This document shows positions 1-64,000 of a stretch of DNA of 64,000 bases, piece after piece. The notes below the pieces were generated by a model. That model did not search any database, was not told the DNA's origin, and worked only from the letters and a program-made list of their open reading frames with translations. The stretch spans positions 2,568,930-2,632,929 of the forward strand of contig NC_068994.1 of NCBI RefSeq assembly GCF_001194135.2. Reading direction: 5' to 3'. The stretch comes from Octopus bimaculoides. Its lineage: Eukaryota. The first letter of the stretch is position 1, and every line of letters starts with the position of its first letter. Made by a program: the position numbers and the translations under genes.

Positions 1-198
1 CGGGTGGCACATAAGATGCACCATTTTGAGCGTGGCCGTTGCCAGTACCGCCTGACTGGCTCCCGTAGGATTTTCGAGTGAGATCGTTGCCAGTGTCCCT
101 GGACTGGCTTGTGCGGGTAGCAATAAAAGACACCATTTCGAGCGTGGCCGTTGCCAGTATCGCCTGACTGGCCTTCATGCAGGTGACACGTAAAAGCA
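1..198 (+). mobile_element. 3'-UTR subrepeats of an RTE-type LINE (gtggccgttgccagta..gcctgactggc units)
   Basis: The same subrepeat occurs reverse-complemented at about 4660-4710 and 25430-25466, next to RTE 3' ends with (GAT)n tails. Confidence 0.6.
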
Positions 199-204
199 CC
201 TAGT

Positions 205-654
205 ACACGCATGTACGCACGTACGTACGCATGTACGCACGTATGTATATACGTACGCATGTACGCACGTATGTATATACGTACGCTTGTACGCACGTAT
301 GTATATACGTACGTACGCAGGTATGTATGAAAGTACGTACGTACGTATGTAAGTACATACGTACGCATGTACGCACATACGTATGTATGTACGTACGCAT
401 TTACGTATGTCCCTATGCATGTACGTACGTACGCATATATGCACGTATGCATGTACGTACGTATGTAAGTACGTACGCATGTACGTACGTATGTATGTAC
501 GTACGCATGTACGCTCATATGTATATACGTACGTACGCACGTATGTATATACGTATATACGTATGTATGTTCGTATATATGTATGTACGTATGTATAGAC
601 GTATGTATATATAAGTATATACGTATGTATATATACGTATGTATACATACGTAA
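205..654. repeat. Complex TACG/TATG/CACG alternating purine-pyrimidine satellite (about 28-bp higher-order unit)
   Basis: Repeated acgtacgcatgtacgcacgtatgtatat-like units; explains the YVRT/YIRT ORFs on both strands. Confidence 0.9.
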
Positions 655-1486
655 ATGGATGTCACTAATTCCCCTGTTCTGTGAAAAGATTTCTGGGATG
701 GGGAAATATTACCTTCGTTAGGAACAAGTAAAGTTTGGCAACAGGGAGAGCATCTGGCTGTAGAAAATCCCATTCAGCCCAGTAAAGCATGGAAAAGTGA
801 ACATTAAGAAGATGATGAAAGACGTTGAGACTTGATATTGTGAATCAGAGGGAATCTGATTGGCATTCACTGGAATGGTTTACTGCTCCAAGAAATTCAG
901 GAACAAATGAAGATCCTATGTGGAATACTCTAAGGTACTTCTCATTTTGAAGAATTTGATGTTATCAAGTTCAGCAGTATAGCTTTTACTGAAATTTTCA
1001 GTGGTGGCCATCATATTAGTGGTCACTGATAAGGGAGAGAAATTCAGTGTAGCAAAGAAGATGCTTCCATTACATTTGAAATTGTTGATGTGAAAGCAAT
1101 GCTGTGGAAATAAATGACACAAAATCGTGCTGTCCAGCCAATGTATAGCAAACGTTTTAAGAAGGAAACTATGCGACATGTCCATGTTTTTATGACACAA
1201 TACACCTTTCAAACCGCTGCAGGAAGTGGAATTATTGGTAGTAGACATGGCTCTTACACCAAATATTCACTTATGAGAAGAATCTTGTATGAATGTATTT
1301 AAGAACTGAAGAAAACACCAATTCTCAACAGTAATTCCATCCCCAATAGTGTTTCTTGTATTCTCTAAGCGATCAGCTTTAATCATCTCTCACTTCTTGC
1401 TAATATGCTATCTAATCTTTATCTCTGCAGTGAATTATATCAATTATTGTATATGTTTATTAATTTAGTCTGTTCTTTCTATTTAG

Positions 1487-1637
1487 CAGAATTACAATCA
1501 TCTTACAGAAGTAACATCATATATAGACCAGAAACAACACACCATTGACCATAATGAATCTCTGAGAATTTACAATGGCTTTCAACCAAATTGAAGTTGA
1601 ACAGAGAAACAAGATGAAGAAATCCTGGCAAAGTTGG
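1487..1637 (+). CDS. Pcdh: Penultimate (tail) exon of an upstream protocadherin, with in-frame TGA at 1592-1594 and 1598-1600
   Basis: Acceptor tttag|cag| (1487 or 1490). QNYNHLTEVTSY... aligns with KYSEPVEVTSY... of exon 42316, and DEEILAKL aligns with YEEIPAMS. Phase 0 to 1, donor G|gtttaa at 1638. Symbol is family-level only. Confidence 0.7.
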
Positions 1638-1755
1638 GTTTAAAATGTCTACTTCCTTTTCATAACATCTGTCAATGGGGGTTTAATGAATAATCTGCAG
1701 ATTATTAATCCTACGTGATTTATTTGTTGAAAATACACACATATATTTATTTTAG

Positions 1756-1850
1756 GAGTGTATAGCAGTGAGAGAGACCATTACCAAGACAGACTTGTGA
1801 AAACTCCAGAGAGACAATTACCTTCACCTCCAGGTGTTGCTATAAATTGA
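1756..1850 (+). CDS. Pcdh: Terminal coding exon of the upstream protocadherin (VYSSERDHYQDRLVKTPERQLPSPPGVAIN*)
   Basis: Acceptor tttattttag|; phase-1 frame open to TGA 1848-1850; clear homology to exon 42638-42756 (ERQHYQDRFLKPLERQLSLTPEDIIN*). Confidence 0.8.
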
Positions 1851-4349
1851 CTGTCAGCAACGATGACCAATTATAGGATAATTTTTCAAAGTGAACAGAA
1901 AGACTTACACCAGTGGATTTTAACTCAGTTTCTTACAAGCATCTGCTCTTGGAGTTTGAGAAAAGAAACATCACCTTATTGATATTCCAACAAGAAATTA
2001 ATATTTTCAAAGTTGTCCTTAATTAATCACCTCATTATTTTATGGTTTAAGCTTTATCTTCACAGACTTTTTTTTTTAGATGTATAACAAACATGAGCAA
2101 TATTGTAAACAATTTGATATATTATGTTAGTTAAAAGTTTGATAAAAAAAAAAATTAATCATGTAGGAAAATTACTCAGATTATCGCCAATCTCAAATTA
2201 AAAAGTGTAATTATTAGCAGCTGTGATTAAGTGTAACAGAACTCTCTGTTAGAATATGAACCCAGATGTCATATGAGTGGGGTGACTGCTGTATCCTTTG
2301 AAGCAGAAAATAAGGTCACCTGTTATTGATTTATCATCAACAACATCATTTGTTGGCAATCATATGAACATTAAATTGTTCCTAATAAACTGTTTCCATC
2401 TGTTATTTTATGTCACAGAGATATTTATTAATGTATAAATTCTCATTCTTTACAATATATTGAAATGATACACAAGTAGAGGGAAATCTTTCATCATGTG
2501 TTAATCCAGTTAAAAATAAGTTCCACTCGCACAAATTCAAAAACTAAGATGGGTAAGTAGTTTCACTGACCTGTCTGTCTGTCTGTCTCTTATATTCATC
2601 ATCAGCATAAAGTTATTGCCACACTAATTTAGCAGTCACATGCACACGCAACCATTCACTGCAGTGGACTCTCTCCATGATACTCATCATGTCACAAATA
2701 ATAACTGTTTTTGTAAGTTTCTCCTTTTTTTTGTTTTTGTTTTGTTGATATAAATATTCTGTTTCTTGCTGTTGTTGTTTAGTCTCAGGTAAACTTTGAC
2801 ACTAACCAGCCTATAATCAAAGACAATCCAGCTCCGACCATCCCATATTTTAGGGCTATATAAGACTACGGATTCATTACCCTGTTTTTAATCTAAGTTG
2901 GTATGATTTGAGGGATATTTGATTGCTATCTTTAGCAGGCTGAGCGATTGGGGGTCTCATATTTTTGTCAGTATTGATGGTGGAGGTATTGTGAGGGTTA
3001 TTTTAGATTCTTTTATTATGTATTCATTTCCATTCTCTGGCCCCATGTTGGGATGCTTGTGATTATGTTTACTGTTTCTACACTGAATAGAGTTCAGTTG
3101 TTAACCTAAGCTGTTGGTATGGTCACTAAACGCTTCTCTCCCTTGCACTGTCTTTATGCTGCCCTGTTGACTTAAGCTGCAACATTTCTTCAGTGCCAGC
3201 TCTATTTTTACTCATCTGCATATACATATTAATGCACACACATGCATGTATATGACTGTTTAAGGGCCTACCACCTTATGTACAGATTTCCACAGACACT
3301 CATGAATGATAGCATACAAAATTACATGCATATAGCCAGACACACATTAATGCACATAGACGTACAATAAATAAACACATGAAGTGATGAAGTCTGCATT
3401 GTTAGTTTTATGCTAGAATGGGTTGAATGAATAAATGAATCCCTCATACTGAGGCATTGTTTGATATCCAGATCACCTTTCTGTTGCTTGATCTTTTTTT
3501 CATGTAAGCGATTTTTGTTTTTTGTATTGTATTTCATTTATCCTTGAAAGTGCTGTCAGCAAGCATCACCATTTTTATTTTTAATCCTTTTCACACAATG
3601 TAAATATTCACACACTCACACACATGTATATGGTGTTTTATACATTTATAGGGGAAGTGGCATAATTAATAAAGCCTATAAACACACTAGTTGTTGCTTG
3701 TCTATACTTCTCTTCTATTTTTAAAGCAGTTGTTTGTTTGTTTATGTCCCCTAGAATATTTTTCACTACATCAACATGTAGTCTTTTCAATAAACATCCT
3801 GAAAAGGATACAGATTGATGTTAGCTTTGTTAGTTAGGATTCTTCCCAAATATAACACAATTGATTTCAACAAATGGTATACAAGATCAAAATTCTTGTA
3901 ATCACAAATTATATATGGGCTTCTATACAGTTTCTGCCCGCCAATTCTACTTACAAAGCTTTGATCAACCTGAGGTTAAAATAGAAGACATTTGCCTGAA
4001 GTGCCATGCAATGAAATAGAACACAAGACCACAACATAACAAAGTGCTCTCCATATCCACACAGCCATGCCTATGCCTACATATTGTGTGTGTGTGTGTA
4101 GATGGATGCATGTGTTTTGTGTTTACCCTTGTTTAAACATCCTGTGATGAAATGGAACATTATCATCATACAAGCATGGTTCATTTCATTTTCTGTAAAA
4201 AGCATGTCCAGCTGTGAGAAAATATTACTTTGCATTGAAACTGGTGTGGCTTAGTGACAGAAAAGACATCCAGCTATAAAATGTCTGTCTCAAGAAATTC
4301 CTTTTGACTCATTTCATGCAAATGCTGATAATGATGTAAGCATATATAA

Positions 4350-4406
<57 letters not shown>

Positions 4407-4469
4407 CATATGCTATAGGTTAACTAGCTGTTTTACCATGATCAATTAGCACTTTATATGTATCATTAT

Positions 4470-4725
4470 CATCATCATTGTCATTTAACGTCCGGTTCCT
4501 GTGCTGGCACAGGTTGGATGGTTTGACTGAGGTCTAGAAAGCCAGGAAGCTGCACTAGGCTCCAATCTGACCAGGCAAAGTTTCTACAGCTGGATGCCCT
4601 TCCTAATGCCAACCACTCTGAGAGTGTAGTAGGTGCTTTTTAAGTGCCACTGGCATGAGGGCCAGTCAGGCGGTACTGGCATCAACCACGCTTGAATGGT
4701 GCTTTTTACATGCCACCATGCAAAT
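4470..4725 (-). mobile_element. RTE-LINE 3' end with (GAT)n tail
   Basis: catcatc..tttaacgtcc..ggatgcccttcctaatgccaacc motif, shared with 15660-15841, 25237-25466, 39060-39290 and 57350-57520. Confidence 0.75.
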
Positions 4726-5810
4726 GGAATATATATGTATAGTTTCCATTTGAATGAATATCTATGTGTTGACTATATGAAACCTTTCTAAGGGAGGAAT
4801 CTTTGATTTGCTCTTCATGCACTCTCACATGGCTGGCTAAGTAAAATGGGAATACCTGAGTGGAGGTGACATCAGCCCAGCAAGATCTGAGGAGCAGAGG
4901 TCATTATAGTATCAGAATGAAAGGCAGAGAGTAGAGATAGCAAATACATCGTTATTGCCAGCAGTTCAGTTTTATGAAGGATACAACATACTGTAAATAT
5001 TTCAGTTATATTTTATTTTAAATGTTTAAGATAAGTTATTATTCATGCAATTACTGCTTTCCCAATAAGTAATAAGCACATCTTTAAAGATGAAGACATA
5101 CTATCCATGAATGCACTAAAATACCAACTGGTAACATCAGAGAGATGTTAACACTGTGCCTAAGGACACTAATTCCCAGATCGATAATGAAATTTACCAA
5201 AAAGTGCAAGGAATAACTGTCTTTTCCATCATCATAGCAATGCCACTCATTTACATGAAATGCTTTGAAGATTTAGCTCTGGAAATGACAATAATGATTA
5301 AGATATATGAATGACAGCCTCATGCTTTGGTAGCCTTAACAGGAAGTCCAAGATGTAGGTAGATGGCATAAACTCTGTCTACCTCTATCAGTTCAGTATA
5401 TGATGGAGAAGGATATAATCAACCAGCATGTCATCAAATACTGGTGAGAAATACAGAAGCAGGAGTCAGAAGATCAGTGGATCAAAGCCCTACTGACACT
5501 GAAATCTATTTAATCTGTAACTGAGAGAGTCTCTATATGATTGCTCAATCTGTTTAGAAATAGCTGCTAAATCTCCCTCAAATTGTACCACCACAAAAAC
5601 AGCAAAGATATATTGGAAAAGATGGGATGCCTTTGATCAAAGGTATGCTCATTAACCTAAGGCTACACAACAATATGAGTCTTACCACACCATCCCTTCA
5701 GTATTAAGTGTCTACAACACCAGGCAAAAATAATGTGGACTGAGGTATTAGCTTATGCAGAAGATATGAATTACCTGAAAACTACCTTCCTGCATAACAA
5801 ATGTCTTGCC

Positions 5811-5881
5811 TATCATTTAAGACTCACAGCCTATCATGTAAGACTCACAGCCTATCTTATAAGACTCACAGCCTATCATAG
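5811..5881. repeat. About 21-bp tandem repeat x3 (taagactcacagcctatcat)
   Basis: Three near-identical adjacent copies. Confidence 0.85.
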
Positions 5882-7433
5882 TAGATTCAGAACCACCTTC
5901 AGGCATAAAGTTGGGATCAAATGAAATCCTCTGTGTTTCTACCTTACTGGAAGGGATTGAGAGGGTTCACAAAATCTGCAACAATTATCATATCAGAACT
6001 GTGTTCATATGTGACATCACATTTTGTTGATTTCTCACCAAATTTAAACTTGCCTAGGAATGGCCAGAATATAGAAACTACATTTTCTACACTTATTAAC
6101 ATCCTTTAAGTTTACAAGTCTTAAAGAGAGAATCTGGGAGGTCCGTAAAGGTAAGAATTAAGAAATATTATATGAAAGTCTTACAGAAGAGAGAAATTGT
6201 CATGAACGGTTGAACAGACATGATGCAAGGAAGGGAATTGTATTGCTATGGAGTGAATTGATTCTATAACTGATAAAGAATCATGGTGGAAAAATAGAAA
6301 AAAGAAATTCGTAAAAAGCTAGCTGAAAACCCAGCACTGACCTTAGCTCAACACTGAATTACCCAAACAGTAAATCCTGCTCTGACATTAACTGAATATG
6401 GTTGCCATTACTGAAAAATGCATTTGAATAACCTCATATTGTAGCATAAAATGTATATACAATGCAAAAGTAAGGATAAGTTTTATCGCTTGACATAATT
6501 CATTAACATTGCAATGAAAAAGAACAGGAAGAGAAATTACTGTGGAGCAAGAATTACCCGAGCAACATGTGAAGCTTGAATGATTGAAATCAGTTATTAA
6601 AAAAATGTCCTGTCCACTTTTGCGTTAGTTTTGTGACAGTCCTCACATATCAGCAGCATAATGGATGAACGCATTTCAACTATTAGTTTAGAAAAGAAGA
6701 TTGCTTGTTTGAATCTAGTCTCAGATAATATATATACATCCCAGAGTAAGACATCTAAGAATAATCAAAGATTGAAACTGAGATGAGGTTAATAGTCTGA
6801 GATATTTGTATGTCTTATTTTTGTTTGTTTATCATTCATTGAAGAATAAAAATTACCCGAATACATCATTAAAATGTTGAATAGTTAGACGCTCCTCAAA
6901 CCATAAGCTAAACAAATGACTGCTAGAAATAACAGCAAGATTCCTTTTAGAATTTATTTTCTATCAGTTTACAAAAGAAATACAGCCCAAGATGTCTAGG
7001 TAAAAACAACATGATTATAGGTCTGTTTAATTAGGGTTAAATTGGGACTAAATAACAGGTGAAAGGTATGAAGAATCCATTTTAAATTGATAGTATCAAC
7101 ATGAAAGCAAGTTAAACCTGTAATTTGTTCCCCAAGATACAAACAATTATTTTATTAACAAATTTTGATTGTATTTCAGTTAAACAGATGAAGAAATATA
7201 AATTTGAGACTATAATGAACAGTCAGCTATCATTAGCTACTTTGATTTGCAATAAACTTTGATTTGTACTTAAGGTATGTTGAATAGTTTTGTTGATAGA
7301 ACAAGGAACAGTCTAAAAGTAATGAAGTTTTTATAGTAAAGTTATTTCTAAAACAATCAAAGTCTTCCATTTTGAAGTCTTGGAGGGAAATGATTGCTAT
7401 ATCTCTTATGTAAATAGAGAAAAATGAAAAGAA

Positions 7434-7470
<37 letters not shown>

Positions 7471-8179
7471 AGATCACTGTCATTGTTTTAACATCCACTA
7501 TGCCATGCTTGCTTATGGTGCAGACAGAGTCTATTGAGACAGATTTTCTGCAGTCAGACTCTCTTCTTACAGCCAACCCTCACTTGTTTCCTAACAAGGT
7601 AGTATTTTCCCAGGGCCAAACATTTTTTTGCTGAATATTGGAAATAAATGACTGATCAACTCATGCCATATATTAAGAAGATGCAGGTTTTGTATTACTG
7701 AAAGACCTTATGTCTTTTTTAAATCTAAGAATTTCTTTCCTACCGAACTCAGGGATCAGAAATTTTCACAAAATGCTAGCATCTTGAAAAGTTTCTACTA
7801 TTAAACTGGAGAATCCCATCTCCAAATTAGACATACAGTTTTCTTAACTTTAGCCTTTCCCTATTGGATTAATCACACCAATCATTGTTAATTCCCCTCT
7901 TAATGGACCGAAGGGACATAACTCTAATCTCTCTGCCTTTCAAGCTTTCTTTTTATCATTTTCTTCTTTCTTTTCCATGTTAATCTTTTCTTTGCTTGTT
8001 CTTTTTGCTTTTTCTCATAGAGCAGCCATGTTTATTTTGAGGACTGAACAATTGCAGGATAGTATGCGGCATTCTTTACAAGTGTATTTGATGACTGTAC
8101 TATCCAAGTAGGAAAATTATGGTGGCTCACATTTAAATCTTGTGCTTATAAAATGATATATATAATTTCATATAGATAG

Positions 8180-8750
8180 CATGCTTCTTTCAGTTTCCAT
8201 CATTCAAACCCACTCACAAGGTTTTGTTGTCCTGGGGCTAGAGTGGAAGGTATTTGCCCAAGGTACCACACAGTGAACCTGAAACTGTGTGGTCGAGAAG
8301 CAAGTCTCACCAAAATTCCATGCAACACTTACGGGCCTGGGAAAGAAGACCCTAATCCAACGATGAGGATGATGCCTCTTCTGTCTTTTGTTTGTTTCAG
8401 TCATTGGACTGTGCCTATAAATGGTTTACTCAAACGGATTGACCCCAGGACTTGTTTTAAGCTTTGTACTTATTCTAGCAGTCTCATTTTGTCAAACCAC
8501 TTTAAGTTACTGGGACATAAACACACCATCACTGGTTATCAAGGGGTGGTCTGGGATACATCCATAGATACACAAAGGCACCCGATTAGCTTCTTTCAGT
8601 TTTTATCAACGAAATCCACTCATAGAACTTTAATCGACCTGGGACTACAGTAGAAGACACCTGCCCAAGGTAGCATGTGCAGTAGGAAGAGTGAACTGAA
8701 GACCACATGGTTGGGAAGCAAACTCCTCAATGAGACAGTCATGTCAGTAC
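8180..8750 (-). mobile_element. Cluster of degenerate SINE copies (tRNA-like head ...agtagaagacac.tgcccaagg...)
   Basis: The motif recurs at about 3915-4070, 22665-22810, 46245-46590 and 63655-63780. Confidence 0.6.
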
Positions 8751-8959
8751 ATTATATACATATAGGCCTTGTGGTTAGGGTGTCGCATTCACAATCACTA
8801 GATTGTGGATTTGATTGCCAAATTGTGTGGTGCGTTATGTTCTTGAGCAAAACCCTTCATTTCACGTTGGTCCCGTCCACTCAGCTGTAAATGGGTCACC
8901 CTACAACAACAGAGTAGCTTTCTGGTCAGAGGGAATGTTGACTTGCTCCCCTAGCCAGC

Positions 8960-9440
8960 AGTGAGCAGTGCACACTCATCAGAATTGTTTTCACCAAATG
9001 CATCCGGCAGAGATATTGCATGAAGTTTTGCCAAAAGTTTAGTGATGCTCAAGCCATCCAGAGCAGGCCTTTGGTGACGATAATACCATGGGTAAAACTC
9101 AGATCAAGGACTGGTACAACTGCTTCAAATATGGCTGTACCTCAGTGGAGAGCAATGCACACTCAGGACATCTTGGTTTTCAGAAATGAGGTGCCAGTTG
9201 AGAAGATTCAGCAAATAGTTATGGAAGACCTTTGTGTAACAATCCTGGAAATTGCTCACAAAGTGGAAATAAGCAAGGATCAGTGCATTGCATTTTAACA
9301 GAGGATTTGTGCATGTGGAGAGTGTTGGCAAAGCAGCAAAAGCAACTCCACATGGAAATCACTCAGGACATGCTGGACTATGCAAACCATGACCCAGACT
9401 TCATGAAGAAAGACCATCGTCACTGGTGATGAAACAGGGG
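8960..9440 (+). mobile_element. Degenerate mariner transposase fragment (N-terminal HTH region)
   Basis: ORF pieces MKFCQK.., VEKIQQIVMEDLCVTILEIAHKVEISK and ILTEDLCMWRVLAK..QDMLDYANHDPDFMK match the mariner HTH and WVP-linker pattern; frameshifted. Confidence 0.75.
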
Positions 9441-10651
9441 TTTATGCTCTCTGTGCAATGTTTTCGGTCATCTTGTGGGAAATCAAAACTCTAGCAAACT
9501 CACACTCCATGTCTGGACTCTAGGCATAACAGCTGGAAAATGACATGGCCTACTGATATGAAAATTATCATGCATGTGCAGGAATAGGGATGTCACCTTG
9601 CACCCGAAGGATTTTGCTCATGCTGTATTAGTTTTGCTGGAAAGAAATAGAGTCGGGTCATTTTTGACTGCACCTCATATAAGTGATAAAACACATACAC
9701 GTGATCTAAAACTATTAGGAAGAATGAAACCAAACCACTTGAAAATGAAGTCATGGTGTCAACGAGTTATTGGAACTGATTTCTTAACCTCTTTTATTGT
9801 TTAAGGTATTCTGTAGAATATTCCTTTTTGTCTTTTTAAAATCTGAGACAGTGTTCATTCTTGCTTTGTTGCCATTCACTCAAAATATAGCCAAAAATTT
9901 AACCAATAAAATTTTCCTTCCTCAATATTTCCAATATTTCAGTCAGTATGAATTAATTTGAACTCTGCTTCTTCTACTGAAGCTAAGAACTAACCAACTG
10001 TACTCTACTTCCATTTAAACATGCCAGATGCACCCCTTCAGCTTCTCCACATTTACCTGGACTTTCACCTTACTCCATATACCCAAGATCACATGCAGTT
10101 CTTCCTAGAATTGTTATTTAACAGAAAACTCACCCTTTTGAACATGTGATTTGTATTTTGAGGATAGCAAGGAGATTTTTGACAGAGGTTTGACTTGCTA
10201 TATTGGGCATCGTATAAGCTCCCTTGTCCTCCTTCATTGACCTATGCTAATACATAGCACAATGATATGGCTGTCACATTGATTGTTACACGTGGATTAA
10301 ACTCGTGCTAGTCTGTCAACTTTGATTGGTAATTGTGTTACAAATCTGCTTAAACAGAGCTGACCCATCAATATTTAATAACATCAATACAAACCAACAA
10401 AGGAGTCTATGCATGGTTACTCAAACTGCTGGAAATAGCAGGTGAATTCCCTAAATGCACACTCTAATGTCTTAAGAAAAGACACACTGAACAATGCATG
10501 GTTTGACATTGAAAATGATAGACGGTCTTGGTCAAAGCATCTTTGGCCTTAATTCTGTTCAATTAGAGTAAAATCTAGAGCCCAACTCCATTGGAACTGA
10601 CTTAATTCAGTAATCTAACATCTCCACATTAATTGTACCAATCCTATCACC

Positions 10652-10894
10652 TAGCAGCTGTGATAGTATCTATAGCTATTGTGGTTTCTATAACACTGTG
10701 TATTGTGAGATGTAACAATGTGAGAAATAGCTCCTCTGAAAGAACAGCAGAAGAGAAACAGGCATACCAATGTCGCAATGAGATGAGACAGTTGATCTAT
10801 CAAGGTAACAACAGTGTACCTGTGATGTCAGGTAATCGAGGAGAGACATCAGACAGATATGGTCATTCGAGGAGCCATTACTATCCAGAAGACT
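10652..10894 (+). pseudogene. Pcdh: Protocadherin remnant: C-terminal half of TM plus juxtamembrane cytoplasmic region only
   Basis: 10652-10704 is identical to 31724-31776 (53 bp); 10777-10877 matches 31840-31940 with 2 mismatches. No ectodomain upstream and the exon donor is missing. Confidence 0.85.
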
Positions 10895-12706
10895 TAAGTT
10901 ATTTTAATATATTGAAGGAAATTTCTGTCAGATTCATTTACTTTTACACAGAAAGCAAGACAATCATTGATCGACCCCCTGATATATAACTCATCCCCAT
11001 CCCATAAACTTTGTATCAATCTGTCCTCAGTTCTAGGTCTTCACCAATCACCATGAACTCTATTTATTTAAACAGATATATAAATGTTATATTCTTAGAC
11101 AAGTGATGTCAGTGATTCTTCTGGATTCTTAATGAAATACCATTCATGTCAAGTAAACAGAACTACTTTGTAATCTTTTGTTCTTTGGATTGTGGCCATG
11201 CTATAGTACCTCATTCAAGGGTTTTGGCCATGTTAGTCCAAATCATTATTTCTGTCTGGAATTTATTTTATTGAGCTTTATTTATTGAATATGAAATGAA
11301 AATAATGGCTGTAAATATGTCTTGATATAACTAGGATATTCTTTCAATAATCTGGCTGTTAAGGAAATATCCATGGCACTTGGTGGATTACTTCTATCTT
11401 TAAATTATTGTGAAAAAACTAATTAATTTAGAAAATGAATTATTCAGTTGTCTCTTAATTATCTCCCCATCAATCATAGGCATCGTTTAATGACACACAA
11501 TAAAAAAACATCGTTTTCAACTATTGCATTTTGGTAATTTTCCTTCTTTATCAGTTTGCTGATAGTTTAATATTCAAAATAGGATGTGAAATAGTGATAA
11601 AAAGTAATTTTAATGAATAAGAACATTGAGACAGCATGATTTAATATTTTCATGTTGGATTTACATAATTTCCCAGTTATCATTTCTATAACTAAATAAG
11701 ATTTCTTTAACTTTCTCTCACAATGTAACTGATAATAAAAATGGTGAAAAATAACTGAAGCATATGATATATATTATCTGATTATAAAATATAATTTTAA
11801 AAGATTCTGTCAATGAATTTTAAACTGTCCCCTTTGGGTATCTCTGTACATAGAACAGCCTTAGACCCTCCTGTCGTTTCTGTTTCCATTTAGTTTTGGA
11901 AAGTTACATGCTTCGTTTTATATCCATTATTTATCAATGTGTAAAGATAACGGATTCTTCCAGGGTATGTTGTTGTGAGTTAAAGTATTATATCTTAGAA
12001 CGAGAAGAGGAATACTAAATCTTAGAAAGTTAATATGATGAAGTAGCCCATCGACAATCTCCAACCAGAATCCCATTGTTGTTGGCATTATCTGAGTGTT
12101 TCAGAAGATCCATGTGATGGAGGTAAGATAGTTAAACAGTAGTTAATCAACATGTCTAAACATCTTTATTGTTATGCATACTGTCCCAGACTTGAGGAAT
12201 TTGAGAATATACCTGTGGTCCCTTAGAAAACAGTGAGAAGTTTACTTAGGAAAAAATTGGTTCATTTATTGAGCCTTGTTTGTATAATACCTGTTATTCT
12301 ATACACATGTGTAAGAACAAGTAAGTGAATATCAATTTCATGAAAATTAAATTATATCTGCTAATGAAATAATGATCCTAACTAGGACTATCAGTTACCA
12401 ACCTTTCAAATGCATAACTGTTGGAAATTCAGGTAAAATGAAATTTTTGCTATAAAGAAAGAAATTTTGCAAAAAGAAAATCTAATTGACAATAAAATTA
12501 GGTATATATGACTGATAAATTCTAATTATATATTTTACCTGGTGTTACCAAATTTGCTTAACTGTTATATCTATAATGTGTTGCTATCTTTGAGAAGTGT
12601 ACATTTTGGAAAAAAATTGAAAACTGCTCATTTGAAATACTGGTCTGAACTTGTTTTGGTTTATTGTTTGGTGCTGTTGTTGGGTCGTCTCCTTCATCTC
12701 TCACAG

Positions 12707-12939
12707 GGAAACACATCTCAACCAATCTAACTGAAGGTGGAGAAAGTATCATCCATCTCCTCCACACCCACCTTCACATTTACTAAACATCACACATAGA
12801 CAGAATAGTCAGAGAAGAAAGAACTACTGATTCCCAATGACTTATTCACTTCACTAATCCATCAACATGTCACACCACAGCAGCAGTCATATTGGAGTAT
12901 TAATAATACTAGAGAATACTGGGAATTTACACAATAAAG
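12707..12939 (+). other. Putative 5' leader exon of Pcdh gene A
   Basis: Pyrimidine tract + tcacag| upstream, donor aaag|gtgagt. Multiple homologous blocks with 43707-43954, which sits in the same position relative to gene B. Confidence 0.65.
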
Positions 12940-13341
12940 GTGAGTATGTTCCTGCTATTTCTGACACCTAAATCAGACTATCTGAAAATCTAAGAAATAA
13001 AAAAAAAAAAATAAATAAATAAGAAAAATAGCCAGAGAATTAGATTTATTAGTTAGATAGAAAGCTGTAACATTCTGAAGAATTTTGCCAAACATATCTA
13101 GTAGTAAATAATTTTCTCATATTCCTTGGAAAATTTCATATATTCTGCGAAAAATATATTGATAATAAATTAGATTTAGTTTCTGTTGAAGAATTTGTTC
13201 TTTTATCAGGTTAAACAAGTTGGAAGATGTTCTTAATGAAAAAAGCTGTGCTATTGCTGGGACCATATATCTAATATATCAGTAGTACTGCACCAGCAGG
13301 AAAATAACTCTGTTGGATATTTTTAGACATTTTCCTCTTCT

Positions 13342-13423
13342 ATTTCTTGCTTGGAAGGTTTATTGATCAGCTGTAATGTCTCCTTCTAATGCTTAGCCTC
13401 AGGCCTTATACAAGTGAGAAACT
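13342..13423. promoter_or_regulatory. 82-bp conserved non-coding element, copy 1 (regulatory element or structured ncRNA)
   Basis: Identical to 44285-44366; both lie 330-400 nt downstream of the leader-exon donor. Confidence 0.6.
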
Positions 13424-15505
13424 GTACACAAAGAATTGTTTCTTGCGTTAGTTGTTGGCCTTTAATTCCTTGGTGGGGCATGGAGAGCCAGCAATTTTGC
13501 ATAAATAGGGGAAAAAGAAAAACAACATTATCACATTTAAAGTCATTTCTTTATTGTTATTACTCAGCTCAATGACCCTGCTCTGCTGGCCAGACGGTCA
13601 TGTCAGCCTTCTGCATATTCTACCAATAATAACGTGGTTAATGCCCTTAGCAGATCTCTGCTTCTTCCACCTATCACTTCCTCTTTTCACTACCCTCCCT
13701 TCCCCCACCGCACCAACTCCCTTCCCTCACCGACCACTGTTAAGCTGCTTCAATTTACACTCTACAATGGAGATGAGCAGAAATTCACTCCCATACAGCT
13801 TACCTCAATTTATTCTTTGTTATTTCATTTCAATTGAAGCAGGCAGATTTCTTATTCCTATAGAAACATTGCGGATATACCTACACACAGACATGTATAC
13901 ATAAATATGCCTCTTTACGTGTGTGTGTATATGTGCATGTATGTAAAGCCATATTTATGTATGTATGTATATATATGTTTGTGTGTGTTTATATATGTGT
14001 GTGCTTGTACTGAAATAATGCATGCATATAGACACATATACACACATACACAAACATTCACCTATGCACAAACCAACTTATGTTCAAAAATACACATGCA
14101 GAAGTTCCTTCCTACATGAACACACACACACACACAGGAGAGAAAATATACATAACTTTTCAGATCTGTTTATGTAGAATGTATGAATATTTCTTTAACA
14201 CATACGAGAAATAAGTATTGGATATATTGTTTTCATGATGCTTGTATATAGATATACATGTGTAAATGCATACAAACATTCACACCTGCATACAACATAA
14301 GCATATACTCACACACACACACACACACACACAAAGGTTTATGCAATTTTAAGTGGATATTTATGCAAGGACATATACAGAAACATAGCTTTAATATATA
14401 AGAGAGTGTGTGTTATATATCAGTCGTACTTTTTTCTGAAATTATTTTTCTTCCTAAATGCATCCAACCTTCAGATATTCAGTGTATAAAAATAGAACAT
14501 GGTGTTTTACCTCTACCCACCCATGCTCTCTAACTTTAATTTAATTTCTAATTAGCTAGCAGCTTCTTTGTTTTCCACCCTCTTTATTATTTCAATTACA
14601 CATCCTTTTGTTCTGCTCCACAAGGTTGCAGTTGTTCAATGTTTTCAGCTTGACCTACCTGTTAAGTGTTGTGAACAGCAGCAGCTATAGCAGGTACTTT
14701 CCGGAGAACATGCTTTCTTCATCAGTTTCAGGTGAACGGGGGTGGGGAGGGATAAAATAATTCTCGATTCGAACGAACAATCAAATGGAACTGGTCTTGG
14801 GAGGAGAGTCTGAACTAGTTTCTCCAGGGATTGGTTCCTATCACACTAGACAAATGTTTACTTCTCTAACTCAGAATGAAGGTCTTTCCTCTGTGTGTGT
14901 GTGTGTGTGAAGTACAGGTGTTTTGGAAGAATTGAATATCTAGAGATTTTCCCAAAATGATGAGACTGGTGGAGATTTTAACATGTTATTTAATGTGTGT
15001 TAGTTTGGTCCTTTCTAAGTAGTTTGGATGATCTTCAAGAATCATATAATACAGACAACAGCACACGACTGAAAACATTAAGTTATGAGGGTTATATATC
15101 ACTGACAACACGGACTATGGTACTGATAAACAATGATATGGTACTGATAAACAATGATATGGTACTGATAAACAACACTATACGAGTTGCGGTCTGTGGC
15201 TACTATTCAGATCTGTTGATCATTTATCACTGACAACACTGTAGTACAGCCAGTCAACACTATGGTACTGATAGTCAATACTAGGGCACTGAAAGATAAC
15301 ACTATAATACTGATAGACAATACTATAGTACTGACAGATAGCACTATAATATTGACTGACAACATTATAGTACTGATAGACAACACTATAATACTGACAG
15401 ACAGCATTATTGTACTGACAGACAACACTGTAGCATTGACAGACAACACTATAATACTGATAGACAACACTGTAGTACTGACAGACAGCACTACTGACAG
15501 ACAAT

Positions 15506-15841
15506 GAGCGTTAGGCCTCACAGGGGCAAAGTGGCTGAGTTTCTTTTGAGTGTTGGGCCTCATGGAGGTAATTACCAACACATTTTGCATTATGTCGTGC
15601 TTGAGAAGAAGACCCCTCAAGCTGAGCAAAATTGCAGTCATGGCAGATACTGGTGTTATGCAAATGGCACATAAAAGCACTCATTATACTTTTGGAGTGG
15701 TTGGCATTAGGAAGGGCATCCAGCCATAGAAAGCCATGCCAAATCAGACTGGAGTCTGATGCAGTCTTCCAGCTTACTGGCCCCAGTCAAACCATCCAAC
15801 CCAAGCCAGCATGGACAACGGACATTAAATGATGATGATGA
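15506..15841 (+). mobile_element. 5'-truncated RTE-type element with (GAT)n tail and 11-bp TSD
   Basis: TSD tgacagacaat at 15495-15505 and 15842-15852; ends ...ggacattaaatgatgatgatga. Confidence 0.8.
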
Positions 15842-15876
15842 TGACAGACAATCCTATTATACTGACAGACAATATT

Positions 15877-16091
15877 CTTTTCTACTCTAGGTACAAGGCC
15901 CAAAATTTTCTGGGGAGGGGACCAGTCGATTAGATCAACCCCAGTACACAACTGGTACTTAATTTATCAACTCCAAAAATGATGAAAGGCAAAGTCAACC
16001 TCGGCAGAATTTGAACTCAGAACATAAAGACAGATGAAATACCGCCAAGTATTTCGCCTGGCATGCTAACATTTCTACCAGCTCGCCGCTT
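15877..16091 (-). mobile_element. tRNA-derived SINE
   Basis: gatgaaaggcaaagtcaacctcggcagaatttgaactcagaac core (B-box-like gttcaaat on the - strand); same family at 21010, 40025, 47200 and 54140. Confidence 0.8.
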
Positions 16092-19000
16092 TACTAACAG
16101 AGAATATTATGGTACTGAAAGACTCTAGTAGTGATATAGATAAAACTATAATACTGACAGACAACACTATGGTACTAGCAGACAAGGCTATAATACTGAA
16201 AACTTTCTCTAACAGGCAAGCACCTAATCTCGTTGTTAAAATGAGTTGAGAGAATGATGAGATTACAATCTAATTTGCAAAGTACCATGTAAACAACTTT
16301 GTTTCTGCATCAAATTGAAGCTCCTTCTCTGTGTCTGAACTAGTTCCATGTGTTCAGATTCAGGGATATATTAAGCAAACAATATTTGACAATATCATTT
16401 GATATGTTGATTCAACAATAATGTCTTACGATTTGGCGTCTGTGGTTACTTTTCAGATCTGTTGATCATTTACATTGCTTCCATTATGTATGAGGCCAAA
16501 AACTCCAAACTAAATCTGTTTGATTCACGATCTTGCAAATATTTAGAACCAAGACATTCATATTCTATAAATGAATTAATAAATTTTAATGATTTATTAA
16601 CATTGGAAGAATTCTAGATGTGATATAATTTAATGTCCTTGCTATAGTATTTACCATCAAGCCATTACTATAAAGCTGGCAACTGGTACAAAACTGTCCA
16701 TTATGGCTTCTCTCAGTTAAGTATAGTTGTCCAAGTTGAAGCAATGAAATGGTATCGTTGGCACCAGCTGCTGGAATTATTGGAAAACAGCCATGTTGAA
16801 TAACTTCAAAATGCTTGAGGGTACCAATGGATTTTCTCTCAAACTTTACCCATACTTTGCTCTCTAGAAGTAATAAATCGGTGATGGAAGCTGGCATTTG
16901 ACATCCACCTTTTACACTAGTTTCTAATATATGAAATAATAATCTAAAAATAGTAAATATGATATAGCATCATTTTCTATGTTCTTATAGCTGACTCTAT
17001 CAATTGGTTATATAACTATTGTTCCTATCTGTTTAGGAGCTATGTCCTAATATATAGTATTATATTAATATCTTGGTCAATCATGTCATACCTCATGAAC
17101 AAGATAAGCTTTGCTTAGTATATAGAAAGAATATTTGCTCTCTTCAAATTATGGATTTTTATTTAATGAATTATTCAGTTAGCCTGAACTTTTGAAATAT
17201 ATGCCTAGATGTTTTGATATGTACAGTGTTGTGACCGTATATAAGGCACAAAATTCTATTTATATTAGTCTGCCTTATTAAATAATGATGTTACCTAATT
17301 TATTATAAACTATAATAGTACATTATTGCATTCAATAGTTTAGGACCACTCTCTATATCAATTCCTATCTAACCCATTGCCATGGCACTTTCAGGAAAGT
17401 AGTACCTTGTCTAAATAGCAGAGTATTAAATTCACCTCCATGAATCTTCTCAGCAATTGTTTATATACATTTCAGAGAAGAAATGTTGATCTTTCCACTT
17501 ACAAATACTAATTTTGTAAAATAACAGTTGAACATTTAATTTTTGTTTGAGTTTCATATCTTTCATTTCTTTAAAATACTCAACATATAATATGGCTTGT
17601 TGTATGAAGAACAACTTGTTAAACACCATTATGCATTTTTATTTAGCCATTTGTGTATCATAATTAATGCAGAGACACTATGAAAGGCAAATTAAGTGTG
17701 GTAGTCATCCCTTATGAATACATTGTGTTTCAAGCCACAAAACTTTGTCAGTAGCAAATGAAAACTGTCCAGTAGTGAAAGTGCTTAGGTATACACTACT
17801 GCTTGATTGGGCTTTGCCAGTAGCTTGAACCCATTACTAGCTACATGTAAAGTCAAAATATGTCACTGCTGATATAGGAAAACAGCAATTGAAAACAATC
17901 ACTGGTGTTGTGATTAGTTGCCTGGCTGAATGAAAATTCATTATATATCACAGGAGCAGTATTAGAATAAAATAGCCATCACTGTTTCTGCATTAAGTAT
18001 GATACACAGATACAATTTTTAATTCAATACTGCTTCTGTTGCATAATAGGATTTTTTAGTTTTATTTATTTTATATCACAATTTATAAACAATAGCATTG
18101 TGGGTGGGGAGGACAGGTTCCCAGTTGGTTGACCATTGGTTTATTGCATTTCCCATGGTGAGAGAATTTCATTCACAAACACTAGTTTATTATCAGTGTT
18201 TACCACTTTTGGTAAAATATATAAACATAAACCATCTGCATCATTTTATATCTGCTTGTCATGAGTTGGATGGGTTGCTATGGTTCAGGTCAGTGCTTAT
18301 CCAAAGTTACTGCCCTTCTAAACAGGCCCGAGGACCACATCTTGCTTGTACTCTCTGTTTTTGACTTGATGCTTTAACTAAATGCTCTTCCTAACATGAA
18401 CCATTTTCCAAGAGTATACTGGGTATATGTTTTTGTGGCACCAGCACTAGAGAAAGTTTACATGTCCGTGACAAGACTATGGTACCTTCTTAAAGCAATG
18501 CTGTCTCCATTCATTTGCTAATCACTTTATAGAATGTTTTCAATGCATTTTATCATGGCACCAGCACTAGTGAAGTTACCTTGTGCCTCACAGGACAACA
18601 GAGTCCTCACTACTTTATGATATCTATGTTAATTCCAGGAAAGGTGAACAAGAGATCGAATAAGAGAGACTGATACCAGGAGAACCAGAGTGAGGGAGTG
18701 GAAGAAGAAAGAGCATGATGGGAAAAACAGAAAGAACAGATTGAGAGGAGAGAGTGATGGCAGCTACATGTTTGCTGGTAAGAGAGAGAGAGAGAGAGAC
18801 GCACACACATACACACACACACACACACACACAGATAGACAGTGGGCAATGGTATGAATATGTGAATAATGAATAACCCGGGAGTAAAGGAATGATGGCA
18901 GGTTGTAGAGAAGGGTGATGGTAAGGTGCATTGGATAGAGACCGATTTGATGCAATTCCTCAACATACAAGAGATAGAATAATAAATGTGGTGGTGGTGA

Positions 19001-19199
19001 GGAAGAGACTGAATACAGACAGATCCATTGCCATCCTTCATAACACAGACAGTATGGTATATAGGGAATAGAAGGTGAGTGGTGACAAATGAAAGGGTCA
19101 AACAGGAGGTGGGGGAAGTAGATGGAGATTTAGCAGTGACATAATAAGGGAGAGGTAGAACCCAAAGATAAATGTATATCATCATACATCCAGCACTCC

Positions 19200-19720
19200 A
19201 TCTCCACCTCCATTTTCATGTCTGTTTCACCATGCTTGCATAAATGAAGGGTTTTCTCCAGCACTACATGTTCCCAAATATTTCCTTTATGGAGCTCAAT
19301 ATTTTGAGATCAACCTGCATCACATCACCTCGTCTTCCAGGGTTTCCTTCTGCCATAGGTTTTTAGTTACTTTGAGTGCTCAGCTTGATAAAGCTTTCCA
19401 ATTCCCCTTATATTCAAGGTTCTTTCTCAGTCCATTTATTCATGCACATTAACATTACACATTCAGTAAAGCACACCCACTTCATTCCTTTTTAGCTTTC
19501 ATAAACTCTTTCCATTCAATGCCCATGTCTTGTTACTACACAGCATCATGCAATCTGCCCTTCACTCTGAAAGGGAAACCCTTTGCTGTTAGTAAAGGAA
19601 CTAGCTTCCAGAACTTCTTCTTTGCTTTAGATACTTTGGCTACTATACTTTCCAAACAACCACCACCACTACTATTTAGGTCTTCTAGATAACATAAGCT
19701 ATCAACAAGCATTTGAAAGA
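19200..19720 (-). mobile_element. RTE LINE 3' fragment (ORF C-terminus plus 3' UTR)
   Basis: ORF 19536-19733 ..KKFWKLVPLLTAKGFPFRVKGRLHDAV is homologous to GWAKFRELLPLLVRKGLSLRMK at about 56935. Confidence 0.75.
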
Positions 19721-21009
19721 ATTCATTTAACATGTTCTTTTATTACTAACTACATCTACCACATATGAAGCAACATCTCACTTTGTACACAAATGTTATC
19801 CAATCTACCCTTCACTCTGTGAAATATTACTGGAGAGATTGTCCACCTGAATGCTACAATTAAATTTATCATAAGATTTATCAGCTTTATTTTAGAGGAC
19901 CCTCACTTTTAAATAGTTTGCTTTCATTATATTTCTAGGAACTACCATCTTCTATTATGTAGTATAGAGTTAAGAAATGATGATAATAGTGAGAAAAATA
20001 AGTGATGTTATGTAGAATTGAAAGCTGTGACTTTATCCATTAGCAAACCTTTGCTAATGGATAAAATTGAAGAGGAAGAAAATTCACTTATGAGAACTAG
20101 GATCTTTAACTTATAAAAGAATAGCAAACATAGCTTATGTCAAGCCTGACTTCTAAAAAAATTTGGTTCTTTTATGGACTTGAACAGGTATGGTGATGAT
20201 TGTAGAGTGGATTAGTAAATATCATATTGGTGTAAGTTGTATCATGTCAATGGAAAAGGTATAAAAAGAAAAAAAAAAAAGATCTCATATTTTCAATTTT
20301 TTACCATTAGTTTAACATTTAGTGATAGTAGGAGTGAAACAGAGAGCAATGTTGTAGTTGTTCAAGTCCAAATTAGGTAGGATACAAAATGATGATGGAG
20401 AAGTATTACTATCTTTTATTTGATGTGAAAGAGATTCTGTCTTTGCATAATTGTCAGATTTCTTAATATATCAGCAGAAGAATGTTTTAAAGGATAGTAA
20501 AAACAGAGGGGCTACAATATCAGGAGACAACCATTTGAATCTAATTTATTGAGTGTTGCATATGAAGCCAATTGACAGACTGTGTACAAGTTTAGAAACT
20601 TCCTGAATGTTACAGATATTAGTGTACAAAACAATTGATTTGGTATCAATAGATATTGTTAACGGCTAATATTGGGTGCAGAGCAACAACAGCCTTAAGT
20701 GACCATCCAGTGAAGTAACTTACATAACATTTAAATTGTTTTCTCAAGAGTAATGTATTGAGAAATTATTAACTGTCTAGTGACAATGTGAAAAGAAACT
20801 ATTTAGGTACAGTTATCTTCTACACATACAATCTTCAACTGTCAAATATATTTACTTTGAACAATTCACACAACATTTCTATAGTTACAATTGTCACAAG
20901 TTAATAATGTCTTCATCACTAACATTGTCCTCTATTATAAGCATTATTACAGCCTTAATCACCATCATTACTATCTCCATCAACATTATTACATTGATAT
21001 GTTAATAAT

Positions 21010-21241
21010 CCTTTCTGCTATAGGCACAAGGCCTGAAATTGTTTTGTGTGTGTGTGTGTGTAGGGGGGGGGGCAGTCGATTAGATCGACCCCAGTATGCA
21101 ACTGATACTTAATTTATCAACCCTGAAAGGATGAAAGGCAAAGTCGACCTTGGTGGAATTTGAACTCAGAACACAAAGACAGATGAAATACTGCTAAGCA
21201 TTTCGCCTGGCATGCTAACGATTCTGCCAGCTCACCTCCTT
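21010..21241 (-). mobile_element. tRNA-derived SINE with 17-bp TSD
   Basis: TSD attgatatgttaataat at 20993-21009 and 21242-21258; same core as the 15877 copy. Confidence 0.85.
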
Positions 21242-22581
21242 ATTGATATGTTAATAATGTCTTAATTACCATCATCATCACCACCATCAATATTATTAGA
21301 ATCACTAGTTAATGATGTCTTAATCACTGCTATTGCTCCCACCTTTATTGTTGTCATACAATTTCTACTAATTTTTCTCTTTTACTTCCTTTATCAACAT
21401 ATAATAATTATCATCATCATCATCATCATCATCATCATTTGTATTTAGACAGGTGGTGAATTGACAGAGTCATCAGAGTGTAACACAAAATATCTCATAG
21501 TATTTGTTCCAGTTCTCTGCAATCTAAGTTCAAATCTAGCTGATGTCAGTCTTGGCTTTCCTTCTGTCAGCTTGGTGACTTGATAGAATTGTTAGAGTTC
21601 CAGACTCAGATACTTTGTGGAATTTGTTCTGCCTGTTTGCATTCTGTTGCCCAGTTAAACACCACCACCAGCTGGTCCTTGGGGGGGGGCTTTAATGATG
21701 GAGTTCACTCTGTTGCACACATTCAGGTCAGGTCGGTGGCTGGAAGTTGATTTCCCCCCCCCCCTCTGTCTCTCTCCAGTCCCCTGGGCTCTGCAAAAAT
21801 AGGTTCATGAGTGCTGCCATTCATTTCCTGACTAAATGGTAAAAATATCACTCCACCCCATTCCCTGCATCACCTTTTCCTGAGATGGGATTTTGCAGTG
21901 TACTCTCTCTTTCTTTTTTCTTATGCTCAGAATTACTCATTAAAGCTAATGAATTATTTCGCCTCTCTGTTGGGTTTAATTTTAATTAGGCATCTCATTT
22001 GGATCCTTTTATTAAATATATCAACCCGCCTTTAACTATATTATTTACTGCTATCATTTCACGACCATCATCATCATCATCATCATCGTCGTCGTCGTCA
22101 ACACTATGCTGTCAATGCTTTATATCATCAACTGCTCCAATAAAATATATTTGTCTAATTAAGAGTTATCTACCCTTTATCAGTGTTTGTGCAAATTTTA
22201 TCTTTAACTATGAAACGACATTTTGTTTCTACTCTTGAAGAGGCAAACACATCAGATGTGATCAAATATTTTAAGATTAACTCCTCAGTATGTTACTGGT
22301 ATCTAGAGCATTAGCACCACAATAATGAAAAATGATGTTAACTCTATGGAATTGGTTTAAATCTGTCTCTACCTCCTTTGCTACATTACTGTTGATTTTA
22401 ATTCTTTGATTCCTTGGTTTGTGGTCATGCTGGAGCCCCGTCTACATGGGCTTTAGTTAATTATATTGACCCCTACTAGTATTTATTTCAATCTGGCATC
22501 ATTTCTCAATTCACTAAGTTATTCTCTGATATAAAGGGACTCAATACTGTTTGTACTTGCAATCACACACACACACACACA

Positions 22582-22660
<79 letters not shown>

Positions 22661-23989
22661 ATAGATTTCCACACAGCTTCCATTTAAGAAATTTGATTCA
22701 AAATGCATTCTCAGCCTGAGACTACAGTAGAAAAAACTTGCTCAAGGTGTTGCACAGTGAGATTGAACCCAGAAACACCATATGATTGCAAAACTTCTTA
22801 ACCATCTCTGTTATGGCTGCACTTAATGGGAAACATTTACACTTTATCACAGATTTTTAAGTAATATCCATTAACCAATCCTCTCTTACTAATCTACTTA
22901 ATGGTACCTATTTACCCACTTTTTGCCTCTCCCTGATAAATCTTAATGATTAACCTACAGCAATCCCTCCATTATCATTGTTTGTATCCATTTTCTCCAT
23001 AATAGCATGGGTTTGATAATTCTACATATATGAATTACTGCATGGTTTACAGAAGCAAAAACTATTCTATTATTAAGAAAGATTAGTTATATTTGATCAA
23101 TATAAACCTCACACAAGTGACACACTAAAACTCTGAAATTGAGTAAGTACTCATCAATATCCAAACTTCATCTGTAATGTTGATTATCTGAAGATTACAT
23201 AAATATATTTGAGCATTTTCAGTGCTGTAATACTGTGAAGGCGCATGGCTCAGTGGTTAGAGCATTGAGCTTACAATTCTAAAGGCACAGGACCTAACAT
23301 TTGGTGTGAGGGGAGTAGTTGATTACATCGACCCCCAGTGTAATAGGTGGTAGTGTGTATCTATGTGCGAGGTAGAGCAGTTGGCTGAACTAACCAAATC
23401 ATGCATGGCTGGATAACAGTTCTGCCAAAGGGAAATAGTGCTCCTACAGTATCAAAACCCCTCCAGGTCAAATTTAGGAGTCTCATATTTTGCTAACTGT
23501 AGTGGCCCTCATAGAATAAAAGTAAACCCTTAGCAAGACATTGGTCATCCTTTCATATATTCATACCCTTAATGCTGTTGAGAAAGGCATGAATGAGACT
23601 AATTCACAATCTTTCCTATAAATCTGAACTTTATTCTTATGTCAGCCAAATCTTCCCCATAGCACACCTCACCGAAAGAAAGGGCACTTTGAGTAATGCT
23701 TTATTTCTTGCCTGGAAGAAAGAAGTTTACTCAATAAGGGCTAATCTACAGCTAAATTATGACAACAATAATAAAAAATTACATACCTGCCCTTCGAATT
23801 TGTTATTCACAGTTTAGAATCTCTCAGCAACCATGGGAGATAACCAGTGTTTTCCTACCATTTTCATCATGAGAGTTAATTTGGTGGGGAAAAACGTCTT
23901 TTCTTCTCATCAATTATCTTCAAACATCATAGTGTTGCCTGTTGGCTAAAATGTTCATTCTTTTGCAGTAGCTTTGATAGATTGCATCC

Positions 23990-24034
23990 AACAGAGAGAA
24001 ATAGAGAGGGTGAGAAAGAGAAAGAGAGAGAGAG

Positions 24035-24081
<47 letters not shown>

Positions 24082-24236
24082 ACCTGCTTGCACACAAGTG
24101 TCTGTGCTTGTGTGTTTGCACATGTATGTGTGCGCATGTGTATGTGTGCACATACGTATATGTGTGTGTGCACACATGTATATATGAGCATGTGTGTGTT
24201 TATGTGTGTGTGTGCAAGTGTATGTGTGCAAATATG

Positions 24237-24270
<34 letters not shown>
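23990..24270. repeat. (GA)n-(GT)n compound microsatellite
   Basis: Direct reading; source of the HTHT/CVCV ORFs. Confidence 0.95.
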
Positions 24271-24271
<1 letters not shown>

Positions 24272-25192
24272 TTAAAATAAAAAGCTACAGTACATGTCAC
24301 TGGAAAAATATTGTGAATTTCATTATGGAACTTATTTATATTAATATAAAAATATTCTTTCGTTCAGTTCAGTAATAGGAATTTTAATAAATCCATTTTT
24401 TTTTCTCCAGTTATAACTTACATATATAAATGTCAAGTAGAGCAATAGATTCTTTTTCATTTAATCTACTTCTGGTTCATCTTTGTTATATTTTAATTTA
24501 TGGGAATAATATTTCAATTTTTCTCTTCAGTACATTTTTAATATTCCTATTCTGCTATATTTCATGCACATCATTTAAAACTTTTTTAAAAGACATTTGC
24601 TGGCTGCATTTTTAGATTTTATAATACCCTAAGCTCTGGTTATGATCATCATCGTCATTGTCATCACCACCACCACCACCACCACCACCACCTCACTACC
24701 TTCGTAATCACAACAAAAGTTGCATTCTTAACAATATGTTTCTAACTGTAAATACACAAATAATAGTTCAAATTTTATGTATTTGAATGGTCAGGAATCA
24801 GACAGTGCATCGAGATCTCCCACTCTAGGATGCTTTCAGTCTTGTGTGAGTTCATTTGTTGATGTTTGTTGACTCAGTACTTCTCTCAATCAGCATCCTG
24901 ACTATTGCCTACTTTTGATATGCACTCCTCATTCCTTTGCTTAATACCCAACAGATATGTATACGAGTCAAGTGTGGTTGTAGAAAACATGAATCAGTGG
25001 GGGCATGTTCGAGTTCAGTTGGAACAATGATTGGCAGATGCATTCACTTGTTCATTATCTATATCAACACACACACACATTAAATATATACAGATATATT
25101 ATATGTACTAGCAGAAACACCATCCTCCAAGTAGTTTTCTGCTAGTATATATCTTTGTTTGTATAAAACTATTGCATAACTGCCTGTATGTG

Positions 25193-25236
<44 letters not shown>

Positions 25237-25237
<1 letters not shown>

Positions 25238-26360
25238 TCATCATCATCATCATCATCGTTTAACGTCCGCTTTCCATGCTAGCATGGGTTGGACGATTTG
25301 ACTGAGGACTGGTGAAACCGGATGGCAACACCAGGCTCCAATCTAATTTGGCAGAGTTTCTACAGCTGGATGCCCTTCCTAACGCCAACCACTCAGAGAG
25401 TGTAGTGGGTGCTTTTACGTGTCACTCGCACGAAAACGGCCACGCTCGAAATGGTGTCTTTTATGTNNNNNNNNNNNNNNNNNNNNNNNNNNNNNNNNNN
25501 NNNNNNNNNNNNNNNNNNNNNNNNNNNNNNNNNNNNNNNNNNNNNNNNNNNNNNNNNNNNNNNNNNNNNNNNNNNNNNNNNNNNNNNNNNNNNNNNNNNN
25601 NNNNNNNNNNNNNNNNNNNNNNNNNNNNNNNNNNNNNNNNNNNNNNNNNNNNNNNNNNNNNNNNNNNNNNNNNNNNNNNNNNNNNNNNNNNNNNNNNNNN
25701 NNNNNNNNNNNNNNNNNNNNNNNNNNNNNNNNNNNNNNNNNNNNNNNNNNNNNNNNNNNNNNNNNNNNNNNNNNNNNNNNNNNNNNNNNNNNNNNNNNNN
25801 NNNNNNNNNNNNNNNNNNNNNNNNNNNNNNNNNNNNNNNNNNNNNNNNNNNNNNNNNNNNNNNNNNNNNNNNNNNNNNNNNNNNNNNNNNNNNNNNNNNN
25901 NNNNNNNNNNNNNNNNNNNNNNNNNNNNNNNNNNNNNNNNNNNNNNNNNNNNNNNNNNNNNNNNNNNNNNNNNNNNNNNNNNNNNNNNNNNNNNNNNNNN
26001 NNNNNNNNNNNNNNNNNNNNNNNNNNNNNNNNNNNNNNNNNNNNNNNNNNNNNNNNNNNNNNNNNNNNNNNNNNNNNNNNNNNNNNNCAACGGAGCATAC
26101 TGGCTTCATTCCTTGCGAGCTTACGTATGTCCTCAGCAGTTACAGCTCATGTTTCACTGCCATGTAGCATGGCTGTTCGTACGCATGCGTCATACAGTCT
26201 GCCTTTTACTCTGAGTGAGAGTCCCTTTGTCGCCAGCAGGAGTAAGAGCTCTCTAAACTTTGCCCAGGCTATTCTTATTCTAGCAGCTACACTTTCAGCG
26301 CACCCACCACCACTACTAACTTGGTCGCCCAGATAGCGGAAGCTATCGACTACCTCTAGT
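25237..26360 (-). mobile_element. 5'-truncated, relatively young RTE LINE spanning an assembly gap
   Basis: (CAT)n tail and 3' UTR left of the gap; right of the gap, the - strand encodes ..WAKFRELLLLLATKGLSLRVKGRLYDACVRTAMLHGSET. Confidence 0.8.
25467..26087. other. Assembly gap (621 N)
   Basis: Run of N. Confidence 1.
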
Positions 26361-26599
26361 TTTTCACCCTGGAATGAGATAGAAGTTGTTTCCTGTTTGT
26401 TTACAGTCTTTATTGCACCTGATATATAAATTTAGGTGTGTTTCAGTCAAACACTGACCCAGGCCATATCTAACTGAATAGCACCACCTGATAGAATGTG
26501 ATGAGCCATTTCAAGTTAAGCTTTGTGGTAACATGCTCCATTCAAGAAGGGAGTTGTTGACTAAGATGTATCCAGGAACAGCTGACTTGTGTGGTATCA

Positions 26600-26940
26600 C
26601 TTCATGAAATTCGAAGGTGGTGTTTTTTCTTCTTTCATTTTATTTTGGGGTAATATCAAATAGAGTAGGGCCTGTTTATGAAAAGTAATTCTGTGGCAGT
26701 GTATGTATGTGTTGTGAGCCTGAATTGTGTAGGGAGCATTTGAATGGGGTCCCAGCCTTTGAGGAATTCTGAATTTGTGCAAATGATGTCGTGCTCACAG
26801 CAACATTGGAAAGAATAAGTTTTAGTGTTTTAAGGTGGTCCCAATAACCAATATCACTCATGCCGTTTATTTGTCTAGTAATTGCTGTCTGGAGTGACTC
26901 AATTCTCATAATGTTTTGTTTGGTATGTGGAAACACAGGA
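26600..26940 (-). mobile_element. Degenerate CR1/L2-like LINE C-terminal fragment
   Basis: ORF 26676-26936 IESLQTAITRQINGMSDIGYWDHLKTLKL resembles the LE.IQRRAT+.I.....LSY.ERLK.L.L motif after the RT domain. Confidence 0.5.
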
Positions 26941-28102
26941 GGCAGCTATATTCTAGGCATGGCTTTTTCATGTATTTACATGTTTGTTCACTTTTCTTTG
27001 CATTTGCCTAGTTTTGCATATCACTTGTTTCTTTGTAATCTTTCAGGACTTTATCTATCCATCTACATATTCTGTGTGGATGTTCTGCATATTATTTGTA
27101 AAATTGTCTCAACGTTCGTATACACATGCTTGCATGTCTTTACCCAATTACTGCTGGCTACAGAAGGATACACTTGGCAACTTCCACTCAGCGGTGAAAC
27201 GTGCCAGTTTTGAAAGGCAAGAAGTCAGTTGCCAATAGAACGTTGAGATGTAAACATCAGTTGCTGTTGGACCGCCAAGATGAAAACACCTAGTTGCTGT
27301 TGGACCACCTAAACACCAACACCTTATTGCTGTTATTACATGCTGACAAGATGGAGTTGCTGATTTATTCGTGAGATTCTAACTCACCTTACATGCCACT
27401 CATTGGATTTGTTGTATATGCTTACAGCTTGAAATCTTCAGTTTCCAAACTTAACTAACTTGTATGCTATTGGAAATTAACTCATGTCTCACACAACACA
27501 CTGTTTAACTTGAACACTGAATACCTCGTGATGTGTTTTTTCTACTACACCAAATGTGTGATTTGCCATCAACAAATAAATTATGTTTAATTAATGAAAA
27601 AATGTTGTCTTCTGATATTTCTTACATCCACATAAACACATATCCGGAACCTTCTTACATACACACCATCCTAACTAATGTGGGATCATCTTTCTATTTT
27701 GTGAAAGTGATAACTTAACTTTTCTGTTATTCTGACCTGACCCAAAATTATAAGTAACAAAGTGTGCACGGTTGGGAAAGATGAAAAGTATACAATGAAA
27801 TAACCGAGAAGAGTGAAGTGTGTGAGAAAGAAGAAAGGGGATAAGACATTAAAAACCTGCTGACTGTCTTGCAATGGATTACAATTAGTTTCCTGACTGA
27901 AATCATGCAGATGAAATCTTTAATCATAAAAGAATCATACAAACCACATTTGACAAAACTATGTTAAAAGTGGAATTTTAATGATTTTTCTGGCAATGTA
28001 GACTTTAATAATTGCTTTCTTTTAGTAAAAGTTACATACTCATAACTAATTAATAAGCAGCTTTCTTTATTATAGTATATATATGTGTATATATACATAT
28101 AG

Positions 28103-28297
28103 TGGAGGAGCAATGGCCCAGTGGTTAGGGCAGTGGACTTGGATTTCAAAGGGCCAACCTTGTCACACTTTGTGTCACACTGAATCTTCCTGAGAACTAT
28201 GTTAAGAATACACGTGTCTGTGGAGTGCTCAGCCACTTGCACGTTAATTTCACAAGCAGGCTGTTCCGTTGATCGGATCAACTGGGACCCTTGTAGA
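28103..28297 (+). mobile_element. tRNA-derived SINE (second family)
   Basis: tRNA-like head ggagcaatggcccagtggttagggcag; body motif ttgtgtcacactgaatc..cctgagaacta also seen at about 46680-46790. Confidence 0.6.
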
Positions 28298-28344
28298 TAA
28301 AACTTACTTGGAAGAGGATGCTTGGCATTCAATCATATAATAAT

Positions 28345-28392
<48 letters not shown>

Positions 28393-29055
28393 AATGCTGT
28401 TGGACGAAGTTGGTAAGTCTCAACATAGCTGCTGTGGTGTTGTCTGGCATTGTTGCTGGAACTGGCTGTGTCTTTGTGGTCAGTGGCTAGACCTTAAAAG
28501 ATCTGGAACCAAAGATTTCCAAACAAGGAGAAGCTAGGTTTTTATAAGGAGCTGTAGGCTCAAACAGAGTAGCAAACAGGTTGTCCCACATGATCCTATT
28601 TAGAGCCTCCGACTGGTTATATGCAGCAAGTTGGCACAATCGAGTAAGAGACAAATTGTGCCAATACCAACCAACCAGAGTAGTGGACACAACATGATCC
28701 AAATAGTGGCCAAAGGTTAGCTGTTCCCTGCTACGTTTCAATGCACGTAATGCATATAATAAATAAGAGTGAGGAATTTCACCCGAGCCTATGCCACACA
28801 TACATATATATGCATATATGTACATATATACCTACATACATTCATATACATACGTACATACATAGATATATACATACATGCATACATACATTGTCAATGT
28901 ATCATATATCCCAAAAAGAAGCACACTCTAAAGCATAGAGCAGTAATGTATCTCTGCAATGTATTTATAATGTGTATATATATATATTAGAATAATAAAA
29001 ATAATAAAAAGAAGGTATTTGGTATACTACTATATATATATATATATATATATAT

Positions 29056-29193
29056 NNNNNNNNNNNNNNNNNNNNNNNNNNNNNNNNNNNNNNNNNNNNN
29101 NNNNNNNNNNNNNNNNNNNNNNNNNNNNNNNNNNNNNNNNNNNNNNNNNNNNNNNNNNNNNNNNNNNNNNNNNNNNNNNNNNNNNNNNNNNNN
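29056..29193. other. Assembly gap (138 N) after a (TA)n run
   Basis: Run of N. Confidence 1.
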
Positions 29194-29637
29194 ATCTTAT
29201 GGGGGAGAAAAATAGAGATTAACATATATAGTACAGAGTGAGTGCTTTAATCCAATTTGTTGAGATTTAGCTTTCCAATCCTGTCTGGTTTAGTTGGCAT
29301 GGTGCTACTAAATCATTGTAAAAACATCATTCTCTATCAATGATTGATGTCTTAACTCTACAGCTTAATATTGTTTCAGATTCTTTTGTTTTGAAAATGC
29401 AATATGTGGCTAAAGTGGAGAACAAATCTATAATTATGATATGAATCTATAACTTGAAAATCTTATTTGCCTGCTACTTGGAGATTTTTTTTATTGTCAC
29501 AAAAACAATATTTCTTAGTTTTAAAAAGAAATTATGTCTAAAATATGTTTCAAAATAATATTTTGAAATAAATATTTTGCTTTCCTTTCATTGCAGAAAT
29601 GCTGGGTTAATTTCATGGCTATCTTTTACCTTTCACA

Positions 29638-31998
29638 ATGGCAAGCAAAAATATGATGTTGATTGTAATATTTCTGCTCTCAGTTCAGGAGTGTATATCA
29701 ATTGACCTTACTTACACTGTCAGAGAAGAAGAAAGTCCTGGCACTTATATTGGAGACATTGCTGCTGATTCCCATTTCTTTGATACTGTCCCATCTAAGG
29801 ATTCACATTTGATAACATTCAGTGAGGTACAACGGAGAAAGACGCAGTTGTTTAATGTGAGTGAAAATGGAGGATTATATACAGCACACAAGTTGGATGC
29901 TGAATCTCTCTGTACTTTTAATAAAGAATGTAGTAGAGTTTCTAAAGTTGCTATTCGGAAGGGGAAATCTTTTTTGAAGATCCTTAAAGTGAAAATAATT
30001 ATTGAAGACATTAACGACCATCAGCCAAACTTCCCTAACTCTCATGTTAGTATCCAGTTTTCAGAACGAGATAGCAAAGGATCACAGCTAACTATCCCCA
30101 ATGCTATTGATAAAGACATATTCTCCCAAAATCACATGATCAATTATCATTTAAAAAAAATTGATGGTGAACCATTTTCATTGTCTGTTACTAAAAGAGT
30201 TGATGGCATATCCTCCTTAAAGATTATTTTAGAAACAAAATTAGATCGAGAAGTAAAAGATACATATAATATTGAAGTTGTAGCAAAAGATGGTGGTTCC
30301 CCACCAAAGCAGAGCAGCTTAAATGTAGAAATTACAGTTAAAGATGAAAATGATAATCAGCCAGTCTTCTCACAGAATGTTTATAATATATCTATAGAAA
30401 GTACACATGAATTAGACAGACCAGTGTTGAAGTTATCTGCTAATGATCTAGATATTGGCAATAATGGTATTGTTTCTTATGATTTTAGTCCTATGAACTC
30501 AAATAATATGAAAACTAAATTTCGTTTGAATCAACGGACTGGGGAAATTTTTTTAACCAAACAGACTCATGTTGAGGAAAAGAATAATTTTGAGTTGTAC
30601 ATCGAAGCCAGAGATGGAGGCAGCCCTCCTCTCAGTTCCATAGCCACCATTCAGATAAAAGTTATCAATCATCACAATAATCCTCCAAATATTGATATAG
30701 ACTTTGTCTCAGCTATCAACGACAACACAGCAACCATTTTCGAAGATATCAAAGTTGGTAGTTTCATTGCTTATGTGATGGTCACTGACAATGATGTTGG
30801 ACACAATGGAGAGGTGAACTGTCATATCAAAGACGACACATTCAAACTACAGTCAATGGGATCAAAGGAATATAAAATAGTTCTAAAGAAAGCAGTAGAC
30901 AGAGAGACAGAGGAACATTATCACTTTACTGTGTCGTGTGAAGATAAAGGATTACCTGCTCTGAAAACTGATAAAGATCTGTCAATCCAAGTGTTAGATG
31001 TGAATGATGTAGAACCACACTTTACGAAAGACACATTCAAGTTCCTTACCTACGAGAATGACAAAGCTAATTTCCCTATTGGCTTTATCAATGCTACAGA
31101 CCCAGATATTGGTAAGGGAGGTGAATTGTCTTATTCTCTGAGAAATAAACAGCAATATCGTCTGCCATTCCAGATTATCAACTCTGGCTTTATTTCAACA
31201 AACCAGTCTTTAGACAGAGAACACAGAGATTTCTATGAGTTTGAGGTTTTTGTGAAAGACAATGGAACACCATCTCTGAACAACACAGTGAATGTTGAAG
31301 TGGAAGTATTGGATAGAAATGATAATGCTCCATATTTTACATTTCCTAGTGTTGATCCTTTCACTCTTGATGTCCACTATCATCCGCAAAGTAAGAACGA
31401 CATCACAGTTCTGAAAGCGTCTGATATAGACAGTCACATGAATGCTTTTCTCAAGTATGAAATCGTTTCAGGTAACGAGAGACAGTTATTTAAGCTGGAT
31501 TCATTCACTGGTGTGTTATCTTACTCTCGCACAGTTTACCAAAATGATGCCGGATCATATGAGCTTGAGTTTGTTGTGAAAGACAGTGGTACTCCAGTTC
31601 TGTCAGCAACAACTAGCATCTCTTTGACACTGACTGTTAGTAATAAGACATCACCAATGTTTACAGCTGTCCACCTACCAAGTGATAACACCATAGATGC
31701 CACATTGTTGATTATCATTGTAGTAGCAGCTGTGATAGTATCTATAGCTATTGTGGTTTCTATAACACTGTGTATTATTCGAGGTAATGTGAGACATGGC
31801 TCATCTAGAACAGAAAATAAACAGGCATATCAATGTCAGAATGAGATGAGACAGTTGATCTATCAAGGTAACAACAGTGTATCTGTGATGTCAGGTAATC
31901 GAGGAGAGACGTCAGACAGATATGGTCATTCGAGGAGCCAATATTATCCTGAAGACTGGAATACTCCAACTGTTCCAAGACTGCCAAAGTCATTAAAG
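29638..31998 (+). CDS. Pcdh: Protocadherin gene A, large exon (signal peptide, EC1-EC6, TM, juxtamembrane tail; 787 codons)
   Basis: Cadherin motifs (DINDHQPNF, LDRE, DENDNQPVF, DVNDVEPHF, DRNDNAPYF), EC1 Cys-X5-Cys (CTFNKEC), TM LLIIIVVAAVIVSIAIVVSITLCII. Acceptor ttgcag| at 29597; donor AAG|gtaagt at 31999, phase 0. The ORF track runs on into the intron to 32034. Confidence 0.95.
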
Positions 31999-32456
31999 GT
32001 AAGTTTCCTTTGTTCCAAGTATTTTAATTCATAATAGGGTTTGGGGGATTTTAACAATAGTGTCAATTCAATTTTACCTGTCACAATTATTCAAAACAAA
32101 TGATGCAAAAAATAAGAGGCCCTAAACTTACACAAGAACAATACGAAATGCTAGAAAAAATATTCGAATTTTTGCTGGCTATGTCTGTATATAAAGTAAA
32201 GAATATGACCCCAAGATGAAAATTACTTTTTGGTTAAAAACTTTGTAGGTTATGCTTCTCATGGAGTCACCCTATTTTCCTCTAATGAATTTGTAGTGTA
32301 TTCCTTTAAGTCATGTACTAATCTTTTATCATGACTCTAGCTTACGCCCCTAATTATATTTCTCTAATAGTCTTAACCAACTTTTATGAATTTATTACAA
32401 ATACATGTTTTCTGTACTGTATCAGTTATTATTACGACTCACATTCCACACTCCAG

Positions 32457-32559
32457 CCTATTCTGTGGTTTGATGTCATGATGACTGGCCAGAGACAGAC
32501 AGTGGTGGAAGAGGTCCAGGGAGGGGTTCCTCCTTCAGGAGTGATGATACCCTGGAAGT
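32457..32559 (+). other. Candidate alternative tail exon of gene A (103 nt, phase 0 to 1)
   Basis: GC-rich island; ctccag| acceptor with upstream ctcac branch-like site; |gtaagt donor at 32560; open frame PILWFDVMMTGQRQTVVEEVQGGVPPSGVMIPWK. Confidence 0.35.
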
Positions 32560-33329
32560 GTAAGTGAAAGTTGTACTGCAGTGGATATAGGAGTGGGGGT
32601 GGATGTGCTACTGAACCTTAACTTTGCTTACATGTCATACTTTACATATGTATTCACATATATGTATGTACACACACACACACACACATTATAATACCTT
32701 CAAATCCCTTCCATAAGCACTGCTCCCCTTAGTGTTGATTCTCTGTAATGTTTTGACTTTTTGGAGACAATATTCTCAGTGGGATAATAATACATAAAAA
32801 TAAAGAAAGAATTTACAAAAAAAAAAAACAGGTAGTTTCCATAGGTCCAACTAGGGACCCATAGAATTCCTTTTTTTGATTTTGACGCTTAAATTTTGTA
32901 TTTCTTAATGTTGTTTGTATTTTAAAGATTTTTATGATAATGAGTTACATTGAGATTATCAAGAAAAAAGATATTGATCATAGAAGCCTCAAACTGTCCC
33001 TGATTATTGTCTTCTTCTTTGAGCCTTTCTCAAATTAAACAGTTGTTCTCCATTCTTTCTTTCTCAAAGTTCTTACTGATGTTCTTTCAGTTGGTTTTTG
33101 CTCAGCTTATTCAGTTGCACTTTTCTCCTTCATTATGTTGGATATAGTCAACACATTGTTCACTCTTTGTGTTCTCTCTTCTCAAATCTGTTGACTTTTA
33201 ACTTTGATACTATAGCTATCCTGTACATTTGTGATCAGTGATGTTAGCTCAACTTATCTTTTGGCTTTATCTTAAGCTTACTCTTTTTTCTTGCTTTTGT
33301 TCTTCTCTCATCCTTTGCCTGTGTCTCAT

Positions 33330-33440
33330 GCTAAAAAGCTCAACCATTTCCACATGTATTGCCTAAGGAAGATTCTAGGCATAAAAATACCAGCATAGGA
33401 TTCCTGATACAAAGATTTTCAGAGATGCAAAACCAGGGGC
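33330..33440 (+). mobile_element. Short RTE/BovB-like LINE fragment
   Basis: Translates KLNHFHMYCLRKILGIK / RIPDTKIFRDA, typical of the RTE C-terminal region. Confidence 0.5.
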
Positions 33441-34169
33441 CCTAAGGCATTTGAATCATCAGGGATCTGCATAGCAACTGCTAAAAGAAAAGCTTGTGAA
33501 TCCTATCTTAGCAATCCTATGTGTGCTGTCTGTGGCAACTACTTCCTTGCCAGAACAGACATTTTTGTCCACAGCAAGACACATAAACAAGCAATCTTCT
33601 TCTGTCTTTCTTTGTTTCTTTCCCTCAGGGTCAGTGTTGGGAGGCAGTTGCTATGTCATCATGACTGTGATTTTGACAAACAAGCTATCATTACCATCAT
33701 GTGCACGTATGTGTGTGTGCATGCGTCTGTGTGTGTGTGTATGGGTGTATGTATATGTTTGTTAGTGTGCTTTTTACCCCCACTCTCCACCCAGGACCTT
33801 TTAAGATTTAAAGAGAAAATCTGTTTTCTTTATCATCATCATCATCATCAGTACCATCGTCATATTTACCACATTCAATCATAACCATACCATTCTACAC
33901 CATCCTCATCACCACCATCATTTCAACCACCACCATTATCACAGTTGGGTGATTTGAGGAAGATTCTACTGCTGTTTCTAACAGGCCAAACTACTACATA
34001 GAGGCTCCCTGTAAATCAGAATACGTGATCTGATCAATAAGTATCTGTTGCCATAGTGATGAAGCTAAAGCACGCAGAGTGAAGCTGCTTGGCACAGATT
34101 GAGCTTGAACTTTACTGTGCATATGCACTAAGTTTTAACACTCTAGCTCACTTCCACTGTTTACAGCAG

Positions 34170-34450
34170 TGCTTGGAAGGAAGGTGTGTAGCGTGTGATC
34201 ATCACATTGACCATGACAGAAAAAGTTGAGCAGAGAATCTACATCAAATTTTGCCAAAAGCTTGGCAATACCTGTTCAGAGGCCTATACAAAGTTTTCAA
34301 AAAGTTTTCATTGTTCTCGACACAAGGAGATCTTGTGCAACTGAAACGTGAGTGTATTTTTGGTCAGCTGAAAGCAGTTTTGGCACAAAGTTGGCAGACA
34401 CGCATCTCATACCCAAATCTTCAGTGATAATGAACTGAACTGAACTGTTG
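34170..34450 (+). mobile_element. Internally deleted mariner relic
   Basis: atgacagaaaaagttgagcagagaatctacatcaaattttgccaaaag (MTEKVEQRIYIKFCQK) is homologous to about 9000-9040. Confidence 0.55.
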
Positions 34451-35819
34451 CTGCAGTTTCAGCTGGTTAATCTCAAGACTGCTCTAATCTGGCCAACCCC
34501 AAGGAAATCTAAGTTAAGAGCACTAGATTCTTTGGAAGAAAGCAAGCGAATGTATAGAAAACAAGGACGAAAAGAAAAAAAAAACAGAGAAATGTTATAC
34601 AATTACAAATTGCAAACAGGACATTAACAACAAGTGTCTTTCGACTAAGAACGAACTAAATTAAGCTGACTTGAGGTTACTTGATCAGCTATAAATTGCC
34701 GATTTCACATCTTGCTGTCTTAATAAGAGGCAATACATACATGCTGAATAATGTAGTCTTAGATACACTATTCCTGAAAATAAAATGTGAACGTCATGGC
34801 TGGAATGTGTTTGATGATTTGTTTACTCAAATCAGGATTGACCTAAGTTGAACAACAACAGCTGTTGGTTAGTAACACTCCCATGAGACGATAAGGGGGG
34901 ATGGGGCAGCAATCAGAGAATTAGAACCAATTAAATACTGGTCTACTTAAGATTGTAATTCAGGATTATACAAATTAAATTAGATAAGAAATGTGTTTCA
35001 ATCTACTATGTATTAATAATCAAATTAGAAATAAGGTGAATTGCTAGTGTTGTTAGGATAAAATATATAATGTAAGATTTAAAATGGTGTAAGCAGAAAA
35101 ACCGAACACTGAACTATATAGAAAATAGTGAAGCTAAACTAGAAAGATTACACTATGATGGAATTATACTGGGAATTGAGCTAATATTTGACTCTGATTT
35201 TCACACAACATTCTTTGCTAGTTTAATCACTCAGTGGCTAGTGCAGAATAATCAATAATTCAGTGTTTTTAAACTTAAAACTAAGCATTTTCTTGATAGT
35301 CTAGAGAAAGCTGATAAGTCTGCAGAGGATAAAACAACATAACATTCAATAGAGTCAATCTATGTATGGGAAGATTGTATGATAACTGTAACAGTTTTCA
35401 CAAAAGATCAGGTTTGTATAAAAAGTGAAAGACTACAAAATAGTGTTTGTAATGTGTTTTGACCTCTGTAAAATAACAGTTTGTTGAGGCTTTAATCTTT
35501 TGTATAAAGAAAATTGAAGCCATTCAAATTAGTTTAAAAAGATGTTTTTTGTATTTTTAGAATATTAAGGTGTATGTTGTTATGTTGCAGACAACTGTCT
35601 CAGTCAGATTTTATTTCCTCATCTGCCTTGACAGTAACACAATGGTCATTTCTAGTCTAGGCTAAATTCCAGACAGCCAGTGTTCTCAAATATCAGGTCA
35701 TTAAGAATGAAATGTCCAATTTTCTTGTGCACCAAGTTTGACAGTCGTTAACTCTAATGTTTTATCCTAACAATTCTTTGTTTTACAACATTGAAGAGTT
35801 ACATCATCACTTTTCGAAA

Positions 35820-36230
35820 TGCAATTCATGGTGGATAGATAAAAAAAAATCATGTTGTTTATGGATATGAGTTCCGTTTTGGAACCAATGAATCCCAGAC
35901 AGCTCAAAACATCAATGGGGTGTTTGGTGAAGATGTGGTGAATGAGCACACTACAGTGTTTGAGAAGTTCCTGTCTGGTGGCTTTATCTTGAAAATCAGC
36001 CCTGTGGTAGACCTGAGACCAAGGTGGATAATGATGTGCTGGAAACTGTAGTGGAAGCAGATGCATCTCAAACAACACGTGACTTGGCAGCAAAGTTTGA
36101 TGTTTTGATTCCAACTGTATTGGACCATTTGAAACAAACTGACAAGGTAAAGAAGCTGGACAAGTGGGTACCACATGAACTGAATGAGCATCAAATGACA
36201 CGTCATCTTGAAACTTGCTGTTCTCAATAA
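35820..36230 (+). mobile_element. Mariner (Mos1/Hsmar-like) transposase N-terminal fragment
   Basis: DNDVLETVVEADASQTTRDLAAKFDV..TVLDHLKQTDKVKKLDKWVPHELNEHQ: HTH plus the WVPHEL motif. Confidence 0.85.
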
Positions 36231-36872
36231 AAAGTCTTGCATTATATATAATTGTATATATTTTTTGTCATTACACCTTCAATATGGTCTTAAGGAATGA
36301 ATGGAAGAAAAAAGTGCTAAAGTAGCTTGAAGAAGCCATCTGTGTGTTACAAGGGAAATTGGACATGTACGATAATTTATATGTTCAAAATATATCCCGG
36401 TGGATAATGATAGATAATATGTTTCTGGAATTTTGATTATTTGTAAGATATGAAAAATACATGAAAGTAAACAAAACTAAATAGGCAGTTCTTGAATCTA
36501 GGACATTATTTTCACTTTTGTCATTGTACATTATCTTTTCTGGGAGTCATATCTGTGCCCAACGTGTTCATCATAAGCTTGAAATATTTAGATATTTCAA
36601 TCCTGTCATAACCAATAGAACACAAAATGTATCAGACGCAACCAAAAACTCAAACTAATATAAGAAAAATAGCCAACTCAAAAACCTTTCTATCCATAAC
36701 GCACCGCAAGCAAGTAAACCCAAGAATGAGCTATTTACAACCACTCCACGAAATACAAGAGATGACAATGACCAAAGTGATGACCCCTCTTTTAAGACAG
36801 GGAGTGTACATCAGTGATACACTATTCTGCCCTGGAAAAATAATTAAATTAATCTTTTTCTTTAATTATATC

Positions 36873-36913
<41 letters not shown>

Positions 36914-38091
36914 AAGAGAGAGAGCGTAGAACACTAAGCTAACTGGAAAATGGTTTGCAGATTTTCAGTGCAACAAGGATATTGTTTCACATAGAAAACA
37001 CTGAAACCTAAGGAAGCTATTGTGATAGACAGAGAATTACTGGGGACTCAACATGTCCAGAAATATTACTGACTTTCTGGTGACAGATTAAAAACTGTAA
37101 TTTAGGAATTACATAACAATGCCGATGAGAAATGAGAAACTATTTCATTTTGCTCTTGAAGCAAGAAATAACCTTTTATATTGCAACTCACTGGCAATTA
37201 GTATATGACAACACACTTCAACTAATAACTGTATATGCAATTAATAATGTGTACACCTATATGTTTTATTATTAATTTTATCCCTGCACCTGAAGAAGCC
37301 ATAGTATCTCAAGAATGTGTTAGCTGCCAACAACTAGCTAGCGATATTGACTCAATGAAATATTTTCCTAATGCTTCCACATCACTAATTTACATCAAGC
37401 TGAGGAATATCAGTAAGTTCTCTAGCAAAACTGGGAGGAAATCCCACAGCTAAACTATGTATGCCAATCTTAAGTCAGAGATCTAAGTATTGAATTATTG
37501 ACATGAAAGCTTGGTCGGCTTCCTCAGCCCACTTCAATGTCATTTGACACATCGTAGAGCACAGAATTTACTATTTACTTGAAGTTGCTTTCATTTCAAA
37601 TCTAATGTTCCACTGACATCTCAACATATCTCTGGGATGGTAAATACTCCTTTCACTGTCACCCCTCTCCTCCACCTACAAAACAGTACTTACTTTTTTT
37701 CTGTTTTTCTTTCTTCCTCCCACCTCTCCCTGTTACTCTTCCTTTCTTTATCTACCCCTCTCTCTAACTGTCTTTTTGCCTTTCTTCACCTCACCCCCAC
37801 TACTCTCAGACTCTTTTCCTTTCTCTCTACAATTGGTTTATGAAACAACTGTCTTCTCTTGTAATGCAGAAAATTCAATATTTTCAATTATTGGAAAGAA
37901 AATATAAACATTTTAAATAGCTGTAAACTTCCTGACAACAATAGACTGAAGGAAACTACAGATTTACTTAACATTTTTATTCTCTTCCAACTGCAGTAAA
38001 TTAAAGATTATTTCATAAACAATAGCAGACTCTGAATCATATATTAACAATTTCTAAAGTTTTCTACCCTGGAAACCATTTTACTGCTTTC

Positions 38092-38137
<46 letters not shown>

Positions 38138-39059
38138 AATCTCTCTCTCTCTGTCTCTCTCAATCTCTGTGCTGACATACATACACTCACTGGTTGTTAT
38201 AGAGGTGCTAGTTCTCACTCAGTTACTGTCTCAATAATCTATACGAGACAATTTACTGCATCAGAGGAATACTCAGTCTTTTTATTCTTATAATGTTTAT
38301 TCTCTGTTAATCTCTCTTATAACTGTTGTCTGCTTACTTGTCACACTAGTCTTACCAACTTTTTCTGATCAAGACTTCCTTCTTGGTGCTTTTAGACTCT
38401 ACCATTAACAATAACCTTTACAAGTCCAATTTACTAATTAAGAGGAGAATTTAAAGAGGAGTGTTAAGTAAACAGTTTGGAAGGTGTTAAAGGTAATATG
38501 TCAATAAATCAACACATCACTGGTAAAAGTATGTTTCTTTATGACTATTTCACCTGCAAGAAATAACAGCTAAATCTCTTCTACTGAGTTTGAAAAGGAT
38601 ACCTTAGATAATATAGTGACAGACACCACCTTTGACCAAAAAGAAATGCCATGGCTGGAATGCCGTTGATCATAGTTCTGCTTGATAAGAAATTGACCTG
38701 AGGCTAAGCAACAATAAGAACAACCACTTCATTTCGGGGTCAGGTGCATTTTCCTTGATCTCAGCTGACTTTCACAGGTCTCAAACATAACTTGCTGATT
38801 TCATATTAATTCTGCATTGATAAGCATGGTTTATGTCTGCTGAAGTTCCTAAAGATACCCAAACAGTGAATTCCATAAATCATTTGATAATAAACAAGAA
38901 GTGCTATCTGAAATTATTTGCTTTCATTGGATTGTCTTATTTTGATTTCAGTTTTAAACACTAATCCTATGAACACCTCTCAAACCTTTAGATTGTTATA
39001 TAACCTACTAGAAATAGCAGTCATATCTTCGAATTACTCTCTATATCCCTTTAAAATTG

Positions 39060-39290
39060 GATACATGCCAGTACCATCTGACTGGCCCTCATGCTGGTGG
39101 CACATAAAAAGCACCCACTAGACTCTCAGAGTGGTTGGCGTTAGGAACAACATCTAGCTGTAGAAACTTTGCCAGATCTGATTGGAGCCTGGTGTAGCCT
39201 TCTGGCTTGCCAGTCCTTAGTCAAACCATCCAACCCATGCCAGCATGGAAAGCGGACATTAAACAACAATGATGATGAGGATGATGACAT
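39060..39290 (+). mobile_element. RTE-LINE 3' end with (GAT)n tail
   Basis: ..gcatggaaagcggacattaaacaacaatgatgatgag. Confidence 0.75.
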
Positions 39291-40024
39291 GATAAGGTAG
39301 ACATGGACTCTGTGTCTGAAAAAAAAAAATGAGATGGTCTCGGCTTTGATCATAGGACTGCTCAATCAAGCCTTACCTTGGGTTAAACAACAACTGCAAC
39401 CCATTCAAATCAAGCTATACAACATTCAACCCCATAAAATAACTTTTCTTGGTTATGATGATTTTTTACTAAATACATTTCTTATGGCTGTTTATGTAAG
39501 AAATATGGCATTTGTGATTTCACACTTTTAGAATTAAAGATCTCCTCATGCCTGTCCATTACTTGAACTCTAGTGCTGCTAGACTAGTTATTTCAATAAA
39601 ATTTTAATGAGCTATTAATTCTAATTTTATTTAATCCAGTATTCATGTCTTTTGGGTTACCAAATAATTGAGGTTGTGTTGTAGTTTTTGTTTAACAACT
39701 GTCTCACAACCAGATGTTGTTGTTACTTCCATTGTTATGAAACTCCTTTTGGGTAATCTTCTTACTCCTTATGACATCTTACTTTTTCGTCATTAACATC
39801 CATGCCAGCAGAGATTTTTTCCCAATAATATCTTGATTTCTTGACATATTGTCTTTAACAACCCCCACCCTGTTCACCTCTTTCATCAGATTACTTTTCC
39901 TTTTTAAATTAATAATTCTAACATCTAACTTTTCTCTTGACTTTTAGATAAAACTTTCATTCATTGATAGTCTTCCAAACCTTTCAAGTTTCCGTTTTAA
40001 TAAACCAAATATATTGATTTGTTG

Positions 40025-40225
40025 TACAGGCCTAAAACAACACATTTTATAGGAGGCTTTTGTTGATTAAACTAAACCCCAATACTTCCCTGGTATTTTA
40101 TTTTATCAAACCTGGAAAGATAAAAGGCAAAGTTGACCTCAGTAGGATTTGAACTCAGAAAACAGAGGGTTACAACTAATTAACAGAAAGCATATGGCCT
40201 TGCAGTTTAATGATTTCTACCAGTT
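40025..40225 (-). mobile_element. tRNA-derived SINE (degenerate)
   Basis: aaaggcaaagttgacctcagtaggatttgaactcagaa core. Confidence 0.65.
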
Positions 40226-41256
40226 AGTAAAGTCTAATAACAATGTTGTCAGTATTTGAAGAATAATTTTGTGATGGTTTATAAAATATCAGCTAAAATA
40301 AAATTTCGAAAATTCAAAATTCTAAATGTGGAAAGAAAAAGAAAAATCATCTGAAAATTAGTATAAAATCATTTATTAAACTCAAAACCTAGAAACATTA
40401 TATACAGAGCATCAGTATTAAACAATGGCTCTAAATGACTTGGTTATGAAATCAGTTGTGTATTAAGTATTCATTTTTTTCCTGCAAAATAAGATTAAAT
40501 ATGCAAAATGGATTGAATCTTTTAACATTATTCTCTGCAAAACATTCTATCTTTGATTAATTATACTGTCTTTGTAGTAGTCCTAATATATCTTGATATT
40601 ATTTAGTATTCAACATGGCTTGCTATTATTTAACATTCTTGATTGGTCAAAGAATTTTGTTTTCAGTATCATTATCATCATAAAAAAGAGTGGAGAAGAA
40701 TCTCATTTCCATATATGGAGTCTGTTTGTTTTTCTTAAGAAACACTATTAGATCGTTAATGGCTTTCATGCAATGGCAGACAGGATCAAAGACAGTTTCT
40801 TTTCAACTACAATAGGCTGTGATCACCTGCAGAGAATAAAGTATATACCTGATGTATAACTAAAATTAGAAGTCAGTGTGATTTTACTCTTGTCATAAGG
40901 TAGATAGATGCTTATCAAATCACTCGGTTTGTTCTAGCTATGCCATGACACCTAACTATTAACATTCTGACAATAATGTTTTCTATGGTTTGCTTCTTGT
41001 AATCATTGTTTGGATACATACAGAGATGCAGTTCTTATATTGAAAAGCAATGCTGCATAAATCACTGAGAATTTTGCTCAGATGAATCTAAAATTGTATT
41101 CACACTTACCCTCATTCTTTCTTTTTTTTCTTCAGACATTCACTACTAACTTTAAATACATTTCTAGATACACCAGAGAGGGATAACACTATAAACCAAT
41201 TATGTGTAAATACATATAGCTGAACAGTTTACACATACATACTGTATGTATGTGTT

Positions 41257-41335
<79 letters not shown>

Positions 41336-41397
41336 AGGTATTCTGTGTGTTAAAATAGGTATGATTTCTACTTTGTTTTCTTAAATTGGCTAATATT

Positions 41398-42180
41398 ATC
41401 TCTCTCCCCAGCAGTGCTCCACCAGCTTAACCATTTGCTCCTCTAGTAAGAGTCTACCACCATAACATCTCCTTGCCATTAGTACTCCACTGTATTAAGC
41501 TCTTTCCTCCAGCATGAGTCCACCATCTTAAACTCTACCTTCCAACAATAGTTCACTATGTTACCCTCTCTTTCAGTAAGGGTCCACAACCTTATTTTCT
41601 ATCCGAAAACATTTGGCCATCCCTTTAATTTCCCTCCCCAATAGAAGTCCAACATTGATGTCTTCCTCCTCACAGTAGTGATCCACCAACTTCTCTCTGC
41701 CCAGTATTTATCTATCACATTAAACACTCTCCTTCAGTAATGGTCCATTATCATAACCTTTCTCCTTTAGTTGTAATCCATCACATTCATTTATTCCCAG
41801 AACCAGTCCACTACCTTAATCTCTCTCTCTCTCTCTCTCCCTCTCTCTTGCTCATTCTTTCAATAGTCCTCTACTTGTTCCCTTAGCAAAATCCATCACC
41901 TTAACATCTCTCCCCTACCAGTGCTCCACCAGTGATAGTCTACCTTTATTTCTCTCTTTCAGCATTAGTCCATCACTTTACTCCCTCTCCTCCAGCAGCC
42001 CACCACTTTAACCTTTCTCCCTCTCAAGAATGATCCGGCCCATATTTCTTCACCACTTTAACTTCTCTCTCTGCCAAAGGTGGTCCACTTTGTCTCTCCT
42101 CCAGCAGTAGTCCACCATTTTGGTCTCTATCCTACAATAATGGCCCATGTCTTTAATAACTCTTTCTTAGTAGTGGTTCA
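41398..42180. repeat. Degenerate pyrimidine-rich minisatellite (about 32-bp unit ctctcc.ccagcagt.gtccaccac.ttaac)
   Basis: About 20 diverged units visible by eye. Confidence 0.7.
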
Positions 42181-42315
42181 GTACAAATTCTCAGCCATGA
42201 TGAAAGCTATCTGAATGAAACACAAGCCAGATTGCATTTTCAGTCAGCAATATTTACATAATCTCTGCACAAAATTACTTTCAAGTTTTCTAAAGATTGT
42301 TGTGTTTAACCACAG

Positions 42316-42466
42316 AAGTACAGTGAACCGGTTGAAGTAACATCTTATGGTGAACTCCGGGAACTAGAAAATTACAAGAGCGACACTCTAGTAACCTACA
42401 AGGACACTGGCCGAAGTTGGATAGATAGAGATATTGGATATTATGAAGAAATACCAGCAATGTCAG
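42316..42466 (+). CDS. Pcdh: Protocadherin gene A, penultimate exon (KYSEPVEVTSYGELRELENYKSDTLVTYKDTGRSWIDRDIGYYEEIPAMS)
   Basis: cacag| acceptor; only the phase-0 frame is open, matching the 31998 donor; donor CAG|gtagtg, phase 1; homologous to 1487-1637. Confidence 0.8.
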
Positions 42467-42637
42467 GTAGTGTAATTCTACTTGTCTCTGTTCCTGTTGT
42501 TGTAGTTGATATTCTTACCTTGCATTGCCTGTATTTTGTATAGAAAGAAAACTGGGTTTTAATTTTGGTTTTTTTCTCCTCTTGTTTCTATTTACCATCT
42601 ACAGCATCTTGAATCATCTTACTTGTATATTTTCCAG

Positions 42638-42756
42638 ATCTCTATAGTGCCTGTCCTGCTATATCAACCAGCTACGAGAGACAACATTACCAAGATAGAT
42701 TTCTTAAACCCCTAGAAAGACAGCTGTCCCTGACACCTGAAGATATCATTAACTGA
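42638..42756 (+). CDS. Pcdh: Protocadherin gene A, terminal exon ((D)LYSACPAISTSYERQHYQDRFLKPLERQLSLTPEDIIN*)
   Basis: tttccag| acceptor, phase 1 matching the preceding donor; TGA 42754-42756; homologous to 1756-1850. Confidence 0.8.
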
Positions 42757-43050
42757 CCCAAGGCAATTTCTATCATATCTTACAATCTCAATCATCAAAG
42801 TTATTTAGAAATAGAATATACTCTGTATACCTTAAGAGGAAAGAAAAAGAGACCAGATTTTTCATTACTTAAAGTTTCATTAAAAATGTTTTCATTCATG
42901 TAGTATTATTTTTTTTAAATGCATAGTTCTTACACATTTGAAAAGTATAAATTAAATATATGCATATAGAACCAAAAGTGTGATATTTCTGATAATACTA
43001 ATTTTCCCTATTAAACTGCTGCTGCTATATTACAAATGATTACAATACAA

Positions 43051-43056
43051 AATAAA
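43051..43056 (+). terminator. Candidate polyadenylation signal (AATAAA) of gene A
   Basis: First AATAAA noticed after the stop; others follow (about 43324, 43441); AT-rich context, so weak. Confidence 0.3.
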
Positions 43057-43706
43057 ACTTATAAATGCTTTTTATTTGGATACCTAGTCATATTATTAAT
43101 CATAAAGTTTAAACAGTCTTTATTTTCTCCTCATTCATGTTTGTCTATTCACTCTAAACTTACCAACTGGTTATTTTTTTTCAGTCAAGGTTTGATATTT
43201 GATATTTTGTTTCCCTCAAAGATATAGAAATGCAAACATTATCACTAAATTATTATTTTTAAAAACACTGCTCTTTGGTCCTTTAAATATATTAGAATTT
43301 GTTTTTATAAAACTGCAATTGAAAATAAAATCATGTATAAAATAACATTATACATAGTTAAGGGAGATGATAGTTTATTGTAAATGTTGAGTAAATAAAA
43401 AAAATTCATTTGCTATTTATGTGACGATTTCAATTACTCAATAAAATTGGTCATGTGATCAACTATCATGTAGAAAAAGTTTAATTTTGTATATAAAACA
43501 AAAGAAAAAGAAAAATAGAAATAAATCTAGAGAACAATAGATATTTCTACTTTAGTTTGTTGTTTTTGTATTTTTAGACATGTTGGTATTGGATAAATTT
43601 CTTATGGCTAACTGTTAGTGGAACTGATAATTCTGTGTTCTCTCTCACTCTTACTCTCTCACTCATTCTCTCTCACTCATTCTCTCTTTCTCTCTCTTTC
43701 TGTGAG

Positions 43707-43954
43707 GGGAACATATCAACTAGTTTATCAGATGCTGGTTTAAGCATCACCCATCTCTATCACCACACACTCACTAAACATTTCACAGAGAACACAGAGA
43801 GGAACTGCTGGCTTATACTGACTTACTCACCACATCAATCTATCAACATGAAGCCATTGTCACACCATAGCAGCAGTGACACAGACAACCATTAACAAAC
43901 AGAACATTGGGACCAAGTCACAGTTTATACAACAAAGGATTTTATGCTGTAAAA
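43707..43954 (+). other. Putative 5' leader exon of Pcdh gene B
   Basis: Long (CT)-rich tract + tgag|, donor aaaa|gtaagt. Blocks homologous to 12707-12939 include catcacccatctc, cactaaacat, tgacttactcac, tcaacatg, tgtcacaccatagcagcagt and tttatacaacaaagg. Confidence 0.65.
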
Positions 43955-44284
43955 GTAAGTATATCTTTACTTTATTGTTTTCATTTACTTTATTGGATAA
44001 ATATATTTAAATTGTATCAAAACAAAACAAAACAAAACAAATTTAAATACTTTTTTTCTTTAAAATATCACCAAATAGCAAAATAAATAGTTATTTATTT
44101 ACCTGTTTATTTCAAGAGATGAAAACTAAATTCTCTCTAACTACCTATTTTTATTTATTTTTTAAAATATATTTTAAGCTGTGTATTTTAGCCTTATATA
44201 CAATTCATAATATAAATAAGGAGAGAAATATCTTGACTGTATAAGATGTTTGTTGTTGTTGTTGTTTTGTTTTGTTTTTCTTCA

Positions 44285-44366
44285 ATTTCTTGCTTGGAAG
44301 GTTTATTGATCAGCTGTAATGTCTCCTTCTAATGCTTAGCCTCAGGCCTTATACAAGTGAGAAACT
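44285..44366. promoter_or_regulatory. 82-bp conserved non-coding element, copy 2
   Basis: Identical to 13342-13423. Confidence 0.6.
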
Positions 44367-46901
44367 ACACAAAACTGTTTCTCATAGTAGTTGATGATCA
44401 CAACTCTGCTGGAGGTTGAAAAGCCATTAGAACCACATCAATTCTTAGAGGAAATATCTTTCATCAAAATATTCCCAGGAGAAAATTTCTTCATATACTA
44501 AATAAACATTTTGAAGACATGAAGATGTTATCCTAAAACGGCAGCATATTGACAACAAAATATAATCAATATATTGTTGAAATATATGACACTGTTTTTT
44601 CATTCTTTACTGCTATAGATATAACACTTTTTGAAATTTTCTTTTCATTTTAAATATAATACACTTCTAGACCACACATTTCAAAGTAAATCAATGCTAA
44701 TATATTCCAGCACTTGTGTTTGCATTTTATTTTACTAGTTATCAAATACAACTTATGTAATGTTTTTATATTTATCAACTGCAAATCACAAATGTATTTG
44801 GAAAGTGAAAATCAAAATGAATTTTCTAAAACTAGTTTGTTGAAAAGATATCAGTAAATGAAAGAGTTATCGCTAACAACCAATTGATCTATTACTTACA
44901 AATTAACAATATAGTCTAATTAAAGAAGTTGTTATTGGGTATTGAAAGTTTGAGAGCTGCATGCTAAGTAGTTTCATCATTTGGATCACTTTTCATAATG
45001 AGAATGTTTTACTTTTTTTTGTTAAAATGCAACTGGAGTAAGTTGATATCTCACTATTTCACAAAGTTATTTAAATTCAAGAGTTATAAAACTATACAGT
45101 TTAGTCATTATTTAGATATAATAAGCTATTTTAAGTGGCAATTTTAATTGTGTTTGCTTGAAATGAAGTATTTTGATTGGCTGTGCCAATATCTTGCTGA
45201 GTTTTACTTTGTAATATTGAGGTTATTTGCTGACCTAAGATGACTTAAAGAATTGTTTATGTAGTGAAATAGTTGCAAATGACTTTTTGGTTAACAGTCT
45301 CTTTCTCCAGATTATACCATTTATAGTGGTAAATATGAGAATCTATTTAAGTTAGTGTTAAGGAGAATGTACATAGCAGATAATAAGCAAAAACTAGGAA
45401 GTGGATGAAGTAGGGGTTCTAAAGCTCTTTAACTCTAATACCACAGTAAAAGTTGAGCTAAGCTCACAGTTATTGATTTGAAAGCCTGGCAAGCTCCTTA
45501 TATTGCCTCATCTTGTTGTTTATAGCAATGATGATGATGATGATGATGTTTTTATGTAATTCCCATGGTGCAACGTGATATTATCAGTAGAGTTAGTGAT
45601 ATATCAGACCAACAAGTAGCAATTTAATACCTGTAACTTCATGCTGAGAAGACATGCATAGATTTATACAGAACTCTTCTCCTCTCTCTTTTTAGATATT
45701 GCAATTGTGCTGTAATTTACATATCAGTGAAATAAGTGAGATATCAGATATATTCTATGGGATGTTACTATTCCTTATACAGTATGATTTTTATTGTGAG
45801 ATGTGAGAAATATTTCATAGCTGGACTTGTCACATTTTATTTGTTAGTCTTAATTCTATTCTATAATTCTATGAGTAGATATAATCTCAGGAGTGAAGAG
45901 CATCAAGTTAATGGTCAGTTTTGTGTCCAATCATTGTATTATCCTCTGTCCACTGTGAAGCCAGGTCATCACCACCAATAAAATCCAAACTTTACAAAAT
46001 GGTGAAGTGCCAAACTTGTTGCAAAGTAATGAATCTTTCCAAATTACAGTCATAATTATCATTTCCATTGGCAATATATTTTATAGTTTGTAAATGCTTC
46101 CTCGTCACCGATGGCCTTTTTGAAGGATACTTTTTACTTCCAGTTTACATGCATTAAATAGATGAAGTATAACTGTTCCCTAGATAAGACATTATTTTGT
46201 CACTGGTAACATTCCGGGAAGCTTTGTTAACTTTTAGTAACACCAAGAATGATTGTGTGGTTAAGAAGTTTACCTGGCAACCATGTAGCTTAAGGTTTGG
46301 TTCTACTATTTGGACCTTGGACAAATGTTGTTTTTTACATTAACCTCAGGTTGATCAATGCCTGGTCAATAAAATTAGTATATGAAACTGTGTGGAGATC
46401 CATTGCATGTATGTGTGTGTGAGTATGTTTGTACATGTGTCTGCATGCATTTGTCTGCACAAATGCATGAATACATACATGTAATGCATGTGGAGTATGA
46501 CTAAATGATTAAGGAATTCACTTTGTAACCATGGGATCCTTGGTTCAATCCTACTGTGTGACATCTTGGGCAAGTGCCATTTTCTATAGCTTCAAATTGT
46601 AATGGAAGTGGTGGGTAGAGAGAGAAAGTGTGTAGAAGCTCCTTTGATGGCTTTGTAGCTGTAAATGAAAAATTTCAATTTTGTCACACACATTGTGTTA
46701 TGCTGATTCTGCCTGAGAATTACATTAACGGTACATGTGTCTGATTTGTGAAATGCTCCACCAGTTAGACATTAATTCAATGAGCTACTGATGCAATGGA
46801 TTAAACATTTGAATCTTCATCACTGAAACTAATAGAAAACCATCCATGCATGTAAGTATGTATGCAGTGTGTATGAATGTATGTATTCAGGTAGGTATGC
46901 A

Positions 46902-46959
<58 letters not shown>

Positions 46960-47199
46960 TGAAGGATGAAATATCTATGGAAAATCAAATGGCCAGTGCT
47001 CATTGAATCCTATCCCTTGTGACATTTGTTTTGCATTGAGTTACAAGCACTCACTCACTACTCTTGCAATCAGAAATGCAGTAAACCAATGATGAGCTCT
47101 TTGGAAAGTAGTGATGAATAACATTATTGTTCACCAGTGTGCTATAAAATAATTTAAAAAAAAAATAAAGAGTGATCTTATATGTTAAGGAGTTTAAGT

Positions 47200-47406
47200 T
47201 AATAGTGATTTCAAACGTTGGCAAAAGGCCAGCCGTTTTTGGAGAGAGGGTACTTGATTACATTGACCCCCGTGATTAACTGGTACTTGATTTATCAACC
47301 CTGAAAGGATGAAGGGCAAAGTCGACTTCAGAAGAATTTGAAGATGGATGAAAAGTTGCTAAGCATTTTCACTGGTGTGCTAATGATTCTGCCAGCTCAT
47401 CACCTT
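47200..47406 (-). mobile_element. tRNA-derived SINE
   Basis: ctgaaaggatgaagggcaaagtcgacttc..gattctgccagctcatcacc core. Confidence 0.75.
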
Positions 47407-47534
47407 TGAATTAATGTTAATACTAAGAATTATTGCGTTGAGTCAAAAGTTTTGTAATATTTTGGTAACATATTTGCTTTATCAGTCAAATTGCAGCAAA
47501 AGCAGCTTAGCATTCAAAGTAGAGGACATCGAGT

Positions 47535-48170
47535 TTTATTGTCTGAAGCCACTTTTTTGCCAGCACTTTGATACCACACTGAAACCAGTTCTTGTTGTTC
47601 AAGGCAAAAAACTTGTTCACTAAAGCTTCAGCTTCCTCTTGGTCGGTGAAGCATTGCCATGGATCTGAACAAGTGATAATCTGAGTGACTATATGCTGGA
47701 TTTTGCATCAGTTCAATTCCCTCCAGCGACTGGAGTTCATTCTGGATCATCCAAGCAGCATGAGGTCTTGCTGCAGAAGAACTCACTCTCTGTTAATCAA
47801 TGCTAAGTATTTGTGCTGCTCAATGGCATACATCCACTCCAGCTGTTTGGAGTATAAATTGTCATTGAATGATTCAACCATGCAGAAAAAAGACTCATAA
47901 TGAATCATTCTGTCATAATTCTGCCAGAGACAGAGCATCATCTTGTGTTTGAAATACCCATGTTTGGTGACAGATTCCGGAAGCTGGTCCTTGCTTAACC
48001 ACTGTCTATGCATGTTAGCATTGCAGAAAAATACTTCCCTCAGATTATTACTTCTTCAAATCCACGGCTCACTTTCTCTGCTCATCATGTTTCACCAACC
48101 AAGAGATGTAACCAAGAAGTTACCAAAATATTGCAAAACTTTAGACTAAACACAATAATGTTATCTCATG
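47535..48170 (-). mobile_element. Degenerate mariner transposase catalytic (DDD) region
   Basis: KMMLCLWQNYDRMIHYE..NDNLYSKQLE..KYLALINR matches mariner KVMLCVWW..GIIHYE..TIN.D.YCQQL..KYPALVNRK. Confidence 0.8.
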
Positions 48171-49337
48171 ATCTATAACAACCTCATTTACTTTTCCCAT
48201 CATTAATATAAATAAAATTATTGCTGTAAGTAATTGTCCCCTTCATCTATACCTACCCAAAGCAATTGTCTAAGTGCTGTAGCATTATTTCAAACTAAAG
48301 CCTCCACTTAGCTTTAAGTGCCAAGTACTACATTATTTACCTTAAGAGGATCTCTCATATGGATGCATGGAGCATAAACCACACATATATCACTACCAGA
48401 TGAGAATTGTCTGCTATAGGTGCCAGAACTGCCAGATCACGTGATTTTGACATGCTCCATCTCTTCAGTAGCAGACATCCAGTAGCTGCATACCAGTCAA
48501 ACCTTGCTACCAGCAATATGTTGAATTTCAATGACTGTTCAAACACTGATGTCACAAATATCCAATAGGCTTATTAAAAAATGGTTATTAGCAACAGAGG
48601 CAGTATTAATACCAAAAGATTTTATGTACCATGTATCCTTGTGAGAGGTCCATATGAAATGTCCTCTCAAGGTAAGTAACACAGTACTTGGCATTCTAAC
48701 AATGCATCCACATTAAGTTGGATACAAAGAGTACATTTTGGTTTTAATACTGTCTCTGTCACTAATAATTGTAATTAAGCTCAATGTTATACAAGAAGCC
48801 ATGGAACGTGTATCAGTGGGATGGTTTTTAATAATCTCACAGAATCTACACCCATTCAGTTTAGATTAATTTAAAGCATAAATTAACTACTATTTTATAT
48901 TCACTTGCTAACTTCTCAAGAAATACATCATTTGCTTATCATACTTGCTATTTCCCCCCCCCCCCACCTTCTAGCATATTCTTGTTAGTGTTTATCTACT
49001 ATAAAACCAATTTGCTGTGAGCAGTTACCATGGCACCATACTTGCTGAACTTTAGGCAAGGATTGAGATGCAGTTATTTATTAAAAGTAGTGAAAACGGT
49101 TTTGTTGGGGGTGTTTTTGTTGTTGCCATTAACATATATTCTTAAGATGACAAATCGACTGAAATGTTTTGCCTGTAATTTTCCATTTTTATAGCTTTAT
49201 CTGAGAAAATGTAAGATATGGGTCTGACTTCAAAGATAAATACATCATGGAATGAATACATGCTCTCTCTCCCTCCCTCCCTCCCTCACCCTCTCTTTCT
49301 CTCTCTCTCCCTCACACACACATAGACACATGCATGT

Positions 49338-49371
<34 letters not shown>

Positions 49372-50712
49372 TAATAAATTAATGTTATTATGTTTCAAGA
49401 TATAGTTTCAGGTTTCTTACCTGGTTTCATTAAATAATTCCCCCCAGATTAGTGTACAAAAAGTTTAGTCAATCTATTCAAGGCCTGGTACTTCACCAGT
49501 ACTTATTATTTTATTGACCCCCAAAAGGATGAAATTTGAAGTTAATCTTAGCAGATTAATTACTGACTCTGTCATTCATCATTCTTCTACAACTAACTCG
49601 TTATTTTATTGCAAACAGGCTTTCTTTTTAAATTCCTACATATTTTTTCTAACATATTTTTAAACTAAATCATTCATTAATATTTCTCTATGCAGAAAGT
49701 AAGGTAGACAAATGGAGAAACCAATTATATTGTTAATGTTTATTCTAATTAATGCAGAAAGAATGAAAGCCTGGTTCACTTCAGTAGGATTTGATTAGTC
49801 CAACATACAACTGCTTCAGCTATTTCCAATGTCCTAATTGTGGCTCTATTTAACAGTATCACCTGGCCCTTTGTCCCTTTAGAGGAGCCCATTTTGTTGC
49901 AAACCTTATATTATGTCAGATGTCTTGCCTGAAGTCCATTCCTCCCACAAGTCACTGAGGTTAAGCAAAAAGATCATTGGCATTGTCCTTCCTTCTGATT
50001 AAGTTTTTTTTATTTTTAATAAGCATAATAATAATAATAATAATAATAATGAAATATCTAAATATCTTATAATAATTTAGTTTATTGTAAAATGTCAATA
50101 GAATTAATTTCCACTAATGTAAATTCAACTGAGGGAGTAAAATTTTACTTCAGGTTTATTATAAACATAAACTATTATAATTTAGTATAAAGAAATGGTT
50201 ACCGATTGATATAATGAAGTAACTTTTTTAATGAAATAATATTTCATTGAATAAATAAGATTTGAAAATCTTTACTGACTGGAGTACAGGGGAGCTAACT
50301 TTACTTCTGATCATGATGTCAAGTTGAGCATATTGAAGTAATTATACCATAGCAATCATGAACATGACACAGAATGCACCATAGCCAATTATTTCCAGTG
50401 AAACAACATTTTTTCAGCTAAAAGTCAAGTTTTATGAGTTTAAAATATCAATATGCTGGAGGGAAATCTCACAAATAAGCAAAAAAGTCTGTTTTCCAAA
50501 AATCAATAGCAGATGAAAGGAAATGGAAACATATTTAGACTTATTTTCAGTAGCTTTCTTCCTTTTCCTTTGCATTTTCTTTTTTATAGAAATGAAGTCA
50601 AGAATTTATTTTAGAATGTAATTAAATTTATTTTCTTATTCACTTACATGTTTTTCAGAATGATCTGACAGTTTTAACAGCTCTCTCATATGAAGCAACT
50701 GTACATGGAAAT

Positions 50713-53094
50713 ATGTTTGTAGAATACTTATCTATATTATTGCTTCAATTCTGCTTATGCATGGACATCACCTACCACGTCAACGAAGAAGACAGTCCTC
50801 ACACCTATATAGGAGACATTGCTGTTGACTCTAACTTATCACACCCTCTCACACATCAACAACACACTCTCATTACATTTACACAACTACAAAGGACAGT
50901 CGAGAGTGGTTCTCACTTATTTAATGTCACCAACTCAGGAAAACTATACACTACTCAAACACTGGATGCTGAGTCTCTGTGTACGTACAACAAGGAATGT
51001 TCCAGAATAGTTAAAGTAGCAGTGAGGAAAGGAAAGACATTTATGAAGATATTAAAAGTGAAAGTAATAATAGAAGACATTAATGATAATCAACCAGCAT
51101 TTCCCACCAAAGAGATTTCATTACAATTTGATGAAGGTGATGGGAAGGGAATGAAAAAGTCCATTCCTAATGCAATTGACAAAGATGTTGGATTTCATAA
51201 TCACATGATAAAATACTTTTTAGCAAAATCTGAAAGTGAACCATTTTCATTATTAGTAACTAGAAGAGCTGATGGAATCTCAATGTTAGAAATTGTTTTA
51301 GAAGAGAGGCTAGATAGAGAAATGAAGGAAATCTATAACATAAATGTTGTGGCTAAAGATGAGGGATCTCCACCTAAAGAGAGTGTTTTAAAAGTTAGAG
51401 TAATAATTAGAGATGAGAATGACAATCGACCTGTATTTTCTAGAAATATTTATAATGTATCCATCAAAAACACACATAATAAGAATATTCCAATCCTCAC
51501 ACTTTCATCGACAGATTCTGATACAGGAGACAATAAGAAAGTTTCTTACTACTTTAGCCCGATGACTTCAGACATTGTTAAAAGACAGTTTCAAGTAGAT
51601 CACTCTACTGGCAAAATTTTTTCAACAGAGAGTTCTAGTCTAGATACTAAATTGACATACCAACTCTACATAGAAGCTAGGGATGGAGGCAGCCCTCCTC
51701 TCAGTTCTATAGCAACAGTTCTGGTGAATGTTATCAACCAACACAACAATCCTCCATCTATTGATATTGATTATGTTTCTGCCCTCAATCACAACACAGC
51801 TACCATTTCGGAAGATACCAAAGTTGGTAGTTTCATTGCTTATGTGATGGTCACTGATAATGATGTTGGGTATAATGGACAAGTCAGCTGTAGCCTCCAT
51901 CATGATATATTACAGCTGGTGTCCATGGGGTCAAAAGAATTCAAAATAGTTATGAAAAGTTCTGTTGACAGAGAGACACAAGATTATTATAATGTTTTGA
52001 TTACTTGTCAAGATGAAGGTTTCCCATCTCTTAAAACAGAAGAAATGTTTTCACTCCAGGTCACTGATGCCAATGATGTACAACCACAATTTAACAAAGA
52101 CATGTTTAAATTTTTAACTTATGAAAATGAAAAACCACATTTTCCTATTGGCTTTATCAATGCCACTGATCCTGACCTGGGACTGGCTGGTAAGCTAACA
52201 TATTCCCTATTGCACAAGAAAAGGAATCCAATTCCCTTTCAAATTTCTAACTATGGCTTTATTTCAACAAACCAGTCTTTAGACAGAGAACACAGAGATT
52301 TCTATGAGTTTGAGGTTTTTGTGAAAGACAATGGAACACCATCTCTGAATAACACAGTGAATGTTGAAGTGGAAGTATTGGATAGAAATGATAATGCTCC
52401 ATATTTTACATTTCCTAGTGTTGACCCTTTTACACTTGATGTCCACTATCACCCGCAAAGTAAGAACGACATCACAGTTTTGAGAGCTTCAGACAGAGAC
52501 AATGGAAATAATGCTTTTCTCAGGTATGAAATCATTTCAGGTAATGAGAGACAGCTGTTTAAACTAGATTCGTTCACTGGTGTGTTATCCTACTCTCGCA
52601 CAGTTTACCAAAATGATGCCGGATCCTATGAGCTTGAGTTTGTTGTGAAAGACAGTGGTACTCCAATTCTATCAGCAACAACAACTGTCTCTTTGACACT
52701 GACTGTTAGTAATAAGACGTCACCAATGTTCACAGCTGTCCACTTACAGTCTGGTAACAATCTCAATTTAACTTGGGTAATTATCATAGTAGTAGCAGCT
52801 GTAATAATATCTGTGGCTATTGTGGTTTCTGTGACACTGTGCTTTATTAGAGGCACCAATACTCGAAATAATTCTGCAAGGGTTCGTGAAAATTCTCAAT
52901 ACCATTCAAGAGCAGAAATGAAACAGTTAATATATCAAACAAACAATCCTATAGTTGTGACAAAAAACCCAGAAGAGATGCTCAGCAATAATAGTCCATC
53001 AATTATATCTTCAAGCCAGTTTTACCCTGAGGAAAACTCGAGCAAAGACTGGAAAACAGCTACTCTAGTCCGGACGCTTCCAAAATCTATAACG
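50713..53094 (+). CDS. Pcdh: Protocadherin gene B, large exon (signal peptide, EC1-EC6, TM, juxtamembrane tail; 794 codons); tail exons not found in window
   Basis: Same domain motifs as gene A (CTYNKEC, DINDNQPAF, LDRE, DENDNRPVF, DANDVQPQF, DRNDNAPYF; TM WVIIIVVAAVIISVAIVVSVTLCFI). Acceptor tttttcag| at 50659; donor ACG|gtaagt at 53095, phase 0. Confidence 0.95.
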
Positions 53095-53304
53095 GTAAGT
53101 TTATTTTCTTTCTACTACATAATATTTGGTTTGTATTTCATAGATTTCTCTTTTGACAAATTACTAATTTATATTTATTAATTCTATATTACTATTGGTG
53201 AACAGGATTTTCCAGAGTTACAAAATAATAGAAGTTTTCAATAAACCTCGATGACATGTATTCATTGCTAGAAACATTGCAATTTCAACAATTATAAGGA
53301 AGAA

Positions 53305-53346
<42 letters not shown>

Positions 53347-53561
53347 TCATCATGTTGAACCATTAATCCCTACACATATTTTTTCTCTTTCCATTCTTTT
53401 CTTTTTTTTCATTCTCTCTCCCTTTTTTTTCTCTCAATCCTTTTTGTTGAAGAGTGTAGGCTTGAAACCTCAATGATTTTTCCATTCTTCTTGAGTGTTA
53501 AACTAATACACCTGCTTGTTGTTCCTTCACCTGTCTTAGTGTTTTATTTTCTGTAAATCTG

Positions 53562-53602
<41 letters not shown>

Positions 53603-53789
53603 AAAGAAAAGGATAAAGAGACCAATGGCAAAGTTAGAATTATATTTTATGGATAAAGTCCTACAGCTGTTTCAGGGAAAATCCAATGTATCCCTTCATC
53701 GGAGACGGTAATAGCAGAAGAATGGATTATTACATCTGTAAGAGGAGATTTGTAGTAAGAAGTGAGAGGGATGACAATGATGCCACCAT

Positions 53790-53990
53790 TGTTTACCATA
53801 TTCCCATCCACACTGGCAGAGATAAAGGCTAAAAAGACTGACATCATTATCAAGAAAAATATTGACATGAGGTGTAAAGAGGTGTATATCTATGAACATT
53901 GCAATACCTTCCAAAAAGAACACCTCCATGATAGTCACAAAGAAGCTGACCAAGTACAAAGGCATGAAGATCCAGCTCTGAAACAACTCA
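53790..53990 (+). mobile_element. Old R4/Dong-type LINE fragment (restriction-like endonuclease region)
   Basis: TLAEIKAKKTDIIIKKNIDMRCK resembles the ..IKANRPDIVVKD...CLLID PD-(D/E)xK motif. Confidence 0.5.
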
Positions 53991-54139
53991 CATGTTATTG
54001 TGGGTGTTGTCAATGAGGTGACATCTTTCCCACAACACCTCAGGTACACAGTTGGGACCCAGCCATACATCATACAAAACAGGAAGTACAAAAAGAGCAG
54101 TAACAAGTAATAACAATAATCATGATGATGGTTTCAAAT

Positions 54140-54340
54140 TTTAGCACAAGGCCTGCAATTTTAGAAGAGGGTGACAAGTTGATTACATCAATCACAGTAC
54201 TTGACAGGTACTTATTTGATTGACCTCAAAAGGATGAAAGGTAAAGTCTACCTTAATGGTAATTGAACTCAGAATGTAAAGAGCTAGAAGAAATGCTGTC
54301 ATGCATTTTGTATAACATGCTAACAATTCTGCCAGCTCAC
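54140..54340 (-). mobile_element. tRNA-derived SINE
   Basis: aaaaggatgaaaggtaaagtctacc..aattgaactcagaatg..ttctgccagctcac core. Confidence 0.7.
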
Positions 54341-54391
<51 letters not shown>

Positions 54392-54395
<4 letters not shown>

Positions 54396-54718
54396 ATACA
54401 AAGACCTGGAAATAGGGATAACTCGAATGTGGAATCTAAAAACAGAAACAATTCCTATCATAGTAGGTGCCTTAGGTATAATAAAAAAATATTCAGACAA
54501 ATACATAACAAAAATACCAGGACTTACAAATATATATAACATACAGAAAATTGCACTACTGGGTACTGCACACATTCTACGCAAAACACTTTCAATACAG
54601 TAACCATAAGAGCACCACAGCAAACCACAGCACATACCCAAGGCGCACAGAGCTGCGCTCGGTAGTGAAGTGAAAGCACGTTATAAAAATAAAACTACTG
54701 AACAATAATAATAATAAT
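54392..54718 (+). mobile_element. Young 5'-truncated R4/Dong-type LINE 3' end embedded in (AAT)n
   Basis: Uninterrupted frame 54394-54603 KYKDLEIGITRMWNLKTETIPIIVGALG...KIALLGTAHILRKTLSIQ*, then 3' UTR and (AAT)n tail; (AAT)n also 5' (about 54340-54390). Confidence 0.8.
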
Positions 54719-56619
54719 CTAATAAAGTGAATATTTCAATTTTATAACTTAATCCATTTAGAGTTTGTAAGCTCATTTTAACTGAAAGAATAACTTTGTA
54801 AAGAAGACGTAGAGTTACTATATACTGTAGTGTATCATTTTATGGATCCAGGGACAATTAAAAGATAAAGACCTTTAAGAGATGGTAGTGAGTTCTGAAA
54901 TAGTCTGTTCATTAATGTCTCAACTTAAAATAATGACTCCTAACTCTTGGATATCTGGTAATGTCTTCTAAGATGTAAGAATCAAATCCAGTACTTGTGA
55001 TGAAGAGCAAAGCTGATATGGTTATATGAATGATATAGAATCTTTCTTAACCATTGTGCCAGTGGTTGTAGTCTAGTCCCTGGGATTAAAAGCATTTCAG
55101 CAGGTTATGCAGAACTACACTGTGTAAGATATCCTTTCCTTACTTAATAAGAGGAAGTGATGAGAGATTTGACTGCTATTTCTAGTAGGTTGAGCAAACC
55201 ACATAGAGGCTCCAACATGGGCTTCCTTAGCCATTGTGTTATGGTCACTGGCAGTACACATTACACAAATACAGGTATATTAAATACCATAAAACATAAA
55301 TTCTTGATTTATTAACATTATTTTTGCCTCTATAAGATGAGTTATAATTACCAATAGCAATTAAGCTTGGCTTCATATGAAAAGGGAAGATAATCTCAAG
55401 AATCAAGAATTTCTCCAAAACTGACATGCCATTAATGCAAAAGAAGAACTCATTGTCTGAAGATAAGAAGAGAGTTGTGTCTTTTTGCCTCAATATATAT
55501 CATCAGCATAACAATTGTCCAACCTTATCTCTTACCCCATCTGCAAAACAAAAAGGTAGTGACACTCCTACTCCATGGTTGAATGGTTCATGCTTAAAAG
55601 AGACCTACTTTGTCCAATTCATTTGAAAGGGTTTTCGTAAACCATTCTATCAAGACTAGAATGGAGAAACTGAAGGAAATGTGTAAGAAAAGAAAAGAAC
55701 AACAATAAACAAAGCTACAGAGTTGGAGATGGATAAATGTTTGGTTAGTGGTGAGACAGTAGGGTGTGAACTACTGTGGGTTGGGCTTCTCCCTAGTGTA
55801 TTACAAGAATAAAAATCAGCAACTGACTTTGATTTTAAGGAAGCTAATTCAACCAAAAATAGCTTTGATCTAATAAACCTGATTTAATGGAAATACATAA
55901 AATAAATTAACACAAAATATTATAATGATGCCATGACAAATATTTAATGAGATAAAGAATAAATAAAAAGAGATGAATCATTTATGGGAAGTTAACCATC
56001 TGATAATTGTGAAAAAAAAAAATTGATGTGAAAGTAACATTTTTCATCATCTTTTGATTTTTTTTTTGCATAAAACTATATTGTGGAGTGGTTTGACTTT
56101 ATCAATAAATATAAACCAATTACCATTTAAATATCCTAAATTAGATAGGATAGACAAAAACTTAGAGTGATTATCCAAATGCAAATGTTCCTAAACTGTT
56201 GTTCAAATACAAAAATATAAAAAAATTTGCCTCTAAAGAAAATTAAATTGTTGATAGTAATTAAAAGATGGCAGAAAAACACAATTAAAAAAAAGAATTA
56301 ATGTTCTACGAAGTTCAGAGTTATAAAAATACTGAAAATAGTATGTTTTATCTTTTAAAACAGGACTTGAACAATGATGCTTTTAAATTAGCTGCTGTTA
56401 TATTAGTAGTCAAAAGTAATTCCCCCTGTTCTTGTCATTTACATTCTATAAGAAAAATGTGTTAAATGATTCTGTACTGGAAATATTTGTAAAATTAATA
56501 AATACAAAAGAATCTACTGATTAAATGACAATATTTTTAATATGAGACATTCAGAGGATACAAATATACAAGAGGGGTGTGATGTAATTTATTGAATGTG
56601 CATGTTTTATTTAGGTAAC

Positions 56620-56637
56620 TGTGTGTGTGTGTGTGTG

Positions 56638-56709
<72 letters not shown>

Positions 56710-56873
56710 TGCACACACACACATATTTCATATATGTATGTATATGTGTGTGTGTGTGTGTGCATATATATATGTGTGTGTGTTTGTGTGAATATCTTTC
56801 TGTCTATGTATTATGTGTGTGTGTGTGTGTGCATATATATATGTGAGTGTTTGTGTGAATATCTATCTGTCTA

Positions 56874-56925
<52 letters not shown>
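56620..56925. repeat. (TG)n/(TA)n compound microsatellite
   Basis: Direct reading. Confidence 0.95.
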
Positions 56926-56929
<4 letters not shown>

Positions 56930-56932
<3 letters not shown>

Positions 56933-57520
56933 AATGGCTGGGCAAAGTTCAGAGAGCTGCTACCTTTGTTAGTAAGAAAGGGCCTCTCCCTCAGAATGAA
57001 AGACAAACTGTAAGATGCCAGTGTATATACAGCTATGCTACATGGCAATGAAACATGCACTATGGCTACGGAAGACATGCATAAGGAAGTGCCAGTCTCT
57101 AACTATGAATGGAACTTGTAGAAATGGTAGACTCAGGAAGATATGCGATGAAGTGGTGAAAAAAGGTCTTCAGACATTGGGCCTCACTGAGGAGATGACA
57201 AGGAACCAAAATTTCTTGTGATTTGCTGTGCGTAAGAAATCATATCAAGCTAAGTAAAATCATAGCCATCCATTCATACAAGTATGTCCTTTACAGCTAT
57301 GCTTTCCACTCCCTTTCTCAACCAAGAGGTTCTTGTCTTGTAAGCTTATGGGTGCTGGTGCTATATGAAAAGCACCCAGGCATTAGGAAGGGCATTCAGT
57401 TGTAGAATTCCTGCCAAACAGATAATTAGAGCCTGGTGCAGCTCTCCAGCTAGACAGCTTTTGCCAAACTGCCCAACCCATGCTAGCATGGAAAGCAAAC
57501 ATTAAATGACAATGATTATA
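56930..57520 (+). mobile_element. RTE LINE 3' fragment (ORF end plus 3' UTR)
   Basis: NGWAKFRELLPLLVRKGLSLRMKDKL; ends ..gcatggaaagcaaacattaaatgacaatgat. Confidence 0.8.
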
Positions 57521-57869
57521 TATATACACACACACACATATATGCATGTATGTATAAAGGTTTTCTTTTTTCCTCATTTATTTACATAGTTTGTCAGCCA
57601 AGACTAAAATGGAATTATTAGCACGAGAGGAATTATCCCATGTCAGATACCATCATTTGCATGCTTTTTTTACATATCGCCAGCATTAGTGAGGCTACAA
57701 AACTAAAATTCCTTCTAATTGAGTTGGGCTACAGTAAAGAGGGAGGTATCTTTATGCTAGATGAGATCAGTCTTCAATAATTCGTCTCATATCTTTCTGG
57801 GTTTCCCTCTTCCAAAAGGTCCATCAATTTAAGTAATTAGCATTTCTGTATGCAACTATCTACATCTAT

Positions 57870-60530
57870 ACACATCACATGACCAAACCAGTGAAGTCTT
57901 CTCCCTTGCACATTGCATCTAATTCCTCTCATACCCAACATTTCTTTCTATACATTAGCACTCTGTTGCACATGCACACTGACATTCCACATCCTGTGGA
58001 ACATACTAGCTTCATTCCTCTCTAGTCTTTACATGTCTTCTGCGTTCACAGCCCACATCTCACTACCATGTAGCATTGCTGTTCATATACATGCATCATA
58101 CAATCTTCCTTTCACTTGGAGAGAGAAACCTTTGGTTGCCAAAGAAGTAAAATCTCTCAGAATTTTCTCCACCCTATTCTTATTCTAGCATTTACACCTT
58201 CTGTGAATCCTCCTCCAATGCTAATTAGGTCCTCTAAGTAGCAGTATTTTGTCCACTACCTCTAAATAGCCTCCGGGACAGTTGAGAAAATGGATTTTCC
58301 AAGTATCTGTAGTGTTTATGTTCCTGTGTATCTTCCACATACAAATATTACCGTCTCTGATAACCTTCCCATTATTCCATTGCACATTTTGTGTGCCCAT
58401 AGCTTCAACAGGATATGCTGTATGGAATTCCTGCCGACACCTTTTCTACACATTGAGCAGAGCCATTTACCTGATGAAGGAATGGTGCTGTCCATTTTCT
58501 TGCTTACTAGAATATTAGTCTTTGCTCGATTAACCTTAAGGCCTTTTGATTCCAGATTTTGCATCAGCACCTGAGATCTTTTTTCTAGTTCTGTAACAGA
58601 ATCTGCTATAAGAGAAAGATTATCAGCATATAACAGTTCCCAAGGTCAACCAGTTTTGAATTCCTCTGTTATGGCCTGTAGGACGATGATGAATAGGAGG
58701 GGACTGAGAACTGAACCTTGATGAATGCCTACCTGTACACTAAATTCATCATTATACTCATGGTTAACTCTCACCTTACTGACAGAACCTCAGTACATGG
58801 CTTGTATGGCTTTCACAAGCCACTTGTCTACTCCTTGCGTCCTCAGAACCCACCATATCACACAACAGGGCACTATCAAAGGCTTTCTCTATGTCATCAT
58901 CTGCCAAGTACAATGGTTTATTCTTGGCCAGATACTTCTGCTGCTGTTGTCTGATCATAAAAGTAACATCAGTAGTGCTTCTCCCCAGCACAAAGCCAAA
59001 TTACATTTCATCTAATCTGATTTTGCTTCTAATTAACTGGGCTATAAAACTCTTTCCATAACTTTCATGATGTGGTCCAAAAATCTTGAGGTTTCTGTAA
59101 TCATTTCTATCTAAGGCATCTTCCTTGCCCTGGTAGCAACTGACTATAATACTGCTACACCAGTCATTGGAGATGACACTTTCCTGAGTAACCTGATTAA
59201 CTATATGGGTGTCTAGACTGTATCCTACTCCACCTGATATTTAAAGCATTTCAGCGGTGACTCCCGATGGGCCAAGGATATTCTGTCTTCATGCTCTCCA
59301 TTGACTTATCTATCATACAGCTCTCAACACAAATAGCTGGTCCCTCTGTTAGGTTCACATAGAGGAGATTCCCTTTCTTTCATATATTCTCCACATTTAA
59401 TAGTCTTTCAGAGTAGCACTACTACACTTCTTTCTTGCCTGCATCACTAAGTGCAAGCATAACCATTATCCAGATGTACACACTTCTCTCACACAACATC
59501 ACAATTCTCTCTAACCCATTGTCTAGCAACTTGGAACACCTTAAGTCTTCACACTATAAAACATTAGAAAACCTCCAGCTTTCTGCTTCTGCCCTGGCTA
59601 GATAGACCTGTTGCCTAGCTTCTCTCTTGGTTGTCTTTGCTGCCTCCATTTCTCCAATCTTTCCAAGTCTGTCTCTTTGCTTTTATGGTTCTATCTACTT
59701 CACTGTTCCACCATCTGGTCATTTTCCATCTAGTAGAGACTTCGCCTCAACCACATATTTTGTCTGCAATCTTCAAAAGGTTGTCTTGTAGGAACTTTCA
59801 GTTGTCCTCTACATTACATGTCTCAACCTCTTCCTCTTTCTCCTCAAATGTTCTAATCAGAATGTCTCTAAACCTCTGACTGTTTGATGGATCTTTCAGC
59901 ATCCATAACTTATTTTTCCAGACCAGTTTGTGTCTCTGTGTTCATCTAGCCCTAAGTCTGAAGTCACTAACCACTAACTTAAGTCGAGTTGTATATTCCT
60001 CACTGGGAAATGATTTAGCATTTATAAGCATCTGTCTATCCCTGTTTCCAGTGAGGATGTAATCAAACTGGCTTAAGTGCCCACCAGACTGATTTTCTGG
60101 ATGGTTTTCTGACGTTAGTGTTGCAGTCCAACAAGTCATTTGCATCACAGAATTCCAGGAGCCTTGTTCCCTCCTAATTTCTAATGCCAAAGCAAAAACC
60201 TCTATGCATGCCATAAAACTCATAAGTGTGTTGCCCAACATGTCTATTGTAGTTGCAAGCTACAATGATAAGGTAAATTTTCTTTGTTGTTAAGGTAGTC
60301 TGCTGAAGGGACTCATAGAAACAGTCCTTCAGTTCATCAGCTAGTCCAGCATGTGGAGCGTATGCAGAGATAAATATCATTGTTACATTATACAAAGGAT
60401 TCTTAGCTTGATAATCCTCTCACATACCCTGATTATCTCAATAACTTTATCCATTTCTCTGCCATAAGTATACCTATCCCACCCATCCCCATCACTTCTC
60501 CCTATCCAGAAGAATTCATATCTATAGTCC
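57870..60530 (-). mobile_element. Degenerate, largely full-ORF RTE-clade LINE (APE endonuclease plus reverse transcriptase)
   Basis: - strand pieces: ISAYAPHAGLADELKDCFYE..NYNRHVG (APE); DYILTGNRDRQMLINAKSFPSEE..LVVSDF; GRSTTDVTFMIRQQQQKYLAKNKPLYLA..DIEKAFD (RT); NLESKGLKVNRAKT. Many stops and frameshifts. Confidence 0.9.
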
Positions 60531-61767
60531 ATGCCCACAAGTGCTCTAACCTATTTTTCTGTACACACACACACACACACATATTTATGTATCTAAATCT
60601 ATAGAGATGCATGTAGATATGTTTTTACATATGTGTGTGTATGTCAATGTGCATATTCATATAATACATACAGCCATTGCAACGAGTGTACGAGCTAAAT
60701 AGCAAATGTCCTTTATTAATATCTTTAGTCAGTGTTTGTCATAGCTTATTATACATTTCTGCCTCTATTCCGTCTATATTTTTGCCCTTTCAATTCTGAC
60801 CAATCCTAATAATTCCAGTTTTTCACTGCAAACCAATTCTTCATATATATTTTTCAACAAACTTTTAATAATTCATTGTTCTGATCTTTTACACCAGTAC
60901 ATTTCCTATCTCTTCTCTTCCTCCAAACCTGTTTCTTTATGCTGTCAGGGAGGGCAGGCTTATTGTGTGTATATCCTTTCTGTCCCTCAACTTCTTGTCC
61001 AGCCTTTTCAGACACATCCAACATCAGTTTAAACTGATAACTAATAACACACACATACAAACACAAGTACACATGCACATATATGAAAACCATCACAAAA
61101 CTATTTTCCATTTTCTTCCAGCATCTCATATCAGTGTGAATAGTTGGAGTGTCCTTAAATAGTGTCTGTTTGCAAATATAAGAAATCAGATCCTAACTAC
61201 CTCCAAAATAGTATCTTAGCTGTTATAGAAGCAGACAGTAAGGAACAATTGTAAAATATCTCAATCAAGCAATGAATATAACTAGAAAAGTGAAGATGTT
61301 GATGGTGACCTGAGTAATTTCAAATGACTTCAAATCTCTTGAGTAACAGCAATGTTTTCAACTTCAAATCATTTGATAACTTTATTACATCTACATCAAT
61401 TTCCCGAAAATGAAACTCTTCCCACAAATGTTGATTATCTTGGCAATTCATGTTATTTTTCTCTCTTACTGACAAGAATAGTATTGAATCAGTCCTCTTG
61501 GGCCCATTATTCTCTCTATTTATGTGGAATCTGAATAGTTTGTTTTCTTATCGTTAAAATAGCAATTAGTTTCTAGTACCACTGGATATTGGCTGGTAGC
61601 ATTTTTGTTGTATGTTCACTGTATGCAGTGATTACTGCCATTGTGTTCCACAGTATTTTTCAGACATAGAAAATTATCAAAATCCTGATAACAAATAACA
61701 TCTTCAGAATAAAAGAATAAAATCCAATATGCATGTATATGTATGTCTATCTGTATTCACATACGTA

Positions 61768-61811
<44 letters not shown>

Positions 61812-63063
61812 CTAGTAATTTCAGACTAAACCATTTAATAACTCCGTATCGCCTGAAATGCTATCCTACTGTAGTAACATCTTGTTAAATGAACAAAACG
61901 TTAGATTGATAATAATAAAACCAATAGATTTTATGATGTAGACAGTGTCTATTATACACAGAATTCACTGTTAATTAAGCTGTCAAAGAAGATTAGGATA
62001 GATGCCAAGTGTTCTGTCTACCTGTCTATCTTACTGATCAAATCAGCTTCCATTGAGACGAAGCCCATAATTTCTTTCTATAGACTATCTTCTAACTTGA
62101 CTTCTCTGACACATATACCTTGCAGGCGAACAGTAAGGGAAAAATAATTGTATAATCTTTTCAGTTAAGTTAGATTAAATAACTATCACTAAGTAAATGG
62201 GCTCTGCCTCACATTACAAGCTAACAGTTTTATATAGTATCATTGAGTTTTCCTGCCCATTTCACAGAGCATCCTACTTAGAAAGATCTATAGACCAACT
62301 AGTTACATCACCAAAAGAGAAGAAAAGTATCTTTGAAAATTGTATCTCCTAAAGAATGATACATGTCAAGTAGAGCTATATTCCATGTTACTTACCTAGA
62401 AAAAACTTTAAAAATCATCTAATGTGCACTCATTTACAAACACACAACCTAAATATAAATAGCTAAACACAATTTACTATAAGACACGCAGCAAAGAGGA
62501 AAGAACAAGGAGTATGTGGTAGTGTAAGAAGGAGTAAGAGGGACACACTGTCATCAATTAAGTCACAGATTATAAGGAAAGAACTTGACAAACCAATCAA
62601 TCAATTAATTAAATAATTTACTAACCAGTTAACTGATTATATGATTAATTGATAAAAAAAAACAGAGGTAAATACTGCAATGTTCTTGTGGCACAAACAA
62701 ACTACCTGCAGTAATTGGGATGTTCCTTAATGTGTGTGTATAAAGCACACACACACACACACACACACATATACATATATATATACATAGTTGCTTAAGA
62801 GTTGCCTAAAACTCCATAAGTCAGAGAAAACAAACACACATATAGTTGTCAATATTGTAGAGTTGATATATTAATATTTATACTATACAATATTATAAAT
62901 CCATTTCAGCTGATTTTACTGAACTTGAGTATGAAACTGATTGGCAAAATCAGCTGAAATAGATCTAAAATACTGTATAGTATAAATATTAATACACATA
63001 CATATATATATGTATATGTGTGTGTGTGTGTATGTATCAACATGTGCACACACACACATGCAT

Positions 63064-63103
<40 letters not shown>

Positions 63104-63238
63104 TTTCTTTTCTTTTTTTTTTCTCCACTTACTACAAGTGGAGCAAGAGCACACATGAAAATGAAAAGTGTTGCTGAAGAGGTTACAGATATGTGATGAA
63201 AAATTTCCGGACAATGGACATGAGTTAAAATAATAAAC

Positions 63239-63248
63239 NNNNNNNNNN
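63239..63248. other. Assembly gap (10 N)
   Basis: Run of N. Confidence 1.
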
Positions 63249-63796
63249 TCACTCACATATAAAAGATTGGGTTCTGTACAGTTTGCATCTCCCAAATTTC
63301 CCTCACCAGTTATTGATCAGCCTGAGACTACAGTAGACATGGTTTTTATTTACTACATTGAAAGTTCAAAAAGAAAAAAAAAAAAAAAGAAATTAATTTT
63401 TCTCTTTTGTAAGGCCTATATAATGATGATTTACTGCTGATCCTGATAAATCATTCTGACATTATTAAATGGCTTCTTTTGTTACTTAATACAGACCACT
63501 GCAAATATGGGAATTGGAGAAACTTTGCTTGACATATAATGTATAGTCATGTATGATTGGACGGCATGAAAGTAAATTTTCAAATACAAACACTTTTCTT
63601 GCTGTTTGTTGTAATGAATTCTGAAATAGTTATATTTAACTGGATATGTGGCTAAGACGTTTGCAACCATGTGGTTCCACATAAAATCCTAATGTGTGGC
63701 ATCTTGGGCAAATGTTTTGAGCTTTCTATCATAGCCTTGTAAGTGGGAAGTTGGTTGATGGAAACTGTACTGAAGCCAAGTGTTGATATGTATGTA

Positions 63797-63831
<35 letters not shown>

Positions 63832-64000
63832 AATATATATGTAAATAGATAGATAGATACATACATACATACAAACATAGACTGACAAACAGACAGAGAC
63901 ACACTCACACACACAAAGATATATATATGTGTTAAAGTCTGTCATAGCGGCCATGACGAAGGGAAATAGCCCTGAAACTCGAGTCGCCTTTATATATTTA

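Follow-up and report, generated by a model that had tools for sequence, protein, structure and literature searches.

A short conserved non-coding element in the first introns of two adjacent octopus protocadherin genes

Introduction

Why should two neighbouring octopus protocadherin genes carry the same 82 nucleotides in their first introns, without a single difference between the copies? Octopus has roughly 170 protocadherin genes in tandem which, unlike those of vertebrates, share no constant exons (PMC9068888). The two copies considered here lie in a stretch of 64,000 nucleotides of Octopus bimaculoides chromosome 14, which bears the protocadherin array (hereafter, the window). An earlier note on this DNA had described them as a hairpin-forming element found in the leader intron of each protocadherin, and had proposed either a control element shared gene by gene, likened to the CTCF-bound promoter elements of vertebrate clusters, or an intronic structured RNA. 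We evaluated these readings on 456 kb of protocadherin cluster, made up of the window and ten further loci (O. vulgaris, O. sinensis, O. bimaculoides and Argonauta hians), by scanning with one profile HMM built for the element and another for the leader exon. Broadly, what emerges is a real conserved non-coding element, narrower in its distribution and more ordinary than first proposed.

Organization of the two genes

Two open reading frames of the window (29638-32034 and 50713-53181) hold big exons that are 100% identical to the O. bimaculoides proteins XP_014767711 and XP_052828885, the products of what we call gene 1 and gene 2. Both genes and the features described within them are on the + strand. 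Gene 1 comprises a leader (5' non-coding) exon at 12693-12939 (nhmmer leader profile E = 8e-58; donor AAAG|GTGAGT at 12940), an intron 1 of at least 16.7 kb (longer in O. vulgaris), a large coding exon at 29638-31998 with its acceptor ~40 nt 5' of the ATG, and two 3' coding exons at 42313-42466 and 42639-42756 (stop codon included), the coding exons being placed by tblastn of the O. vulgaris orthologue P0001 and the 3' pair also by the sequence itself. Gene 2 begins ~1 kb past the gene 1 stop codon, after several AATAAA signals, with a leader exon at 43691-43954 (donor AAAA|GTAAGT at 43955), followed by a large coding exon at 50713-53091 (open reading frame and match to XP_052828885). For both leaders the 5' end given is the limit of homology, which for leader 1, diverged along with its promoter, is distinct from a mapped transcription start; the 3' half of leader exon 2 is ~90% identical to the leaders of P0003-like paralogues. 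No 3' exon of gene 2 occurs in the window past 53091, because those of the O. sinensis orthologue lie ~80 kb beyond its big exon (locus L008, CM016872.1:59978036-60080952, in which the CDS range of this orthologue covers 83 kb).

Strong acceptors stand 40-55 nt 5' of the ATG at both big exons. The model of O. vulgaris P0029, a paralogue, begins with ATGAAG in a homologous leader, and its donor (ATGAAG|GTAAGT) is spliced straight to the big-exon acceptor. Since this model joins a leader donor to a big-exon acceptor, the leader exons of the window can be considered genuine 5' exons. RefSeq holds two transcripts encoding the same gene 1 protein, in O. bimaculoides and O. sinensis alike, and untranslated-region variants therefore exist.

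Upstream of leader 1, only protocadherin debris from dead genes was found (10609-10893 and 1487-1847), one piece being a TM/cytoplasmic fragment that matches O. sinensis P0003/P0004 at 97.5% identity over 81 aa and contains a stop and a deletion, and the second a pair of 3' exons carrying in-frame stops. Elsewhere in the sample, some deposited models (L003:10001-24688 and 19455-24688) link a big exon to 3' exons past one or two other big exons, as does the P0029 model (L005, big exon 12698-15108, 3' exons 24996-25154 and 34039-34164), and all of them bypass nearer, almost identical 3' exons. These long-range joins are worth attention because cephalopods are said to have no shared constant exons, and are probably an annotation artefact of the near-identical 3' exons.

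An exact duplicate within unalignable introns

Copy 1 of the element (13342-13423; nhmmer E = 8e-33) lies in intron 1 of gene 1, and copy 2 (44285-44366) in intron 1 of gene 2. The two match at 100% over all 82 nt and in the same orientation, where no such match is expected by chance (100 shuffles), and are found 402 and 330 nt from their respective leader donors. Blastn extends the similarity to a paralogous block of 108 nt (13336-13443, 94% identical to 44279-44382), outside of which the flanks resemble each other no better than shuffled sequence, so that the edges of the block are sharp and set within introns otherwise unalignable between both genes. Stop codons in all six frames (read from the sequence) identify the 82-mer as non-coding, and both copies include CAGCTG and CAA|GTGAGA and are trailed by ACACAA. 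The descriptive part of the earlier note is therefore borne out, from the 82-bp identity and the distances of ~400 and ~330 nt after the leader donors to the diverged flanks and leader exons (the leaders being homologous but diverged) and the pairings and small motifs that it listed, all of which are found in the sequence.

Distribution across the cluster and species

Throughout the 456 kb, the element was detected at five places only, i.e., the two in the window and three orthologues of copy 2, the copy whose syntenic site is covered by the loci from the other species. O. vulgaris (L001:40531-40612) and O. sinensis (L008:1835-1916) have the 82-mer unchanged. In Argonauta the syntenic copy (L002:26840-26918), ~70% identical and with one indel, is placed ~460 nt past the homologous leader and ~1 kb past the gene 1 orthologue, and reaches a Smith-Waterman score of 66 against a shuffle maximum of 42. 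The profile HMM scan found no element in 16 other homologous leader introns (three in O. sinensis, five in O. vulgaris and eight in Argonauta). Nor did Smith-Waterman alignment reveal any diverged copy, as it returned nothing but noise both after the three O. sinensis leaders and across the 10 kb that follow Argonauta P0024, the last upstream gene found. Overall, 2 of 18 paralogous leader positions carry the element, and the statement that each protocadherin has one, which holds for both genes of the window, is thus false for the array: matches do not track protocadherin leaders in this sample, but are restricted to this gene pair.

The same scan bears on the idea that a dispersed repeat or MITE has left a fragment of itself, by chance, in both introns. 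Octopus genomes are repeat-rich, and the ends of the 82-mer are imperfect inverted repeats (ATTTCTTGCTTG / CAAGTGAGAAAC, 10/12 as DNA), both of which would suit such an origin. However, no further copies were found on either strand in the 456 kb from four species, and thus none of the scatter by which a repeat would be recognized in this sample; in addition, copy 2 keeps its syntenic place in Argonauta, neither copy shows a target-site duplication, and both have a similar offset from homologous leaders. We consider a repeat origin very improbable.

Regarding repeats in general, the window includes a dispersed element of ~170 nt, possibly SINE-like, in 4-5 copies of 70-86% identity (15913-16092, 21063-21241, 47241-47406, 54166-54346, also ~40062-40164). 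When 9000-30000 is compared with 40000-51000, this ~170-nt repeat is the only similarity besides the 82-mer block and a 54-nt coding-exon match. Intron 1 of gene 1 also holds a tandem array of a 21-nt unit (ACTATAGTACTGACAGACAAC-like) at 15093-15514 and 16124-16213.

A promoter and leader block as the one-per-gene sequence

The conserved sequence that does occur once per gene is not the 82-mer but a block formed by promoter and leader, kept at every gene of the sub-array and in Argonauta (homologous sites in L001, L002, L003 and L005-L009), and with about 80-90% identity between paralogues that share only 65% at the protein level. Its promoter-proximal part (43563-43650, AGACATGTT..GGTATTGGATAAATTTCTTATGGCTAACTGTTAGTGGAACTGAT), which covers the 60-90 nt directly 5' of each leader, and the 3' half of the leader (43784-43954) are both kept in paralogues and in Argonauta; leader 1 (12693-12939) is a degenerate version of this block. 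A 15-codon upstream ORF within the leader (43848-43895, ATGAAGCCATTGTCACACCATAGCAGCAGTGAC...TAA) is conserved in most paralogues and in Argonauta, with its start codon deleted in leader 1, and some paralogues have a second ATG at the leader's very end (ATGAAG|GTAAGT) that is annotated as the CDS start.

Vertebrate clustered protocadherins have a comparable one-per-gene sequence, the CSE, located upstream of every variable exon and including a CTCF site. The likening of the 82-mer to such a CTCF-bound promoter element did not hold up. When the window was scanned for a CTCF consensus (CCASYAGRKGGCR, up to 2 mismatches), matches occurred at chance rate and none lay within 1 kb of either copy. With no CTCF core motif and only 2 of the 18 paralogous positions occupied against 16 without the element, a CSE-like promoter element belonging to each gene was rejected.

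Constraint on copy 2

As a neutral yardstick between O. bimaculoides and O. vulgaris, we used the 4-fold sites of gene 1, at which the two species differ by 8.2%; in aligned non-coding blocks, 6-16% of columns differ (mostly ~7.5%). Copy 2 is included in an island of 291 nt (44272-44562) with a single difference between these species in pairwise alignments, at 44401, where ~24 would be expected. This island is made of two adjoining invariant runs (44272-44400, with 0 differences in 129 nt, and 44402-44562), and is the longest nearly invariant non-coding stretch in ~21 kb of alignment between the two species. For comparison, leader exon 2 has nine differences in ~260 nt. The 82-mer of copy 2 is identical in all three Octopus species, O. 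bimaculoides, O. vulgaris and O. sinensis. Given this deficit of differences and the unchanged 82-mer in O. sinensis, copy 2 and ~200 nt downstream are judged to be under purifying selection in Octopus.

At greater distance, the identity of copy 2 to Argonauta (70%) equals that of 4-fold sites in the neighbouring exon, and the case for deep constraint is therefore one of indel-free alignability, not of slow substitution: the element and the ~60 nt before it can be aligned to Argonauta, whereas the neighbouring small 3' intron and what follows the element are unalignable. Conservation within the Argonauta copy is blocky (ATTT.TTGCTT, GTTTATT.ATC, TTAGCC and CCTTATACAA.T.AGAAA), a pattern which would fit protein-binding sites. 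Four small motifs seen in Octopus have disappeared from this species, namely the CAGCTG E-box, the ACACAA “H box”, the AG of the acceptor and the GT of the donor. These comparisons lend substance to the earlier suggestion of a functional shared non-coding element as far as copy 2 is concerned, invariant in three Octopus species and syntenic in Argonauta, but not to the part that made it a per-gene feature, absent as it is from 16 other leaders.

Inside the island, a 35-codon ORF (44394-44501) was dismissed as a chance occurrence, since it is absent from copy 1 and is hit by the sole interspecies substitution. O. bimaculoides and O. vulgaris also show little or no difference in other non-coding stretches, namely 40566-40883 in a gene 1 intron, 43511-43650 in promoter 2, 45559-45759 in intron 1 of gene 2 and 50417-50562 upstream of the gene 2 acceptor.

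Gene conversion and the identity of the copies

Mosaic structure is seen in the coding exons of this gene pair. A tract of ~540 nt in the gene 1 exon (31160-31700) matches 52228-52770 in gene 2, and in a codon-aligned sliding window its identity is 84-99%, third positions included, vs. ~60% in the rest of the exon (third positions taken separately, 77-97% vs. ~40%). A second mosaic tract pairs 30620-30800 with 51690-51870, and the mosaics reach other paralogues, as seen for P0029, whose second half is 92% identical to the gene 1 open reading frame and whose first half is 55% identical. Gene conversion between the neighbours is evident from this coding-exon pattern, and conversion or homogenisation has been proposed for cephalopod protocadherins (PMC9068888; PMC6339937). 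Likewise, the intronic block has sharp edges and an identity far above that of its flanks, in a gene pair that has undergone conversion elsewhere. As these two genes hold the ~540-nt coding tract, gene conversion combined with purifying selection plausibly accounts for the identity of both copies, and a sharp-edged conversion tract of ~100 nt would thus explain the 100% match without extreme constraint on copy 1.

Would conversion suffice by itself? The 82-mer might simply be a tract of ~90-110 nt copied between introns, in which case its identity would be uninformative on function, at least for copy 1. Such a neutral patch would account for the abrupt fall from 100% to unalignable sequence, and is in keeping with the conversion mosaics in the exons of this pair and more widely in the array, with the 16 sister leaders that have no element, and with an Argonauta identity no higher than at 4-fold sites. 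If conversion took place near the O. bimaculoides/O. vulgaris split, we estimate from 4-fold sites that 82 neutral nt would remain unchanged with a probability of ~0.1. However, copy 2 and the following 200 nt do not vary among three Octopus species, where ~24 differences would be expected, which argues that the source of the conversion was itself constrained, and the syntenic Argonauta copy implies that the element is old. A functionless patch is possible for copy 1 and contradicted for copy 2, and we regard it as quite unlikely. The earlier note had set a conversion tract in these two paralogues only against its own proposal. Conversion is indeed seen in the exons, but orthologues carry copy 2, and the element is therefore not merely a recent neutral tract.

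RNA structure readings

The 82-mer folds on the + strand into an 11-bp terminal stem with two G-U pairs and a large unpaired interior (MFE -19 kcal/mol, z -1.06, equalled by 29 of 200 shuffles), and its - strand has a z of +0.26. The fold is thus at chance level, and the label of hairpin-forming had to be dropped. For the Argonauta homologue the fold is weaker still (MFE -7.3 kcal/mol, z +0.80), and the terminal stem is not formed. Across a five-sequence alignment in which one sequence, that of Argonauta, is diverged, 1 of the 24 predicted pairs is compensated, 5 are changed on one side and 7 are broken, a result equalled by 173 of 500 shuffles. An Rfam search over 12000-15000 (E <= 10) gave no match on the element; the matches in this interval were low-complexity miRNA look-alikes only, in TG/CA repeats at 13.9-14.3 kb. 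Similarly, six k-mers of the element are not in the 10 supplementary files of an octopus miRNA study (PMC9699675).

That the 82-mer encodes an intronic structured small RNA (pre-miRNA, mirtron or snoRNA) or an ADAR substrate, as the earlier note had suggested, would agree with its intronic place and discrete boundaries, with the terminal stem and its two G-U pairs, and with the many lineage-specific miRNAs known from octopods (PMC9699675). Yet these readings are unsupported by the weak folds, the Rfam search, the miRNA supplements and the loss of the H box in Argonauta, and we regard them as very unlikely. Specifically, a pre-miRNA or mirtron was rejected because neither strand, nor the Argonauta homologue, yields a stable continuous hairpin (z -1.06, +0.26 and +0.80), and the unpaired interior is unlike that of a pre-miRNA. 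An H/ACA snoRNA was rejected as well: there is one weak hairpin only, the ACACAA, which falls beyond the conserved block, is missing from Argonauta, Rfam returned no match, and neither C/D nor H/ACA architecture is seen.

A candidate cassette exon

The sharp edges of the shared block could also be those of an alternative 5'UTR cassette exon of 57 nt (13358-13414 and 44301-44357). The 82-mer would then consist of a polypyrimidine tract with its AG, the exon and a GTGAGA donor, and the 200 nt downstream in gene 2 would serve as intronic splicing control. Both copies have the corresponding succession of a pyrimidine-rich run, GGAAG|G and, 57 nt on, CAA|GTGAGA. Alternative exons are usually flanked by conserved intron, and O. 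bimaculoides agrees with O. vulgaris throughout 44367-44562 (44401 aside); the two RefSeq transcripts of gene 1, with their one protein, also leave room for a variable 5' untranslated region. The splice sites present in Octopus are lost in Argonauta, however, which has neither the AG (GCTTAAAATG) nor the GT (CAAATAAGAAA) and yet retains the sequence, and on this basis a cassette exon with splice sites conserved in relatives was rejected. In addition, the acceptor is weak (A at -3, GG breaking the pyrimidine tract, no clear branch point), the sole paralogous gene model available joins the leader directly to the big exon, and no near-identical transcript fragments turned up in Logan or ENA when the first 160 aa of each protein were used as queries. 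A cassette exon is, in our view, unlikely.

A possible cis-regulatory role

The interpretation that we favour, to which we would give a probability of about 0.45, and hence somewhat less than even odds, is that the 82-mer forms the core of a short conserved non-coding element situated in intron 1, ~0.3-0.4 kb past the leader, of two adjacent protocadherin paralogues. The element would act at the DNA level and represent the oldest portion of an intronic cis-regulatory module close to the promoter (i.e., a cluster of transcription-factor sites) that may span ~290 bp in gene 2. Such a module would give the two neighbouring genes a regulatory input in common, missing from the rest of the array, and its copies would be kept identical by ectopic gene conversion between both genes and by purifying selection. 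This interpretation is favoured because the copies are sharp and exact, copy 2 is invariant in Octopus, its Argonauta homologue is syntenic and conserved in blocks, 7 of 24 predicted RNA pairs are broken in that species, and stop codons occur in all six frames. It is weakened by the failure to match any transcription-factor motif to the element, its E-box not being conserved and a CTCF-like site being absent, and edges as sharp as those of the block would be more usual for a conversion tract or a processed unit (exon, small RNA) than for an enhancer. What the sequences show is the duplication itself, its confinement to one gene pair, the constraint on copy 2, conversion between the two genes and a want of support for a structured RNA; the regulatory function and the DNA-level mechanism are what we infer. 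Nothing matching the element is described in the literature searched.

It is tempting to go further and to speculate that the 82-mer is an octopod-specific control element coupling the expression or promoter choice of these two adjacent protocadherins, its identity being actively preserved by conversion. This could proceed through an intronic enhancer or silencer, or through an Octopus-specific regulated 5'UTR micro-exon. We see such coupling as rather improbable but, if true, the element would be a first handle on single-gene selection within the cephalopod protocadherin array. Under the more modest reading of a cis-regulatory module, an intronic element limited to two neighbours still represents a small testable piece of octopus protocadherin regulation, for which the promoter and leader block may be a more useful entry point.

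Comparison with known systems

Like the vertebrate CSE, the octopus element is a short conserved non-coding sequence at the 5' end of protocadherin transcription units. It differs in being intronic, in occupying 2 of 18 positions and in having no CTCF-like motif, and the octopus counterpart of the CSE, in the sense of a sequence present at each gene, is the promoter and leader block.

In the manner of conserved alternative 5'UTR cassette exons, the octopus element has 57 nt framed by a pyrimidine tract, an AG and a GTGAG donor, as well as a conserved downstream intron. Unlike in such exons, its splice sites are not kept in Argonauta.

Duplicated conserved non-coding elements (dCNEs), retained beside paralogous genes, have been described in vertebrates. 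The octopus element resembles them as a short block at equivalent spots beside two paralogues, conserved across species amid unalignable non-coding DNA; it is non-coding, and copy 2 is conserved above the neutral level between Octopus species. Unlike vertebrate dCNEs, the octopus copies are 100% identical and reside in tandem neighbours that exchange sequence. Because tandem paralogues exchange sequence by conversion, the identity of the 82-mer is not in itself evidence of extreme constraint. More generally, perfect identity between paralogues in conversion-prone tandem arrays should be treated with caution, as weak evidence of extreme constraint, the comparison of orthologues being decisive.

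Finally, gene-conversion tracts of vertebrate protocadherin clusters (Noonan et al., 2004, as cited in PMC6339937) provide a close parallel, with a sharp patch of near-identity between tandem paralogues that are far more diverged elsewhere, and in the octopus pair a second tract is found in the coding exons. The octopus 82-mer tract departs from these in being intronic, only ~100 nt long and coincident with a block invariant between species, and this coincidence suggests that selection was involved alongside conversion.
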